Below, one piece after another: positions 1 to 64,000 of a DNA stretch of 64,000 nt. A program made the position numbers and the translations under genes. This DNA comes from Candidatus Thiodiazotropha sp. (ex Codakia rugifera) (GTDB taxonomy: Bacteria > Pseudomonadota > Gammaproteobacteria > Chromatiales > Chromatiaceae). The notes beneath the pieces are model-generated. The model was given only the letters and a program-made list of their open reading frames with translations, ran no database searches and was not told where the DNA came from. The number at the start of each line of letters is the position of its first letter. The stretch's first letter is position 1. The stretch spans positions 5,040-69,039 of the forward strand of contig JAHXHN010000007.1 in the NCBI GenBank assembly GCA_025656675.1, written 5' to 3'.

Positions 1-433
1 AACAGAACACCGCGTCTAGATCCTCGGTGTTCAGACCGTCGAGCAAGATCCAGTCTTTTTTCTGTACCCGATGGTAGCTGCGTCTGCTGAACCAAGAGTA
101 CAGCAACATACCGGTGGTGATCTTCCACGGCCGTCGTGTGGTGCTGCGATATATCGGGAGATAGAACGGTTTAAGCTTCACCAGATGCGGCGCATTGCGT
201 AACAGATATCTACGCTCCCGGAGACACTCCCGTACCAGTGCAAACTGACCGGTTTCGAGATATCGCAGGCCCCCATGAATAAGCTTGGACGATTTACTCG
301 AGGTGGCACACGCCGCAGACGTGCACTGTTCCAGCAATAACACGCTATAGCCGTGCGCTGCCGCAGCCTGCGCTACACCAGCACCGTGAATGCCTGCGCC
401 GATGACAATAATGTCCCATTCTTGTTCAGTCAT
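1..433 (-). CDS. FAD-dependent glycerol-3-phosphate dehydrogenase (GlpD-like), N-terminal part only; continues beyond the window start
   Basis: Reverse-strand translation from the ATG at 433 reads MTEQEWDIIVIGAGIHGAGVAQAAAAHGYSVLLLEQ..., a classic GxGxxG FAD-binding N-terminus of GlpD-type oxidoreductases. No stop codon before the window edge. The start overlaps the stop of the upstream GDPD gene by 8 nt. Confidence 0.6.
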   Translation of the reverse strand, partial: MTEQEWDIIVIGAGIHGAGVAQAAAAHGYSVLLLEQCTSAACATSSKSSKLIHGGLRYLETGQFALVRECLRERRYLLRNAPHLVKLKPFYLPIYRSTTRRPWKITTGMLLYSWFSRRSYHRVQKKDWILLDGLNTEDLDAVFC

Positions 434-1202
434 TGTTGTTATAGTCATCAGTTGTGTGGTCACATGCACTCTGGCGCAACACATCATGCGCTAACAGCTC
501 GGCGATATGATCGGTCGCGATATAGGAAACACCGCGCGCACCCCAGTCGAGCGCGATCTGTGCATGTTCAACACCATATAACATCCACAGCCAACTACCC
601 GGCCATAGTTCTTGCGTATCGATCTTACGCTGGTTGCATATGAGGAAGTCCGGATGCAGATCTGCTGCATGTTCATAATGCGTATGGTCGTAGCGATGTA
701 GTACCCAGCCCGTACGTAGCTGACTGTGTTGTTTCACATAGGTGATCGCTGCAGCGCTGAACGATATGATGACGCACTGCGTCGCGTACGCACTGACTTC
801 AGCAAGCAAGCGCTGCATCACCCTGTCAACGCTGAAGTGATTGAGGCTCTCTTCCTTGATTTCAATATACGCTGTGAGCGCTGGATACACACGGATGAAG
901 TCGAGCATCTGCTGTAGTGAAGGCACAGGCTCCGGCGCAAGACGCTTGTCAGACCTTTCCACTTCGTACGTACTTATCTGCATACAATCAGCGAGCGTGA
1001 TGTCGAACACACTACGATCGACGCCACAGGTGCGTAACAGTTTGTCATCATGCATCACCACGAAATTTCCATCAGCACACATCTGTACATCGAATTCGAT
1101 ACAGCAGGCATCAGCAGCGACAGCAGCTTGCATGCTGATCAATGTATTTTCAGGATAAGCCGCAGAGTAACCACGGTGTGCGACTAAGCGAGGAATCTTC
1201 AT
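426..1202 (-). CDS. glycerophosphodiester phosphodiesterase (GDPD family)
   Basis: The ORF 426..1322 contains the GDPD signature (LVAHRGYSAAYPENTLISMQAAVAADACCIEFDVQMCADGNFVVMHDD). The internal Met of MKIPRLVAHRGY gives a start at 1202, which forms an ATGA overlap with the stop of the upstream kinase gene. Confidence 0.7.
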   Translation of the reverse strand: MKIPRLVAHRGYSAAYPENTLISMQAAVAADACCIEFDVQMCADGNFVVMHDDKLLRTCGVDRSVFDITLADCMQISTYEVERSDKRLAPEPVPSLQQMLDFIRVYPALTAYIEIKEESLNHFSVDRVMQRLLAEVSAYATQCVIISFSAAAITYVKQHSQLRTGWVLHRYDHTHYEHAADLHPDFLICNQRKIDTQELWPGSWLWMLYGVEHAQIALDWGARGVSYIATDHIAELLAHDVLRQSACDHTTDDYNNND

Positions 1203-2611
1203 ATGTGAGTCAGACACCGTTCGAGATAATCGAGGAAATGCAGGTAGCGTTGCTGTAATGCAGCATCCGTTTGCGGCCGGAACTGTGTTATCTCGGCATG
1301 CTGATGCCAGCCGTGAGGGCACCCGGCCGCCAGCCAGGCTGCTCCGCGTGCAGTGGCTTCGCTGTCATCACTGCGTATCACGCATAAACCGCTCAGATCG
1401 GCAAGCCGCTGACACAGGCCATCAAGTTTCGACAGACCACCACTGACGTGTAACAACGATAGTGCTGATTCACTTTGCATAAGTTTGAGGTTCGACTGCA
1501 CCATGAACAATATACTTTCAATGACACCGACGACACGCGCACCATCATCACTCCTCGCCGTATTGGTGTCTTCATCGATGAAGTGTGGATCGATGTCTGC
1601 GCGCCACCACGGCGATCCCAGACCACCAACACTGTTGAAGAATATTTCAGGTGTTTTCACCGCCTTCAACCAGTTTGGCAGTTGTTGTTCGATCCCTGTG
1701 ATGCCATAACGCTCTGCCAGCCAGGTGAGTGCCGATCCCGCACCGTTGATGGTTGCCTCGCGCACATAACTCACTTCAGACATGCTGGACACGGCGATAC
1801 CAGAGAGCTGCTGTTGTGATACACGGTAGTCATCCATGTGTCGCAATACGAATGCGCCCGTACCAAGATTGACCAGTGCGACTTCGGTCTGGGCAGTGGT
1901 CATGCCGCACAGCGCTGCATTCTGATCGCCAGTGACTGCTGTCACCGCGATTCCATGCTGTTCAAGATCACCATAAGCATGGCGTACGGGTACACACAGC
2001 GGTAACTGCTGCGATGACACGCCAAAGTTTGCACACAATGCGTCTGACCAGTTTAGTCGGTTGATATCGAACAACTGTGTGCGTTGTGCATTGCAATGGT
2101 CAACGACATAAGGTTTCGTATCGAGTAGATGGTAGAGCAGATAGCTCACCAGTGGTGACAACCGGAGATGTGCATCTGCATCTGAGATATGTTGCTGCAG
2201 CCAATGCAGCTTGCTGGCACCATAATGTGGCGACAGCGGTAGTCCCGAGATCTGCTGGATCATCTGCTGCTGCAGCCACAATGTATCGACGAGATCGCTA
2301 CCACGTACATCCTGCCAGCTGAGCGTAGCCGAGCAGGCTTCGCCCGCACTGTTCCAGGCGAGCATGGTAGATCGTTGGGTAGCGATACCGCAGGCTTTTA
2401 TCTGTGAATCTGCGTCGAAACCAGCGACCACTTCAGCTACCACTTGACGCACAGAAGCAAGTATCTCAGTGGCATCCTGTTCGACACGTTGAGCATCGAT
2501 TCTTTGTAGCGAGATGTCACACACTGCGCCACTGAGCACATCACCGTATTCATCGAACAGGATTGCACGGCTGGCGTGCGTACCCTGGTCGATCGCCAGA
2601 TAGTAGTTCAT
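1199..2611 (-). CDS. FGGY-family carbohydrate kinase, glycerol-kinase-like
   Basis: N-terminal motif MNYYLAIDQGTHASRAILFDEYGDVL matches the FGGY / glycerol kinase phosphate-1 motif. Size about 470 aa. In an operon with GDPD and GlpD-like genes. The track ORF starts with TTG at 2635; the ATG at 2611 is preferred. Confidence 0.6.
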   Translation of the reverse strand: MNYYLAIDQGTHASRAILFDEYGDVLSGAVCDISLQRIDAQRVEQDATEILASVRQVVAEVVAGFDADSQIKACGIATQRSTMLAWNSAGEACSATLSWQDVRGSDLVDTLWLQQQMIQQISGLPLSPHYGASKLHWLQQHISDADAHLRLSPLVSYLLYHLLDTKPYVVDHCNAQRTQLFDINRLNWSDALCANFGVSSQQLPLCVPVRHAYGDLEQHGIAVTAVTGDQNAALCGMTTAQTEVALVNLGTGAFVLRHMDDYRVSQQQLSGIAVSSMSEVSYVREATINGAGSALTWLAERYGITGIEQQLPNWLKAVKTPEIFFNSVGGLGSPWWRADIDPHFIDEDTNTARSDDGARVVGVIESILFMVQSNLKLMQSESALSLLHVSGGLSKLDGLCQRLADLSGLCVIRSDDSEATARGAAWLAAGCPHGWHQHAEITQFRPQTDAALQQRYLHFLDYLERCLTHI

Positions 2612-2929
2612 GCGGGTTGACTGTGTTTTGGTCAAGTCATTCCAGATACTTTACTAAGCTCGTTTTCGTAATCCATCGGTGTCCTGCAGCCCCGTGTTGA
2701 TTGCAATAGAAATGTGCTCCCATGTCGGATCGAGACTCCTGATATTATGTATTTGTTTTAGGTGAGTCAGGATACGTTCAGGATTATATACAAGTTTTGG
2801 TGCGGCCCTTCCCTTTACATAAAGCGATAAATATCGCCATACTTATGTTGAATCTGTACTACATGAGGAACCTAAGGTGGACCGATCTTACCCCGCCTCA
2901 TGAAGTTGAATCGCATTGCCGGGATGCCA

Positions 2930-3490
2930 TCACCTAACCCGTTTCGGCACTACCATTGTCAACAAACCATTCCGGAATTGACCACTGGCACGGCTGCTGT
3001 CCACCGCCTCTGGGAGTGTAAAGACTTGTTGCAGGTTACCGAAAAAGGTTTGCCATTGACCGGTGTTCACCTGATCATCTTTAGTCTGGACCGAAATGGT
3101 CAGCACCTGGCCGTCCAATCGCATATCAATGTCATTCGAAGTTACACCTGGCAATCGCATCTGCACCAGGTAATGATCTCCCCTATCCTGTAGATGGGAT
3201 GCGGTGCCTTTGAAATTGCCTCCCCAAGAGGGGATTGCGCCGAAGTACTTGGGACCGTGGAAAGTGTAGAATTGCAATTGCCGATAGAGTTGTTCCTGTA
3301 ACAAGTTCAGATTTCTGATCATATCGGCAGGGTTCGGGCCGTAATAGGGATGATACAGAGGGTATGCATGCCATTGCTGATAAGGAACGGAGGGTGCCTG
3401 TGCCATTAACAGTCCACTAGCCAGCAGCAATGCCATACCAAGAATAATTGCACGTTTTAATGGTTTTCGGTTTCTTTTAATCATGATCAT
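2930..3490 (-). CDS. Hsp20 / alpha-crystallin-domain protein with N-terminal signal peptide (predicted periplasmic)
   Basis: Predicted signal peptide, with a positively charged n-region and hydrophobic core ending ...LLMAQA. An alpha-crystallin domain follows (DRGDHYLVQMRLPGVTSNDIDMRLDGQVLTISVQ...FTLPEAVDSSRASGQFRNGLLTMVVPKR). Lies 29 nt downstream of the stomatin gene on the same strand. Confidence 0.7.
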   Translation of the reverse strand: MIMIKRNRKPLKRAIILGMALLLASGLLMAQAPSVPYQQWHAYPLYHPYYGPNPADMIRNLNLLQEQLYRQLQFYTFHGPKYFGAIPSWGGNFKGTASHLQDRGDHYLVQMRLPGVTSNDIDMRLDGQVLTISVQTKDDQVNTGQWQTFFGNLQQVFTLPEAVDSSRASGQFRNGLLTMVVPKRVR

Positions 3491-3519
3491 CTCAAATATA
3501 TATAGGAAGATTATCCAGA

Positions 3520-4275
3520 TTACGTTTTATCCGTATGTTTCAACAGAGGTTCAAGTAGATCCATCGGTAACGGAAACACCAAGGTATGGCTCTTATCACC
3601 TGCTACTTCAGTCAAGGTCTCCAGGTATCTCAACTGAATGGCCTGTGGTTGTTTAGCTAGAATGGTAGCAGCTTCCACCAGCTTTTGTGCAGCCTGTTCC
3701 TCACCTTCCGCATGGATCACCTTGGCGCGCCTGGCGCGTTCTGCCTCTGCCTGTCGGGCAATGGCGCGGATCATACTGTCATCCAGGTCAACATGTTTTA
3801 TCTCGACATTTGATACCTTGATTCCCCAGGTATCGGTCTGTTGATCGAGTATCTGTCTGACATCATCGTTTAACCGCTCACGCTCAGCTAGCATCTCATC
3901 AAGTTCATGCTGTCCCAATACGGAACGCAATGTGGTTTGAGCCAATTGACTGGTAGCAACCATGTAATCCTCAACCTGAATGATGGCTCTCTCCGGATCC
4001 AATACCCGGAAGTAAACCACTGCATTGACCTTTACCGAGACATTGTCACGTGAGATTACATCCTGTGAGGGAACATCGAGGACAATGGTACGTAAATCGA
4101 CTCTGACGAATTGCTGAATGATTGGAATTATGATAATCAGGCCAGGGCCTTTAACCCGCCAGAAACGGCCCAACATAAAAACCACACCACGTTCATATTC
4201 ACGTAAAATCTTTAGCGCTGAGGCGAGAAATGTTATGATGAAAAAAAAGATAACAGCATAGATATAGAGTGTCAC
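3520..4275 (-). CDS. SPFH / band-7 (stomatin-like, YbbK/QmcA-type) membrane protein
   Basis: N-terminal TM helix followed by an SPFH domain ([26 protein letters not shown]...[25 protein letters not shown]...). GTG start overlapping the NfeD stop (GTGA). Confidence 0.85.
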
Positions 4276-5636
4276 AATAATGTCTCCTTATCGGTTGGCG
4301 TCACTTCCAAAACCAATCCTTCTCTGCCGGTAACCTGTACCGGCTGATCCTTGCGTAACGGCTGCTTCGAGTGTGCTCGCCATACTTCGCCATGCACCCT
4401 TACAGCACCATCACCGGTAAAGTCCTCCACGACAAGGCCTTCACAACTCAGTAGTTCCTCTCGACCACTAACGACAGGCCTATGACGGGATTTGAGGGCC
4501 ATTCCGATAGTGAAAACCAAAATGAATGCACTGGCTACGGCAACTGTCAGAATAAGCGGTAACGAGACTCCAAAACCGGTTTGGTCCGTGTCTACGAGGA
4601 TCAATGAACCAATAACAAAAGCAATTACCCCACCTATACCCAGTGTGCCAAAACTAGGTACAAATGCCTCTGCAATCATCAATGAAAGTCCAAGTAGTAT
4701 CAGGGCAACACCAGCGTAATTTATGGGTAGTACATGAAAAGCATAGAGGGCTAAAAACAGGGAGATAGCCCCTACTGTTCCTGGCACGATTGCCCCGGGG
4801 TTGGCAAATTCGTAGATCAAACCATAAATTCCGAGCAGCATAAGAATATAAGCCAGATTAGGATTGCTGATGATGGAGAGTAACTGACTCTGCCAATCGG
4901 GCATTAGCATTTCCAACTGTAACGCTTTAGTGTCCAGAGTTTTTGTACCAAATGGCAGTTCAACCTGATGACCATCTAGCTTGATAACAAGTGACATAAG
5001 ATCTGTGGCAATATAATCAATGACCTTTTTTTCCAGTGCCTCTTCAGCCGAGAGGCTCGCTGCTTCGCGCACCGCCTGTTCAGCCCAGTCAGCATTACGC
5101 CCCCGTAATCCAGCCAGACTGCGCATGTAGGCGGAGGCATCATTGATGACTTTTCGCTCTTTTGCGTCGCTGGGTGGAGGTGGGTGACTACCCTCCTCCC
5201 CCTCAGAGTCACGGTCACGTATTGGTTTGGGCACACCTCCCAATGTTACGGGTGTTGCTGCACCTAAATTGGTAGCAGGTGCCATTACAGCAATATGACT
5301 GGCATAAAGTATGTAGGTCCCAGCACTCGCGGCTCGGGCGCCGCCTGGGGCAACATAGCCGATGACTGCGACCTGGGAAGCGATGATGCGTTTGATAATG
5401 GCACGCATTGAGGCATCGAGCCCGCCTGGTGTATCCATGCGGAGTACGACAAGCTCGACAGATTGTGACTCAGCTTTTTGGAGTGCACGTTCGATATAGT
5501 CAGCCGTTGCTGGTCCGATCGCTCCGGATATATCCAGGACGAATCCCTTGCGACCGTTTTCATCTGCATGAAGCTGACTCGTTCCACCTAGCAGTAGGCT
5601 CACGGAGAATAGAAGTGATAAGAACACGTTAATCAC
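4272..5636 (-). CDS. NfeD-family membrane-bound ClpP-class serine protease (stomatin operon partner protein)
   Basis: Signal sequence followed by a ClpP-like domain ([21 protein letters not shown]...), multiple TM helices and a C-terminal OB-fold-like tail. Forms the canonical nfeD-stomatin gene pair with a 4-nt overlap. Confidence 0.8.
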
Positions 5637-6074
5637 TGATCACCTCACTGTATTACTTACTCTTATTTTAGTCTCTCAGTGGATCGGCGTTGAATAATTT
5701 GGATATCAGGAATTTATTGGAGTCAGCGAAGAGTTAATATATACATTAACAATAACAGTAAGTTATCAGATTTTATAGATATTTAACATTAAGTATTGTA
5801 ATGACTCGAATCAACGATCTAATCAAAACACCCTCCACATCGATTGTTGAATCTGTTTTTGAAAACCACCCATTCGTGCCGAGACCGGATTCAGCGATTC
5901 GGCGGATCGTTCGGATCCAAGGCATTCGGCATAGTTGGACAACTTAAATATCGAAGTTCATTACACAGGAACACAAATATTATATTGCTGCATCAGTCAC
6001 TACCCGCTATCAAGTGAGTGGTTAATACACGCTTAAACTCAATGATCAGAAAATAACTTAGCCATCACTCTTCA

Positions 6075-6092
6075 CTGTCATACTCCTGTAAC
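6075..6092 (+). promoter_or_regulatory. Candidate Pho box (PhoB binding site) upstream of pstS
   Basis: CTGTCAT-ACTC-CTGTAAC matches the PhoB box consensus CTGTCAT-N4-CTGTCAC at 13 of 14 positions. Lies about 180 nt upstream of the pstS start in a 630-nt AT-rich leader. Coordinates approximate to within 1 nt. Confidence 0.4.
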
Positions 6093-6174
6093 AATAAAAG
6101 AATAAAGTTGTAAAAAATTCGAAATATTCATATTGAGCAACGTGCTGCATCACGACGCATAGGGAGGTTTCACT

Positions 6175-6222
6175 ATGAATATTATTTATAAAACTAAAGA
6201 TAGAAGAACTCGTTGGATTTAA
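6175..6222 (+). other. Tiny ORF (15 codons, MNIIYKTKDRRTRWI) with a strong Shine-Dalgarno in the pstS leader; possible leader peptide or small protein
   Basis: AGGGAGG lies 7 nt upstream of the ATG. No homology is assessable from sequence alone. Confidence 0.15.
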
Positions 6223-6270
6223 GCATTTAAAGCGGGTTATTAAAATTCGAAAATCATTTGAGGATGATCC

Positions 6271-7152
6271 ATGAAAAGAAAATTGTTTAGTGCCATCCCG
6301 TTGGCAACCACTACCCTGTTACTTGCTATAGCAGCGCAAGCTGCAGATCGTACCGTTATTCAGAACAAAGGCTCTGATACCCTGGTTAATGTCGCCCAGG
6401 CATGGGCGGAAGCCTATCGGGATGTCGATGCAAATATCGCAGTGGCTGTTTCCGGAGGGGGGTCCGGTACAGGCATAGCGGCTATGATCAACGGTACTGT
6501 GGATATAGCCAATGCCAGCCGTAAAATGAAATCAAAAGAGGTTAAACTGGCAAAGAAGAAAGGTCAGAATCCCATCGAACATGTGGTTGGTTATGATGCC
6601 CTCGCTGTCTTTATCCATAATGACAATCCGGCTAAATCCTTATCCTATGAACAGCTAAAATCGGTCTTCAGCCGGGGCGGCAAGGCTACAAAATGGTCCC
6701 ATATAGGACTGAAGGTTCCAGGTTGTGATAGCGATGAGATCGTCGTTGTCAGTCGCCAGAACAATTCGGGTACCTATGCCTATTTTAAAAAGGCCGTGCT
6801 TGGCAAGAAAGGCAAGTTTCGCCAAGGAACACTCGATATGCATGGTTCAAAGGATGTCGTGGACCTTGTTGAAAAAACACCTTGCGCTATTGGTTACAGC
6901 GGCCTGGCATACGCCACGGACCATATCAAAATGGCCTGCATTGAAAAAGAGTCCGGAAGTGCGTGTATCAACCCCAGTGTAGAGACTGCCAGCGACCGTA
7001 GTTACCCCATTGCTCGACCACTGTTTATGTATACCAATGGTGAACCCGCAGGGGCGATAAAAATATATCTTGACTGGGTCAAGAGTGATGAGGGTCAGTG
7101 CATTCTTCTGAAGAAGGGATATGCACCAACTCAAGATGTGAACTGCAGTTAA
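6271..7152 (+). CDS. pstS: phosphate ABC transporter substrate-binding protein PstS
   Basis: Signal peptide plus a PstS-type PBP motif (AVSGGGSGTGIAAMINGTVDIANASR). GAGGA RBS upstream. Confidence 0.9.
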   Translation: MKRKLFSAIPLATTTLLLAIAAQAADRTVIQNKGSDTLVNVAQAWAEAYRDVDANIAVAVSGGGSGTGIAAMINGTVDIANASRKMKSKEVKLAKKKGQNPIEHVVGYDALAVFIHNDNPAKSLSYEQLKSVFSRGGKATKWSHIGLKVPGCDSDEIVVVSRQNNSGTYAYFKKAVLGKKGKFRQGTLDMHGSKDVVDLVEKTPCAIGYSGLAYATDHIKMACIEKESGSACINPSVETASDRSYPIARPLFMYTNGEPAGAIKIYLDWVKSDEGQCILLKKGYAPTQDVNCS

Positions 7153-7285
7153 ATCTCCATTTACCTACTGATCAGGTTGAAGGTGCGTAAATTCGGACCT
7201 TTAACCTGACGAACAACTCATTTGCTGAATAGATAAGAATAGAACGGTATCTGCCAGTGACACCGTTTAATGGGGAGTATCAAGA

Positions 7286-8362
7286 ATGTCCCAACTCGAA
7301 GAACGCCTGGAGAGAGACCTTAATAATATCCACGATCGTGTGGCAAAAATGGGGGAGCAGGTCCAGGACGCTGTAAAAAATGCTGTTAATGCCCTTCAAA
7401 CCGGCAATAAAAAGCTTGCCTATGCAACAGTATTGAATGATAACCCGATCAATCGCTGTATGCGTGAGATCGATACAAGATGTCATCGTTTCTTCGCGAT
7501 ACATATACCCAGTGGTGGACATCTGCGCCTGCTCTCTTCAGTAATACGAGCAAATATTGAGCTGGAACGTATTGGTGATTATGCAGTGACTATTGCACGT
7601 GAAGCTGCACAGCTTTCTCAACCGCCAAGCGGAGGGCTTGGCAGAGAACTGGATCGTGTTGCTAATGAAACCATGCTTATGTTGCGGCAAGCCATTAAGG
7701 CATTTACCGAATTCAATGCCGATATTGCGAAAAGCACCATGATTATGGCGAATGAGCTGGAACACAATCTGGATGTGGTCTATACGGAAATGATGGCCAA
7801 TGACGAACGTGGCAAGGTCGAAGAGGTGCTCGCGATCTTTGTCATATTCACCCAATTAAAACGAGTCGCCGATCAGGCGAAAAACCTCTGTGAGGATACT
7901 GTATTTGCAGTCACTGGCGAGCAGAAGGCGCCGAAAATATTCAACATACTGTTTGTCGATGAAGACAACAGTTGTCACAGTCAGTTGGCAGAAGCGATTG
8001 CCAGACAAAACCATCCTCAGTCTGGCAGGTACCGCAGTGCTGGTCGGACGCAGGCAGAATCTATAAATCCAAAACTGAGATCGTTTATGGAAAAACGAGG
8101 TATCGATATCAGCCATACACAGCTGACATCGCTCGAACACCTGACTGCAAAAGAACTTTCGGAACAGCATGTCATCGTCAGTCTGCAAGGTGGCGTGTCT
8201 TCCTATCTACCGCAGATTCCATTTCATACCTCAGCCCTTGAATGGGGCTTGGGTGATATTCCAGAAGAAGAAGACGAGCATGAATATGAGATGCTTTACC
8301 ATGAAATTGCAATCTTGATAAAGGACCTGATGGAGTTGCTTCGCGGGGAAGGAGCAAGTTAA
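7286..8362 (+). CDS. phoU: PhoU-domain phosphate-signalling protein fused to a C-terminal degenerate LMW-PTP/ArsC-like domain
   Basis: Two PhoU repeats over roughly aa 1-215 (DRVAKMGEQVQDAVKNAV..., ERIGDYAVTIAREA..., VADQAKNLCEDTVF). The C-terminal 140 aa align with the LMW-PTP/ArsC P-loop region (ILFVDEDNSCHSQLAEAI versus the canonical FVCTGNSCRSQMAE). The catalytic Cys is replaced by Asp and the P-loop Arg by His. Confidence 0.8.
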   Translation: MSQLEERLERDLNNIHDRVAKMGEQVQDAVKNAVNALQTGNKKLAYATVLNDNPINRCMREIDTRCHRFFAIHIPSGGHLRLLSSVIRANIELERIGDYAVTIAREAAQLSQPPSGGLGRELDRVANETMLMLRQAIKAFTEFNADIAKSTMIMANELEHNLDVVYTEMMANDERGKVEEVLAIFVIFTQLKRVADQAKNLCEDTVFAVTGEQKAPKIFNILFVDEDNSCHSQLAEAIARQNHPQSGRYRSAGRTQAESINPKLRSFMEKRGIDISHTQLTSLEHLTAKELSEQHVIVSLQGGVSSYLPQIPFHTSALEWGLGDIPEEEDEHEYEMLYHEIAILIKDLMELLRGEGAS

Positions 8363-9295
8363 ATGTCGGCAATAAACCCACTAAACAGATCGATGACGAC
8401 CGATTTCGATAGCCGAAACATGGACTGGTATATCGATAAATTCGTTCAGTCTATTGTCTTTGTTGCAGGTATTTCCGCGATTATTTTTATCATCGGTATT
8501 TTTGTTTTTATCACCATGGAGGGTTTGGGTTTTCTGCTTGAGGATTTTAGCTTCAGGGAGTTTTTCCTCTCTCCGTTTTGGGAGCCCTCGGATGAGGATG
8601 CACCTGAGTACGGCATCCTGGCACTTGTGGCGGGTACTGCCAGCGTTACCGGGCTGGCCATGGTTGTCGCCATCCCCTTCTCTCTTGGTGCTGCCATTTT
8701 TATCGGTGAGTTTGCTTCTGGCAAGATGAGAGAGTACCTGAAGGTACTGGTGGAGCTTCTCGCTGCCATTCCTTCGGTTGTATGGGGCTTTATCGGTCTT
8801 TCCATCATGAACCCATTGATCATCGATCTGTTTGATGTACCTGTCGGCCTGAACGTACTCAATGCAGGTATCATCCTTGGATTAATGGCGGCACCTATTA
8901 TGACCTCGATCGCAGAGGATGCCCTTAAGGCAGTACCTGACCGTTATCGAGAGGCTGCCGAAGCATTGGGTGCTACGCGCTGGCAGGTGATATTCAAAAC
9001 CGTACTGCCTGCTGCAAAAAACGGTCTGCTCGGTGCAGTACTGTTGGGTGTGGGACGCGGCTTTGGTGAGACGATGGCAGTGCTCATGGCGACCGGTCAT
9101 GCGGTGAACATTCCAGGTAGCCTGTTCGATCCGGTACGTGCCCTGACGGCAACCATTGCTGCAGAACTGGGAGAAACCGCAGTAGGGTCACCGCACTATC
9201 AGGCACTGTTCACGATTGGCATTTTCCTATTCATCATTACTTTTCTAATCAACCTGACCGCGGATCTCATTGTTCGTGGCATCCGTAAAGGATAA
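8363..9295 (+). CDS. pstC: phosphate ABC transporter permease PstC
   Basis: Polytopic membrane protein carrying the EAA-like permease motif (EALGATRWQVIFKTVLPAAKNGL). The ATG immediately follows the phoU stop. Confidence 0.9.
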   Translation: MSAINPLNRSMTTDFDSRNMDWYIDKFVQSIVFVAGISAIIFIIGIFVFITMEGLGFLLEDFSFREFFLSPFWEPSDEDAPEYGILALVAGTASVTGLAMVVAIPFSLGAAIFIGEFASGKMREYLKVLVELLAAIPSVVWGFIGLSIMNPLIIDLFDVPVGLNVLNAGIILGLMAAPIMTSIAEDALKAVPDRYREAAEALGATRWQVIFKTVLPAAKNGLLGAVLLGVGRGFGETMAVLMATGHAVNIPGSLFDPVRALTATIAAELGETAVGSPHYQALFTIGIFLFIITFLINLTADLIVRGIRKG

Positions 9296-9301
9296 TAAGA
9301 G

Positions 9302-10171
9302 ATGTTTGCTGAATCTGCATTGAATATACGGAACAAGCGTGTCCAGAATCTGTTCCGCATTCTTTTTTTGATGATGACTGTGCTGTTGATCATACCGGTA
9401 GTGATCATTCTCGCTACTCTGGTTGCCAAGGGCGGCAGCATTATCTCCATTGACTTCCTGTTTACCGACCCAACCAATGGTATGACGGCAGGGGGCATCT
9501 TTCCCGCTTTACTTGGAACAGTGTGGATCGTAGCCGTTGCCTTGCTTGCTTCTGTCCCACTGGGTGTTGCTGCAGCGATCTATTTGAATGAATATGCCGG
9601 CGATAATTGGTTCACACGCATTATCCAACTGGCCATCATCAATCTGGCTGGCGTTCCGTCGATTGTGCATGCCCTTTTCGGCGTTGGTGCTTTTGTCATC
9701 TTTTTCGGTTTTGGCACCAGTATTCTGGCGGCCAGTTTAACCCTGGCTATCATGACATTGCCGGTTGTGATTGTCTCAACGCGTGAATCCTTAAGGGCCG
9801 TTCCGCAAGCTTTCAGAGAGGCTTGCTGGAATATGGGTGCTACACGCTGGCAGACCATTCGCAGAGTAGTCCTCCCCAATGCTGTCAGTGGCATCCTGAC
9901 AGGTGTCATCCTGGAAGTGTCACGCACTACCGGGGAAACAGCACCGATCATGTTCACCGGTGCCGCATTCTTTCTGCCATTTCTACCTCAGGGTGTATTT
10001 GATCAAACCATGGCCCTCTCCTTGCATCTGTTCGTAGTCGCCACCCAAGTGCCTGGTGTTCCTGATAACCTGCCATTTGGTGTCGCACTGGTACTGATAG
10101 CCATGGTACTGCTGATGAATAGTATCTCTATTGCGTTCCGTATGTATCTGCGAGGCAAAAAGAAATGGTAG
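9302..10171 (+). CDS. pstA: phosphate ABC transporter permease PstA
   Basis: Polytopic membrane protein with a second permease motif (NMGATRWQTIRRVVLPNAVSGIL). Confidence 0.9.
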   Translation: MFAESALNIRNKRVQNLFRILFLMMTVLLIIPVVIILATLVAKGGSIISIDFLFTDPTNGMTAGGIFPALLGTVWIVAVALLASVPLGVAAAIYLNEYAGDNWFTRIIQLAIINLAGVPSIVHALFGVGAFVIFFGFGTSILAASLTLAIMTLPVVIVSTRESLRAVPQAFREACWNMGATRWQTIRRVVLPNAVSGILTGVILEVSRTTGETAPIMFTGAAFFLPFLPQGVFDQTMALSLHLFVVATQVPGVPDNLPFGVALVLIAMVLLMNSISIAFRMYLRGKKKW

Positions 10172-10980
10172 ATATGAATGTCAACCTGGCTGCAGCCAAT
10201 AAAATTGAAGACCCCGCTTATAGTGCTCCCGTTAAACTCGGTGTCAGTGATCTGACCATCAGGTATGGTGGCACACCAGCGCTGAGTGGGGTCAATCTGG
10301 AAGTACGGGAACATGAAATTTTCGGCATTATCGGACCTGCCAATGCCGGAAAAACCTCTTTTCTTAAAACATTGAATCGAATGGATACTTTCAACACCAA
10401 CATGTCGGTTGAAGGCGAAATTCTGTTCAATGGACTCAATGTGCAAAACCTTAAAAACATCTATGCCTTGCGCAGCCGCATCGGTGTGGTATTCCCCTTG
10501 CCTGTCGGATTACCACTGACAATTTACGAAAACGTCGCACTTTCGCCTCGACTGCGCGGTATAAGGAGAAAAAGCGAACTCGATGTAATCGTTGAACGTT
10601 GCCTGAGCAGGGCTGCACTCTGGGATGAAGTCAAAGACAGACTTGATTCTCTCGGAAGTCTGCTTTCGGGAGGGCAGCAGCAAAGACTGACCATTGCCCG
10701 AGCACTTTCACAGGAACCCGACCTGTTGATGTTGGACGAATTCTCTATCGCGGTAGACCCGGTCACGACCATGCGTATAGAGGATGTTCTGAAAGAGTTG
10801 AAGCATGATATGACGATCATTCTAGTAACCAATCTGGTACAACAAGCGCGCCGCCTGGCAGATCGAACTGCCTTCTTTCTCGAAGGCGAATGTGTGGAAG
10901 TCGGCATTACGGAAGATCTATTTACAGGCGAGGTTCAAGATCAAAGAACCCGAGACTATGTCGAAGGTAAATTCGGCTAA
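10165..10980 (+). CDS. pstB: PstB-like ABC ATPase with canonical LSGGQ signature but noncanonical Walker A (GPANAGKTS) and no H-loop histidine (VTNLVQQ)
   Basis: ABC signature LSGGQQQRL and Walker B LLMLDEF are present. Where the second copy reads IVTHNMAQA, this copy reads LVTNLVQQA. Overlaps the pstA stop. Confidence 0.85.
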   Translation: MVDMNVNLAAANKIEDPAYSAPVKLGVSDLTIRYGGTPALSGVNLEVREHEIFGIIGPANAGKTSFLKTLNRMDTFNTNMSVEGEILFNGLNVQNLKNIYALRSRIGVVFPLPVGLPLTIYENVALSPRLRGIRRKSELDVIVERCLSRAALWDEVKDRLDSLGSLLSGGQQQRLTIARALSQEPDLLMLDEFSIAVDPVTTMRIEDVLKELKHDMTIILVTNLVQQARRLADRTAFFLEGECVEVGITEDLFTGEVQDQRTRDYVEGKFG

Positions 10981-11013
10981 TTCACAAACATTAACCCCTA
11001 TGAAGATCTCAAC

Positions 11014-11814
11014 ATGAATGCCACTGCAAAAGCCATGAGTGAACCGGTAGCGGAATATGCCATTCGAACCAGTAAACTCAATCTCTGGTACGGTACCTTT
11101 CAAGCACTTTTCGATGTTGATCTCAACATCTGCAATGGCATGATTACTTCTTTGATCGGGCCATCAGGTTGCGGGAAATCCACCCTTCTCCGTAGTGTAA
11201 ATCGTATCAATGAAAGACTTGGTTATGTGCGAATCGAGGGCAATATCGATGTCATGGATAAAAACATCTATGACCCTGATGTTGAACTGGTACAGGTACG
11301 CAAGCAGATCGGGATGGTTTTCCAAAGGCCCAATCCACTACCCATCTCGATACGGGATAATATTCTGTTTGGACACAGGATACATAATAAAGACCTTAAG
11401 TCATCGAAAAGCGATCAGAATGAAATTGTTGAATCGGCACTAAAGCAAGTGCTTCTATGGGACAAGGTGAAAGATCGCCTCAATCAAAAGGGAACGGAAC
11501 TCTCCCTGGAAGAACAGCAAAAACTCTGTATTGCCCGACTCCTACCGGTCAAACCCAGCGTATTGTTAATGGATGAGCCCTGCTCAGCACTCGATCCTAA
11601 AGGTACGGCAGCCGTAGAAGAGCTGATCTGGGAACTGCGTGGTGAATACACAATCCTTATTGTCACACATAATATGGCACAAGCCAGACGGGCCAGTGAA
11701 GAGTGTATTTTTATGTTGATGGGTAAAGTGGTCGAACATCAGGCTACGGAAGATCTATTCGTCACACCAGAACAAAAAGAAACTGCCGATTATATTGAGG
11801 GGCGATATGGATAG
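11014..11814 (+). CDS. pstB: PstB ABC ATPase with canonical Walker A, Walker B and H-loop but degenerate signature motif (LSLEEQQKL)
   Basis: Contains GPSGCGKST, LLMDEPCSALDP and IVTHNMAQA, and ends in the PstB-typical C-terminus ...DYIEGRYG. The signature reads LSLEEQQKL where LSGGQQQRL is expected. Confidence 0.9.
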   Translation: MNATAKAMSEPVAEYAIRTSKLNLWYGTFQALFDVDLNICNGMITSLIGPSGCGKSTLLRSVNRINERLGYVRIEGNIDVMDKNIYDPDVELVQVRKQIGMVFQRPNPLPISIRDNILFGHRIHNKDLKSSKSDQNEIVESALKQVLLWDKVKDRLNQKGTELSLEEQQKLCIARLLPVKPSVLLMDEPCSALDPKGTAAVEELIWELRGEYTILIVTHNMAQARRASEECIFMLMGKVVEHQATEDLFVTPEQKETADYIEGRYG

Positions 11815-12703
11815 GATGCGAATTAATCTGATAAGTATAGGTACTTTATTTGTCTGTCTACTCTCAACATCATTGCTTGTGCAGGCACAACGCATCCCAA
11901 TTCAAAACCGCGGATCGGACAGCATGGCGATCGCTGTATCGGCTTGGTCAGAAGCCTACCAGAAAATCGACCCTGAAGTGGGTATTGCCGTATCCGGAGG
12001 CGGTAGTGGAACCGGAATTGCGGCATTGATCAATGGTTTGGTCGATATCGCCAATGCCAGTCGACCACTCACAGCCAAAGAGCTTATGTTGGCAAAGAAA
12101 GCGCAAAGAGATCCCATGGAACATATTGTGGGCTATGATGCAGTTGCCATCTATCTGCACAGGGACAATCCGTTAAAGGCACTTTCATTTGCTCAGTTAG
12201 GTGGCCTATTTGGTCGGGGTGGCGCCACTTCAATATGGACAGACCTTGGAATCGAAGTACCCGGTTGTAAAGATCAGAAGGTCATTCTTGTCAGCAGACA
12301 AAGCAGTTCCGGTACCTATGCCTATTTTCGTAAGAAAATCATAGGAGAAAAATACCGGAATAAATACAAGCCTGAAATATTGAGCACTCAGTCATCCAAG
12401 GATTTGGTGGAACTTGTTGGAAATACACCCTGCGCAATTGGGTACAGTAGTTATGCTTACCAGACACCGGAAGTCAAAGCTGTATGTCTCTTACAGCAAG
12501 AGACTGAGAGTTGTTTGCAGGATGCAGCAGAGCGTGCTTCGGGAGAGACCGCCTACCCTTTGATCAGACCCCTGTACATGTACACAGATGGAGAGCCTAA
12601 CGGTAAGATTAAAGCGTATATTAATTGGGTGCTCAGTAAAGAGGGACAATGCGTTCTGTCAGGGTTGAACTACACGCCTGTACATAAAGAAGATTGTCAA
12701 TAA
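11795..12703 (+). CDS. pstS: second PstS-family phosphate-binding protein (paralog)
   Basis: Signal peptide plus the motif AVSGGGSGTGIAALINGLVDIANASR. About 60% identical to the first pstS by eye. The true start may be an internal Met at 11807 or 11816. Confidence 0.85.
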   Translation: MRGDMDRMRINLISIGTLFVCLLSTSLLVQAQRIPIQNRGSDSMAIAVSAWSEAYQKIDPEVGIAVSGGGSGTGIAALINGLVDIANASRPLTAKELMLAKKAQRDPMEHIVGYDAVAIYLHRDNPLKALSFAQLGGLFGRGGATSIWTDLGIEVPGCKDQKVILVSRQSSSGTYAYFRKKIIGEKYRNKYKPEILSTQSSKDLVELVGNTPCAIGYSSYAYQTPEVKAVCLLQQETESCLQDAAERASGETAYPLIRPLYMYTDGEPNGKIKAYINWVLSKEGQCVLSGLNYTPVHKEDCQ

Positions 12704-12923
12704 ATTCAGCCAGTACCCTAATTATAATAACAAAACTCAGCTTATTACCCTGTTACTTTTCAAACGAATATTTTGATTCTGTCAGCTAGAGTCGGACGGA
12801 TTGGGATCATCTGTTTTTTATATGACAGTTCGGCCGAGATCGCATATTGCCAAGTCAAATAAAAAACCAAGTAATATAGTCTACTATTTGGGTGAGGTAT
12901 CCCCTATTCCCTGGAGGCCAAGC

Positions 12924-13157
12924 ATGAGTAATCAGGTACAGGTCAGTCTGGATCAAGCCGTATATGATCGTCTTCTGCAACTGCAGGTTCCCCCCTACAA
13001 TGACATCAACTCAGTCATTGAGCGTCTGCTTTTTCACACTGGTCGTAAGAGTAACGAGGCCCTACAGCTTGAAGCGGAAGAACGCCATTTCAGTTTTGAA
13101 GAGGAAGTGCAGAGAGAAATGGATGGTGTATACGCTGGTTCCGGCATCTCAACTTAA
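12924..13157 (+). CDS. small hypothetical protein, possible ribbon-helix-helix DNA-binding fold
   Basis: The internal start of ORF 12801..13157 is preceded by GGAGG. The segment VQVSLDQAVYDRLLQLQV...NDINSVIERLL resembles an RHH strand-helix-helix pattern. Weak. Confidence 0.3.
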   Translation: MSNQVQVSLDQAVYDRLLQLQVPPYNDINSVIERLLFHTGRKSNEALQLEAEERHFSFEEEVQREMDGVYAGSGIST

Positions 13158-13302
13158 TCAGAGGGAATTACAAGGCCAGGGAAGGCTTAATAATGTGTGA
13201 TCGGCGATGGCTGGTATTCCCATCAATTATTTTGTGATCGAGAATCGGGTTATCTCATATTGCCTTAAATTATTCCCGGTCTTTTGATCCTTTAATATTT
13301 AA

Positions 13303-13668
13303 TTAATGTTCTCCTTTGGTACGACGTATCCCTGCCAATCGGTTACCCTGTTTCTGGGGACCTCCCTTGGGAAAAATGTCATGTAAATAGCGGTTATTGC
13401 CACGTTCAGGTCCCCAGGTATTTTTAAAGTGCTTAATCATGTCACGAACCTGGGCTTGCACACGGTGTTCTTCATAGTAAGCCTTGATGTAGTAGATCAC
13501 CTCCCAGTGATCCTTAGTCAATACCAAACCCTCCTTTTCAGCCAGGGCCACGGCGAAGGCCTCAGACCACTCATCCATTTTCTGAATATAACCTTCCTGG
13601 TCAGTAGCTACCTTGACACCATTGACATCTAAATATTCAACACGGATTGCGTATGGATTTGTACTCAT
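13303..13668 (-). CDS. DsrC/TusE-family protein lacking both conserved C-terminal cysteines
   Basis: KDHWEVIYYIKAYYEEHRVQAQVRDMIKHFKNTWGPERGNNRYLHDIFPKGGPQKQGNRLAGIRRTKGEH aligns with the DsrC/TusE core. The protein ends without the conserved CxxxxxxxxxxC-terminal cysteines. Lies 66 nt downstream of narI on the same strand. Start taken at the internal Met. Confidence 0.7.
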   Translation of the reverse strand: MSTNPYAIRVEYLDVNGVKVATDQEGYIQKMDEWSEAFAVALAEKEGLVLTKDHWEVIYYIKAYYEEHRVQAQVRDMIKHFKNTWGPERGNNRYLHDIFPKGGPQKQGNRLAGIRRTKGEH

Positions 13669-13734
13669 AGAGACAGCCTCTCGACAGGGTCGTGGGGGAC
13701 TCACGTCCCCCACGGTTTCATCAATTGTTTGTGC

Positions 13735-14433
13735 TTAGTTCATAGGTATCCGTTTGACACGAACAATCTGATAGGCACGACCGAGGTAACTAAACGGTAC
13801 GCTCCAAACATGAACCAGACGGGTAAACGGAAAAATCAGAAACACGGTCATCCCGAAGAATATATGGATCTTGAAAATCGTTGAGACTCCCTGAACCAGA
13901 CTCGGCTCTGCACTCAGGGTGGCCACACTTTTAACCCATTCAGTGAGCACTATCATCTGCGAGACATCACCATGGGAAGCATGACCTGATGAGACGAGAA
14001 TCGTGCTCAGACCCAGCGTGACGGTTACCAACAACCAGCCGATTACAAAGGTATCACGTGTACGACTGGTGGCTTTAATACGCGGGTTGCTGACGCGGCG
14101 ATAAAACAACATGGCGGCACCAACAAGGCACACAATGCCAAAGATGCCGCCAGCATAGATGGCGAGGTACTGATGTGCAACATCTGAGATGCCCATAGCG
14201 AGAAACCAGCTGTGTGGCAACAGCATACCGGCCAGATGACCAAAGAAGATACCCAGTATACCTATGTGGAACAGGTTACTGGCCAGGCGCATATTTTTAT
14301 TGCTGAGCAGTTGGCTGGAGTCGGTCTTCCATGTGTACTGCTCACGATCAAAGCGAATCCAGCTTCCCAGAAGAAAAATGGTCCCTGCCAGATAGGGGTA
14401 GGCTCCGAAAATAAAGTCATGAAGTGTCATCAT
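13735..14433 (-). CDS. narI: respiratory nitrate reductase gamma subunit NarI
   Basis: Five-TM cytochrome b with a NarI-like N-terminus (MMTLHDFIFGAYPYLAGTIFLLGSWIRFDREQYTWKTDSSQLL). Confidence 0.9.
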   Translation of the reverse strand: MMTLHDFIFGAYPYLAGTIFLLGSWIRFDREQYTWKTDSSQLLSNKNMRLASNLFHIGILGIFFGHLAGMLLPHSWFLAMGISDVAHQYLAIYAGGIFGIVCLVGAAMLFYRRVSNPRIKATSRTRDTFVIGWLLVTVTLGLSTILVSSGHASHGDVSQMIVLTEWVKSVATLSAEPSLVQGVSTIFKIHIFFGMTVFLIFPFTRLVHVWSVPFSYLGRAYQIVRVKRIPMN

Positions 14434-14446
14434 TTCGATTCTCTCC

Positions 14447-14962
14447 TCAGGCGGCCTGGGCTAAAGTGCCACGATTTTCAACGATACGAATCAGCTGTGC
14501 ATAGGGACTCTCCTTCTTCTCCAGGTTCTCCGCCAGCACTTTCAGTACTTTGACGGCGTCTCCCAGAAAAACCCGCGCCTGCATATCGTCCAGGGTCGAT
14601 ACAAACTCAAGTATCAGCGGCAGATAGTCGGGGATTTCACCTTTCTCCAACTCCAACCCCATGCCCTTGTAATACTCTGACAGGTCAATCAGGGCCGGCC
14701 CACGTCCTCGATCGTCACCGAACAGGTGGTGAGTCAGATGCAGATCGTGCTCTGGCGTCATATCGAAGGTTTGTACATAAATCCCCTGCAGTCCGGTCAG
14801 ATCATGTGATTGCATCCAGGTTATTAGCTGCATCAAAGTATCTCGCTCCTGCTCACTGATACCCGGATCTCCTTTTAACAGGCTGATGATCTCCGGCATA
14901 TTCTCCAGTAACACTTCATCTGGATAATCGAGCAGCCGCGCCAAAATAGTGTAGATATGCAT
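14447..14962 (-). CDS. narJ: nitrate reductase molybdenum cofactor assembly chaperone NarJ
   Basis: NarJ/TorD-family sequence lying between narH and narI. Confidence 0.85.
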   Translation of the reverse strand: MHIYTILARLLDYPDEVLLENMPEIISLLKGDPGISEQERDTLMQLITWMQSHDLTGLQGIYVQTFDMTPEHDLHLTHHLFGDDRGRGPALIDLSEYYKGMGLELEKGEIPDYLPLILEFVSTLDDMQARVFLGDAVKVLKVLAENLEKKESPYAQLIRIVENRGTLAQAA

Positions 14963-14976
14963 GAATTTTCTCCTGC

Positions 14977-16524
14977 CTAATCTTTTTTACGTGGCATGAT
15001 GCCCTGTGGGGTATATGTGCGCTTGCGTGGTGTCGGAAACAGGCTGACACCCGGACCGCTGCCCTGGGAACTGATGTTACCGGGAGCAAAGCCATTCTGA
15101 CCCTGAAAAGCATATGGATCCTCTTGAGCCATCTCTTCGTGAGAGGTCGGTATGACGAAACGATCCTCGTAGTTGGCAATACCCAGCAACTGGTACATGG
15201 CCTCGGCCTGAGACTCGTTGAGTCCGACTGACTCCAAGACCGCTGTATTCGGCTTGCCATCAACCTCCTTGGAACGCTGGTTACTGCGCATCGCCATCAT
15301 CCGGTTAAGTGCATTGATGATCGGACCCTCATCACCTGCGGTTAGAAGATTGGCCAGGTAGCGTGCAGGAAAGCGCAGTGTCTCGGCTTTGGGCATCACG
15401 CCATCCGCCTCAGTGGGTAGATTGCCCTGGTCAATCTGGCTCTGCACAGGTGATAGCGGGGGGACATACCACATCATGGGCAGGGTGCGGAATTCCGGAT
15501 GGATGGGAAAAGCGATCTTCCACTCCATTGCCATTTTGTAGACCGGTGAGTTTTGAGCTGCATCGAGCCAGGTCTGCGGAACGCCATCTTCCAGTGCCTG
15601 TTTGATCACCTTGGGATCATGGGGGTCGAGGAAGATATCTAGCTGGGACTGATAGAGATTCTTATTGTCATCGGTTCCGGCGGCATCACTGATCTTGTCT
15701 GCATCGTAGAGTACGACACCGATATAGCGGATACGTCCGACACAGGATTCGGCACAGGCTGTAGGTATCCCCGATTCGATACGCGGGTAGCAGAGAATGC
15801 ACTTCTCCGACTTGCCTGATTCCCAGTTGTAGTAGATCTTTTTGTAGGGACAGGCGCTGACACACATGCGCCAACCACGACAGCGGTCCTGATCGATCAA
15901 GACTGCACCGTCCTCATCGCGTTTATAGATGGCGCCGGATGGACAGCTTGCTACGCAGGCTGGATTCAGGCAGTGATTACATAAACGGGGCAGATACATA
16001 TGGAAGGTCTTTTCAAAGTCCTTGTACATCTGTTTCTGGATGCCCTCGAAGTTCTTATCCTTCGCACGCTCGTCGAATTCACCCGCCAGATCATCTTCCC
16101 AATTCGGACCCCAATGGATTTTTTCCATCTGTTCGCCGGTGATCATGGAGATTGGACGCGCAGTGGGGGCTGCCTCGGAGAGTTCCTTGTTCTGCAGTTT
16201 TGGATAATCGAAATCGAACGGTTCGTAGTAATCGTCAATCTCAGGCATATCCGGGTTGGCAAAAAGATTCAATAATTTACTGATACGGCCACCCGCCTTC
16301 AGTTCCAACTCACCATTCTTCTTCTCCCAGCCACCGTTCCACTTGTTCTGATTCTCCCACTCCTTGGGAAAACCGATACCCGGTTTACTCTCCACGTTGT
16401 TGAACCAGGCATATTCCACCCCCTTGCGATTGGTCCAGATATTTTTACAAGTCACTGAACAGGTGTGGCAACCAATGCACTTGTCCAGATTCAGGACCAT
16501 GGAGATTTGTGCACGTATTTTCAT
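14977..16524 (-). CDS. narH: respiratory nitrate reductase beta subunit NarH
   Basis: N-terminus MKIRAQISMVLNLDKCIGCHTCSVTCKNIW plus multiple Fe-S Cys clusters. About 515 aa. Confidence 0.95.
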   Translation of the reverse strand: MKIRAQISMVLNLDKCIGCHTCSVTCKNIWTNRKGVEYAWFNNVESKPGIGFPKEWENQNKWNGGWEKKNGELELKAGGRISKLLNLFANPDMPEIDDYYEPFDFDYPKLQNKELSEAAPTARPISMITGEQMEKIHWGPNWEDDLAGEFDERAKDKNFEGIQKQMYKDFEKTFHMYLPRLCNHCLNPACVASCPSGAIYKRDEDGAVLIDQDRCRGWRMCVSACPYKKIYYNWESGKSEKCILCYPRIESGIPTACAESCVGRIRYIGVVLYDADKISDAAGTDDNKNLYQSQLDIFLDPHDPKVIKQALEDGVPQTWLDAAQNSPVYKMAMEWKIAFPIHPEFRTLPMMWYVPPLSPVQSQIDQGNLPTEADGVMPKAETLRFPARYLANLLTAGDEGPIINALNRMMAMRSNQRSKEVDGKPNTAVLESVGLNESQAEAMYQLLGIANYEDRFVIPTSHEEMAQEDPYAFQGQNGFAPGNISSQGSGPGVSLFPTPRKRTYTPQGIMPRKKD

Positions 16525-16617
16525 AATTTGTTCCTCAAAATTCTTTCGCTGCCGGTGGCATGGGAGTGAGGGCTATCATCAGCCCCCCCTATTCCCTGTG
16601 CCGTTACGATCAAAAAC

Positions 16618-19600
16618 TCAGTTGTTGATTCCTGGAGGATTGAGTTGGGATTCACGTTTAGCCGTCAGCGGACGTTCAAGCCAATCCACATCGCCATCCT
16701 TGATTTTATGAATCACGACGTACTCATCACGCTGTGAACCGACAGTGCCGTAGTAGTTGAAAGCGTAAGAGAGTTGGGCATAGCCACCAATCATATGGGT
16801 AGGTTTAGGCACGATACGTGTCACGCTATTGAGAATACCGCCACGTTTACCGGTGGTATTGGAACCCGGTACGTTCACGTGTTTCTCCTGGGCGTGATAC
16901 ATGAAGGCCGCACCACTGGGTATGCGCTGACTGACCACCACCCTGGCCACAGTGGCGCCGTTGCCATTGATCGCCTCTACCCAGTCGTTATCCTTAAGAC
17001 CTATGGATTTGGCATCAACCTCCGCCACCCACATATAAGGACCGCCACGGAACAGTGTCAGCATGCGCAGGTTGTCCTGATAGGTGGAGTGGATACCCCA
17101 CTTGGAGTGAGGCGTGATCCAGTTGAGAGTCAGGTGTGGTTTGCTCTTTACTTTGTCCGGTACATTTTCGTGTGTCTTAAGATCGACAGGAGGACGGAAT
17201 GCGCACAAGCCCTCACCGAAATCGAGCATCCACTCATGATCCAGGTAGAACTGGGCACGCCCGGTCAGGGTGCGTAGTGGGATATGCTCATGGACATTGG
17301 TCCAGCAGGCGTTGTAACTCACCTCTTCCGATTCAATTCCAGACCAGGTCGGTGCGGTGATGATCTTGCGTGGTTGGGCCTGAATGTCCCGATATCGTAT
17401 CTTCTCGTCCTTGCGTGAATCGCACAGGTGATTGTGATCGATGCCGGTTTTTCTACCCAGGGCTTTCCAGGACTTGTGAGCAACCTCGCCATTGGTCTCC
17501 GGTGCCATCTGCAGTACCGAATCACAGACATAAATATCCTCTTCCAGAGATGGCAAACCCTGGCTGACGCCCTCTTCCTTGATCACACCATTGAGTTCCT
17601 TAAGTTGCTCGTATTCCACCTCGGTGTTCCAATCCAGACCCTTCACTCCATTTCCGATCTTGGTCATTAACGGCCCAAGAGAGGTGTATTTCTTGTAGGT
17701 GTTGGTGTAATCACGCTCCACCACCTTCAGCAGGGGCAATGTCTTACCCGGTACGGGTTCGCACTCACCTCGCTTCCAGTCCTTGACTTCACCCAGAGGC
17801 TGAGCCAGCGCCATGGGGCTATCGTGTTGCATGGGAAGCGCCACCACGTCCTTACGGGTACCCAGATGGGTTTCTGCCAGTTCGGAGAATTTCTTGGCAA
17901 TGGTCTTGAAGATCTGCCAGTCGGACCTGGACTCCCAGGCCGGATCTACTGCAGCATCCAGTGGATGTACAAAGGGATGCATGTCGGTGGTATTCAGGTC
18001 ACTCTTCTCATACCAGGTCGCCGTTGGCAGGATGATGTCGGAGTAGGCGCCGGTGGAATTGAGACGAAAGTTGATATCCACCATCAGATCAAGCTTGCCA
18101 ACCGGAGCCTCTTTTCGGAAGACGATCTCTTTGGAGTCAGCTCCGATGTTAGCCTCCTGCATGACACCGTTTTGCGCACCCATCAGGTGCTTGAGGAAAT
18201 ACTCGTGACCCTTGGCTGAGCAGCCCAGCAAGTTGGCGCGCCAGACAAACAGGTTACGTGGATGGTTCTCCGGTGCATCGATGTCTTCACTGGCAAATGT
18301 AAGATCACCGCTCTTGATTTGATCAACCATATATTTGGCCACACCTGACTCATCGGTAGCACCGGCCTTTTCGGCTTCATCCACGATATCCATTGGATTC
18401 TTATTGAAGTGCGGCGCGGATGGCCCCCAACCCAGACGCTGGGAGACGACGTTATAGTCAGCTAAGCTGTAGCCCTTGTAGCGACCCTTGGCAGTGGACG
18501 CCATAAGCTCATCGGCATTGACTGTTTCATAACGCCACTGATCGGTATGAAAATACCAGTAGGTGGTAGAGGCCATATGACGGGGTGGACGGTGCCAATC
18601 CAGACCGAAGGCAATAGGCGCCCAACCAGCCTGGGGTCGCAGCTTCTCCTGCCCCACATAGTGAGCCCAACCACCACCGGATTGCCCAACACAACCGCAC
18701 ATGTGCAGCAGGTTCATGATGCCACGGTAGTTCATGTCGTTGTGGTACCAATGGTTAATTGCGGCACCAAGGATGACCATCGACTTGCCGTGAGTCTTTG
18801 ATGCATTATCAGCGAACTCGCGGCCGGTGCGCTCCAGGTCGGCACGTTTAACACCGGTAACTTTTTCTGCCCAAGCCGGGGTATAGGGCACTGACTCATC
18901 GTCGTAGGATGTGGCCAGGTCATCACCCAGCCCCCGATCAATACCGTACTGAGCCACCTGCAGATCGAACACGGAGGTGACCATGACTGTTTCACCAGAA
19001 GCCAGCTTGAGTTTACGCACCGGTATGTTACGCATAAGAACGTCACCCTCACCCGGGGTGAAGTGGGGGAAGGCAACCGATACCACATCATCACTACCGT
19101 CGATACAGGAGAGTTCTGCCTCGATTACAGACTGGTCTACAGCATTCTTCTCCAGCAGGTTCCACTTACCCTCCTCGCCCCAACGGAATCCCACTGAACC
19201 ATTGGGCACTACAAAGGCCTCACTCTTGGTGTCGTAGACCACTGTTTTCCACTCGGGATTATTCGACTCGCCCATATTGTTGGAAAAGTCCGAGGCGCGC
19301 AGAAAACGATCCGATATATAACGATCCCCATCCTTTCGCAGCATCACCTGCATTGGCAGATCAGTGTACTTACGTGCATATTCAGTGAAATATGGGTCCT
19401 GTTTGTCGACATGGAACTCCTTCAGTGCCACATGACCCATGGCCAGAAAAGCAGCGGAATCGGTGCCCTGTTTGACCGGCATCCAGAGGTCGGCAAACTT
19501 CACATACTCAGCGTAGTCCGGGGCCATGGAGACTACCTTGGTTCCGTTATAGCGGGACTCGATAGCAAAGTGGGCATCTGGGGTGCGGGTCATAGGCAGG

Positions 19601-20367
19601 TTGGCACCACAGATGATGAGGTATTTGGAGTTGTACCAGTCGGCTGCCTCCGGCACGTCGGTCTGCTCACCCCACACCTGTGGTGAAGCCGGTGGCAAAT
19701 CACAGTACCAATCGTAAAAGGAACCGCATGCGCCACCGATCAGAGAGAGGTACCGGGAACCGGCAGCGTAACTGATCATGGACATGGCTGGAATCGGTGA
19801 GAAGCCATAGATCCGGTCAGGCCCCCATTTTTTCGCCGTATAGACATTGGCTGCTGCAGTGATTTCAGTCACCTCATCCCAGGTGCTGCGCACGAAACCT
19901 CCCAGACCGCGCACCGCTGTGTATTTCTTGCGCTTGTTGGGATCACTTTGGATTGCCTCCCAGGCTTCAACCGGGTCTTTACCACTTTTTCGTTCGGTGC
20001 GGTAGAGATCGAGCAGACGGCCGCGAATCAGCGGATATTTAATCCGGGTTGGACTATAGAGGTACCAGGAGAATGAGGCCCCACGTTGACAGCCCCGTGG
20101 TTCATGGTTGGGCATGTCTGGACGGGTACGCGGATAGTCGGTCTGCTGCATCTCGTAAGCAACCAGACCGTTCTTGACATAGATCTTCCAGGAACAGCCG
20201 CCGGTGCAGTTCACTCCATGGGTGGAACGGACCACCTTGTCATGACGCCAGCGATTGCGGTAGGTGTCTTCCCACTGCCGGTCTTCACCGGTCACGATGC
20301 CATGACCTTTGGAGAAGGTCCCTTGGATCTTCTTGAAGTACCTGAGTCTGTCTAACAAATGGCTCAT
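16618..20367 (-). CDS. narG: respiratory nitrate reductase alpha subunit NarG
   Basis: N-terminus MSHLLDRLRYFKK...HGVNCTGGCSWKIYVKNGLVAYEMQQTDYP, the molybdopterin guanine dinucleotide-binding large subunit. Start taken at the internal Met of the track ORF. Confidence 0.95.
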   Translation of the reverse strand: MSHLLDRLRYFKKIQGTFSKGHGIVTGEDRQWEDTYRNRWRHDKVVRSTHGVNCTGGCSWKIYVKNGLVAYEMQQTDYPRTRPDMPNHEPRGCQRGASFSWYLYSPTRIKYPLIRGRLLDLYRTERKSGKDPVEAWEAIQSDPNKRKKYTAVRGLGGFVRSTWDEVTEITAAANVYTAKKWGPDRIYGFSPIPAMSMISYAAGSRYLSLIGGACGSFYDWYCDLPPASPQVWGEQTDVPEAADWYNSKYLIICGANLPMTRTPDAHFAIESRYNGTKVVSMAPDYAEYVKFADLWMPVKQGTDSAAFLAMGHVALKEFHVDKQDPYFTEYARKYTDLPMQVMLRKDGDRYISDRFLRASDFSNNMGESNNPEWKTVVYDTKSEAFVVPNGSVGFRWGEEGKWNLLEKNAVDQSVIEAELSCIDGSDDVVSVAFPHFTPGEGDVLMRNIPVRKLKLASGETVMVTSVFDLQVAQYGIDRGLGDDLATSYDDESVPYTPAWAEKVTGVKRADLERTGREFADNASKTHGKSMVILGAAINHWYHNDMNYRGIMNLLHMCGCVGQSGGGWAHYVGQEKLRPQAGWAPIAFGLDWHRPPRHMASTTYWYFHTDQWRYETVNADELMASTAKGRYKGYSLADYNVVSQRLGWGPSAPHFNKNPMDIVDEAEKAGATDESGVAKYMVDQIKSGDLTFASEDIDAPENHPRNLFVWRANLLGCSAKGHEYFLKHLMGAQNGVMQEANIGADSKEIVFRKEAPVGKLDLMVDINFRLNSTGAYSDIILPTATWYEKSDLNTTDMHPFVHPLDAAVDPAWESRSDWQIFKTIAKKFSELAETHLGTRKDVVALPMQHDSPMALAQPLGEVKDWKRGECEPVPGKTLPLLKVVERDYTNTYKKYTSLGPLMTKIGNGVKGLDWNTEVEYEQLKELNGVIKEEGVSQGLPSLEEDIYVCDSVLQMAPETNGEVAHKSWKALGRKTGIDHNHLCDSRKDEKIRYRDIQAQPRKIITAPTWSGIESEEVSYNACWTNVHEHIPLRTLTGRAQFYLDHEWMLDFGEGLCAFRPPVDLKTHENVPDKVKSKPHLTLNWITPHSKWGIHSTYQDNLRMLTLFRGGPYMWVAEVDAKSIGLKDNDWVEAINGNGATVARVVVSQRIPSGAAFMYHAQEKHVNVPGSNTTGKRGGILNSVTRIVPKPTHMIGGYAQLSYAFNYYGTVGSQRDEYVVIHKIKDGDVDWLERPLTAKRESQLNPPGINN

Positions 20368-20519
20368 CTGTTTTTTCTCCCTGGGGACAAGCTGTATCAA
20401 TAACAACAAGCCCCACGTTTGTTAGGATCGGATGAATCCGCCAAGGCCTCCTGGGGGGGGTGAAATCGCCTTGTTCATTTCTGCAGATTCATCCGAAAAC
20501 TGTTTTCTATCAATTCACA

Positions 20520-22124
20520 CTAAGGATTCTTGTACTCAGCCTTGGGTCCGAGGTAGTACCACCAATTCAACAGCAGGCAGACAAAATAGAAGATGGCAAA
20601 ACCGTAGAGTGCATATTCAGGGGTTGCCATCTTGATTTGCTCACCGAACACCTTAGGAATGATAAAAGCACCATAGGCGGCCACTGCAGAAGTCCAACCC
20701 AGCGCAGGCCCAGCCTGCTCTTTGTCGAAGACCATGGCTATGGTGCGGAAGGTGGATCCGTTGCCAATGCCTGTCGCGGCGAACAGTATGAGAAACAGTA
20801 CAAAGAAGGGCAGGAAAAATTCCTCAGGCGTTGCTGACACATAGGCCTGCTTCAGGAAATAAGCCACGCCCAGGGCACTACCGATCATCACGATGGAAAC
20901 GATTTGCGTTACCTTGGCGCCACCCACTTTGTCGGCAATCCAGCCACCCACCGGACGAATCAGCGCACCAATGAACGGCCCCATCCAGGCATACATCAAG
21001 GCTGATGGCCCATTTGGGTTGGCTGTCGTGTGGGTCATTACCCCATCTACCATCAGATGCTGAAACCCGAAGACCACCTTGATGGCCAGTGCGAATCCTG
21101 CGGAGTAGCCTATAAAGCTGCCGAAAGTCATGGTGTAGATAACGCTCATGACCCAGGTGTGCTTATTGCCGAAGATCTTGAACTGGCGCTGCAGGTTCGG
21201 TTTGATGTCACCAGGAATCATTTTCAGCAGCATGACTGTACCGAACAGAATGCCTGCAATGACCGGCCATTTGGCCCAGCCGGGGGCTCCCATTCCGGTT
21301 GGTGCCGGTAAAATGATATAGAGTCCGATTGCCGCAGTGATGAAACCAATCAGCAGCATGCCGCTGATTTTCGAGAAGGCACCGAAGGTCGAGCCGATGT
21401 GGGGTGAAACGTGATCGGTTCGCAGATTATTCATACCGAACCAACCGGCAAAGGCCAGTGGTATCAGCAGTATCAGCCAGACATAACCGGCGTTGTGAAT
21501 CCAGGTCTCTGAGCCTGTCGGAATCTTGCCGATCAGGGTGCCAGAGGTATTTTCCAGAATCATCGAATCTCCACCGAAGATACCGAAAGTCATCACCAGC
21601 GGTATCACGATCTGCATGGTGGTAACACCTGCATTGCCCAGACCCGCATTCAATCCCAGTGCAAGACCCTGCATTTTCTTTGGAAAGAAGAAGCTGATAT
21701 TTGACATTGAGGAGGCGAAATTGCCACCGCCGAAGCCGGACAGGAAGGCAAGTATCTGGAATACCCACAGTGGCGTGTTCTTGTCCTGCAAAGCGATGCC
21801 GGCACCTATGGCCGGGATCATCAGCAAGGCAGTGGTGAAAAAGATGGTATTGCGTCCACCGGCGATACGGATGAAGAAACTGCTGGGGATGCGCAGTGTT
21901 GCACCGGTCAGACCGGCGATGGCTGCCAGGGTGAACAATTCGGCTTTCTCAAATGGAAAGCCCAAGTTGAGCATCTGCACGGTGATGATGCCCCAGTAGA
22001 GCCACACCGCAAAACCACAGAGCAGACTCGGGATCGAAATCCAGAGATTCCGGTTTGCTACTTTTTTACCCGTTGACTCCCAAAATTTCGAATCTTCTGG
22101 GTTCCATTCTCTGATATCTGACAT
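20520..22124 (-). CDS. narK: NarK-family MFS nitrate/nitrite transporter
   Basis: 12-TM MFS protein with a NarK-like N-terminus (WNPEDSKFWESTGKKVANRNLWISIPSLL). Confidence 0.9.
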   Translation of the reverse strand: MSDIREWNPEDSKFWESTGKKVANRNLWISIPSLLCGFAVWLYWGIITVQMLNLGFPFEKAELFTLAAIAGLTGATLRIPSSFFIRIAGGRNTIFFTTALLMIPAIGAGIALQDKNTPLWVFQILAFLSGFGGGNFASSMSNISFFFPKKMQGLALGLNAGLGNAGVTTMQIVIPLVMTFGIFGGDSMILENTSGTLIGKIPTGSETWIHNAGYVWLILLIPLAFAGWFGMNNLRTDHVSPHIGSTFGAFSKISGMLLIGFITAAIGLYIILPAPTGMGAPGWAKWPVIAGILFGTVMLLKMIPGDIKPNLQRQFKIFGNKHTWVMSVIYTMTFGSFIGYSAGFALAIKVVFGFQHLMVDGVMTHTTANPNGPSALMYAWMGPFIGALIRPVGGWIADKVGGAKVTQIVSIVMIGSALGVAYFLKQAYVSATPEEFFLPFFVLFLILFAATGIGNGSTFRTIAMVFDKEQAGPALGWTSAVAAYGAFIIPKVFGEQIKMATPEYALYGFAIFYFVCLLLNWWYYLGPKAEYKNP

Positions 22125-22187
22125 TCGAGTATCCTCGTTGATTGAACAGATTTTCTAACTACCCGGCTAGCCGGGACCTTCCCATGA

Positions 22188-24890
22188 CTAACACGACACC
22201 TCAGCGTCCTTGCGGTAATACCACCACCAGGTGGCGACCAAACAGCTCATGTGAAACACGCCGAAGCAGATCATGGCGAAATAGGGATTTCCGAAAAGTG
22301 CGTTGGAAATGGCTAAGGCAACTGGAATACCAAATCCCCCAAATGCTGCGATGGAGGCACTGAAGCCCAAGGCTACGGCAGTCTCGGTTTCGGCCTGATG
22401 CTTAGCGAGTGCTCGTCCCGCTTCACCCTTATCTGCCGACCAGCGTTGATGAAGCGTGTGGAAAACGATGGGAATCATCCGGAAGACAGAGCCATTGCCA
22501 ATTCCGGTGGTAAGGAACAGAAGCAGAAACAAAAGATAAAAGCCTGTCGCATTACCGCTGTAGGCATCGCCTGGTACGAAGAACAGTACGCCGAACATGG
22601 CAACAGTCATCACCGCAAAATTCCAGAAGGTAAGACTGGCACCGCCCATACGATCGGACAGCCAACCACCCAGCGGCCGGATCAGAGCCCCTACCAGTGG
22701 TCCAACGAAGGCATACCTGACCATGCCTGAATCTGGAAATTGTGTGGCCAACAACATCGGAAAGCCGACAGCAAAGCCAATAAAAGAGCCAAAGGTGCCT
22801 GTGTAAAGCCAGCTTCCCAACCAGGCATGCTTTCGGTGAAAAACAGCGGCCTCTTCTGCAAAAGTAGCCTTGGTATGCCGAATGTTGTTCATACCAAACC
22901 AAACGGCGAGCGTAGAGAGCAGTATGAACGGCACCCAGATAAAGCCTGCATTCTGCAGCCAGACCAATTTTTCGGTACCCCCTTCCATCATGGTCTGAGC
23001 CTCGCCGCCCATGAAGAAAAGTGCACCACCGTAGATCACCACTGGCACCACAGCCTGGGCCACAGCCACTCCCAGGTTACCGACACCGGCGTTAAAGCCG
23101 AGAGCCGTCCCCTGCATCTTCTTGGGAAAGAAGAAGCTGATGTTGGCCATGCTTGAGGAGAAATTGCCACCACCGAAGCCGCATAGCAGTGCAATCACTA
23201 CGAAGATGGCATAGTTGGTGTCGGGATTCTGAACAGCAACACTCATCCATAGGGAGGGGAGGAGCAGTGAAGCCGTACTGAAAACAGCCCAGTTGCGTCC
23301 ACCAAAGATGGGTACCACGAAAGAATAGAGCAACCGCAGGATAGCCCCTGACAAGCCAGGCAATGCCGCCAGCCAGAAAAGTTCACTGGTAGTAAACTGG
23401 AAGCCGACCTTGGGCAACTCAACCACCACCACGCTCCAGACCACCCAGACTGAAAACGACAGCAGCAGCGCCGGCATGGAGATCCACAAATTGCGGTTGG
23501 CGATGGCACGACCCGTGGTGTTCCAGAAGCCCTCATCCTCCGGGCGCCAATCCGTGAGCCAGACCTTCCTTCTCTGCTTGGCATCCACCAGGCCGTCGCG
23601 AACCATTTCATCACGCAGATCTTCATTTTCCTGAAGAATGGCCTCACGCTCACCCTTGGCCGCCGCCCATGTCCAGATCATGACACCTGCCAGGACCATA
23701 TACATCAACATGAAGCAACTGCTGCGAACACCCACCATATCAGCAGCGATACCAAACATAATGGGCAGGGAAAATCCACCAAGGCCACCGATGACCCCCA
23801 CTAAACCACCCACTGAGCCCATATTGGTGGGATAGTAGTCGGCCAGTTCGCGATAGACGCTGGCCTTGCCGATACCCTGAGCGATACCCACAATGAAGAT
23901 CAACACAGTGAACATCACAATACCGACACCGAGGCTCACTGAGACATCGCCCTCAATACCATGGATAGTCAACGTCGTAGGAGGATAGGAAACCAGGAAC
24001 AGGCAGATGATGCTCACCCAGAATACCCACCAGGTCACTGTACTCCCACCCCACTTATCCGACATCCAGCCACCCAGGGCACGAATCAACCCGGAGGGTA
24101 GTGTAAAGAACATGGTAATCAAGGCGGCCTCTTTCAGACCGAGCCCGTACTCACCCACGTAGTACTTGGGTAGCCATAGTGCCAGGGCGACAAAGCCGCC
24201 AAAGACAAAATAGTAGGCCAGTCCAAAGCGCCAGACCCGTGCTTCTGTGAGGGGCGCCAACTGCGATGCGAGTGAAAAAGGGGTCTTGGATTTTTTACGC
24301 TCTTCATGGAGCGGGTCAGGATAAGTCGTGAACCAGAACAGGACAGCCATAACCAACATGGCGATGGAATAGATTTCCGGTACTGCCCGCCAACCGTATG
24401 CCACCAGGATGAGGGGTGCCACCAGATTGGTTACCGCCGCGCCAGCATTGCCAGCACCGAAGATACCCATGGCTGTACCCTGGCGTTCCTTGGGAAACCA
24501 GGCGGAGGTATAGGCGATGCCGATCGCAAAGGAACCTCCGGCAAGACCTACAAACAGGCCAATGGCCAGGTATTGCCAGTACTCGGTGGCAAATGAGAGT
24601 CCATAGGTAGGGATGGCCACCAGAAGCATCTGGATGAAATAGACGATACGCCCACCGTAGCGGTCGGTCATCAGTCCCAAGGGTAAACGTACCAGGGAAC
24701 CGGTCAGGATCGGAGTGGCCACCAGTAGGCCGAACTCGGTCTCGCTGAGAGACAACTCCTGTTTGATCTTGATGCCGATAACCGAAAACATGGTCCAGAC
24801 CGCAAAGTTGACTGCGAAAGCAACCGTGTTCATGGTGAGAACCGATAATTGTTTGGTTCTTTGCGTGGCCATATCGAGAACCTCTGGCAA
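22188..24890 (-). CDS. narK: fused tandem NarK1-NarK2 MFS nitrate/nitrite transporter (900 aa, two complete MFS domains)
   Basis: Two MFS modules joined by a linker (...AAAKGEREAILQENEDLRDEMVRDGLVDAKQRRKVWLTDWRPEDEGFWNTTGRAIANRNLWISMPALL...). The second module begins like the stand-alone NarK. Confidence 0.85.
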   Translation of the reverse strand: MPEVLDMATQRTKQLSVLTMNTVAFAVNFAVWTMFSVIGIKIKQELSLSETEFGLLVATPILTGSLVRLPLGLMTDRYGGRIVYFIQMLLVAIPTYGLSFATEYWQYLAIGLFVGLAGGSFAIGIAYTSAWFPKERQGTAMGIFGAGNAGAAVTNLVAPLILVAYGWRAVPEIYSIAMLVMAVLFWFTTYPDPLHEERKKSKTPFSLASQLAPLTEARVWRFGLAYYFVFGGFVALALWLPKYYVGEYGLGLKEAALITMFFTLPSGLIRALGGWMSDKWGGSTVTWWVFWVSIICLFLVSYPPTTLTIHGIEGDVSVSLGVGIVMFTVLIFIVGIAQGIGKASVYRELADYYPTNMGSVGGLVGVIGGLGGFSLPIMFGIAADMVGVRSSCFMLMYMVLAGVMIWTWAAAKGEREAILQENEDLRDEMVRDGLVDAKQRRKVWLTDWRPEDEGFWNTTGRAIANRNLWISMPALLLSFSVWVVWSVVVVELPKVGFQFTTSELFWLAALPGLSGAILRLLYSFVVPIFGGRNWAVFSTASLLLPSLWMSVAVQNPDTNYAIFVVIALLCGFGGGNFSSSMANISFFFPKKMQGTALGFNAGVGNLGVAVAQAVVPVVIYGGALFFMGGEAQTMMEGGTEKLVWLQNAGFIWVPFILLSTLAVWFGMNNIRHTKATFAEEAAVFHRKHAWLGSWLYTGTFGSFIGFAVGFPMLLATQFPDSGMVRYAFVGPLVGALIRPLGGWLSDRMGGASLTFWNFAVMTVAMFGVLFFVPGDAYSGNATGFYLLFLLLFLTTGIGNGSVFRMIPIVFHTLHQRWSADKGEAGRALAKHQAETETAVALGFSASIAAFGGFGIPVALAISNALFGNPYFAMICFGVFHMSCLVATWWWYYRKDAEVSC

Positions 24891-24932
24891 GGAATTCGAA
24901 CCTAATTTAATTTGGCCAGAAGGGACCTACAA

Positions 24933-24946
24933 TTGACTGAAATCAA
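24933..24946. promoter_or_regulatory. FNR/ANR-type box TTGAC-TGAA-ATCAA in the divergent narK/narX intergenic region
   Basis: 9 of 10 matches to TTGAT-N4-ATCAA, about 45 nt upstream of the narK1K2 start codon. Coordinates approximate. Confidence 0.4.
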
Positions 24947-25127
24947 TCCAGCTTTTGCACCAACCCCTTGTCTAATCCTTTAGGAGTATTTGCTGTACCA
25001 CTTGCAATGCATTGAAAAAAAAGATTATTCCTAATAACGTGGCAAGTATTCGCAATCGTGCCGCGATGTTGTCAACGCAGAAGGATTAATCCCACAAATT
25101 TCTTGCTGGAATTGACAATGCAGCCGT

Positions 25128-27098
25128 TTGACCAGCCTGCAAACGGTCAACATGCTACTCAGGCATTTCATTGACAATTCGGAGGTCTGCTCCATGTTTG
25201 GATACCTGAACCACTCACTCCTGCTTCGTGCCGGTCTGGCGATGGGATTGGTCACTGTTTTAGCAGTGGGCGGAATGGCCAGTGCGGTATTCGTGGCCCG
25301 CTCCTCTCATGGTGAGGCTGCTGCAGTGAACCAAGCAGGCAGTTTGCGTATGCAGTCCTACCACATTGCAGCTGCACTGGAGTCAGAACACAACGGAGGG
25401 CCCGGCCCGTTCGGAGACATGGATCTTCTGACAGCGGAGTTTGAGCAACGCCTGACCCATCCGCGTTTGACCGATGTCATAAACACAACCAGCCGTAAGT
25501 CCATACAAGAGGTCTACCAGCTGATTATGGGCCGTTGGCAGGGAACGATTCTTCCCTTACTTCACGCTTACATGGAACAGAAAAATGATTCATTGGTGGA
25601 TTCATCATTTGATGAAACCCGTCTCGCCTTCCGCGACATAGTAGGTGGATTTGTAGCTGATATTGACAACCTGGTACGGCTGCTGGAGGAAGATGCCGAG
25701 TCACGTATACACATGTTGGGTCTGTTCCAGGGAATCAGCCTGTTTCTGACCCTGGCAGTAGCTATTGCCACCCTCTATTTGCTGCAAATCGATGTGTTGG
25801 GTCCCTTGCACGAATTGCTCAATGCCGCAGAGCAGGCAGGCAGCGGTAATTTTACAGCCCGGGTAAGTCACACAGGGCTTGATGAGCTTGGTCGATTGGG
25901 TAGGACTTTCAATACCATGGCCACTGACCTGTCCAAGATGTATGGGGCACTTGAGGAACGGGTTGCCGAGAAAACCAGAAAACTTACGCAACGCAATCAA
26001 TCACTGGAACTGCTCTACACCGCAACCCAGTATCTGACAGAGGCCCCGGTTTCTGATCAGACCTATAGTAAGTTGCTGGATGATATCGGACAGGTGGTAG
26101 AGATCGATGGCATCACTCTATGTCAGATGGATGAGAGGAAAAAACGTGCCTACCGGATAGCTTGTAATGGTCCGATACCACCGATGTGTGAAACTGAAAA
26201 CTGTGGCTTGTGTCTGGGTAACGGGATAACGCAGTTGCTAGGGAACATGGAACATGGCAGTGCTCAGAATATTCTGTCAGTACCCGTTGGCGATAAAAAA
26301 AATAATAATGGTGTTCTGCTTGTAGAGACCAAACCGGATAAAGCACTGGAGCCCTGGCAGATCCAACTTCTGGAAACACTCGGCAAACATATCGGTATCT
26401 CTGTGGACGTTGCTCGCCGCGTTACCCAACGTCGCCGTCTGGCACTCCTCGAGGAACGTAGTGTGATGGCTCGGGAGCTACATGATTCTCTGGCACAGTC
26501 CCTCACATATCTCAAGATACAAGTTACCCGCCTTTCAGTAATAACACGATCGGGAGCGGAGCAGAGCGCAGTAGAAGACGCCCTTCGCGAACTCAAGGAA
26601 GGGCTGGAATCAGCCTACCGCCAGTTACGTGAACTGCTCACCACATTTCGCTTACAGATGGATGGTAGCGGTCTTGGACCTGCACTGGCGAAAACGGTAA
26701 CGGAATTCAATGCGCGAGGTAATTTGGATATTCAACTGGACAATCAGCTTAAGACCTCTCCATTCACCGTCAATGAGGAGATTCATGTATTGCAAATCGT
26801 GCGTGAAGCGCTATCCAATGTCATTCACCACTCTAAAGCTACACAGGCCAGGGTCAGCCTAGGCTTTGACGATGACAAGGGCATACTGGTCAGTGTGGAA
26901 GACAATGGCATTGGCTTGCCACAAAAAGCCAAACGTACCCACCACTATGGGCTTGCGATCATGCACGAACGTAGCAACTCATTGCATGGCAATCTGCGAA
27001 TCGAACGGCAAGATCATGGTGGTACAAAGGTCAGTTTGAGGTTTCAGCCTGCAGTATCCGAGAAACAGTTCTCCCCACAGGAAGAACAGACGACATGA
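25128..27098 (+). CDS. narX: nitrate/nitrite sensor histidine kinase NarX-like
   Basis: Periplasmic P-box (AVNQAGSLRMQSYHIAAAL), HAMP, a Cys-containing central module, H-box (RELHDSLAQSLTYLKIQ) and HATPase domain. The true start may be an internal Met at 25152 or 25194. Confidence 0.85.
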   Translation: MTSLQTVNMLLRHFIDNSEVCSMFGYLNHSLLLRAGLAMGLVTVLAVGGMASAVFVARSSHGEAAAVNQAGSLRMQSYHIAAALESEHNGGPGPFGDMDLLTAEFEQRLTHPRLTDVINTTSRKSIQEVYQLIMGRWQGTILPLLHAYMEQKNDSLVDSSFDETRLAFRDIVGGFVADIDNLVRLLEEDAESRIHMLGLFQGISLFLTLAVAIATLYLLQIDVLGPLHELLNAAEQAGSGNFTARVSHTGLDELGRLGRTFNTMATDLSKMYGALEERVAEKTRKLTQRNQSLELLYTATQYLTEAPVSDQTYSKLLDDIGQVVEIDGITLCQMDERKKRAYRIACNGPIPPMCETENCGLCLGNGITQLLGNMEHGSAQNILSVPVGDKKNNNGVLLVETKPDKALEPWQIQLLETLGKHIGISVDVARRVTQRRRLALLEERSVMARELHDSLAQSLTYLKIQVTRLSVITRSGAEQSAVEDALRELKEGLESAYRQLRELLTTFRLQMDGSGLGPALAKTVTEFNARGNLDIQLDNQLKTSPFTVNEEIHVLQIVREALSNVIHHSKATQARVSLGFDDDKGILVSVEDNGIGLPQKAKRTHHYGLAIMHERSNSLHGNLRIERQDHGGTKVSLRFQPAVSEKQFSPQEEQTT

Positions 27099-28174
27099 TT
27101 AAAAGTAAAGGCCAGCGTATTGTCATCATCGATGATCATCCCCTATTACGTAAAGGACTGCAGCAACTTGCCAACCTCAGTCACCAGGTTGAGATAATAG
27201 GAGAAACAGACAGTGGTGAGAAAGGGCTGGCAATAGTCAAGGCCTTGCAACCCGATCTTGTATTACTTGATCTGAACATGCCCGGAATGAACGGGCTGGA
27301 AACCCTGGATGCACTGAAACAACTAAAGCCGCAACCTAAGGTAATTATCCTTACTGTCTCGGATACCCAAGAAGATGTCATCGCTGCTTTACGTGGGGGT
27401 GCTGACGGCTACTTGCTGAAAGACATGGATCCCGAAGAACTTCTGCTGAGAATTAGCGAGGTCGAAGAAGGTAAACCGATATTGTCCCCCAAAATTGCTG
27501 AACACTTGGGTGACTCACTGCAGGCAGAGGTTCAGCGCATCGTCATCATTGATGACCATCCCCTATTACGAAAAGGACTGCATCAACTTGTAGATCTCAG
27601 CCCGGACCTCGATATCATCGGGGAAACGGATAATGGTGAACAAGGTCTACTGATGGTTCAAGAGATACAACCCGACCTTGTACTGCTGGATCTGAATATG
27701 CCGGGAATGGACGGGTTGGAAACTCTTCAAGCCCTGAAACAGCTAAAGCCTTCACCCAAAGTGGCAATCCTCACCGTATCCGACAAGCAGAAGGATATCG
27801 TATCTGCCTTACGAAGAGGCGCTGATGGCTATCTGTTGAAGGACATGGACCCTGAGGACCTCCTGCAAAAATTACATGAATTGGCGGAAGGCCGGCTAGT
27901 GATGTCCCAAAACATAGCTGAAAGCCTGGCGCTGGCGTTGCGTGCTGAGAGTCAGAAGGATCAAGAACCGGGGGGTGAAGAACTCACAGAGCGGGAATGC
28001 GAGATCTTAATCCACATAAGCGGCGGTGAGAGCAATAAGGTAATCGCCCGTAAACTTGATATCGCTGAAGCCACAGTCAAGGTGCATGTCAAGCATCTGC
28101 TGAAAAAGCTAGGATTGAAGTCGCGTGTCGAAGCAGCAGTATGGGCCATTACCCATAAAGATGAGCTGAAATGA
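27095..28174 (+). CDS. narL: NarL/LuxR-family response regulator with two tandem receiver domains and a C-terminal LuxR HTH
   Basis: REC1 spans aa 7-118 and REC2 spans aa 147-258. Both begin QRIVIIDDHPLLRKGL and both retain the acceptor Asp in LVLLDLNMPGM. HTH segment ELTERECEILIHISGGESNKVIARKLDIAEATVKVHVKHLLKKLGL. ATGA overlap with narX. Confidence 0.85.
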   Translation: MIKSKGQRIVIIDDHPLLRKGLQQLANLSHQVEIIGETDSGEKGLAIVKALQPDLVLLDLNMPGMNGLETLDALKQLKPQPKVIILTVSDTQEDVIAALRGGADGYLLKDMDPEELLLRISEVEEGKPILSPKIAEHLGDSLQAEVQRIVIIDDHPLLRKGLHQLVDLSPDLDIIGETDNGEQGLLMVQEIQPDLVLLDLNMPGMDGLETLQALKQLKPSPKVAILTVSDKQKDIVSALRRGADGYLLKDMDPEDLLQKLHELAEGRLVMSQNIAESLALALRAESQKDQEPGGEELTERECEILIHISGGESNKVIARKLDIAEATVKVHVKHLLKKLGLKSRVEAAVWAITHKDELK

Positions 28175-28619
28175 CATAGCCTGCCATAAAAGGTGTGCTC
28201 GTATTCCTGTACCAATAAACAGGATGTCGTCTGAGCAATAGATCTGCAAATATCGTTTGACCTCCTCCACAAATGAGACCCAATCTCTCAGCACAATACG
28301 TTGGAGCAGACCCCACCCTACAGCTAGAAATGGACCGTCGGTTGGTGCCTGCCCCACCAATCACTAGCCGTACGCATTGAGTTTCAAGTAGCAAATTCTA
28401 TTCATAATGATTGAACATTAATCATCCAATCAGCTTAATATTGCTGCAAACTATCTTAGATGCCTTGAAGCACTTCATTGTTAAATTAACAAGACAGTTT
28501 CCAGTCCCAATGATTTAGCTCCGTAATCACGGCACCACGCTCATTCAAGTTCATCAAGTTAAATCTATAATTTCAACTTCTAGTAATTAACCTACTAAAT
28601 TTCTTGCTTTTTCCCTTGA

Positions 28620-28648
28620 TTGACATATTATGTCAGACAGTTTATCTT
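28620..28648 (+). promoter_or_regulatory. Candidate sigma70 promoter (TTGACA-N17-TATCTT) overlapping a 15-bp palindrome TGACATATTATGTCA, upstream of the yjfI-like / pspA-like locus
   Basis: Perfect -35 hexamer, a 17-nt spacer and a -10 matching 4 of 6. The inverted repeat TGACAT-N3-ATGTCA spans the -35 hexamer and spacer. Lies about 30 nt upstream of the first gene. Confidence 0.3.
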
Positions 28649-28675
28649 CTACTTATCGTGTGAATGGAGGAACCA

Positions 28676-29095
28676 ATGAACAACCTATTAGAAAAACTGG
28701 AGAGGGTACTCGGTATGTCTGATACGGGAAGCCTGAACGGACTTGAATATGAATTCAATCCGATACCAGGCGAAGTTGAGGTGGTCCAGGTTGCATTTAA
28801 AGATAGGGAGGAACTGCCGATATATCTGACTCAATCAGAAAGTCAGATGCTCTGTATCTGTTATTTATGGGATGACGAGGAGGTTATCTCCGATAAGCGA
28901 GCAGAAATGTTGGAAGTCATGCTGGATATGAATATACCCATGCCCCTCTCCTCTTTTGGCCGGATTGGATCACGCTATACAATATTCGGTGCCCTCTCTC
29001 TCGAATCGTCAGCAGAGAGTATTGCCAGAGAACTTACCGTACTCAGCGACAATGCGCTCGACGCCATTGACGCCATGAGCGAATACTTGAACTAA
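28676..29095 (+). CDS. small acidic cytoplasmic protein, YjfI-like (DUF2170-type) by size and context
   Basis: 139 aa, with GGAGG 6 nt upstream of the ATG at 28676. Sits immediately upstream of a YjfJ-type PspA homolog, as in the enterobacterial yjfIJ arrangement. The family assignment is tentative. Confidence 0.45.
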   Translation: MNNLLEKLERVLGMSDTGSLNGLEYEFNPIPGEVEVVQVAFKDREELPIYLTQSESQMLCICYLWDDEEVISDKRAEMLEVMLDMNIPMPLSSFGRIGSRYTIFGALSLESSAESIARELTVLSDNALDAIDAMSEYLN

Positions 29096-29115
29096 TTCTT
29101 AACAGGAGTCAACCA

Positions 29116-29817
29116 ATGGAATTTTTCAAAAAACTGATTACTGCTATTCGTGGTGGTAGCCGTGAGTTGGGTGAGGCAGTTCTCGATACACAAGGTATCC
29201 GCATCTATGAGCAGGAGATTGAAGATGCAAAGGAGGCAATTAAAAAGGCTGAAAGTGACCTGACAGGCGTCATGGCCAAGAATATGCAGGCTGGCCGCGA
29301 AATCGAACGCCTCGAAAAAGAGGTTGCCAGTTATGAATCGAAGGCATTGAGTGCCCTTGATCAGGATAACGAGGCACTAGCCGGCGAGGTTGCCGAAAAG
29401 ATTGCAGAACTAGAGGTTGAACTCGAAACACAAAGGATTGCCAAGGATAAGTTTTCTGCCCATGTGGATTCGGTCAAAGAGATGATCAAGCAGACTCATG
29501 CAAAGATCCGCGAACATGAACGTGAGATATCCATGGTGAAAACCACGGATAATGTCCATAAAGCAGCCAAATCGATCAATCAGCACATCGATGGTGGCAG
29601 TTCAAAGATGGTTGCTGCCAAAGAGTCGCTGGAGAGAATTAAACATCGCCAACAGGATGATAGTGACCGTATGGTTGCTTCAGAATCGCTGAATGATGAA
29701 TTGAGTGGCGAGTCGCTGGAGAATAAATTAAAAGCGGCAGGTATTGGTGATGAGAGTGATCGTAAAAAGCAGGTGTTGGAACGTTTAAAGGCCAAGCGCA
29801 AAGGCAATGAAAACTGA
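29116..29817 (+). CDS. PspA/IM30 (Vipp1, ESCRT-III-like) family protein, YjfJ-type
   Basis: N-terminus MEFFKKLITAIRGGSRELGEAVLDTQGIRIYEQEIEDAKEAIKKAE... followed by a long coiled coil, as in YjfJ/PspA. AGGAG RBS. Confidence 0.8.
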   Translation: MEFFKKLITAIRGGSRELGEAVLDTQGIRIYEQEIEDAKEAIKKAESDLTGVMAKNMQAGREIERLEKEVASYESKALSALDQDNEALAGEVAEKIAELEVELETQRIAKDKFSAHVDSVKEMIKQTHAKIREHEREISMVKTTDNVHKAAKSINQHIDGGSSKMVAAKESLERIKHRQQDDSDRMVASESLNDELSGESLENKLKAAGIGDESDRKKQVLERLKAKRKGNEN

Positions 29818-29853
29818 TCGTTCACTGCAACAGCAGTATTGCTTTACCCATTT

Positions 29854-29877
29854 GGCATGACCGTCTCCGGTCATGCC
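29854..29877 (+). other. Perfect 10-bp-stem hairpin (GGCATGACCG-TCTC-CGGTCATGCC) in the pspA-like / downstream intergenic region
   Basis: Inverted repeat read directly from the sequence. No T-tract follows, so it is not a canonical intrinsic terminator. Confidence 0.3.
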
Positions 29878-29905
29878 GGTTCAATGATCGATTGCTTATA
29901 CCCTA

Positions 29906-30238
29906 ATGACCAAAAAGAACCCAGCCAAACCGAAACGATGGTCAGATTCCGATAAGGCAATACGTGCAACCCAGGTCGCGTTTGATGTCGAAAATGAGAT
30001 TATTGATACGATAAAAAAGGAAGCTTGTCATAAGGGTGTTGCACCTTCGGATATGATTCGTCATATCGTTGGTCTGAATGTGACCGTAAAGCCTGTCAGA
30101 CCACGCCTTACAATGTCGTTAAAGGAAGATGATTATCATATATTAGCTGAAAAATATGGACTATTGCCCAGTGAGCGTCTTGCAATCAAGACACGGATGA
30201 TCGACGAGATCAGGAAATACGCATCACAGAAAAAATAG
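29906..30238 (+). CDS. small basic hypothetical protein (possible RHH/CopG-like DNA-binding)
   Basis: 110 aa. The segment TMSLKEDDYHILAEKYGLLPSERLAIKTRMIDEI resembles an RHH motif. No clear RBS. Confidence 0.35.
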   Translation: MTKKNPAKPKRWSDSDKAIRATQVAFDVENEIIDTIKKEACHKGVAPSDMIRHIVGLNVTVKPVRPRLTMSLKEDDYHILAEKYGLLPSERLAIKTRMIDEIRKYASQKK

Positions 30239-30270
30239 AGCGGCTAGCTGCTTGAATAAAGGAGATTAAC

Positions 30271-30933
30271 TTGGACGCTTTTTTTGACACGATCAGCAGT
30301 TATCCAACCAGTGTCTATACCGTTATTCTCGGAATAATGCTGGTATTTTGGCTGTTTGCTATTGTTGGCATGCTGGACATCGATCTAATCCCAACTGATG
30401 TTGATGAAGGTCTGTTTGAATCGGATGTGAACTTTGAAGGTGAGATCCCCGGTTTTGTGGGTCTCCTGCATACCCTGGGCTTGACCGGAGTTCCTTTTAC
30501 CTTAGTCATCAGTATCATCGCACTGATAGGTTTCACTCTTTCATATGTTGTCTCGGCCTACCTGCTCATACCCCTAGGCTCAACATTGGTTCGATATGCT
30601 GCTGGTACGTTGGTATTGGTTGGTGGTCTTGCTGTGGCAATTCCCATTACGGCAAAACTGATCAAGCCCATGAAACCACTCTTTGTAAAGCACTTTGCTC
30701 CTTCGAATAAGGATTTTATCGGATATATCTGCACGGTATCGTCTTCAAAAGTAAATACAACATTTGGTATCGGTATTGTGGAGACGGGTGGTTCTCCACT
30801 GCAAATCAACATCCGCGCAGATGAACATCAAGCTTTTAAGAAGGGTATGGCGGTAAGAATCGCTGCTTATGATCAAGCCAATGACGTCTTCGATGTCATC
30901 AGCGAAGAAGAGTATCAAAAACTTGTTGGCTGA
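30271..30933 (+). CDS. YqiJ/NfeD-like (DUF1449-type) inner-membrane protein, flotillin operon partner
   Basis: TTG start with AAGGAG 8 nt upstream. N-terminal TM helices plus a C-terminal soluble, OB-like region. Sits immediately upstream of a YqiK-like flotillin, as in the yqiJK and ydjGHI arrangements. Confidence 0.5.
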   Translation: MDAFFDTISSYPTSVYTVILGIMLVFWLFAIVGMLDIDLIPTDVDEGLFESDVNFEGEIPGFVGLLHTLGLTGVPFTLVISIIALIGFTLSYVVSAYLLIPLGSTLVRYAAGTLVLVGGLAVAIPITAKLIKPMKPLFVKHFAPSNKDFIGYICTVSSSKVNTTFGIGIVETGGSPLQINIRADEHQAFKKGMAVRIAAYDQANDVFDVISEEEYQKLVG

Positions 30934-30971
30934 AAACCGACACAGTTTCAATTTATAGAGGAAGTAAAGAT

Positions 30972-33029
30972 ATGGAAACAATCCTATTTATCATTGGATC
31001 TGCTGCAATTATTCTGCTTGGCGTATTTGCCCTGTTTGCTGGCCTATACAAAAAAGTTCCGCAGGGTAAAGCAATGATCGTGAGCACCCTCAGTAAAGAT
31101 CCAAAAGTGACGTTTACCGGTGCCTTGGTACTGCCTGTCATTCACCTCAAGGAGTTGATGACTATCTCTCTGAAGACGATCGAAATCGATCGCCGTGGAC
31201 ATGATGGGCTGATCTGTAAGGATAATATACGAGCAGATATCAAAGTAACTTTTTTTGTACGGGTAAATATGACCAAGGATGATGTATTGAAAGTTGCACA
31301 AGCCGTGGGTGTTGAGCGGGCCTCCGATCAATCATCGGTCGAAGAGCTTTTCTCAGCTAAATTTTCAGAAGCCTTGAAAACAGTGGGAAAACGAATGGAT
31401 TTCATCTCCCTGTACGAAGAGCGGGATGCTTTCAGAGATGACATCATCGAAGTTATCGGTAAAGATTTGAATGGTTATGTGCTTGAAGACGCAGCCATCG
31501 ATTATCTTGAGCAGACACCTGTTGAATCATTGGATCGGGACAACATTCTCGATGCAGAAGGCATTCGAAAAATCACCGAACTCACTGCAACCCAGCATAT
31601 CAAAACGAATGAGTACGAGCGGGATGAGGAGAAGGCGATTAAGAAGAAGGATGTTGAGACTCGTGAGGCGGTATTACAGCTGGAAAAGCAGGAGAAAGAT
31701 GCAATAGCTCGTCAGCATCGGGAAGTTGCCACGATTCAGGCACGGGAAGAAGCGGAGACACAAAAGATCCAGGCAGAGGAGAATCTCAGAGCTGAAGAGG
31801 CACGTATCAAGATGGAAGAAGCGATTGCAATCCAGGAGGAGAATAAACAGCGGGAAATCGAAGTTGCCGCCTATCAACGTCAAAGCGTAACTGTTAAAGA
31901 GGCAGAAGGTGTCACCAAAGCCAAAGATCTTGAAATTGTAGAGCGTCAGCGCATTGTTGCCCTTGCCGATTATGCCAAGGAGAAAGAGGTTGAACAGGAG
32001 AAAAAGGAGATCGCGGATCTCACCAGCGATCGCATATCGGTAGAGAAGCGGGTTGCGGAAGAAGAGGAGAATATCGAAAAAGTGCGTCTTGTCTCCAAGG
32101 CCGAACGTGAGAAGGAAGCTACCATCATCGCTGCTGAAGCTGAAGCGCAAGAGGGTCTTGTCAAAGAGGTGAAAGCAGCTGAGGCAGAGGCTCAAAAAGC
32201 GATTCAGAAGGCACAGGAAGAGGTGACACTGGCCGAAGGACGTAAACAATCAGCCACACTCGATGCCGAGGCGGCCATCAAACAGGCTGAGGCAACCCGT
32301 TCACTGGAAGCAGCCCCTGGGTTAGCAAAAGCAGAGGTCATGGAAGCCACCGCAGTTGCAAAAGAGAAAGATGGATTGGCCGAAGCAGTTATCCTGCGTG
32401 AGAGACTTGAGGCTCAGGCCATTGGTAATGAAAAAGTTGGACTGGCCGCGGCAAGGATTAAGGAAGCAGATGCGGATGCAGTTGAGAAGATGGGTGAGGC
32501 TGATGCAAAAAATGTTGAGTTGCGTTTTCTTGCTGAGGCCAATGGTCTGAAGGAGAAATTCACCGCTATGGACGCCATGAGTGACCATTCCCGACAACAT
32601 GAAGAGTTCCGTCTCAAGCTTGATCTCAACCACACAGAGACGATGCGCTGGATCGAGGCCAATACTGAGATCGCCAAAGAACAGGCTGATATTCTTGCTT
32701 CAGCCCTCAGCGATGCCAACATAGATATTGTCGGTGGTAGTGGCGACTACTTTGAGAAGTTCGTCAATGCACTTGCGGTTGGTAAATCAATGGATGGGGT
32801 TGTACGTGGTGAGACTGCCCAAAAATTGCTGGGAAAACACCTCAGTGGTGAAGCCGATTTAATTGAGGATATCAAGGATATTGCTGCTGGGCTTGGTGGC
32901 AATAGCGACAGTCTGCAGAATCTCACTGTTAGCGCCTTTATTGCCAAAATGATGCGAGATGGCAACCCAGAGCAAAAAGAGATGCTACAAAAACTGATGG
33001 GATCTGTCTCTAGTCAAAAAACATCATAA
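30972..33029 (+). CDS. flotillin-like SPFH-domain protein (YqiK/YdjI-type) with long E/K-rich coiled coil
   Basis: N-terminal TM helix, an SPFH domain (KKVPQGKAMIVSTLSKDPKVTFTGALVLPVIHLKELMTISLKTIEIDRRGHDGLICKDNIRADIKVTFFVRV) and about 400 aa of EA/EK-rich coiled coil. Confidence 0.85.
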   Translation: METILFIIGSAAIILLGVFALFAGLYKKVPQGKAMIVSTLSKDPKVTFTGALVLPVIHLKELMTISLKTIEIDRRGHDGLICKDNIRADIKVTFFVRVNMTKDDVLKVAQAVGVERASDQSSVEELFSAKFSEALKTVGKRMDFISLYEERDAFRDDIIEVIGKDLNGYVLEDAAIDYLEQTPVESLDRDNILDAEGIRKITELTATQHIKTNEYERDEEKAIKKKDVETREAVLQLEKQEKDAIARQHREVATIQAREEAETQKIQAEENLRAEEARIKMEEAIAIQEENKQREIEVAAYQRQSVTVKEAEGVTKAKDLEIVERQRIVALADYAKEKEVEQEKKEIADLTSDRISVEKRVAEEEENIEKVRLVSKAEREKEATIIAAEAEAQEGLVKEVKAAEAEAQKAIQKAQEEVTLAEGRKQSATLDAEAAIKQAEATRSLEAAPGLAKAEVMEATAVAKEKDGLAEAVILRERLEAQAIGNEKVGLAAARIKEADADAVEKMGEADAKNVELRFLAEANGLKEKFTAMDAMSDHSRQHEEFRLKLDLNHTETMRWIEANTEIAKEQADILASALSDANIDIVGGSGDYFEKFVNALAVGKSMDGVVRGETAQKLLGKHLSGEADLIEDIKDIAAGLGGNSDSLQNLTVSAFIAKMMRDGNPEQKEMLQKLMGSVSSQKTS

Positions 33030-33090
33030 CCCAGTTGATAAGACCTATATAAGGAAGCTTTGGTGCTCGCACAAAAGTTAAGGAGTTGGC

Positions 33091-36000
33091 ATGTCTGACA
33101 TGGTCACAAAGGATGAGAAGCAGAACCTGGAGCGCGCAGTCGCTGAAGGTGGTGCCTATGAGGTCATACGCAAACGACTGCTTGACCAAGCGAAAATGTT
33201 GGGCAAGCAGGTGACATCGCTGAATGAGGCCAGGCTGGCGGAGTTTGGTGATACCTCAATGGAGGTGGTCAGTCGAGTTCGTGTACGTACTGAAAATAAC
33301 TGCATAGCCCGTGATATCGCACTGGTAGATGACAGTCTGCTTTTTGGCTATAACGTCTTCATTGGCCTCAAGAAGGAAACTCAGGTTAGAGATGTCTTTG
33401 GTCTCTATCGATTGATTGAGACAGAGGATGGATTGGAGATTGAGCCTCGTCCTCTGCATGGCTCATTCCTGGACGAGTCCTCCTTTATTGCCGATTTTCA
33501 AGAACTCTACGCCTATTACAAGAATACCCGGCTCTCTAAACTACTGGTTGCCAATCAGTATTTACTGGCTACCTTCCAAATCGGGGAGAAGACATCTGAT
33601 ATAAAAGTTTTCCGTTGGTCGATCGGCAACAATGGAACTGTTCGCTATATCGATAATCGAGGTGAACGGGATATCCCTGCCCCACCCCGCTATGATTTTG
33701 AATGGGTTGCGTGTGACCGTGAAAATTTCATCACTGGTAGATTTCCCCATATCGGTATTCTTGACGAAGTTTTCATCGACACGATAAACGGATCGCTTAC
33801 CATTAAGGTGGAAAACAATACCGAGGCCGGACTGGGCATCTACGAGGAGCCTGTGGATGATAAAAACCAGTCCCTGGCTGATGCCAGTGTCCAGTACGCC
33901 AAAGTGGGGAGTTTGATCGTTCTTAAGGTTCTTCCCTATCGCGAGCAAGATTGGCGCTATTTCATTTTTAACACCAAGACGAAGGCAGTCATGCGTTCCG
34001 ATGCCATCGGTGAAGCTTGTCAACAGTTGCCGGAAGATCATGGCTTGATTTTCCCCGGTGGTTATTACCTTGAAAGTGATGAGACAAAAGTTTTCGATGA
34101 GGATAACCGGGGTATGCAGTTCGAGCGAGAAGTCAGGTCTCCGAATGGTGAAGACGTGCTCTATCGATTCTATGAACCTGTCTCAGGACGACTATCAGTA
34201 TACGTCTATAATTTAATCCGTAAGGATCTGCAACCTCCCCTGGTGGGGCATGGTTTTGCCCGCTTCAATGATGGAACGGCCATGCTGTTTAGCACCGATA
34301 CAGATGAACCAACTCGAAATCATCCCATGCAGGTTTGGCGAACCCCCTTTTCGAGTGACAGTCTCCTATCTAGAGAATCTGTCAGTCAAACCTTTCTAGG
34401 TAAAATCGGTAACGCGGAACTGGTGCGTGGTATTTCTGAATTTTACTCCGTTATACGGCGCATTCAGGAGCAAAAACCCAGTGCTATCCTCTATGAAGAC
34501 CTGATCAAGAGCTGTAGTGAGATCCTGGATAGATACCACTGGATCAACAAGCAGGAAACCGGTTCCATGGGGCAAATAGTTCGCCAGATACGCGAGACTG
34601 CTGAATTGGTTCTTGATGAATTCGAGAAGGTCCAGATTATTCAGCAACAAGCACTGCATGCAGTAGCTGATGCAACAAGTGCACAACAGAAAACACTACA
34701 AGCAATCAACCGGCGTGACTACAGAAAACCCGACGATTATGTAATTGGTCTTAAATCGATTCAGCAACATCGCGGCCATCTCCTCACAATGCGTGAACAA
34801 CGCTACATTGACCACGCAGCCCTGGATAACCTTGATGAGAGATTGCTCGATGAAGAGGAACGCCTCTCCAGCAAAACCGTTAATTACTTGCAGAGAGATG
34901 ATGCTTTCAATAGCTATGAGGAAGCGATTGAAGAGACCCTGAAGTCGATTGGAAAGGTAGAGACAGTTATCGATATCCAGCCGATCCAACAGCGACTTGA
35001 TGAAATAGGTGACGGTCTCGACCTCCTGACTGAGATGCTGAACTCACTGAAAGTCAACGATACAACAATACGGACGACCATACTCGAGACCATGTCCACA
35101 GTCTATGCGCGTCTCAACCAGGCCAGGGCTCGTGTTCGCAATCATCTGAAGGAGGTTGGTGCCGGAGAAGCGGTAGCGGAATTCGGCGCACAGTTCGCCC
35201 TCTTTTCACAATCAGTTATCAATGCACTCGGTCTGGCAACCACTCCGGAAAAATGCGACGAACAACTCTCCAAGCTATTAGTACAGTTGGAGGAGTTTGA
35301 AAGTAAATTCAGTGATTTTGATGAATTTCTCAATGACATCATCACAAAGCGAGAAGAGGTCTATGAAGCCTTTGAGGCACGAAAACAGACTCTCCTGGAT
35401 GAACGTCAGCGGCGAATCCACAATCTGAACAGTGCTGCCACACGGCTGCTAGATGGTATTGAAAAGCGCACCCAGAAGATGCAGTCACAGGATGAGATCA
35501 ATACCTACTTCGCCTCTGACCCAATGGTCAATAAGGTACGCACTCTCTCTAAGACGATCCGGGAACTGGGCGATACGGTTCGTTCAGATGACATTGATTC
35601 ACGCCTGAAAAATGCCAAAGAACAATCGGTGCGTTCACAACGGGACAAACAGGAGTTATTTGAGGATGGCGGCGAGGTCATAAAATTTGGTCGTCACCGC
35701 TTCAGTGTCAATGTTCAGGAGACAGACATCACAATTGTCCCTCATGAGAATACCATGGCATTGCATCTCAGTGGTACTGACTATTTTGAATCTGTGACTG
35801 ACCAGCGCCTGATCGCATTGCAGGGTTATTGGGAGCAAAGCCTACCCTCTGAAAATGGTCATGTCTATCGTGTTGAATATCTGATCTATACGTTGCTGAA
35901 TGCCGCTGAGCGGGGTGAATCCGGTCTCTCTATGAAATCGCTCATGGAACAGCAAGGCAATCAAACAGCATTGGCTGAAACCATCAGGAAGTTCATGACA

Positions 36001-38364
36001 CCACGCTATCAAGAGGGGTATGAGAAAGGCATCCACGATCAGGATGGAGTAATTTTACTAAACGCCATCTTAAAGATGTATCAGACCGCCTCTCTGTTAC
36101 GCTTCAGCCCAAGAAGTCGGGCCCTGGGTATGCTCTTCTGGCATGAGAAGCACAGAGATTCCCAACTGCTAAAAGCACGCGCCTGGATCGAACGAGCAAA
36201 AAGTGTTCATCAGCTGGAACAGGCCTTTGGTGCTTCAGATGCCTTTCAACGTTTACGCGAGGAACTCACTCAACAGATAAGTGAGTTTAGCACTGCCGGC
36301 AATCTACCTTTTTCCCCTACCGAAGCGGCATTGAGTGCCCACTATCTCACTCTGGAGTTGGCTAAGCCTAAACTCAGCTTTGAGGTCAGTGAGTATGCCA
36401 GTGAGCTTGCCGATCGCCTGATACAGCAACTGCGGAGACTCAAACATCAAGAGACCTTTTCTCAAGCACTCGATCAGATGAAGGGTGATAGTGGATCTCG
36501 TTGGAATCTGGTCTCGACATGGATCGATGGTTTTATCCGATTTCAGCAACTGGAGCAGCATGATTTCTTCAAAGCCGAAGCCACTGCCCTACTTCTGGCG
36601 GGTAATAGCCTGCCTGTGCAAAAACGCAGTGCGGTCATCCAACAAAATCTTGACGATCTACTTGGCGACCACCCGCGTATCGAATCTCAATCCATGTTAT
36701 TGCTGCTTCCTGAGTTTCTTGACCGGTTACACCACTTTAACTCATCCATTCTGCCTGAATATGAGTCCTTCAAGGTACTTCGGTCTGAACTTATTGATGA
36801 GGCTCGAAAGCAGTTGCGGATCGAAGATTTCAAGGGGCGCCCCCTCTCCTCCTTTGTACGTAATCGATTGATCAATGATGTCTATCTACCCATCATTGGT
36901 GACAACCTCGCCAAACAGTTGGGTACCGTCGGTAAAGATAAGAGAACCGACCTGATGGGACTGCTGTTACTGATATCACCTCCCGGCTATGGCAAAACAA
37001 CATTGATGGAGTACATTGCCAATCGTATGGGATTGATTTTCATGAAGATCAACTGTCCCTCTCTGGGGCATGACGTGCTTTCTCTCGATATCCAGCATGC
37101 ACCTAACGCAACAGCGCGCCAGGAACTGAAAAAACTCAATCTGGGTTTGGAAATGGCCAACAATGTAATGCTCTATCTTGATGACATCCAGCATACCAAT
37201 CCGGAATTTCTGCAGAAATTTATCTCTCTCAGTGATGGGACAAGACGTATTGAAGGTGTCTGGAAAGACAAACCGAAAACCTATGATCTTCGAGGAAAGA
37301 AGTTCTGTATTGTGATGGCAGGCAATCCCTATACTGAATCAGGAGACGTCTTCAAAATACCTGACATGCTGGCCAATCGCGCAGATATTTATAACCTGGG
37401 TGATGTCCTGAGCGGTCATGATGATGCATTCGCCCTAAGTTATATTGAAAATTCACTCACATCAAATCCAGTACTGGCACCTCTGGCAAATCGGGATATG
37501 CAGGATGTCTACCGGTTTGTACGCCTAGCAAAGGGTGAGAATATCCCTGGCACCGACTTTACACACGCATACAGTAGTGCAGAGACCAATGAAATTGTTG
37601 GCGTATTAAAGAAGCTATTCAAAGTTCAACAGACAGTAATGCGTGTCAATCAGCAGTATATTGAATCAGCAGCTCAAGATGACAAGTATAGGACAGAACC
37701 ACCATTCAAGTTACAGGGTAGCTATCGTAACATGAATAAACTGGCAGAAAAGATCAGTTCGATCATGAACGAAGATGAGCTGAATGCAATCATACGTGAC
37801 CACTATTTAGGTGAAGCACAGACACTCACCAGTGGTGCCGAGGAAAACCTACTAAAATTGGCTGAGATCTCTGCCTCTCTGACTGAAGAGGAGGCTGCAC
37901 GTTGGAACAAAATCAAGGCAGACTTTACCCGCATCCAAAGTATGGGAGGAGAAGGTGCAGATGCTGTTACCAAGATCGCCAACCAGATAGCCAGTGTTTC
38001 AGGTGAACTCAAGACCATTGATCAATCTCTGAGTCAGGCGTTTTCAAATAATCGGGCTGATGCTATCCAAGAGGAGTTGCAGGCACTTGTTTCATTGATC
38101 AGAACACTCGAACTCAATGTGGAAGTTATCAACAAACCGGTACCCGGCATGGATAAGGTATTGAGCGCCATGGGCGATGCCATCAATACTTCACTGCTTC
38201 CTGTAGTACAGGCAATGGAGCATAAATTAAAGATGGATCACGATATTTGGGAACGGGTCAAACGACTTGGAGAACAGATAGGCTCCCTTGAAAAATCAAT
38301 GGTGAAGACAACGCGAAAAAAACGCATAATTTCGAAGAAAAAAACTACCACTAGAACCGATTGA
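33091..38364 (+). CDS. 1757-aa protein with a single AAA+ ATPase module near aa 1290-1470, flanked by long helical / coiled-coil regions and a lysine-rich C-terminal tail
   Basis: Walker A LLLLISPPGYGKTTLMEYIANRMG, Walker B NVMLYLDDIQH, and sensor-1-like FCIVMAGNPYT. The N-terminal about 430 aa look beta-rich. The remainder is predominantly helical. C-terminus TRKKRIISKKKTTTRTD. AAGGAG RBS. No GTPase motifs. Confidence 0.8.
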   Translation: MSDMVTKDEKQNLERAVAEGGAYEVIRKRLLDQAKMLGKQVTSLNEARLAEFGDTSMEVVSRVRVRTENNCIARDIALVDDSLLFGYNVFIGLKKETQVRDVFGLYRLIETEDGLEIEPRPLHGSFLDESSFIADFQELYAYYKNTRLSKLLVANQYLLATFQIGEKTSDIKVFRWSIGNNGTVRYIDNRGERDIPAPPRYDFEWVACDRENFITGRFPHIGILDEVFIDTINGSLTIKVENNTEAGLGIYEEPVDDKNQSLADASVQYAKVGSLIVLKVLPYREQDWRYFIFNTKTKAVMRSDAIGEACQQLPEDHGLIFPGGYYLESDETKVFDEDNRGMQFEREVRSPNGEDVLYRFYEPVSGRLSVYVYNLIRKDLQPPLVGHGFARFNDGTAMLFSTDTDEPTRNHPMQVWRTPFSSDSLLSRESVSQTFLGKIGNAELVRGISEFYSVIRRIQEQKPSAILYEDLIKSCSEILDRYHWINKQETGSMGQIVRQIRETAELVLDEFEKVQIIQQQALHAVADATSAQQKTLQAINRRDYRKPDDYVIGLKSIQQHRGHLLTMREQRYIDHAALDNLDERLLDEEERLSSKTVNYLQRDDAFNSYEEAIEETLKSIGKVETVIDIQPIQQRLDEIGDGLDLLTEMLNSLKVNDTTIRTTILETMSTVYARLNQARARVRNHLKEVGAGEAVAEFGAQFALFSQSVINALGLATTPEKCDEQLSKLLVQLEEFESKFSDFDEFLNDIITKREEVYEAFEARKQTLLDERQRRIHNLNSAATRLLDGIEKRTQKMQSQDEINTYFASDPMVNKVRTLSKTIRELGDTVRSDDIDSRLKNAKEQSVRSQRDKQELFEDGGEVIKFGRHRFSVNVQETDITIVPHENTMALHLSGTDYFESVTDQRLIALQGYWEQSLPSENGHVYRVEYLIYTLLNAAERGESGLSMKSLMEQQGNQTALAETIRKFMTPRYQEGYEKGIHDQDGVILLNAILKMYQTASLLRFSPRSRALGMLFWHEKHRDSQLLKARAWIERAKSVHQLEQAFGASDAFQRLREELTQQISEFSTAGNLPFSPTEAALSAHYLTLELAKPKLSFEVSEYASELADRLIQQLRRLKHQETFSQALDQMKGDSGSRWNLVSTWIDGFIRFQQLEQHDFFKAEATALLLAGNSLPVQKRSAVIQQNLDDLLGDHPRIESQSMLLLLPEFLDRLHHFNSSILPEYESFKVLRSELIDEARKQLRIEDFKGRPLSSFVRNRLINDVYLPIIGDNLAKQLGTVGKDKRTDLMGLLLLISPPGYGKTTLMEYIANRMGLIFMKINCPSLGHDVLSLDIQHAPNATARQELKKLNLGLEMANNVMLYLDDIQHTNPEFLQKFISLSDGTRRIEGVWKDKPKTYDLRGKKFCIVMAGNPYTESGDVFKIPDMLANRADIYNLGDVLSGHDDAFALSYIENSLTSNPVLAPLANRDMQDVYRFVRLAKGENIPGTDFTHAYSSAETNEIVGVLKKLFKVQQTVMRVNQQYIESAAQDDKYRTEPPFKLQGSYRNMNKLAEKISSIMNEDELNAIIRDHYLGEAQTLTSGAEENLLKLAEISASLTEEEAARWNKIKADFTRIQSMGGEGADAVTKIANQIASVSGELKTIDQSLSQAFSNNRADAIQEELQALVSLIRTLELNVEVINKPVPGMDKVLSAMGDAINTSLLPVVQAMEHKLKMDHDIWERVKRLGEQIGSLEKSMVKTTRKKRIISKKKTTTRTD

Positions 38365-39023
38365 GTCATCAATTGGCAAGATCAAAGTTCAGTTTTATTT
38401 TACAGGTTGTAGCAGCACTGGTCCTTAGTGCCATTCCAATTCTCCACTATCCATTTGCCTGGTTTGAGACCCTATTCCATGAACTTTCTCATGGGCTGAG
38501 TGCTGTCTTGACTGGAGGTTCCATAGAGTCAATAGCGCTGAATTACAATGGCTCGGGCTTATGCACCACTATAGGTGGTAACCGGTTTCTAATACTCGTA
38601 TCTGGATACACCGGTAGTGCATGTTGGGGCTTCCTTGTCTATATTTCTGTAACCTATACTAAGGCACATTCTGTGAAAATAGTGGCTGCATTACTTGCTA
38701 TCTTAGCTGCATTTGTCGGCATCCTATGGGTAAGAGATATTGTGACACTTAGTATCCTTCTCGTTATTATCATCGTATTCTTCGTCGCATACCGCTATGG
38801 AAGCCACCAGCTAACCCGGTCGTTTATCGAATTTACCGGTATCTATGTGGTGATGAATGCTATCCGCAGTCCTCTGTATCTGATTGATGGTAGGGATATC
38901 GGAGATGGAAGCGCACTTTCAGAATTAACCTATATACCCGAGATTTTTTGGGTGACAATATGGGCTTTGATTGGGATATCTATTTTGATGCTACTCTATC
39001 AGCGCTCTATAAAATCTGTTTGA
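38361..39023 (+). CDS. M50B-like intramembrane zinc-metalloprotease-family protein (HExxH within a TM segment)
   Basis: 220 aa polytopic membrane protein with the motif FHELSHGLSAVLTGG at the end of the first TM helix. TTG start overlapping the stop of the preceding gene (TTGA). Confidence 0.5.
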   Translation: MSHQLARSKFSFILQVVAALVLSAIPILHYPFAWFETLFHELSHGLSAVLTGGSIESIALNYNGSGLCTTIGGNRFLILVSGYTGSACWGFLVYISVTYTKAHSVKIVAALLAILAAFVGILWVRDIVTLSILLVIIIVFFVAYRYGSHQLTRSFIEFTGIYVVMNAIRSPLYLIDGRDIGDGSALSELTYIPEIFWVTIWALIGISILMLLYQRSIKSV

Positions 39024-39421
39024 TTTGATACTCAGGCTGGTGCGTATATTCAGGCTTCCCAATAGTTATAAAGATTATGTTTTGATTTAGCAGATTGACG
39101 CATAAGAGCAGAGATACACAACCGTTCATCATGCAAACAGTTTGTGATATCTCTTCAGATAAACTTACATCACCGTTATCTCGATAGCTCATTTTTATTC
39201 ACTAACTGGGTTTATATTTGAATTTAAAATGAATTTGTCATTGGCGTCATTTTAAGGAAGAGCATTCCTATTTAAACATGCTGACCTGTAGAAACCCTAG
39301 TGTGTGCCGATAAACCATAAGAGTAAGATATATTGTCCATTTTATCGTTTTAAGGAAAAGGCAGATTAACAGTATATCTGTTACTTATATATGTTTTACA
39401 TAGAGTTACAGGTTAATATTA

Positions 39422-40492
39422 ATGTCTTTTCTTGTGTTAAATCGAGGTACTGTCAATCTAGTTACTAGAAGTCTGAATGCAGCTTATGGCTTATTACCGA
39501 CACTGATACTTATTACATCTGCATTCATCCTGTTCAATGCAGTCACAGTACGTGCAGAGACCTCGTGGGATCTAACCCAAAATAGCCGGCTAGCATTTGA
39601 TATTTCCAGTAAAATCAGCCGAAATATCGACACTCACCACTCCGCAGCAAGTCATGTATTCGGCTTGGACTTTCATAAAGTTTTTTCCGCTGAATCAGGC
39701 GATATTGGTACTCTGGTCTTCCAACCGTACATCGTATCCCTGAACAATGTACCGAACCCCCCCTTTTTCTTTGATGATGGTGAAGATACGGAGTTAACAT
39801 GGCGTATCGCCAACTTCAATTACACCGCTCTATCAGAGGGCAATTTCAATATCCGCTTTGGACATTTCGAAATACCTTTTGGGCTTGAGCAGAATCTCGA
39901 TACGAATGGCACACTTCGACAATATACCTTCTCAGATCGTGGCATTAAGGCCGACTGGGGTATCTCATTTAATGGCATATTGACCAACCTTGACTATGAA
40001 GTTGCACTGACCCGTGGGTCTGGTAATGAAGTTAAGAGTCAGGGAGACCCATTTATTTTTTCTGGCCGTTTCGGTACACCCTCACATGAGAATTTTGTAG
40101 TAGGCCTATCCTGGTTTTATGGTGATGTGCTGGGTGGTAGTGGAATAACTGAGCGAAAATATTTGGGTCTTGATTTTGCTTATTACTACCATAACTGGGA
40201 ACTCCTGATGGAAGTCTCGGGTGGAAAAACCGAACAGGTGGATACGGTTAATGTGTTAATGGAAGTATCATGGCGATCTGCCGTGGAGGACCTACACCTG
40301 TACGCTCAATGGAAGAACTCACAATTGAAAACTGATAATGATTGGGAAGCTGGTGATGATTTTATTGCCGGACTCCGGTGGTTCCAATCTTCGAACTTCG
40401 AAATCAGTACTCAATTTGTAAAACAACTTGATCTGGTCAAGCAACAGGAAAAACCAACATTGTTAACACTTCAGATACGACTGCGTATTTAG
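39422..40492 (+). CDS. hypothetical secreted protein, possible outer-membrane beta-barrel
   Basis: Signal peptide (...ILFNAVTVRA/ETS) with alternating hydrophobic residues, rich in Tyr, Gly, Phe, Asn and Trp. AT-rich codon usage. Confidence 0.35.
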   Translation: MSFLVLNRGTVNLVTRSLNAAYGLLPTLILITSAFILFNAVTVRAETSWDLTQNSRLAFDISSKISRNIDTHHSAASHVFGLDFHKVFSAESGDIGTLVFQPYIVSLNNVPNPPFFFDDGEDTELTWRIANFNYTALSEGNFNIRFGHFEIPFGLEQNLDTNGTLRQYTFSDRGIKADWGISFNGILTNLDYEVALTRGSGNEVKSQGDPFIFSGRFGTPSHENFVVGLSWFYGDVLGGSGITERKYLGLDFAYYYHNWELLMEVSGGKTEQVDTVNVLMEVSWRSAVEDLHLYAQWKNSQLKTDNDWEAGDDFIAGLRWFQSSNFEISTQFVKQLDLVKQQEKPTLLTLQIRLRI

Positions 40493-40510
40493 AATATTGA
40501 GAGTTGGAAT

Positions 40511-41116
40511 ATGAAGATAATTGCTAACTTGTTATCCCTACTGATTTTTTTAAGTGCAAATATGGCACATGGTGCCTATTGCTCGCTGCGAGATCCTGTC
40601 ACAGCTATCAAAACACTATATCATAATACAAATCAATATCGCTCAATCGTTGCACCCATTACAAATAAGAACAGAGACAGTGTAAAAGATCTCCTTCCCT
40701 TTACTCTACACAGGAGCGAGATAGGAAAACATACGCTTTATATGGTACTTGATAACAACAAACCCACCGGGTTTGTACAAGCAAGATCAGAATTGGCGGA
40801 ATGGGGGCTTATTGAGATTGCATGGGGTATCAATTTTGATATGACAATAAATGGTCTGTTTTTCCAACGCTGTAGAAGCCCAAAATGCAATCAGGTTCTC
40901 TCCGACAAACTTAATAATCTTCTTAAAGACAGGTCATTTAAAGAGATTCGCGATATGTTGAGTGATGATGGCACGAAGACAGCTTCATCAATAGCTTCTA
41001 AGTTCAGTGAATCTAACGATATAGCCTTGTTAGCCATTAGGTCTGCTTTGAAAACGATTGCTATTACTGAAATAACCTGGAAAAAAGAGATAACTGAAAT
41101 AACAGGAATCAAATGA
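40511..41116 (+). CDS. hypothetical secreted protein
   Basis: Signal peptide (LLSLLIFLSANMAHGA). No recognisable domain. Lies in a low-GC region. Confidence 0.35.
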   Translation: MKIIANLLSLLIFLSANMAHGAYCSLRDPVTAIKTLYHNTNQYRSIVAPITNKNRDSVKDLLPFTLHRSEIGKHTLYMVLDNNKPTGFVQARSELAEWGLIEIAWGINFDMTINGLFFQRCRSPKCNQVLSDKLNNLLKDRSFKEIRDMLSDDGTKTASSIASKFSESNDIALLAIRSALKTIAITEITWKKEITEITGIK

Positions 41117-41172
41117 ATCTACCCATATCCTTAGTGACAGGGTAGATCATGGTAATAATGACATAGATAGTA

Positions 41173-43221
41173 ATGAGCATTAAAGTCTACCTGGCAATCT
41201 TGATTCTTACCTGCCTAGCTGGTGGATATGCCTTAGAGGAAGCCCTATCAATACAGTTTGACAATGTTCATGAGCTCTCCAATAAATACAATGCTGACTT
41301 ACTATGGGAAAAGGATCTTGTGCGTACGGGTGATAACACGGCGCAGTTCCTGATATCCGTAGATTTAATACTTGGCTCTGGTAATACTTACCTTATTGAC
41401 GGCACTTATAAAAAAGGTGTTCTTTTACAGAAAGCGTTTGCAAAGCTTTCTGAAAATGCATCATTACTACAAAACCCCCATCTATTGGGGGCGTCTGCAG
41501 AGCAGGTGAGATCCATTAACAAGCTGTTGATTCAAGCTAACGATCTATCAGAGGGAGAGCTTTTTGAAGAGGAGTTATCTGAGCTGTTGATACAGCATGA
41601 CCAACTGGGTTACATATTGGCCAGTAATATTCAGAATGTTACATCCGAGGTGGGCGAGAGGCTGAAACACAATAACCAGATATTACTTGACAAAAAAGAA
41701 GACGCTGCATTAATTCGTCATATTGCAAGAGCTCTCTTTGCACTGCTCATCGCTGCTGTTTGGTATTGGGCAAGCAAACAAATCAGTATCCCCTTGAGAC
41801 ATCTAAAGGAATCGTCTGCGAGTGCCGTATCTGGCAGTAGTTTTGAAAAAACGTCCTATGGTCCAAAAGAGATCATAGACTTAAGCTATCACCTGGAGAG
41901 CATTACAGCAACACTTTTTCATCAAGCATCCCATGATCAATTAACAGGACTCTACAATCGAAGGGCGTTTGAACGTATCCTGAAGCAACAATTGGAAAAA
42001 GGCTCGAATCATATCGAAAGAGACGCCCTATGCTTTATAGATCTTGACTACTTCAAAACAGTCAATGATGCCTGTGGACATGCAGAAGGTGACAAACTGC
42101 TGATCAGTGTTGCGAATATTCTTACCGAAAATATCCGAACCAGTGATGTGGTTGCACGAATAGGTGGAGATGAATTCGCAATTATTTATATGGGCTGCAC
42201 GTTAGAAAAGGCATTGATTATCAGTGATAACATCCGGTTGGCAATCAGTAATATCAAGCATCACTGTGAAAATAAGCAGTATCAGATAGGTGCAAGCATT
42301 GGCGTGACTGAGATTGAGAAAAGTAACCAGACTATAACAGAAATCCTGAATACAGCTGATATCGCCTGTAGCATTGCGAAAGAGTCAGGAAGAAACAAAG
42401 TATACGCTTATGACCAAAGTAGTGAGATCTCCGTTAGAAACAGCAAAAAAATGTTATCTGTTGAACAGATTAAAGCCGCTATTACACATAGCGCATTTGT
42501 TTTATATAAACAAGATATAATTCCTTTGAATTCCCAGGATATTTCATTGAGTAGAATGGAAATACTCATCAGAATGAAACAAGCTGATGGTACCATTCTC
42601 GATCCCGAGTACTTTCTACCAGTCGCAGAGCGTTATCGATTGAGTAATCAAATAGATCATTGGGTAATAAACAGAACCATAGATTGGTTCAATGATCATC
42701 CGCATGAACTGAATCATACAACATCTATATTTATAAATTTGACGGCCCAATCATTAGCTGACAATGAGCTCAAAATGTTTATTATAAACAAACTGAAAAT
42801 GAGTGATTTTCCTGCTGATAAAATATATTTTGAGATAAAAGAGGCAGCAGCCATATCAAATATTGATGATGCAAAGCTGTTTATGCAGGATCTACGCTTA
42901 CATGGATGCAAGTTTGCACTGGACGATTTCGGGAGTGGTCACTCGTCCTATGCTTACTTAAAACAGTTACCCACGGATATCATAAAGATTGATGGAGTCC
43001 TGGTAAAAGAGATGACCAGTAACTCAGTCGACTATGCTACCGTGAAATCGATATGTGAAATATCAAAAGCTGTAAACCAGCTAACCGTTGCTGAGTCTGT
43101 AGAAACTGATGAGATTGCAGCGTCTCTAAAAAAACTGGATGTTGATTTTGCTCAGGGATTCTGTTTATCAATGCCTGAGCCACTAGATTGTTTTCATGTA
43201 GATAATAATTGCACTGTATAA
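41173..43221 (+). CDS. membrane-anchored GGDEF-EAL c-di-GMP turnover protein with periplasmic sensor region
   Basis: Signal/TM, about 180 aa periplasmic region, a second TM, a GGDEF domain (RIGGDEFAII) and an EAL domain (variant EILIRMK, DDFGSGHSSYAYLKQLP). Confidence 0.85.
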   Translation: MSIKVYLAILILTCLAGGYALEEALSIQFDNVHELSNKYNADLLWEKDLVRTGDNTAQFLISVDLILGSGNTYLIDGTYKKGVLLQKAFAKLSENASLLQNPHLLGASAEQVRSINKLLIQANDLSEGELFEEELSELLIQHDQLGYILASNIQNVTSEVGERLKHNNQILLDKKEDAALIRHIARALFALLIAAVWYWASKQISIPLRHLKESSASAVSGSSFEKTSYGPKEIIDLSYHLESITATLFHQASHDQLTGLYNRRAFERILKQQLEKGSNHIERDALCFIDLDYFKTVNDACGHAEGDKLLISVANILTENIRTSDVVARIGGDEFAIIYMGCTLEKALIISDNIRLAISNIKHHCENKQYQIGASIGVTEIEKSNQTITEILNTADIACSIAKESGRNKVYAYDQSSEISVRNSKKMLSVEQIKAAITHSAFVLYKQDIIPLNSQDISLSRMEILIRMKQADGTILDPEYFLPVAERYRLSNQIDHWVINRTIDWFNDHPHELNHTTSIFINLTAQSLADNELKMFIINKLKMSDFPADKIYFEIKEAAAISNIDDAKLFMQDLRLHGCKFALDDFGSGHSSYAYLKQLPTDIIKIDGVLVKEMTSNSVDYATVKSICEISKAVNQLTVAESVETDEIAASLKKLDVDFAQGFCLSMPEPLDCFHVDNNCTV

Positions 43222-43384
43222 GCGTTATTCAAATATAAACTATGAATAAATAATGCCAATATATCTATATTATTCTCACTGATGATTAATCCTCATAGAA
43301 AAAAGTATACAGTGTTCTACATATATGACAGTAAAATACCGCCCCAGCTTATTTTAAACCAGGGCGATATAGCCGAGGAGAGCC

Positions 43385-43780
43385 TTACACAGTGCGAATC
43401 TCGATCTTACGAGGCTGGAACTGCTCCCGCTTGGGGATCCGCAATGACAATACACCATCCTTGAGCGTCGCTTCAGTTTTATCTGCATCCAGTTCACTGC
43501 TAAGCGAAAAACTCCGCTGGTAACGGGTTGCTCTAACACCCACATGGACAACTTCCATATCTTCCAGTGTTGAGATTTCAGTTCTTCCGTCTATTGTCAA
43601 CGTCTCTTTATCGACCTGAACATCAAGTCCCTTTTTTGAGACACCAGGCATATCTGCCATGACAGTGATCCCGGTTTCATCCTCAAATATATCGACACTG
43701 GGCCTGATAGTTGTTTGGGAAGTAGCAACAGGTTGTTGAGTTACCACTTCTCTTTCAGTCATATCGTTTCGATTGTTCAT
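43385..43780 (-). CDS. Hsp20/alpha-crystallin small heat-shock protein
   Basis: Alpha-crystallin domain (...GITVMADMPGVSKKGLDVQVDKETLTIDGRTEIS...YQRSFSLSSELDADKTEATLKDGVLSLRIPK). Confidence 0.85.
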   Translation of the reverse strand: MNNRNDMTEREVVTQQPVATSQTTIRPSVDIFEDETGITVMADMPGVSKKGLDVQVDKETLTIDGRTEISTLEDMEVVHVGVRATRYQRSFSLSSELDADKTEATLKDGVLSLRIPKREQFQPRKIEIRTV

Positions 43781-43799
43781 GAATCTTACCTCTTACCTT

Positions 43800-44243
43800 T
43801 TACTGAACTGTGATCTGACGCGGTTTGGAAGCCTCACGCCGCTGTACAACAATATGCAATACACCGTTGCTATAGCTTGCCTCAACCTTGTCCGCATCCA
43901 CATCTTCTGGCAAGTTGACCACTTTATGAAATGCACCGTCATAACGCTCATTTCTTATGTATTTGACCTTAGTGTCTTTACTTATCAGACGTTCACCTTC
44001 TACAGTCAGTTGGCTGTCATGTATTGAAATAATCAGGCTTTCCGGATTGACACCGGCAATAAACAGGTAGAGATCAACCTGGGTTGATGTGGTGCCGATG
44101 TTGATAGGTGGATAGGAATCCTTCGCCACGGAATGAATGGTATTTGGCCACACACCTGCACTGAAAAGTTTATCCATTTCATGTTCCATGCGCCTGAATT
44201 CATTGAGCAGGCCACCCTCAAAACCGTGTAATCTAGCAATCAT
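43800..44243 (-). CDS. Hsp20/alpha-crystallin small heat-shock protein
   Basis: Alpha-crystallin domain (...ISIHDSQLTVEGERL...YDGAFHKVVNLPEDVDADKVEASYSNGVLHIVV). Start taken at the internal Met of the track ORF. Confidence 0.8.
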   Translation of the reverse strand: MIARLHGFEGGLLNEFRRMEHEMDKLFSAGVWPNTIHSVAKDSYPPINIGTTSTQVDLYLFIAGVNPESLIISIHDSQLTVEGERLISKDTKVKYIRNERYDGAFHKVVNLPEDVDADKVEASYSNGVLHIVVQRREASKPRQITVQ

Positions 44244-44295
44244 TTGGATCTCTCCTTTGCAATTCTCATGCAATCATTCATAGCGTTGCCTTGTA

Positions 44296-44324
44296 GATAG
44301 GGATTCGAGTGTTATTTTTCAAGT
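44296..44324 (-). promoter_or_regulatory. Candidate sigma32 heat-shock promoter (CTTGAAA-N14-CCCTATCT) upstream of the tandem sHSP genes
   Basis: The reverse strand reads CTTGAAAAATAACACTCGAATCCCTATCT. This matches the sigma32 consensus CTTGAAA-N13-15-CCCCATNT. Coordinates approximate to within 2 nt. Confidence 0.45.
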
Positions 44325-44838
44325 GGATTGAACAAAGGGTGGATTTTTCCGAAAGAAAATGTCGTTAGGATGTATTAAATGATTGAACGTATCTGCGGGA
44401 TGGGCCCTACTCTGCAAATTATTGATCCGGCACCTTATTCGTTACCACGGGCTATTATCTGATTACTGGACAGTGACAGTTATCCTTTCCGATATGAGAG
44501 GTGGTTGTGAGGTTCATGAGTCTCAGCTCCCAACAGTAATTGAAGTGTATGACGACCAGGAACCCATTCCAATATTGCTTCAGCTTCACCCTGACCATAG
44601 TAGATATGCCAGGTGTCTCTTGGTATATGCTTTATTTTAACCGGCAGATGATGGTGTCCCGCTCAAGGGCGAATTATTCTTTGAATGGACTTGTCACAAT
44701 AGCACCATCTTGCAGTCCTAAAAAACGACTCTTGCCTCCTTCGTAGGTGTATGGTCACTTACAGAACTGCTGAGGATGAGGAGAAGAAGTAAAGGAATGT
44801 ATCCTGTTATATGTCTACACATGAAAGATCCCATTATT

Positions 44839-45318
44839 TTAGTAACTGGAATAGATGCGGGTCTTTCCATTTTTCTCGAATGTCAGAACATTATATTTAT
44901 CTTTTCTCGGTCCTTCCATACCAGGTGATCCCATCGGCATACCTGGTACTGCAACCCCTTTGACTGCAGGTTTCTCTTTTAAAAGACGGGTAATATCATC
45001 AGCAGGAACATGCCCTTCAACAATATAGTCCCCAACCAATGCCGTATGGCAAGATTGTATATGGTTGGGAATACCCAGCGAATTTTTTACTAATTGCATA
45101 TTATTTCGATCATGCATTTCAACTGAGAAACCATTCTTCTGTAAATGTTTGATCCATGCACTGCAACAGCCACAGGTCGGACTTTTATAAACAACAATGT
45201 CAGCTGCATTTAATTGAGGTGCAATCAGGAAACCAGCCAATACCCAACTAACTAGTTTTGTGTTCGTGGATTTAGACAGTATTTTTAATAGTCTGATTTT
45301 AGTCATCTTTAACCTCAT
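44839..45318 (-). CDS. DUF411 (CopG-type) periplasmic copper-binding protein
   Basis: Signal peptide plus the motif VYKSPTCGCCSAWIKHLQKNGF, typical of DUF411 copper-resistance proteins. Confidence 0.65.
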   Translation of the reverse strand: MRLKMTKIRLLKILSKSTNTKLVSWVLAGFLIAPQLNAADIVVYKSPTCGCCSAWIKHLQKNGFSVEMHDRNNMQLVKNSLGIPNHIQSCHTALVGDYIVEGHVPADDITRLLKEKPAVKGVAVPGMPMGSPGMEGPRKDKYNVLTFEKNGKTRIYSSY

Positions 45319-45328
45319 TGATTAGATA

Positions 45329-45832
45329 TCAACCTTTTTTCAGCAGCTGAGGCGATTTGTCAGCCTGCAGATTTCGCTCATGCCAGATAGTATAGATCTC
45401 ATCGGTCCAGTGAGACTGCACCCATGCCAAGATGTCATCAATCTGTTGATTATTTAGCTTGTCTGAAAATCCAGGCATAGTGCCTCCCAAAGGAATGCCC
45501 CCTATCTTGACAGTCCTCCTTAGAACAGAGAGCGGATGGTGCCAGGTGTGTGCAGTACCATTTAATGGGGGTGGTGGATAGTTGCCTTGAGCGTCCAACT
45601 CCTGCCAGTTTGGTGTACCTGAGGCATCGGGTTTATGGCAGCTAGCGCAAGTCTCCCGATACAACTCCCCCCCTCTATTGACTTGATTAATATCATACCA
45701 GCGATCAGTGGGCGATGATTGAGATTGAGTGACGGACGTGGCCTTTTCACCAGAAGCAACCTTTTGATTATCACAGCCAGTCAAGTTAGTCAGGCCAAGC
45801 ATCAATATCAGGATTAATTTCATTCTGTTCAT
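45329..45832 (-). CDS. lipoprotein mono-heme c-type cytochrome
   Basis: Lipobox (LTNLTGC) and a single CASCH heme motif. Confidence 0.75.
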   Translation of the reverse strand: MNRMKLILILMLGLTNLTGCDNQKVASGEKATSVTQSQSSPTDRWYDINQVNRGGELYRETCASCHKPDASGTPNWQELDAQGNYPPPPLNGTAHTWHHPLSVLRRTVKIGGIPLGGTMPGFSDKLNNQQIDDILAWVQSHWTDEIYTIWHERNLQADKSPQLLKKG

Positions 45833-45960
45833 GCAAATACACCCTTGGTAGCAGGTACGAATACCGACCGTAAACCCTAGACGGTTGGTATCCTCACCCT
45901 CTTCTCACATACGCAAATTCAAAAGAGCGTTGAAACCTCAGCGTATTGATAGAAAGAAAG

Positions 45961-46323
45961 TCAGATTCGAGGCGGTCGCAAGGGAGGAGAGATAAATTGA
46001 GAAAGTGGCATCTGATGGTTAAGAATTGGTTCACAAGCACGCGGCATTTGAGTGGTCAATATGCGGTATGAGGAAGCAATAGCCGGAGTAGAGACACAAT
46101 GGGTGATACTACAGATATCTCCAGCACAGCATGCTGTATCTTCACCTTGTCCACATTGGCACGATACATGCCGATCGGCCATAACAGATGAGTTGTCCAT
46201 CTCTATTTGCTGAGAACGCTCATCAAACGTAACTGATAAACTTGCAAATGCAACCTGCAATGGCGATATGACCCAAAGCAAAGTGAGAAGAATCAGTAAA
46301 TATTTTCCACATGACCGGTGCAT
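45961..46323 (-). CDS. small Cys-rich periplasmic hypothetical protein (possible metal-binding)
   Basis: Signal peptide plus the motif CQCGQGEDTACCAGDICSITHC. Start taken at the internal Met. Adjacent to the copper-related genes. Confidence 0.35.
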   Translation of the reverse strand: MHRSCGKYLLILLTLLWVISPLQVAFASLSVTFDERSQQIEMDNSSVMADRHVSCQCGQGEDTACCAGDICSITHCVSTPAIASSYRILTTQMPRACEPILNHQMPLSQFISPPLRPPRI

Positions 46324-46583
46324 ATTTAGGTGGTGATGTCGATATTGTTTTTGAATCAGTATCAACGTTCGAACAATGGCTGGCAGAATAAGTTCAAACT
46401 TTCAATACAATGTCATCTTACGAGTAGCCTGTTAAGTAATTGCCAAACCAGAGGTTTGTACCCGTCATTCCGGTATGAAATAGGGACTTCCAGATGCGAA
46501 AATCAATACAATTCTCAGCTAGCCTACTAAATCGTGGAAACATTAAAGCTTGACTAGACCGACCGGTCAAATATAATGACGCC

Positions 46584-47192
46584 ATGAGCATCGAACCAGA
46601 TACCAAGGATCGTATACTAGCAACAGCCCGCGAGCTGTTTCATGGCCGCAGCTATGCCGATGTGGGTATCAAGGAGATCTGTACCCTTGCCAAAGTCCAG
46701 AAAGGGAGTTTTTATCACTTCTTCCCTTCAAAACAGGATTTGGCCATGGCCGTCATCGACAATATGTCAGATGATTGGGCGCACGGCTTTGTTGCAGAAG
46801 CCTTCGATCAAGAACTACCTCCCATTGAACGTCTCGATTATATGGTCGATGCGGTCTACTACTGGCAGAAAGCAGCCAAGAATGTTGAGGGGCGTATGCC
46901 CGGGTGCCTGTTCGGGAACCTTGCGCTCGAAGTTAGCACCCGTGACGAGGTACTCAGGGCACGACTGAATGCTGTATTTGAAAAGGCCAGTGCCCGTTTC
47001 AACGAAACCCTGGAGCAGGCTGTGGAGCTTGGTGATATGCCGCCCCTCGATACGGCAGCAACAGCAACGGCAATGCTAGCTTATCTTGAAGGCGTCATTC
47101 TACTTGCCAAGACCCGCAATGATCCTGATGTGGTAAGGGTCCTGGGTCCAGCGATCAAGAGTATTCGTATTGAACAGAGACATCAAAATTGA
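46584..47192 (+). CDS. TetR/AcrR-family transcriptional regulator
   Basis: N-terminal HTH (RILATARELFHGRSYADVGIKEICTLAKVQKGSFYHFFPSKQDL). Confidence 0.85.
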   Translation: MSIEPDTKDRILATARELFHGRSYADVGIKEICTLAKVQKGSFYHFFPSKQDLAMAVIDNMSDDWAHGFVAEAFDQELPPIERLDYMVDAVYYWQKAAKNVEGRMPGCLFGNLALEVSTRDEVLRARLNAVFEKASARFNETLEQAVELGDMPPLDTAATATAMLAYLEGVILLAKTRNDPDVVRVLGPAIKSIRIEQRHQN

Positions 47193-47273
47193 GGACTATT
47201 TTTTTCACCTTCGAATTGACCGACCGGTCATCTCTGCGGAAATTAGCCGCTTAGTTTGTAAAGGAGTAATGCC

Positions 47274-47504
47274 ATGAGTGAAACCAAACATACCCTGGAT
47301 GCAAGAGGTTTGAATTGCCCTCTACCCATCCTGAGAACCAAGAAAGCCATTGCTGCATTGGCTTCCGGTGAGATTCTGGAAGTAACGGCAACGGATCCTG
47401 GATCAGTTAAGGACCTGGATTCATTTTGCAGCCAAACCGGGCATGAAATGCTCTCCAGCGAGCAGATTGACAATGGATTCTTCTTCAAAATCCGAAAGGC
47501 TTGA
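47274..47504 (+). CDS. tusA: TusA-family sulfur carrier protein
   Basis: 76 aa with the motif LDARGLNCPLPILRTKKAI (the CPxP motif). Confidence 0.8.
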   Translation: MSETKHTLDARGLNCPLPILRTKKAIAALASGEILEVTATDPGSVKDLDSFCSQTGHEMLSSEQIDNGFFFKIRKA

Positions 47505-47524
47505 TCATAGTAAGGAGTCATGAC

Positions 47525-48130
47525 ATGAGTAGTACAGTACCTATAGTCGATATCCCTAGCTCAGATCTGAATAACTGGTTTGACCATCGATTTGAGGAAA
47601 AGATGGCCGAACGTGAAGCGGCTCACGTTCCTTCAATGACGATCATATCCACCAAAGGGACCCTGGATATGGCCTACCCTCCTTTCATCCTGGCATCTAC
47701 AGCTGCCGCTTTGGGGTGGGATGTATCGATATTCTTTACTTTCTATGGTCTTAATCTATTGAAACGTGATTTGGACCTCAAGGTAAGCCCACTTGGTAAT
47801 CCGGCCATGCCGATGAAACTGCCTGAGGGGCCTGCATGGATCAAAGGTAAGGATATCCCTATGCCAACATCTGTGATGACATTAATACCCGGCTTCGAAA
47901 AAATGGCGACTGGCATGATGATGAAGACCATGGATAACAAGGGTATTGCACGCATAGACCAACTACGTGAGATGTGCATTGAAGCTGATGTCAAACTTGT
48001 TGCCTGCCAGATGACCGTGGATCTCTTTGACTACCCTAAAGAGGTATTTATTCCAGAGATTGAAGAGTGGGTTGGTGCAGCAAGCTTTCTGCCACGAGCG
48101 CTTAAGGCCGATGTGAACTTGTTTGTATGA
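47525..48130 (+). CDS. DsrE/DsrF-like family protein (DsrE2-type), TusA partner
   Basis: DsrE-like fold inferred from the segment MAYPPFILASTAAALGWDVSIFFTFYGLNLLKRD...VKLVACQMTVD, which contains the conserved Cys. AAGGAG RBS 8 nt upstream of the ATG at 47525. Confidence 0.65.
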   Translation: MSSTVPIVDIPSSDLNNWFDHRFEEKMAEREAAHVPSMTIISTKGTLDMAYPPFILASTAAALGWDVSIFFTFYGLNLLKRDLDLKVSPLGNPAMPMKLPEGPAWIKGKDIPMPTSVMTLIPGFEKMATGMMMKTMDNKGIARIDQLREMCIEADVKLVACQMTVDLFDYPKEVFIPEIEEWVGAASFLPRALKADVNLFV

Positions 48131-48136
48131 GGATTG

Positions 48137-48158
48137 TGTCCCCCTCCATTGGGGGACA
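48137..48158. repeat. REP-like palindromic element TGTCCCCC-TCCATT-GGGGGACA between convergent genes
   Basis: Perfect 8-bp stem. Related copies occur near 49450-49466 (TCCCC-TTAATTG-GGGGA) and 50363-50375 (CCCC-ATTCA-GGGG). All are intergenic. Confidence 0.35.
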
Positions 48159-48187
48159 TGGAATGATGATAAACAAAAGTCTGTGTA

Positions 48188-49396
48188 TCAACCCGATGCA
48201 GCGTCCTTGAGCTTATCCAGCCCGTCAGTGTCCAGGGCGTTGGCCAGGGCGCGCAGTGTGGTGATGCTGTCGGCATTGCCTTTAACCTTGATGATGAAAC
48301 GCTGCCCGATAATGATGTTGTATTCACCATGTCCGTCGACCTCATCCCACTCCTCATTGACCATGCGCCCGGCATCCGAATAGGTTTTTTCATAGCCTCG
48401 TTCGGTTTTGCGCTCGCTGCCTATTGCAGCGAAACCCGCCAGTGCAAGCATACCTTTGGCACCGCCCATATCCATGATTTCCACACGAAGTTGCTGGCGG
48501 CCGTTGCTGTATTTGGCCTTCGCCAGGGCAACTTGCACCCCTATGGCCTGATTGCTTTCAGTAGATAAGTCGCTGCGTTGCATACCCAGTAGGTTTTCGG
48601 GCAGGAATTCCCCCAGCTTATCGTGGGCCACAGCCTCGACCGCCCCATTGCCGCCAAGTAACGTACCAACCATCTCTTGCATAGCCTCCTGTTGGGCCTC
48701 GCTGTCACCGGATTGCTGTGCCGACTCCATCTGTTTGCCCCATGTTTCTAGTTTGCCCATGGGCGAGTCTTTGTCGAAATGTGCATCGTTCGTTGTAGTG
48801 GGTGATATACCGCTGACTGCGGTCACCAGCAGATTTAGGACTAACCCGAGCACAATGCCGATCACAACGACCGCCGCAGTGTAGCCCAGGGATTTTTCCT
48901 TCGGGCACTTCATAGTCTCGGGCAGACCGAGTTTGATCAGATAAATCGCGTATACTGCCGCAGCCAGGCCCAGTAGAGCGACCAATGCACCCAACCCGGG
49001 CAGGATGTGCAGAACACCCACCACCCAGACCGGTGTAAGGGCATAGGCAGCGGTTTTGAGACCTTGCAGTCGGTCGCGGATGCCGCCGAAGGTCGGGGCC
49101 AGCGACTCGATGACCACCGCCATCAGATAGATCATCAACAAGCTGACGGTGTAACTCAGTATCGCCTGAATCAGCAGGGCACCAAAACCGACGTGAATGG
49201 TGCCCATCATGGGAACCTTGATGCCGAACAAAGCGGTGCCTATCAGCATGCCCAGGGCCGGCAGTGCTGCAAGGATAAGCACATAATTGCGGTAGATACT
49301 CGAAATACTGGCCGGTTCGACTGCGATTTCCGGCCAGGTCTGTTGTGGTTTGAGCAGGATGGCACGCACACGTGCGATGAGTGACAGGATGTTCAT
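48188..49396 (-). CDS. Yip1-domain polytopic membrane protein with a C-terminal soluble domain
   Basis: The N-terminal 200 aa contain five TM helices typical of the Yip1/DUF1282 family. The C-terminal 200 aa are hydrophilic. Confidence 0.45.
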   Translation of the reverse strand: MNILSLIARVRAILLKPQQTWPEIAVEPASISSIYRNYVLILAALPALGMLIGTALFGIKVPMMGTIHVGFGALLIQAILSYTVSLLMIYLMAVVIESLAPTFGGIRDRLQGLKTAAYALTPVWVVGVLHILPGLGALVALLGLAAAVYAIYLIKLGLPETMKCPKEKSLGYTAAVVVIGIVLGLVLNLLVTAVSGISPTTTNDAHFDKDSPMGKLETWGKQMESAQQSGDSEAQQEAMQEMVGTLLGGNGAVEAVAHDKLGEFLPENLLGMQRSDLSTESNQAIGVQVALAKAKYSNGRQQLRVEIMDMGGAKGMLALAGFAAIGSERKTERGYEKTYSDAGRMVNEEWDEVDGHGEYNIIIGQRFIIKVKGNADSITTLRALANALDTDGLDKLKDAASG

Positions 49397-49507
49397 TCTT
49401 GTGTTCCCCCCGAAAGAAGTGAACTTGTTTTTTTGGAATAATACTAGAGTCCCCTTAATTGGGGGAGAATAAAATCTATGTAGGTGATGAAATTAATCAG
49501 GTCACCC

Positions 49508-50314
49508 TCAACGCAGAGCCGGTACCAACTGGGTAAGATCCAATGTCAGACCTACATCCCAATTAACGTTGCCGGTAGTACTGGATTGTGCTGCGCCACC
49601 CCGTACACTGACTCCTGACCCGCCAATGTTGCTGAGTCCGGCACCGGCACCACGCCCCCGCCCCCGCATTTGCACTGTCAAGCCACGAATGCCTGGTACC
49701 GGAATATCACGCCCGTTGACAAAATCAAGGGCAAGCTCTCGTGTTGGTGCATTGGCCAATATTGCGACAAGCGACGTACCTGCAAAGGAGGCAGCGGCCG
49801 TTACCATTATCACTTGCCCACCGGTGTCTGCCCGCCCCCACTCAAGTCTTAGCCTTCTCTGCGTATCATTCAATAGTCGACGGGCTGCTTGCTGGATGGC
49901 AGGAAGTGCCCAGACTGCTCGCATGATATCACCAACCTGGCCAGGTCTGGGAGTTGCAGGCCCTGCAGCTGGCGCTACAGGTGCAGCTGATGTGCTGGAC
50001 GTTTGGCGCAGCATGATACTAAGCAGACTCTGGTTAAAGCTGCGCCAGTCTGGTTGCAGAAACAATCGTTGCAACCGGGGCGTGACATTTCCCGTAACCA
50101 TCCCCTGGATCTGAGCTTCGATTGCCGGATCAAGACGAAGCTGATAGTTGCCGAGATTGAATCGTGACGCCCTGGCGCCCAAATCAAAGTCACCCATCGC
50201 AAGCCCTCCTCTTCCTAACAAATGAAACAATGCCTTTGATCCTAGTCTGCTCACTATTGATAGGATGTAACAGTCTCGCTGTTCACATATATTTTGTGAA
50301 AAACTACCTACCAT
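49508..50314 (-). CDS. hypothetical protein (GC-rich, Gly/Arg-rich C-terminal region)
   Basis: The only protein-like frame in a markedly GC-rich segment. The opposite-strand ORF (49569..50114) is Pro/Arg/Cys-rich and antisense-like. The start is uncertain and may be the internal Met at 50197. Confidence 0.3.
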   Translation of the reverse strand: MVGSFSQNICEQRDCYILSIVSRLGSKALFHLLGRGGLAMGDFDLGARASRFNLGNYQLRLDPAIEAQIQGMVTGNVTPRLQRLFLQPDWRSFNQSLLSIMLRQTSSTSAAPVAPAAGPATPRPGQVGDIMRAVWALPAIQQAARRLLNDTQRRLRLEWGRADTGGQVIMVTAAASFAGTSLVAILANAPTRELALDFVNGRDIPVPGIRGLTVQMRGRGRGAGAGLSNIGGSGVSVRGGAAQSSTTGNVNWDVGLTLDLTQLVPALR

Positions 50315-50445
50315 GGAGAGAACTTTTCGGAACGGTGTGAATTGGTCTGCGTGTTTTGCATGACTTAACCCCCCATTCAGGGGAATAGTTTTTTTATCAA
50401 TTCAGGAGGTCACGCTCTATTTACGGAGAGTATTTAATCTTCACC

Positions 50446-53400
50446 CTACTCTGTGTTTGGGAAGCGACTATTCATACAAGCTGGAATTTTTGAAGCCGGT
50501 ACAGGACGACTGAAGTAGAATCCCTGTGCGGTCATACAGCCTATCTCCCGCAATATCCTGACCTGTTGCTGGGTTTCCACCCCTTCAGCGACAACATCGT
50601 GTCCGAGTGCTTCCGCGACTCTGACAATTGTTCCGAAGAGAATGGACGAGTCCGGGTCTTGTGTCATATCTGAGACAAATAGGCGATCGATCTTTAGACA
50701 ATCGATGGGCAGTTTTTTCAATGATCCAAAAGATGAATAGCCAGTGCCGAAATCATCAATTGCAATCCTCACACCAAGTGCTCTGATCTTCTCAAAGATA
50801 TCAATATCATCACCAGTGGTCTGTACTACACTTTCGGTAATCTCCAGCTCGAGGTCGCTTGCCGTAAATCCGGTTTTTTGCAACGTATGAGAAAGCGTAT
50901 TGAGAATTGTCGGATCCTGAAAATGGATAGGCGAAATATTGACCGACATGCGAAAATCGGGCAGTCCCATCTTATGCCATGTCATCGCCTGCTCGCAGGC
51001 AGTATTAAGCACCCATTCACCCAGCAGATTAATCAGGCCGATACGTTCTGCGATGCCGATGAATTCATTGGGCGCTATCAGCCCAAGCCGTGGATGTTGC
51101 CAGCGAACCAGGGCCTCAACCCCCACCAGTTTACCTTTTACAAGATCGATTTGTGGCTGATAGTGCAACCGTAATTCGTTGTTCTCCAACCCTTGTCGAA
51201 GCTCCTCTTCCAATTGAAGACGTTGTTCTGCCTGTATGGTCAATTCGGGTTGATAGAAAGCGTAACGGTGCTTACCATCTGATTTGGCAGCATACATGGC
51301 ACTGTCAGCAGCCTTGAGTAATGTTTGCAGATCCTTGCCGTCATCTGGAAAATAGGCGATACCGATACTGCCCCTGGGTCTGACCTGTTGCTGAGTTAGT
51401 TCAACAGATTGATTGATGATTTCCAGACAACGCTTGGCGACATCAGCAGCATCATATTCGCTGTTGACGCTGTCCACTAAGATGCAGAATTCATCACCAC
51501 TGAGACGTGCGACAAAATCTGCCTGACGCATGACCGATTGGATGCGCATTGCAACTGTCTGCAGTAGAAGATCACCGGCATCATGACCCAGGCTGTCATT
51601 CACATCCTTGAAACCGTCCAGATCCAGGTAGAGTAGAGCAAAACGCTCTTCTCTCCGTTGTGCTGCTTTAATTACGTCTTCAACATGCTTATAGAAGTAG
51701 GCGCGGCTTGCCAAGCCAGTCAATTCATCTGAGTAGGCAAGTTGGCGAATACGTTTTTCAGCCTTACGTTGTTGGGTGATATCCTGGATTGTACCCAGAA
51801 CCACCAGGCTGCCATTGGAAATTAAATCGAGTTCCTGATGTACGTTAATCAAATGTGCTCGATCAGCAAACATACGATAGTCTGCAGGTTCCAAGGAGCC
51901 ACCCAGTTTAGCCGTTTTCAGTTGATGTGAAATATAGTCCTGGTCGTCTGGATGAATTAACTTGATAAAGTCTTCCAGTTTATTGCCAAAATTAGCCAGT
52001 GTGCTCCCCAACATTTCCAGCAGATGTTCCGACATTTCAAAGATGTCTTCATCACAATTCCAGCGCCAGTAACCCAAGCGAGCAATTCGTTGTGCAGTGG
52101 ACAACTGTTCACGACTCTCATGTAAGGCCCTGGCGTTTGCCGCTGCACGGAGCTGGAACCGGATACGATGAGCGACGTGTGTAAAATTGACCGGTTTAGT
52201 GATGAAACTGGCCGCACCTGATTCGTAGGCATGATTGACTGATTCCATATCATCGAGTCCGGTAACGATGATGACTGGAACTTTTTCGCATCCGGGTATT
52301 TTATGAATACGAGAGCAAACCTCATATCCATCCATGTCATCCATCAATGCATCCAGTAATACGAGTTCCGGTTGCTCAAGTTGAATACGGTTCAAGGCTT
52401 CCTGGCCATTGGCCGCATCAGATACGGAAAATCCAGCTCCGGCAAGGGCCTCGGTCGCTGTCAGACGAAATCCCGGGTCATCATCCACAATCAGCAACTT
52501 TGCCTCGGGAGTCGGTTGTGCCGGTTTCATTACCTCAGATTGTGCATTCTCAACCACAACTGTTTGCAAGGCTGTCAATACTGCTGGTAGTGATTGTTGA
52601 AGTATGTCAAAGGCAGCAGTCGCTTGTTCAAGCTGTTCATTCCTGGCCAGTAACTCCAATTCGGCACACTGTGAGGAAAAATCCATCGCTCCAAGATTGG
52701 CGCTTCCAGACTTGAGGGAGTGAACGATGCCTCGAAGTGTTTTCGCATCCTGCGCTTCAAGCGCAGCCTGCATGCGATTGACATCTTCAGGTGTGTGCTG
52801 CAAATAGTAGCCAATCGACTTACCTAATACATCCCGACCAGTTTTATTTCCCAGTTCACGCAGTTGATGTAATTGGTTCAAATCGAGAATGCCACTTACA
52901 GATAGCTCCTCCGGCTCATTGTTCTTGTCAGTTATGTCATGACTTAAGAATTGCTCAGGCAACCATTTTTCCAAAATCCCCTCAAGTTTTACCTGACTGA
53001 ACGGTTTGCTGAGATAGTCATCCATGCCGGCATTTTCACACTGTATTTGAATGCCTTTCTGCACATCAGCAGTTAATGCGATGATAGGTACTCTACTGTG
53101 ACCCTGAAGACGTTCCGACTGCCTGATTAGACTGGCGGCGGTAAAGCCATCCATTACCGGCATATGGCAGTCCATAAGAATCAAGTCATAAGTAGTTTGG
53201 GTTGCTAATTTCAGCGCGATAGCTCCATCTTCCGCTAAATGGGTATCACAACCCAGGGTCTTTAGCATACTCAGCGTTACATCCTGATTGACCAAATTAT
53301 CCTCAGCAACCAATACTCGACCTTGCAGTTTGGTTTGTGTAGCTGTTTTGATGTGTTCATTGGTTACTATTTTACGCCCAATCACGTCACACATTCTTTC

Positions 53401-55314
53401 CAATAACTGATGTTGACGTACAGGTTTTGGTAGAAATGCCGCAATACCGGCATCTGCCATTAGTGGTGCACTGGGATCAAATCCGCTGGAACTCAGAATA
53501 ATCACATGTGGCCGGGGAATTGATGCATCAACCAGAATTCGACGTGCCAATTCCACTCCGTCCATGCCAGGCATATGCCAGTCAAGCAGAATGATCTCGT
53601 AGGGTTGTCCCTGAATCGCACTCTCTCGTAACATCTCGAGCGCCTTCTCGCCAGAGGCACAACTACCGTTGCACATACCCCAGGCAATGACCTGATTATG
53701 CAAAATCTCCCTGTTGATTGCGTTGTCATCTACAACCAGCACCTTTACACCCTGTAGCGCCTGCGGGTTGTTAGAGTCAAGCTGGGGATTTTCAGCCATA
53801 TCAATAGGAATATTAAAACAGAAAGTACTGCCTTGGCCCGGTACGCTGTCCAGCGCGAGTCGCCCCCCCATCAATGATACCAGTCGCTTGGAGATGGCCA
53901 GACCCAGACCGGTACCACCATGACGGCGAGTGGTGGAACTATCAGCTTGGCTGAACGCATCGAAGATAATTTCTTGCTGTGTAGCATTGATACCGGTACC
54001 AGTATCAGAAACCTCAATCGCAAGTTTGTAGTGATCTGCATTGCGCTCAACCACTTGGGCCGAGAGACTCACCTCACCCTGATCAGTGAACTTGACCGCA
54101 TTGCCCAACAGGTTAATGAGAATCTGTCTTAGTCTCGCCGCATCACCACTGACCCACTCAGGCAGATCTGGTGGTAAATTAGGCAACAGTTCGAGCTCCT
54201 TGCGATGGGCTTGGTCAGTAACCATCTCCAGCGTCTCCTCCAGCAGCTGGCGTAGATTAAAATCCTCATGAGTCAGTTGTAGTTTGTCGGCTTCAATCTT
54301 GGAGAAATCGAGAATATCGTTAATGACACTCAATAGGGTCTCAGCAGAACGGTGCGCTGTGTGTGCCAAGCGTCGTGCGTGCTCATCCAGACCTGTGTCG
54401 AGTAAAAGCTCAGTCATACCCAGCACCCCGTTCATAGGTGTGCGGATTTCGTGACTCATGGTGGCAAGGAACTCACTTTTAGCCCGGCTAGCTGATTCTG
54501 CGGCATCCTTTGCCTTTGACAAACTGGCGGTACGCTCCTCCACCCGCTGTTCAAGTTCTTCTCGATAGGAAGCCAGTGACTTATCGCGCTCTTCGATCTG
54601 ACCGAGCATCTCATTGAAACCTTCAATGATGATACCGACCTCATCATTGTCTCCTGACTTCAGACGCAACCCATAATCCTGTTCCTTTGAAACCTTGCGC
54701 ATTCCACTGACCAGGTGACTGATCGGTCCGGAGATGCGACGATGCAGTAGGTATGAGAGCAGGTAAACTCCAAGCATCAGAGTAGCAAGCAGTAGAGCGA
54801 CAATCTGCAAATAATTGGTTATCTGGTTATAGAGTGGTTCCAGACTGGATTCAATATGTAAAAAGCCGATGACCTCGGTATCAAGCAAGATCGGCGTAAA
54901 AAGATCTAGATCGTTATCGTCATAGCGATGTTTGCTCTGTTTATCATGCAGTGCCTCTTCAAGCCATTCATGGTCTTCGGTTTCAATACCCGCTTGTATG
55001 TCCTTCCTTGCGACATAGATGGCGAACAACTCTCCGTTCATCTGGAAGAGTGTGGCACCATCAATAGCTGCTTCTGTCTGAAGTGAATTCAACAGTTTCT
55101 GAGCGGTTTTCGGGTCATCGAAAGCAAGTGAAGCCGTAGCATTGGTACCGATGACATCAGCTAGTATTGATAGGTGGTCAACCAGGCTCTTTCGATAGGA
55201 GTAGACTTCAATGGCCACATAAGCCAGTGAGGCGATAATCAGTACAATCCCACTAATCAACAGAATGATGCGTCTGAGTTTCTGGGCAATACTGATGTTG
55301 GTTAGGAAGCTCAT
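50446..55314 (-). CDS. 1622-aa hybrid sensor histidine kinase / response regulator with c-di-GMP output: periplasmic sensor, HAMP, HisKA, HATPase, REC, REC, Hpt, REC, PAS, GGDEF, EAL
   Basis: Motifs: H-box [10 protein letters not shown]; HATPase G-boxes; REC1 [11 protein letters not shown]; REC2 [11 protein letters not shown]; Hpt [11 protein letters not shown]; REC3 [11 protein letters not shown]; a PAS domain; a GGDEF domain (variant SGDEF); and an EAL domain ([15 protein letters not shown]). Confidence 0.9.
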
Positions 55315-55907
55315 TCTTCTGTTTTATTGGATACAGAGCCGACAACTGTTGCCAGGTCAAGAAGCGGTGCTGCTATCGTCAAATTGGATCGTTTCGCACT
55401 CTTCAGGTTGATCAAAAAACCAATACGCTTTTTTCCGGCAGTGAATTGCAGTATGCCGCCCAGTTCTGCGAAATTAGCCATATCACTCAGAGTGAGTATC
55501 GGCCGATTCTGCATGGATTGAAGAATAGGCTTTATAAAAGCCTGTTTGGACTCACTGATAAACACGATCTGGCAGCGAGTATCGACAGTATCTGACTGGG
55601 ACAAGCGGTGTACCATGATCGGTAGTTCCTGTACCTTGCGTTCTTCCAGTGCATCCAATGCCTCACCAAAATTGTCCTCTCCTAGGAGACAAATACCGAA
55701 ATTATGATGGGGGTGACCCATCTGCTGATTAGGCCATTCTATGAATTTAGTCAGTTTATAGATCAATGCTGCTTTGAGTTTATATTCCGATGAAGGCGTT
55801 GCAGCATGCAGATGCAATGAAATACCTGTCAAAAACAGCAATATGCACAATTGCATACAAATAGCTGTGATAAGTCCATATTCCCTTATTTTTTTATCAG
55901 GTATCAA
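55311..55907 (-). CDS. YfiR-like (DUF4154) periplasmic protein
   Basis: Signal peptide and the motif [17 protein letters not shown] typical of YfiR/DUF4154. ATGA overlap with the downstream hybrid kinase gene. Confidence 0.55.
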
Positions 55908-55941
55908 GTTGTCAGCTCCATCATCAGGTAACTATCGTATT

Positions 55942-57978
55942 CTATTGGAATTTCCAGCGTACCTTTGCGTAGACTGATCGCTCGACTTCTGTTTTTAATA
56001 GAAGGTTTTCTCCAACAAACTCTGTATGTCGACTATCAAATAGGTTCTGACCGACCAGAGAAACTTCCAGATCATTGTTTAGTCGCCATGCCAAGCGTGC
56101 ATTCATGCTGGTATACTTATCTATAGGCATGGGGACGGAAAAACTGGTCCTGTTCAGCTCGTCCACAAAATAGAACCAAAGATCTAGAGATACCTGTTTG
56201 CTCAAATCCATATTGGAGCGCAGTGAAACTTGATGTTTGGGGCTTGAGCTCTCGCTTACCTTTTCTGTATCAACCGGATCACTGCTCTCGCTGTCTAACT
56301 GAGATTTGATTCGAATGTAGCTGTAGTTACTTTCCAGACGCCACCACTCCAGGGGGCGCCAGTCCATGACCCATTCCAGCCCGTAAGCATAGGCTGATAG
56401 TTTATTATCGAAGATGAGTTCTGTCGGAGTAGAGCTGAATTCAAATGTCTGTAGATTCTCATAGTCGTTATAAAAGACAGCCAGGTCTGATGAGATGTTC
56501 TCTCTGGGCTGGAAGCGATAGCCGACCTCATAGGCGAGCATTTTTTCTGATTCAAAACTACCATTGCCAACGGTATAAAACACCATAGGATTGATGACTC
56601 TGGCTACAATACGAGAACCTTCTTCAAGGAATGAAGGTGTTCTGACCGCGTGGGAGACCGAGGTCCAAAAGGTACTACGCTCGGATGCCAGCCAGACCAG
56701 ACGTGCACTAGGCTGCAACTCGAGGCCAGTGAAATCATTTTTTTCGAATTTTGAGCCCAGGGTAAGGCGCAACCGCTCTGGTATAAGATTTATTTCGTCT
56801 TGCAGGAAGGCACTGATGATATCCACAGAGCGATTTTCAGGCAGAAATGTTACGTTGAACGTATTATTGAAATCACTCTGAATATGACGATAACCCAGTC
56901 CCCATTGCAGGTCATGACGTTTATTAATCTGAAACTGATGTTGATAGTCGATATCCAGCGTATCGTGTTCCTGTCCTAGGAATACTTCCTCGCGTTTCGT
57001 GTGATCGTAATAGAATTGCAGGCTGGCATTAGATTGCTTTGTAAAGATATGATCCCAGCGAGCCAACAGGTTCCAACCTGAGGAATCCACCTCATCCTGG
57101 TTGAGCGCTGCTAAGAAGAAAGGTGCATAGATCGTATTGGTTGAATCAGCAGGGTCTTTCCACAGGTTGATTCTCTGATTTTCCTCCGCATCATAGAAAT
57201 CGCCCTGAATGGTCCAGTGATCGATATCTGTGGGGTCGCTGTCAAGCCGAAATCCACCTTGCACCCGCTTCCAGTCATCTTCTGTCTGATTATTCAGTTG
57301 AGGCGCATAAGAACTGTCCCTGTCGTTATATTTAAGATAATAACGTCCATGGGTGTATTCGTTTAATTCACTTCCATAGCGCAGACTCCCAATAACCTTT
57401 TCTTCACCACCGGTACCGGCGACCAACAAACCACCCTGAGTTTCATTGGCAGGCTTTGTAATAATGTTAATTACACCATTAACTGCATTCGCTCCCCACA
57501 AAGAGGCGCCTGGGCCACGGATTACCTCAATACGATCAATATCCTCCAGCATTGTATCCTGCACATCCCAGTAGACACCGGAGTAAGCTGGTGTGTAGAC
57601 AGAACGTCCATCAATTAACACCAAGAGCTTATTTGCAAACTGATTATTGAAGCCACGACTGGAGATAGCCCATTTATTCGCATCCAACCTTCCAACATGG
57701 ATTCCAGGCGCCAGGCGAAGCGCTTCAGGAATGGTGGTAACTCCCGAACGTCTGATGTCTTCATTAGTGATGACATACACCGCTGCCGCCGCCTCAGTCA
57801 GTCTCTGCTTCTTCTTGGAGACGGAGGTGACCTCCATGTTAAGTAGATCCTCTAGGGAGAGATCTAAATAACTGTCACTCGACTGATCGGCTAGAGCCGG
57901 TACGATTATCAGGATGGGTGAAAAGGCCGTGCAAAATAAAACAGCCTGCACTAAACGACTGATCATTATGCTTTTCAT
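55942..57978 (-). CDS. TonB-dependent outer-membrane receptor
   Basis: Signal peptide, a plug domain (VTSVSKKKQRLTEAAAAVYVITNEDIRRSGVTTIPEALRLAPGIHV...NKLLVLIDGRSVY) and a beta-barrel of about 550 aa. Confidence 0.85.
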   Translation of the reverse strand: MKSIMISRLVQAVLFCTAFSPILIIVPALADQSSDSYLDLSLEDLLNMEVTSVSKKKQRLTEAAAAVYVITNEDIRRSGVTTIPEALRLAPGIHVGRLDANKWAISSRGFNNQFANKLLVLIDGRSVYTPAYSGVYWDVQDTMLEDIDRIEVIRGPGASLWGANAVNGVINIITKPANETQGGLLVAGTGGEEKVIGSLRYGSELNEYTHGRYYLKYNDRDSSYAPQLNNQTEDDWKRVQGGFRLDSDPTDIDHWTIQGDFYDAEENQRINLWKDPADSTNTIYAPFFLAALNQDEVDSSGWNLLARWDHIFTKQSNASLQFYYDHTKREEVFLGQEHDTLDIDYQHQFQINKRHDLQWGLGYRHIQSDFNNTFNVTFLPENRSVDIISAFLQDEINLIPERLRLTLGSKFEKNDFTGLELQPSARLVWLASERSTFWTSVSHAVRTPSFLEEGSRIVARVINPMVFYTVGNGSFESEKMLAYEVGYRFQPRENISSDLAVFYNDYENLQTFEFSSTPTELIFDNKLSAYAYGLEWVMDWRPLEWWRLESNYSYIRIKSQLDSESSDPVDTEKVSESSSPKHQVSLRSNMDLSKQVSLDLWFYFVDELNRTSFSVPMPIDKYTSMNARLAWRLNNDLEVSLVGQNLFDSRHTEFVGENLLLKTEVERSVYAKVRWKFQ

Positions 57979-58607
57979 ACGATAAAATCCCTAATATTAT
58001 TTTTATTGGCGTAAATTATGAGACAATTCAATTGCTTGTAAATAGATAGTGATACTACTTACCACATCAATCAGTTAACGGCTAATTTCCAGGTTTCTTT
58101 AACGAGAATTAGTACTGGTTTGAATAGGCTACGATTGGAAATCACCATGCCATTTCCTGACAATATTTTATTTGTCTGAAAATCCAAGCCGGCTTCCGGC
58201 GATAAGTAATATTGTACAACCTGGTCACTGCTATTGAATGATTTAAACAGCAGTTTTGAGGTATTGATTTTTCATTTGGGAGCTATATGCGATTCAAAAT
58301 CCTTCTAAAGGAAAGTATCGAGATAGATTATATTTACGATGGGCTGGTTCAGCCAGTCATCCTGATCCATATCTCAATCAGCGGACAATGACAAAGGCGT
58401 TCTCCTACTGAGGTGAAATATAATTACAGTGTTTGCGCAATTTACTCTTCGGTTATGGAAATACAACATCTGGCCTTCTACTATAACTGCGCATAGCTCA
58501 GTTATTAGCCCGGCTACCTAATATGTTGTATTGAGCCGTCTGGTGGGCACATTCAGATGATTCAGACTATTCTTGAATGATAATGTTTGGACGTTGTAAC
58601 AAAATAA

Positions 58608-58985
58608 TCATTTACCACTCTTCTTCTCTTTTTTGTCCTTCTTTTTCTTCTTTTTATCCATTTTCTTATCTTTTTTGCTCTTTTTTGCCGCCTTATTTTT
58701 TTTCGATTTAGACTCAACGGATGCTTTTGGTGATTTCATCTTTTTGACATCTTTATGAGCTTTGTTGACAGAAGCCTTAGCCTTTTTTGGTTTTGTCCTG
58801 CAATAAGCATCAACTTTTGTACCTGTTTTTGTTTTGTAGCTATTGATCCAACTACAGCCAGCATTTCCATTGCAGCTTGATTTGCTTAGACCCTTACACA
58901 GTTTTGCAGCATATACATTGGGTTGGATCATGATCAATGATAGAACGACCAGGGACAGTGCCGCATTTCTGACAAAAGCAATCAT
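58608..58985 (-). CDS. small secreted protein with Cys-rich N-terminal module and extremely lysine-rich (histone-H1-like) C-terminal tail
   Basis: Signal peptide (LVVLSLIMIQPNVYA), a six-Cys module (CKGLSKSSCNGNAGCSWINSYKTKTGTKVDAYC), then about 70 aa that are more than 50% Lys (KKAKASVNKAHKDVKKMKSPKAS...KKKKKKDKKEKKSGK). Confidence 0.5.
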   Translation of the reverse strand: MIAFVRNAALSLVVLSLIMIQPNVYAAKLCKGLSKSSCNGNAGCSWINSYKTKTGTKVDAYCRTKPKKAKASVNKAHKDVKKMKSPKASVESKSKKNKAAKKSKKDKKMDKKKKKKDKKEKKSGK

Positions 58986-59191
58986 TGGTAAACCTCTGTA
59001 TTGATACTTAGTAAAACATATGAAGCTTGTTACTGTATGACACTGGAGTATAAATCAACCTGTTCGTAGTAATCTTTGTTAATTCACTACATTTAACAAT
59101 AATTCAAATAGACTCGACTAATAAAGTACCAATACCCCGTAATTGGATAAAAAGTAGCCATACAGTCTATCTGACGATCAATTAATAATAA

Positions 59192-59794
59192 TCAACCGCG
59201 CTTGGACTCATGACCGACAATCATCTCTCTCAAATAACCAAACGGCTCTTCACTGGTAGTCAGAGTAAGATAGAGGTGTATTGGAATAAAACTAAGAATG
59301 GCGAAAGCACCGATAGTATGCACGGCTGCAACCAATCCCAAAGAAGCACTGCTCATGCCTATCAGAGGCCAGTATTGATAGAAAAGATAGAGTATGCCAC
59401 TCACCCAGATAATAGGTGAAATGATCATAGTCAGTATGAGGTAAGCCATACGTTGCATAGGGTTGTGTTTCTCTGCCCTCTTCCGGTGAAAAGGATGAGG
59501 TGCCCCAAGAAAGATACCGACCAGGTAGTATTTAACCATTGACATCATACTGTCGGCATCACTGGGGAGATATTGGCGCCATTCACCGGTGGTGGTGTGC
59601 CAGAAAAGTGCCAGCAGCCACAATCCAATCAGCACCCACGCCAAAAGTGTATGTAGATTAATCGCCTGCTCATAGCCCAATAGCTGATACGTACCATGAA
59701 TCTCAAAACCTGTAATCAGCATACCGAAAATCAGTATCGCTTGAGACCAGTGCCAGAAACGCTCAAAGAGACTGAAGTAGTATATTTGACTCAT
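59192..59794 (-). CDS. b-type cytochrome membrane subunit (PF01292 / HyaC/FdnI/PhsC-like)
   Basis: N-terminal motif FSLFERFWHWSQAILIFGMLITG, four TM helices and conserved His residues. Start taken at the internal Met, 5 nt after the octaheme cytochrome stop. Confidence 0.7.
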   Translation of the reverse strand: MSQIYYFSLFERFWHWSQAILIFGMLITGFEIHGTYQLLGYEQAINLHTLLAWVLIGLWLLALFWHTTTGEWRQYLPSDADSMMSMVKYYLVGIFLGAPHPFHRKRAEKHNPMQRMAYLILTMIISPIIWVSGILYLFYQYWPLIGMSSASLGLVAAVHTIGAFAILSFIPIHLYLTLTTSEEPFGYLREMIVGHESKRG

Positions 59795-59799
59795 TGCTG

Positions 59800-61404
59800 T
59801 TATCTCCTGTTGGACTTTGATAACAATCGGCCCAGACCATGTAGGGAGATACCCCCCACAGTACCTAATACTGCCAGCCAACCGAAAAGGTCAACCCAGT
59901 AGTAGTTATCACGTCCGGGCATATAAAACCCACTGAGATTACTTAAACGTCCCTCTTTCGCGTGACAACTTTCACAACCCAGTGCCTCTTCTTTGAGTGA
60001 TACCATGTGTGCCAATGGCCAATGATAGGTCGTCTCTATGAAGCCATACTCTCCGCTATAGTCAGCATTGCCTGCATCCATGGCTGCTTTGATGGCTCTG
60101 TTCCAATCAAATGATTTCCAATAAGCATCACTATCCTTACCAAAAAGGTGCGTCGTCACTAGCGTATTATTGCCCTTGTCAAAGGGTTGTTTACCTCGCA
60201 TGACCTTGAATGGCCATATTCTCGCATCAGGATCGTCGTAACTCCCTTCAAAGGTATTGATAGCTACGACACTGTTTGGATCGATCTTCTCATCGAGTTG
60301 CTTATAGCGGATATTGCCGGAGTACCAGGCATATTCAGGAACCAGGTTTTCACCCCATTCAAATGAGCCCTTTTTGGTTACATAGTTTACGTACCCCTTG
60401 GCATCCTTGGTTTTGATGTGTTTTCCATCATTGCTCATACGACCCGCTGTTGACCAGTCCCACCAGGTTTTGGTGGGTCTGCCACCTCTGGCATAGGTGG
60501 GAATATGGCAGGTTGTGCAAGCAATTTTGCTGGTATGATCATTGAGTTTATTGTTTACCGTAACAGGATGTGGCCTGTCACCATGACAGGACTCGCAAGT
60601 TGAGCGGATGTTGTCATCACGACCTGGGATATCGATACCGTGTTTATCTTTAGCTTGCGTGATGTAACGACTACCCGATACATCATGCCCCTCTTTTTGA
60701 TGACATGTGCTGCAGGCGAAATCCAATCCATCCGTACCCATGTGGACATCCAATGCCTGGTTTGGATTGGTCATGCTGGAGTCGAGATCACCATGTTTGA
60801 TTCCATCACCCCCGCCCCCATAGAAATGGCATGCACCACACGTTTTACGACTGGTTTTACCCACGCGCTGTGCAACCTGCGATAAATCAGGTGCTTTCCA
60901 GATCTTCTTGCTTTTGGGTGGAAAGGGTTTATCCACATAGGGGGGGTGACCTGCACCAGTAGGAAACTTTTTGTAGGTTCCTGTGGTATCGTGACAAACA
61001 AGACAGTCAACATTTGTCTCAGCGCTGAAATCAAAACTGTTGTCTTTCCAGCCATATCCAATATGACAACTGGTGCAGCGAGCATAGTTTGTCTCGATAG
61101 CCCCACAAAAATTATTTACAATTGTCTGCTTGCCCAACTCCTCACCTGTATCTGGGTGAGTGAACTTCCACAACCAGTGTTTGGTTTTGTGTATCTGTTT
61201 TGAGGCCTCTGTATGACAACTCAGACAGGCTTGGGTAACCTCCGGACCTGATTTGAATGTCTGTTGAAGCTCATCAAACTTGGTGTGATCGGCTGTGGTC
61301 TTAATGATCGCTTCTGCTGCAGGCAGAGCAACAGTGAACAGCAGTAATGAGAGTAGAGGTATGAGTGAAATCAGACGAAGCGTACAGCAGTTTTTCGAGC
61401 ACAT
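59800..61404 (-). CDS. octaheme c-type cytochrome (Otr-like family)
   Basis: Signal peptide plus eight CxxCH motifs: CLSCH, CTSCH, CLVCH, CGACH, CSTCH, CESCH, CTTCH and CESCH. Confidence 0.75.
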   Translation of the reverse strand: MCSKNCCTLRLISLIPLLSLLLFTVALPAAEAIIKTTADHTKFDELQQTFKSGPEVTQACLSCHTEASKQIHKTKHWLWKFTHPDTGEELGKQTIVNNFCGAIETNYARCTSCHIGYGWKDNSFDFSAETNVDCLVCHDTTGTYKKFPTGAGHPPYVDKPFPPKSKKIWKAPDLSQVAQRVGKTSRKTCGACHFYGGGGDGIKHGDLDSSMTNPNQALDVHMGTDGLDFACSTCHQKEGHDVSGSRYITQAKDKHGIDIPGRDDNIRSTCESCHGDRPHPVTVNNKLNDHTSKIACTTCHIPTYARGGRPTKTWWDWSTAGRMSNDGKHIKTKDAKGYVNYVTKKGSFEWGENLVPEYAWYSGNIRYKQLDEKIDPNSVVAINTFEGSYDDPDARIWPFKVMRGKQPFDKGNNTLVTTHLFGKDSDAYWKSFDWNRAIKAAMDAGNADYSGEYGFIETTYHWPLAHMVSLKEEALGCESCHAKEGRLSNLSGFYMPGRDNYYWVDLFGWLAVLGTVGGISLHGLGRLLSKSNRR

Positions 61405-61615
61405 GACGCCCTCCGGTAACGGAGATTTTCAAAACGGCCCTCACACCGGTATAACCCGGTATGAGGACTCAAACTGACTAGTGTTCGCCCATAGTAAGCA
61501 GTGTCCGTTATCCCGGCGTATCTAGAACCCAGTATGACGTTGAACATGCTGGACCCCGGCATCTGCCGGGGTGATACGATTTAGAAAAAACATGCGTTTC
61601 CGGACGAATACCAGC

Positions 61616-62908
61616 TTATAGATTCACCTCTGCAACTGCTATCGACTCAGGTGCAACCAAGTCTTCAGGCAGGTGTTTGAATTTATTGACCAGTACAGGC
61701 CATAGCAGGTTGTAGAACAGTTCACCCCGTACAAGTACTGTGCCTTTTGCAGGAATATTGTATGAAAGTATTCTTTCTTCATAGGGTTTCAGACGCGTGT
61801 CGGCACCCAATTGTGTCGCTGTAGGAGGCATAGCAGGATCGCCTTTGTCATTCGCCAGCAGATAAGCGAAATAGGCCTTGGAGTCGTCCTTGGCTGGATG
61901 GCCTTCTGCGTTTTGCCAGACTACATTGCCCTGTGCATCATAAGCGGAGAGTTTCAGGTAAATATTTCTGAAAGGAGCACCGGTTGGTAGACTGTGAGGC
62001 TGCATATTCTTCAGCTTCACCGTTGCATTCAGATTATCACCCTCTTTGACGGCATCCAGGGTGAAGACAACACTGCGCTTCAACATGGCATGGTTGTGTC
62101 CGCCCCCCATACCGTGATCCGCCATACCACCGGCTATCGGCATATGGCATGACTGGCAATTGACATTACTGCCGGCATATTCATTGCCGGTCTGGCAAAG
62201 TGGTACGCCATGTGGATTATTGCGCTTATCGTGGCAACCCATACAGGCCGCATTGGTCTTCATCAATCCGGGATTTCCCGCCATTGGTAATGCAGGAATC
62301 TTCTTGCCATCCAGTTCCACTTCACCCTGTGTATGGGGATTGGGTTTTGAATCATCACTGCCGGCACCACCAAACATATCGTCAGCCGCCACTAATTTTG
62401 CCAATCCCTGGTTGAATCCCTGAGGGCCCTGCAGTTCATTCTTTCGCTCATACGCTTTAAGCCCTAATAAAAGCTTGCCATTTTTTCCACTGGTCCCTTT
62501 GAACTTAGACAGGGTATGGCATGCGACGCAATTGACACCTTCTGAATAAGCAGGCTTGGCATCGAGCTTCGTTGTTTTATCAACGGCCGCATTAGGCGCA
62601 TGGCACTGTAAACAGATTGGATACTTACCTGAAGCCTTGTGTTTGACACCCTCTTCAATCGGACTGCCAACGACTTTTTTATAGAAAGTCCCATGAATCG
62701 GATCTTTCAATGCAGTGCTTTGAGCGTGCATTGAGCCCTTCCACTGTTTGTATATTTCTTTATGACAATTTTGACAAACTTCTGAAGATATTTGATGAAC
62801 CGGTTTTTCGGTACCAGCCGATACTCCCAAGGGATTTATCAGTAGAACCAGTAATGAGAATGTGTAGCTTAAGACGCGGTATGTCCTTGAAGCAAATGCT
62901 GCTTCCAT
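61616..62908 (-). CDS. pentaheme c-type cytochrome
   Basis: Five CxxCH motifs: CQNCH, CLQCH, CVACH, CMGCH and CQSCH. Start at the internal Met, preceded by a perfect AAGGAGG. Confidence 0.75.
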   Translation of the reverse strand: MEAAFASRTYRVLSYTFSLLVLLINPLGVSAGTEKPVHQISSEVCQNCHKEIYKQWKGSMHAQSTALKDPIHGTFYKKVVGSPIEEGVKHKASGKYPICLQCHAPNAAVDKTTKLDAKPAYSEGVNCVACHTLSKFKGTSGKNGKLLLGLKAYERKNELQGPQGFNQGLAKLVAADDMFGGAGSDDSKPNPHTQGEVELDGKKIPALPMAGNPGLMKTNAACMGCHDKRNNPHGVPLCQTGNEYAGSNVNCQSCHMPIAGGMADHGMGGGHNHAMLKRSVVFTLDAVKEGDNLNATVKLKNMQPHSLPTGAPFRNIYLKLSAYDAQGNVVWQNAEGHPAKDDSKAYFAYLLANDKGDPAMPPTATQLGADTRLKPYEERILSYNIPAKGTVLVRGELFYNLLWPVLVNKFKHLPEDLVAPESIAVAEVNL

Positions 62909-63485
62909 GGTGTTCCTCCTTAATTTCTTGATGCAGGATGAGAGAGAATTTTTATACTTCTTTTCTTCTCGGTTAAGAATCATACACAGATTGATTGATA
63001 TAAAAAATAAAAAAACAGTGAGTTATTGATTGAGCGCAGAAGATTAAAATCACTAATTAGTAAATACCCTGCATTTTATTAGTACATTTATTGAATAAGT
63101 GTTTTTTTATATTTTAAGTGTTGTTTCAGCTTAATTGATAATTCTCATTGACATGTACTGTGTTTAGTTTGCGCAAGGCATCCTTGCCACCGCCACCTTC
63201 ATGTGTGTAATATCGAACGTATATCAACCTTGTTTAAATAAGCCTACATTTTATGATGCATATCATGATCTGTATGCAACATCATGATAGGATGATTGAG
63301 TAACCATTAACCCTTCGACTAAAAAAAACGATAAGCGCATTCCTGCATGGCCTGTTCTGCAGGCATGCCCAAAGAACAAAAACTACAGCTGCGATTGTCA
63401 CTAATAATTCCAATATCTAAATAACGCCTAATGCAGTATCTGGCTAGGATGCACGATATGACACTCCAGCTTAAGGAGATCGTGA

Positions 63486-64000
63486 ATGAACCTGTCCCTG
63501 CTGAGGCGTCTTCTGTGTCTTGCCCTGATTTGCTGTCCCCCTATCCTGTTTGCAGCGAAAGTCACCGTTGATCCCAACCAGTGGGGCGATCCGCTTGGAA
63601 AGGAGTGCATCAGTTGCCATGAAAAAGCATCGCCCGGCCTGGCCCAGCAATGGCACAAGAGTGTTCATGCGGAAGCGGGCGTTAATTGCCTCGATTGCCA
63701 TAAGGCATCAGTCGATGACATTGATGCGATAACCCACGAAGGACAGGTTATTGCCACCATTGTATCTCCTCTCGATTGTTCCCGATGTCATACAGTTGAG
63801 TATGAACAGCAGAAAGGTTCGGTTCATTCCGAGGCAGCGACAATCATCGAAAACAGGCTGCCTGCCCTGGCCGGTCATGTTGGCGGTGATGCCATCGTAG
63901 CGGCGGGCTGTGACCAGTGTCATGGCTCAAAGGTCAAATTGCGAGGCGATGGCACGATTGACCCCAGCACCTGGCCAAACTCGGGTATTGGCCGAATAAA
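63486..64000 (+). CDS. multiheme c-type cytochrome (HAO/octaheme-family-like N-terminus), 5' partial; continues beyond the window end
   Basis: AAGGAG RBS, a signal peptide (MNLSLLRRLLCLALICCPPILFA) and four CxxCH motifs in the first 170 aa (CISCH, CLDCH, CSRCH, CDQCH). No stop before the window edge. Confidence 0.65.
   Translation, partial: MNLSLLRRLLCLALICCPPILFAAKVTVDPNQWGDPLGKECISCHEKASPGLAQQWHKSVHAEAGVNCLDCHKASVDDIDAITHEGQVIATIVSPLDCSRCHTVEYEQQKGSVHSEAATIIENRLPALAGHVGGDAIVAAGCDQCHGSKVKLRGDGTIDPSTWPNSGIGRI

Follow-up and report, generated by a model that had tools for sequence, protein, structure and literature searches.

A DUF3686-family AAA+ ATPase encoded next to flotillin in a PspA-containing operon of Candidatus Thiodiazotropha

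We analysed a 64,000-nucleotide stretch of contig JAHXHN010000007.1 from Candidatus Thiodiazotropha sp. (ex Codakia rugifera), hereafter the window, and found that it encodes a 1757-residue AAA+ ATPase directly downstream of a gene for a flotillin-like SPFH protein. The ATPase has a defined domain anatomy, an intact and highly conserved ATP site, and a synteny with flotillin that extends across phyla. It is also homologous (50% identity over the full ~1750 residues) to the ATPase (P0315) of the bac locus of Pseudomonas aeruginosa, a co-transcribed, co-regulated and phage-induced cluster. Judged by gene order, this homologue is bacE / PA3728 (PA14_16190) of bacABCDEF, the 'biofilm-associated cluster'. 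On balance, we favour a reading in which the window protein would act as an ATP-driven remodeller within a flotillin/NfeD (+PspA) membrane module that is conserved and induced by stress, forming its soluble, ATP-hydrolysing component.

Protein family and operon

By its profile matches, the ATPase is an ordinary new member of the known DUF3686 + DUF7902 + AAA family, and we claim no novelty for it. A homologue search returned a Ca. Thiodiazotropha protein at 95% identity. DUF3686 (PF12458) was matched by Pfam at aa 38–483 (E 3e-193; 642.6 bits, cutoff 25), the alignment spanning profile positions 3–448 of 448, and DUF7902 at aa 604–688 (91.9 bits, cutoff 26). More than 5650 homologues were retrieved at E <= 1e-5 and clustering at 50% identity (E <= 1e-30) gave 436 clusters, so the observation is far above chance. 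Homologues of 1600–2000 residues were collinear with the ATPase over aa 12–1199, down to 27% identity, and every full-length family representative contained the AAA+ module. Several family copies were located on megaplasmids. Single-sequence and profile searches of the PDB matched only the P-loop and N-linker and found no solved relative. No transmembrane segment was predicted in the ATPase, which is therefore cytoplasmic. The novelty implied by an earlier, sequence-only reading of this DNA was overstated, as both the family (Pfam DUF3686) and the operon (PMC11237479) had already been described, and bacE is co-transcribed with bacA-D (PMC10948618).

The ATPase gene is the sixth of a seven-gene operon (Table 1), with intergenic gaps of 20–88 nt and a 4-nt overlap between the ATPase stop and the start of the final gene. 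The first product, of the YjfI/BacA-like type for which the literature describes a CesT/Tir-like chaperone fold, scored E 2.5e-11 with the NCBIfam BacA model, under the model cutoff. The 110-residue ORF in third position gave sub-threshold Pfam matches only (DUF6364, 0.009; CopG, 0.12) and is possibly a ribbon-helix-helix-type regulator. No significant match was found when the 220-residue membrane protein and its orthologues were scanned with Pfam and NCBIfam; the weak matches were YqiJ_N (E 1.9) and, for the Deinococcus counterpart, NfeD (E 0.008). We refer to it as NfeD/YqiJ-like from its topology, its position and the published annotation of counterparts, which includes the name 'short NfeD' for PA14_16160 (PMC13086221). 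The Hymenobacter counterpart, which occupies the same operon position and was not aligned, is annotated DUF1449. As the sequence-only reading had stated, the ATPase gene comes directly after a flotillin gene. The product of this upstream gene has a transmembrane segment at its N terminus (aa 4–22), a Band_7 (SPFH) domain and a long Glu/Ala/Lys-rich helical region. A sigma-70-like site (10/12) occurs at 28620–28648, although such sites were no commoner than in shuffled sequence, making this weak promoter evidence. Two-component system, GGDEF-EAL and HSP20 genes lie in the neighbourhood.

Table 1 Features of the operon and of the ATPase; nucleotide positions refer to the window.
Feature	Position	Strand	Residues	Remarks
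DUF2170 / YjfI / BacA-like protein	28664..29095	+		Pfam DUF2170 E 2e-33; opens operon
PspA/IM30 (ESCRT-III superfamily), YjfJ/BacB type	29116..29817	+		Pfam PspA_IM30 E 1e-37
Small conserved ORF	29906..30238	+	110 aa	Accompanies the system in 13 loci
NfeD/YqiJ-like membrane protein	30271..30933	+	220 aa	3–4 transmembrane segments; C-terminal soluble beta domain
Flotillin-like SPFH protein	30972..33029	+	685 aa	Band_7 E 3e-7, 31 bits vs cutoff 23.6
ATPase, whole gene	33091..38364	+	1757 aa	ATG start; DUF3686-DUF7902-AAA+ protein
N-terminal helix			7–52	AlphaFold2 model
N-terminal beta-propeller	33262..34341	+	58–417	~27–28 strands; AlphaFold2 pLDDT mostly 80–90
Helical-bundle region	34393..35658	+	435–856	Includes DUF7902
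Small conserved beta unit	35677..35793	+	863–901	Motif GRHRFSV, aa 867–873; DSSP
Second helical region	35869..36810	+	927–1240
AAA+ module	36838..37830	+	~1250–1580	N-linker, alpha/beta core, helical lid
Walker A / P-loop	36976..37002	+	1296–1304	SPPGYGKTT; longer stretch LLLLISPPGYGKTT, aa 1292–1304
Walker B	37168..37194	+	1360–1368	MLYLDDIQH
Pre-sensor-1 beta-hairpin	37246..37287	+	1386–1399	DSSP strands 286–291 and 294–299 of C-terminal model
Sensor 1 strand	37306..37335	+	1406–1415	CIVMAGNPYT; N1412
Candidate arginine finger	37360..37386	+	1424–1432	PDMLANRAD; R1430, directly ahead of strand beta5
Candidate sensor 2	37711..37734	+	1541–1548	LQGSYRNM; R1546, lid-helix start
C-terminal helical extension and basic tail	37831..38361	+		Family-variable, helical in model
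Basic tail			1741–1757	TRKKRIISKKKTTTRTD
M50B-like membrane metallopeptidase	38361..39023	+		HELSH motif; Pfam Peptidase_M50B E 1e-38; transmembrane segments

Domain architecture and ATP site

The sequence-only reading had described this ORF as having one AAA+ module, with Walker A and B contiguous, and otherwise no recognisable catalytic domain, and both the ORF and the quoted motifs were present exactly as claimed. Profile scans (Pfam, NCBIfam, PADLOC) detected no second catalytic domain, bearing out that description, and Pfam placed the one AAA region at aa 1292–1419 (AAA_5, E 2.7e-9; AAA, E 2.7e-7). The regions predicted around the module, namely a beta-rich N terminus of ~430 residues, a helical middle of ~800 residues and further helical sequence after it, were likewise recovered in the structural models. 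In the AlphaFold2 model of aa 1–1150 (mean pLDDT 82.7), the strands at aa 58–417 form the core of DUF3686 and were matched by Foldseek (E ~1e-5) to the propellers of prolyl-oligopeptidase, Ski8, trilobed protease and PON1; the modelled propeller probably has seven blades. Helices of up to ~50 residues follow in aa 435–856 and, past the small beta unit, the model is again helical up to aa 1149, giving ~800 residues of helical-bundle sequence ahead of the AAA+ module. The beta unit has low pLDDT over aa 860–880 and contains G867 and F871, conserved in at least 95% of 65 full-length sequences. The second helical region is the least conserved stretch N-terminal to the AAA+ module and carries the conserved motif EGYEKGIHDxD (G980, H982, D983, D985).

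A separate C-terminal model, starting at aa 1101 and only moderately confident (mean pLDDT 69.5; under 50 around the P-loop), is helical past the AAA+ module. The basic tail that had been suggested to bind membrane is present, but a net positive tail is restricted to relatives at ~58% identity or more and is not a family-wide feature. Conservation across the family is only ~12–13% beyond aa 1650. The tail was rejected on these grounds as a membrane anchor of the family.

The AAA+ module, an alpha/beta core plus helical lid, is the most highly conserved segment of the ATPase. It contains the superfamily motifs GYGKTT (Walker A), LYLDD (Walker B, DD variant) and MAGN (sensor 1). Conservation was scored in 88 distinct family modules that are 43–78% identical to the window protein. 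The ATP site was close to invariant, with K1302 (100%) and T1303 (99%) in the P-loop, D1364 and D1365 (both 99%) and H1368 (100%) in Walker B, and N1412 (99%) in sensor 1. Walker B has D1364-D1365 where the canonical pair is D-E, a substitution that might favour slow, switch-like hydrolysis instead of a motor. The two strands of the pre-sensor-1 hairpin (aa 1386–1391 and 1394–1399) sit between helix alpha3 and strand beta4 and are immediately preceded by the invariant R1385 (100%). Candidates for both the arginine finger and sensor 2 were conserved in the same alignment and occupy the positions at which such residues would be looked for. R1430 (99%) is the candidate finger from its position relative to the 'DRF' motif of MoxR and the 'RDRF' motif of RuvB, and R1546 (100%), within a GSYRN block conserved at 98% or more and located in helix 445–454 of the model, is the candidate sensor 2. 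An aromatic-hydrophobic-Gly pore-loop motif was absent from the loop after strand beta2, CPSLGHDVLSLD, which leaves a mechanism by threading or unfolding unsupported.

This anatomy bears directly on the names that the family has in databases (in Pfam, 'ATPase involved in DNA repair' for PF12458; at NCBI, 'DNA repair ATPase'), under which the protein would be an SbcC/Rad50/SMC-like coiled-coil enzyme acting on DNA. These names are inherited, and a Nuc-like PLD gene does come next in some lineages, yet we regard this identity as extremely improbable. Walker A and Walker B lie 60 residues apart within one AAA+ core and not in a split ABC/SMC head, in agreement with the earlier statement that the protein is not SMC-like, and no SMC or ABC profile matched it (Pfam, NCBIfam). 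Profile scans and Foldseek detected no DNA-binding or nuclease domain in the ATPase, and the neighbours across phyla are membrane proteins, never repair genes. A full-text literature search for the family, by its Pfam names or by 'DNA repair ATPase' together with flotillin, found no paper. The protein was not placed in any characterised family with an established function unrelated to membranes; the family that bears the 'DNA repair ATPase' label is a DUF family without established function. The label has neither experimental basis nor support, and the corrected annotation for the window is that of a PspA-flotillin envelope-stress operon of seven genes, in a gammaproteobacterium that resembles lucinid symbionts.

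Conservation of the gene neighbourhood and the proposed module

We sampled 80 related loci, 70 of which were informative in that they retained upstream sequence. A flotillin gene lay directly upstream of the ATPase gene in 70/70 informative loci, preceded by an NfeD-like gene in 65, and PspA was found upstream in 31/80. The NfeD-like + flotillin + ATPase triad was kept at 28–40% identity in Vibrio, a metagenomic lineage, Fibrobacterota, Streptomyces and Deinococcus. The flotillin-ATPase arrangement also occurred in Actinomycetota, Deinococcota, Bacteroidota and Fibrobacterota, and the complete five-gene arrangement was present in Hymenobacter (Bacteroidota). A distant homologue in Aureibacter had no flotillin neighbour. 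The functional link between ATPase and flotillin is strongly backed, because the synteny holds in 70/70 loci and in several phyla. Comparison of these gene orders points to an invariant module core of NfeD/YqiJ-like protein, flotillin (SPFH) and ATPase, often with the YjfI/BacA-PspA pair in front. Behind this core, the gene orders indicate a variable gene for a membrane or a lipid/nucleic-acid hydrolase. Among the sampled loci, the M50B-like last gene was limited to the window and one other locus (L001) and is lineage-specific, the position being taken in other lineages by rhomboid, PLD-like, TelA-like or Zn-ribbon genes. The sequence-only reading had proposed a scaffold or remodelling ATPase; the flotillin partnership in that proposal is upheld by the synteny, and the remodelling activity is the part that we infer.

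In the reading that we favour, the flotillin-like protein, anchored by its N-terminal transmembrane segment, would assemble with its NfeD partner into an SPFH oligomer, shaped as a cage or dome, on the cytoplasmic side of the inner membrane. The ATPase would dock through its beta-propeller and helical-bundle arm on this flotillin/NfeD assembly or on PspA polymers and would oligomerise through the AAA+ module. Its ATP binding and hydrolysis could then assemble, open or disassemble the scaffold. Alternatively, the ATPase may pass clients on to the intramembrane hydrolase encoded alongside it, here the M50B-like peptidase. A bolder form, which we think unlikely as it stands, is that DUF3686 ATPases are the energy-consuming partners of flotillins, working as large hexamers that grip SPFH cages with the propeller and helical arm, open or dismantle them during envelope stress or phage attack, and so expose trapped clients to an intramembrane protease or PLD-type hydrolase from the same operon. 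If true, a cage-opening hexamer of this kind would give bacteria an equivalent of ESCRT-III/Vps4 and similar scaffold-plus-AAA+ systems, and a defined biochemical activity would for the first time be coupled to a flotillin from bacteria.

The position of PspA allows another reading, in which the ATPase is a Vps4-like disassembly enzyme that recycles polymers of the co-encoded PspA/IM30, with flotillin merely marking the site. In the window and in the 31 loci above, the operon starts with PspA and its partner YjfI/BacA, and in one locus (L085) PspA is convergent beside the ATPase gene. The top PDB sequence matches of the N-linker and P-loop were the classical AAA proteins NVL, Rix7, p97 and VAT, and the same analogy was drawn for PspA-AAA+ associations generally by Ravi et al. 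(PMC11237479). Nevertheless, we judge this reading distinctly unlikely. Over half of the loci lacked PspA, whereas no informative locus lacked flotillin, and the Streptomyces and Deinococcus loci have flotillin without an adjacent PspA. Moreover, the MIT domain, the two-arginine second region of homology and the aromatic pore loop are all absent, and the second half of the AAA+ core fits AAA_5/MoxR and not classical AAA.

The variability of the last gene resembles that of defence effector slots (rhomboid, single-HKD PLD, TelA-like, Zn-ribbon, M50B), and could instead indicate an anti-phage or abortive-infection module, in which the flotillin/NfeD/ATPase core would sense membrane perturbation caused by infection and activate a PLD-family nuclease, intramembrane protease or TelA-like protein as effector. 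Consistent with this, PA3728-PA3732 were up-regulated in all phage-infected samples with two virulent phages (PMC12041424), and BacF, the last product of the P. aeruginosa cluster, was nearest to the models of the nuclease NucT and of DISARM DrmC and DpdK, under their cutoffs. Some loci also lie near WYL regulators, Dam methylase, TelA/TerD genes or a transposase, and the megaplasmid location of several copies fits as well. We nonetheless find this explanation very doubtful. Screening the ATPase and its neighbours against PADLOC-DB 2.0 gave only a P-loop-level match to mad8 (E 0.0019) and PspA coiled-coil noise. The locus is syntenic in thousands of P. aeruginosa sequences (a cluster of 3222 members), a behaviour closer to that of a core gene than to that of a patchy defence island, and the surroundings in the window are not island-like either. 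Phage induction would be equally expected from a Psp-type envelope stress response.

For the field, the contribution is incremental and testable. It consists of a flotillin partnership that is invariant across phyla, an intact ATP site with a DD Walker B, and interchangeable hydrolases (M50B, rhomboid, PLD) at the operon end. The mechanism of bacterial flotillins and PspA-like proteins is still debated, and a large, deeply conserved flotillin-adjacent ATPase is an obvious handle.

Comparison with known systems

The bac cluster of P. aeruginosa has the same order of genes, i.e., DUF2170, PspA, a ~213-residue membrane protein, a ~688-residue flotillin-like protein and the ATPase, and the product of its first gene scores above the equivalog cutoff of the NCBIfam BacA model. 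It differs in ending with the PLD-like BacF where the window has the M50B-like peptidase, and in lacking the 110-residue ORF that is inserted between PspA and the NfeD-like gene in the window. A sigma-54 promoter was proposed for bacA (PMC10948618), whereas no match to TGGCAC-N5-TTGC with up to two mismatches was found upstream of the window operon (+ strand, 28175–28663). Such a promoter is a regulatory trait of a single species and does not define the proteins. The genes bacA-F are co-transcribed, and a bacA mutant had 6- to 13-fold higher levels of all Bac proteins (PMC10948618). PA3728-PA3732 were also raised in a stress proteome (PMC13637947). A pa3728 transposon mutant grew normally and served as a neutral control (bioRxiv 10.1101/2025.04.01.646390), and deletion of the partner flotillin PaFlo3 reduced biofilm by only ~20% (PMC13086221).

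The operon type was described by Ravi et al. (2024) through comparative genomics as CesT/Tir-PspA, a TM-band-7-flotillin, a novel AAA+ protein with coiled coil and beta-propeller, and a YqiJ/YuaF 3TM protein, for which ATP-dependent membrane remodelling was proposed (PMC11237479). All five components occur in the window in the same order, as they do in the Hymenobacter locus. PLD was noted there as an optional extra; the M50B and rhomboid alternatives and the details of the AAA+ motifs were not (PMC11237479).

Among AAA+ enzymes, the core resembles the MoxR/AAA_5 type (NorQ, CbbQ, RavA; midasin and dynein modules). AAA_5 was its top Pfam AAA match, the AAA_3 (MoxR) profile aligned over the entire core, and both profiles aligned through the region of the pre-sensor-1 beta-hairpin, a feature shared with this group. 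The pattern 'GNP..E.G....P.....R.D' after sensor 1 is a further likeness. By contrast, the ATPase is ~5x larger, adds the propeller and helical arm, and has DD in Walker B. The helix-2 beta-hairpin insert was not evident in the model, which has a loop at aa 1322–1339 followed by a helix at 1340–1358, and profile scans detected no VWA domain in any operon or flanking gene. The two-arginine second region of homology of the classical AAA clade (Vps4, p97, FtsH, katanin) is absent, PDMLANRAD having a single Arg; the Pfam AAA profile aligned to just positions 1–71 of 131, and only the N-linker and P-loop resemble classical NVL and Rix7.

At the level of concept, the closest parallels would be HflK/C-FtsH and ESCRT-III-Vps4, in which a membrane scaffold (SPFH or PspA) is likewise paired with a dedicated AAA+ enzyme. 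FtsH has a protease domain and a transmembrane anchor, and Vps4 has a MIT domain, the classical second region of homology and a pore loop, whereas the ATPase has none of these. The relation to both systems is best read as one of analogy, not of family membership.

Gene neighbourhood of the ATPase

The proteins of the window were compared with 80 related loci, all taken from named genomes. Of these, 70 retain sequence upstream of the ATPase, and in every one the gene immediately before it encodes a flotillin; the contigs of the other ten end in or at the ATPase gene. Among the 80 loci, a counterpart of the 220-aa membrane protein was found upstream of the flotillin gene in 65, PspA in 31, YjfI in 14, the 110-aa ORF in 13 and the M50B gene in only two. 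In the window, these genes form a tight, same-strand operon with gaps of 20-88 nt, and the final gene and the ATPase stop overlap by 4 nt. The flotillin-linked remodelling ATPase proposed by the sequence-only reading is a reasonable hypothesis, backed by synteny. The case for its rival, a Vps4-like disassemblase of PspA, is weaker, since over half of the loci dispense with PspA but none with flotillin.

The triad of membrane protein, flotillin and ATPase was kept in distant members (28-40% identity). These included Vibrio and one metagenomic lineage (Band_7 in both), Fibrobacterota (judged by gene sizes, which match), Streptomyces (partner annotated 'flotillin family protein') and Deinococcus; Hymenobacter (Bacteroidota) had the full order Tir-chaperone, PspA, DUF1449, flotillin-like, ATPase. 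The single exception seen was Aureibacter tunicatorum (L081:7253-12830), whose ATPase has no flotillin or NfeD neighbour, shares 27% identity over the N-terminal region and follows a gene for a PRiA4_ORF3-domain protein. This hints at a subfamily with another partner.

The 110-aa ORF had no significant Pfam match (DUF6364, 0.009; CopG antitoxin, 0.12) and may encode a ribbon-helix-helix regulator; its homologue is relocated in some loci (L015, where it lies downstream of the ATPase) and stands beside a divergently oriented YjfI-PspA pair in others (L005, L034, L035, L040). Some distant loci, namely L084 (Vibrio), L083 (Fibrobacterota) and L086 (Streptomyces plasmid), adjoin genes for one or another of TelA, TerD, a ClpX-like AAA protein, a Dam-type methyltransferase, a WYL-WCX regulator and an ISL3 transposase. 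Thirteen family copies are carried by megaplasmids or chromids, which, with these neighbours, is compatible with some horizontal mobility. A two-component system in the window stops 490 nt short of the operon on its upstream side, an adjacency not kept in other genomes, and the downstream region 41173-44273 looks like a stress-related neighbourhood.

Features of the window operon, its flanks and the ATPase (conservation among 88 AAA+ modules)
Feature	Position	Strand	Remarks
Two-component system	25128-28174	+	Kinase: PilJ, HAMP, GAF, HisKA_3, HATPase; regulator: two receiver domains, LuxR/GerE
DUF2170/YjfI	28664-29095	+	
PspA/IM30	29116-29817	+	
110-aa ORF	29906-30238	+	
220-aa protein	30271-30933	+	3-4 transmembrane segments, C-terminal beta domain
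Flotillin-like protein	30972-33029	+	TM, Band_7; 685 aa
ATPase	33091-38364	+	
M50B-like HExxH membrane peptidase	38361-39023	+	
Unannotated ORF	39422-40492		Hydrophobic N-terminal segment
Unannotated ORF	40511-41116		Hydrophobic N-terminal segment
GGDEF-EAL protein	41173-43221	+	
HSP20 small heat-shock gene	43385-43780	-	
HSP20 small heat-shock gene	43800-44273	-	
N-terminal helix	aa 7-52		AlphaFold2 model
DUF3686	aa 38-483		Pfam, E 3e-193
27-28 beta strands	aa 58-417		AlphaFold2 model
Long helices	aa 435-856		AlphaFold2 model
DUF7902	aa 604-688		Pfam
Small beta unit	aa 863-901		AlphaFold2 model
GRHRFSV	aa 867-873 (35689-35709)		Near-invariant, in low-confidence beta unit
GIHDQD	aa 980-985 (36028-36045)		Near-invariant, helix N-cap
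More helices	up to aa 1149		AlphaFold2 model
AAA region	aa 1292-1419		Pfam
Walker A	aa 1292-1304		K1302 100%, T1303 99%
Walker B	aa 1360-1368		D1364 99%, D1365 99%
H1368			After Walker B; 100%
R1385			Before pre-sensor-1 hairpin; 100%
Sensor 1	aa 1406-1415		N1412 99%
Candidate arginine finger	R1430		PDMLANRAD, just before beta5; 99%
Candidate sensor 2	R1546		LQGSYRNM, lid-helix start; 100%

Family and predicted architecture

The ATPase ORF runs for 1757 codons from an ATG with no internal stops, and the sequence-only reading described it accurately: the ORF is real and the three motifs it quoted are present. Pfam found a single AAA region, matched best by AAA_5 (E 2.7e-9), then by classical AAA (2.7e-7) and weakly, yet in full-length alignment, by AAA_3/MoxR. 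It also found two domains specific to this family, DUF3686 ('ATPase involved in DNA repair') and DUF7902. NCBIfam and PADLOC searches of the ATPase added nothing to the Pfam domains, and no transmembrane segment was found in it. Residues 1-1150 were modelled with AlphaFold2 from 56 homologues (mean pLDDT 82.7). Two short motifs, GRHRFSV and GIHDQD, stand out in the otherwise weakly conserved middle region; neither fits a known catalytic signature.

At E <= 1e-5 there were over 5650 homologues (counted as clusters at 90% identity), the closest (95% identity) coming from Candidatus Thiodiazotropha, a lucinid-clam symbiont. Among representatives of 50% identity clusters, 436 matched the first 1200 aa at E <= 1e-30. 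Proteins of full length (1600-2000 aa) remain collinear down to 27% identity. The family is represented in Gamma-, Beta- and Zetaproteobacteria, Myxococcota, Bacteroidota, Fibrobacterota, Actinomycetota and Deinococcota. Source databases label the homologues 'DNA repair ATPase' or 'MoxR-like ATPase'; a literal role in DNA repair has nothing but the name in its favour. The protein belongs to a known, functionally uncharacterised family: Pfam and published work already cover DUF3686, the operon and the flotillin-remodelling hypothesis. The protein's value is chiefly as a well-defined experimental target.

The P. aeruginosa bac cluster and a proposed role

The same operon class was described by Ravi et al. 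(mSystems 2024, PMC11237479), who also recorded shortened flotillin/YqiJ/ATPase forms in bacteria and archaea alike and proposed ATP-dependent membrane remodelling. Full-text searches on the DUF3686/PF12458 family found no paper on the ATPase itself. The P. aeruginosa counterpart, bacABCDEF (PA3732-PA3727), is one co-transcribed unit, and a bacA mutant shows a 6- to 13-fold increase of all Bac proteins (PMC10948618); PaFlo3 is BacD, and BacC is classed as a 'short NfeD' (PMC13086221). We tie the window to this cluster by gene order (DUF2170, PspA, 213 aa, 688 aa, ATPase, PLD-like), by the first gene of the P. aeruginosa locus exceeding the NCBIfam BacA equivalog cutoff (339 bits vs 300), and by the 50% full-length identity between the window ATPase and its homologue there, P0315 (1746 aa). 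P0315 is equated with bacE/PA3728 from its place in the gene order and from a table naming PA3728 'ATPase' (PMC8190622). PA3728-PA3732 were up-regulated in every sample infected with two virulent phages (PMC12041424) and in a stress proteome (PMC13637947), and a pa3728 transposon mutant grew normally (bioRxiv 10.1101/2025.04.01.646390).

The gene directly 3' of the ATPase differed by lineage. Eleven loci have a rhomboid protease there (several Pseudomonas and Providencia among them); nine, as well as P. aeruginosa, have a single-HKD PLD-like protein, six a TelA-like coiled-coil protein and four a Zn-ribbon protein, and the window and L001, its closest relative, have an M50B-like metallopeptidase (last genes at L024:11929-12507, L050:11641-12207, L002:11988-12671, L049:11843-12565, L042:12070-12774, L003:12033-12581 and L089:12260-12952). 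The P. aeruginosa PLD-like protein was nearest to the nuclease NucT and DISARM DrmC models without reaching their cutoffs. The variability of the last gene, the NucT/DrmC-like affinity and the phage induction of bac genes suggest a phage-defence module with exchangeable effectors, but the operon has no PADLOC match and in P. aeruginosa the locus behaves like a core gene.

The reading with the best support makes the ATPase the cytoplasmic subunit that hydrolyses ATP within a stress-induced flotillin and NfeD module, often with PspA. Our comparisons establish its anatomy, conserved ATP site, invariant synteny and homology to the bac-cluster ATPase; the literature establishes bac co-expression and induction by stress and phage. 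The protein would oligomerise through its AAA+ module and dock its predicted propeller and helical arm on the SPFH cage or PspA polymers, and ATP turnover could assemble, open or dismantle the scaffold, or hand clients to the lineage-specific hydrolase.

ATP site and AAA+ type

Across 88 non-identical family representatives, whose AAA+ modules were 43-78% identical to that of the window, the ATP site was highly conserved. The module was by far the most conserved segment of the ATPase (column conservation ~75%, against 30-55% elsewhere and ~12% beyond aa 1650). The basic C-terminal tail, thought earlier to be able to bind membrane, is no family feature. As for the arginine finger and sensor 2, whose conservation was singled out earlier as a check, conserved candidates exist in R1430 and R1546, given these roles by position.

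Two peculiarities run through the family: Walker B is D-D, not D-E, and the loop following strand beta2, CPSLGHDVLSLD, is without the aromatic-hydrophobic-Gly pore-loop motif that threading AAA+ unfoldases carry; a processive unfoldase is disfavoured on both grounds. The N-linker and P-loop resemble the classical AAA proteins NVL, Rix7 and p97, but the two-arginine second region of homology is missing. The earlier exclusion of MoxR proved half right: neither the helix-2 insert nor the VWA partner that typify MoxR systems is present, whereas the second half of the core is MoxR/AAA_5-like ('GNPYTESG..F.IPDMLANRAD'), with a pre-sensor-1 hairpin and full-length alignment to the AAA_5 and AAA_3 profiles. 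Speculatively, a MoxR-like or switch-like remodeller fits the ATPase better than a processive unfoldase.
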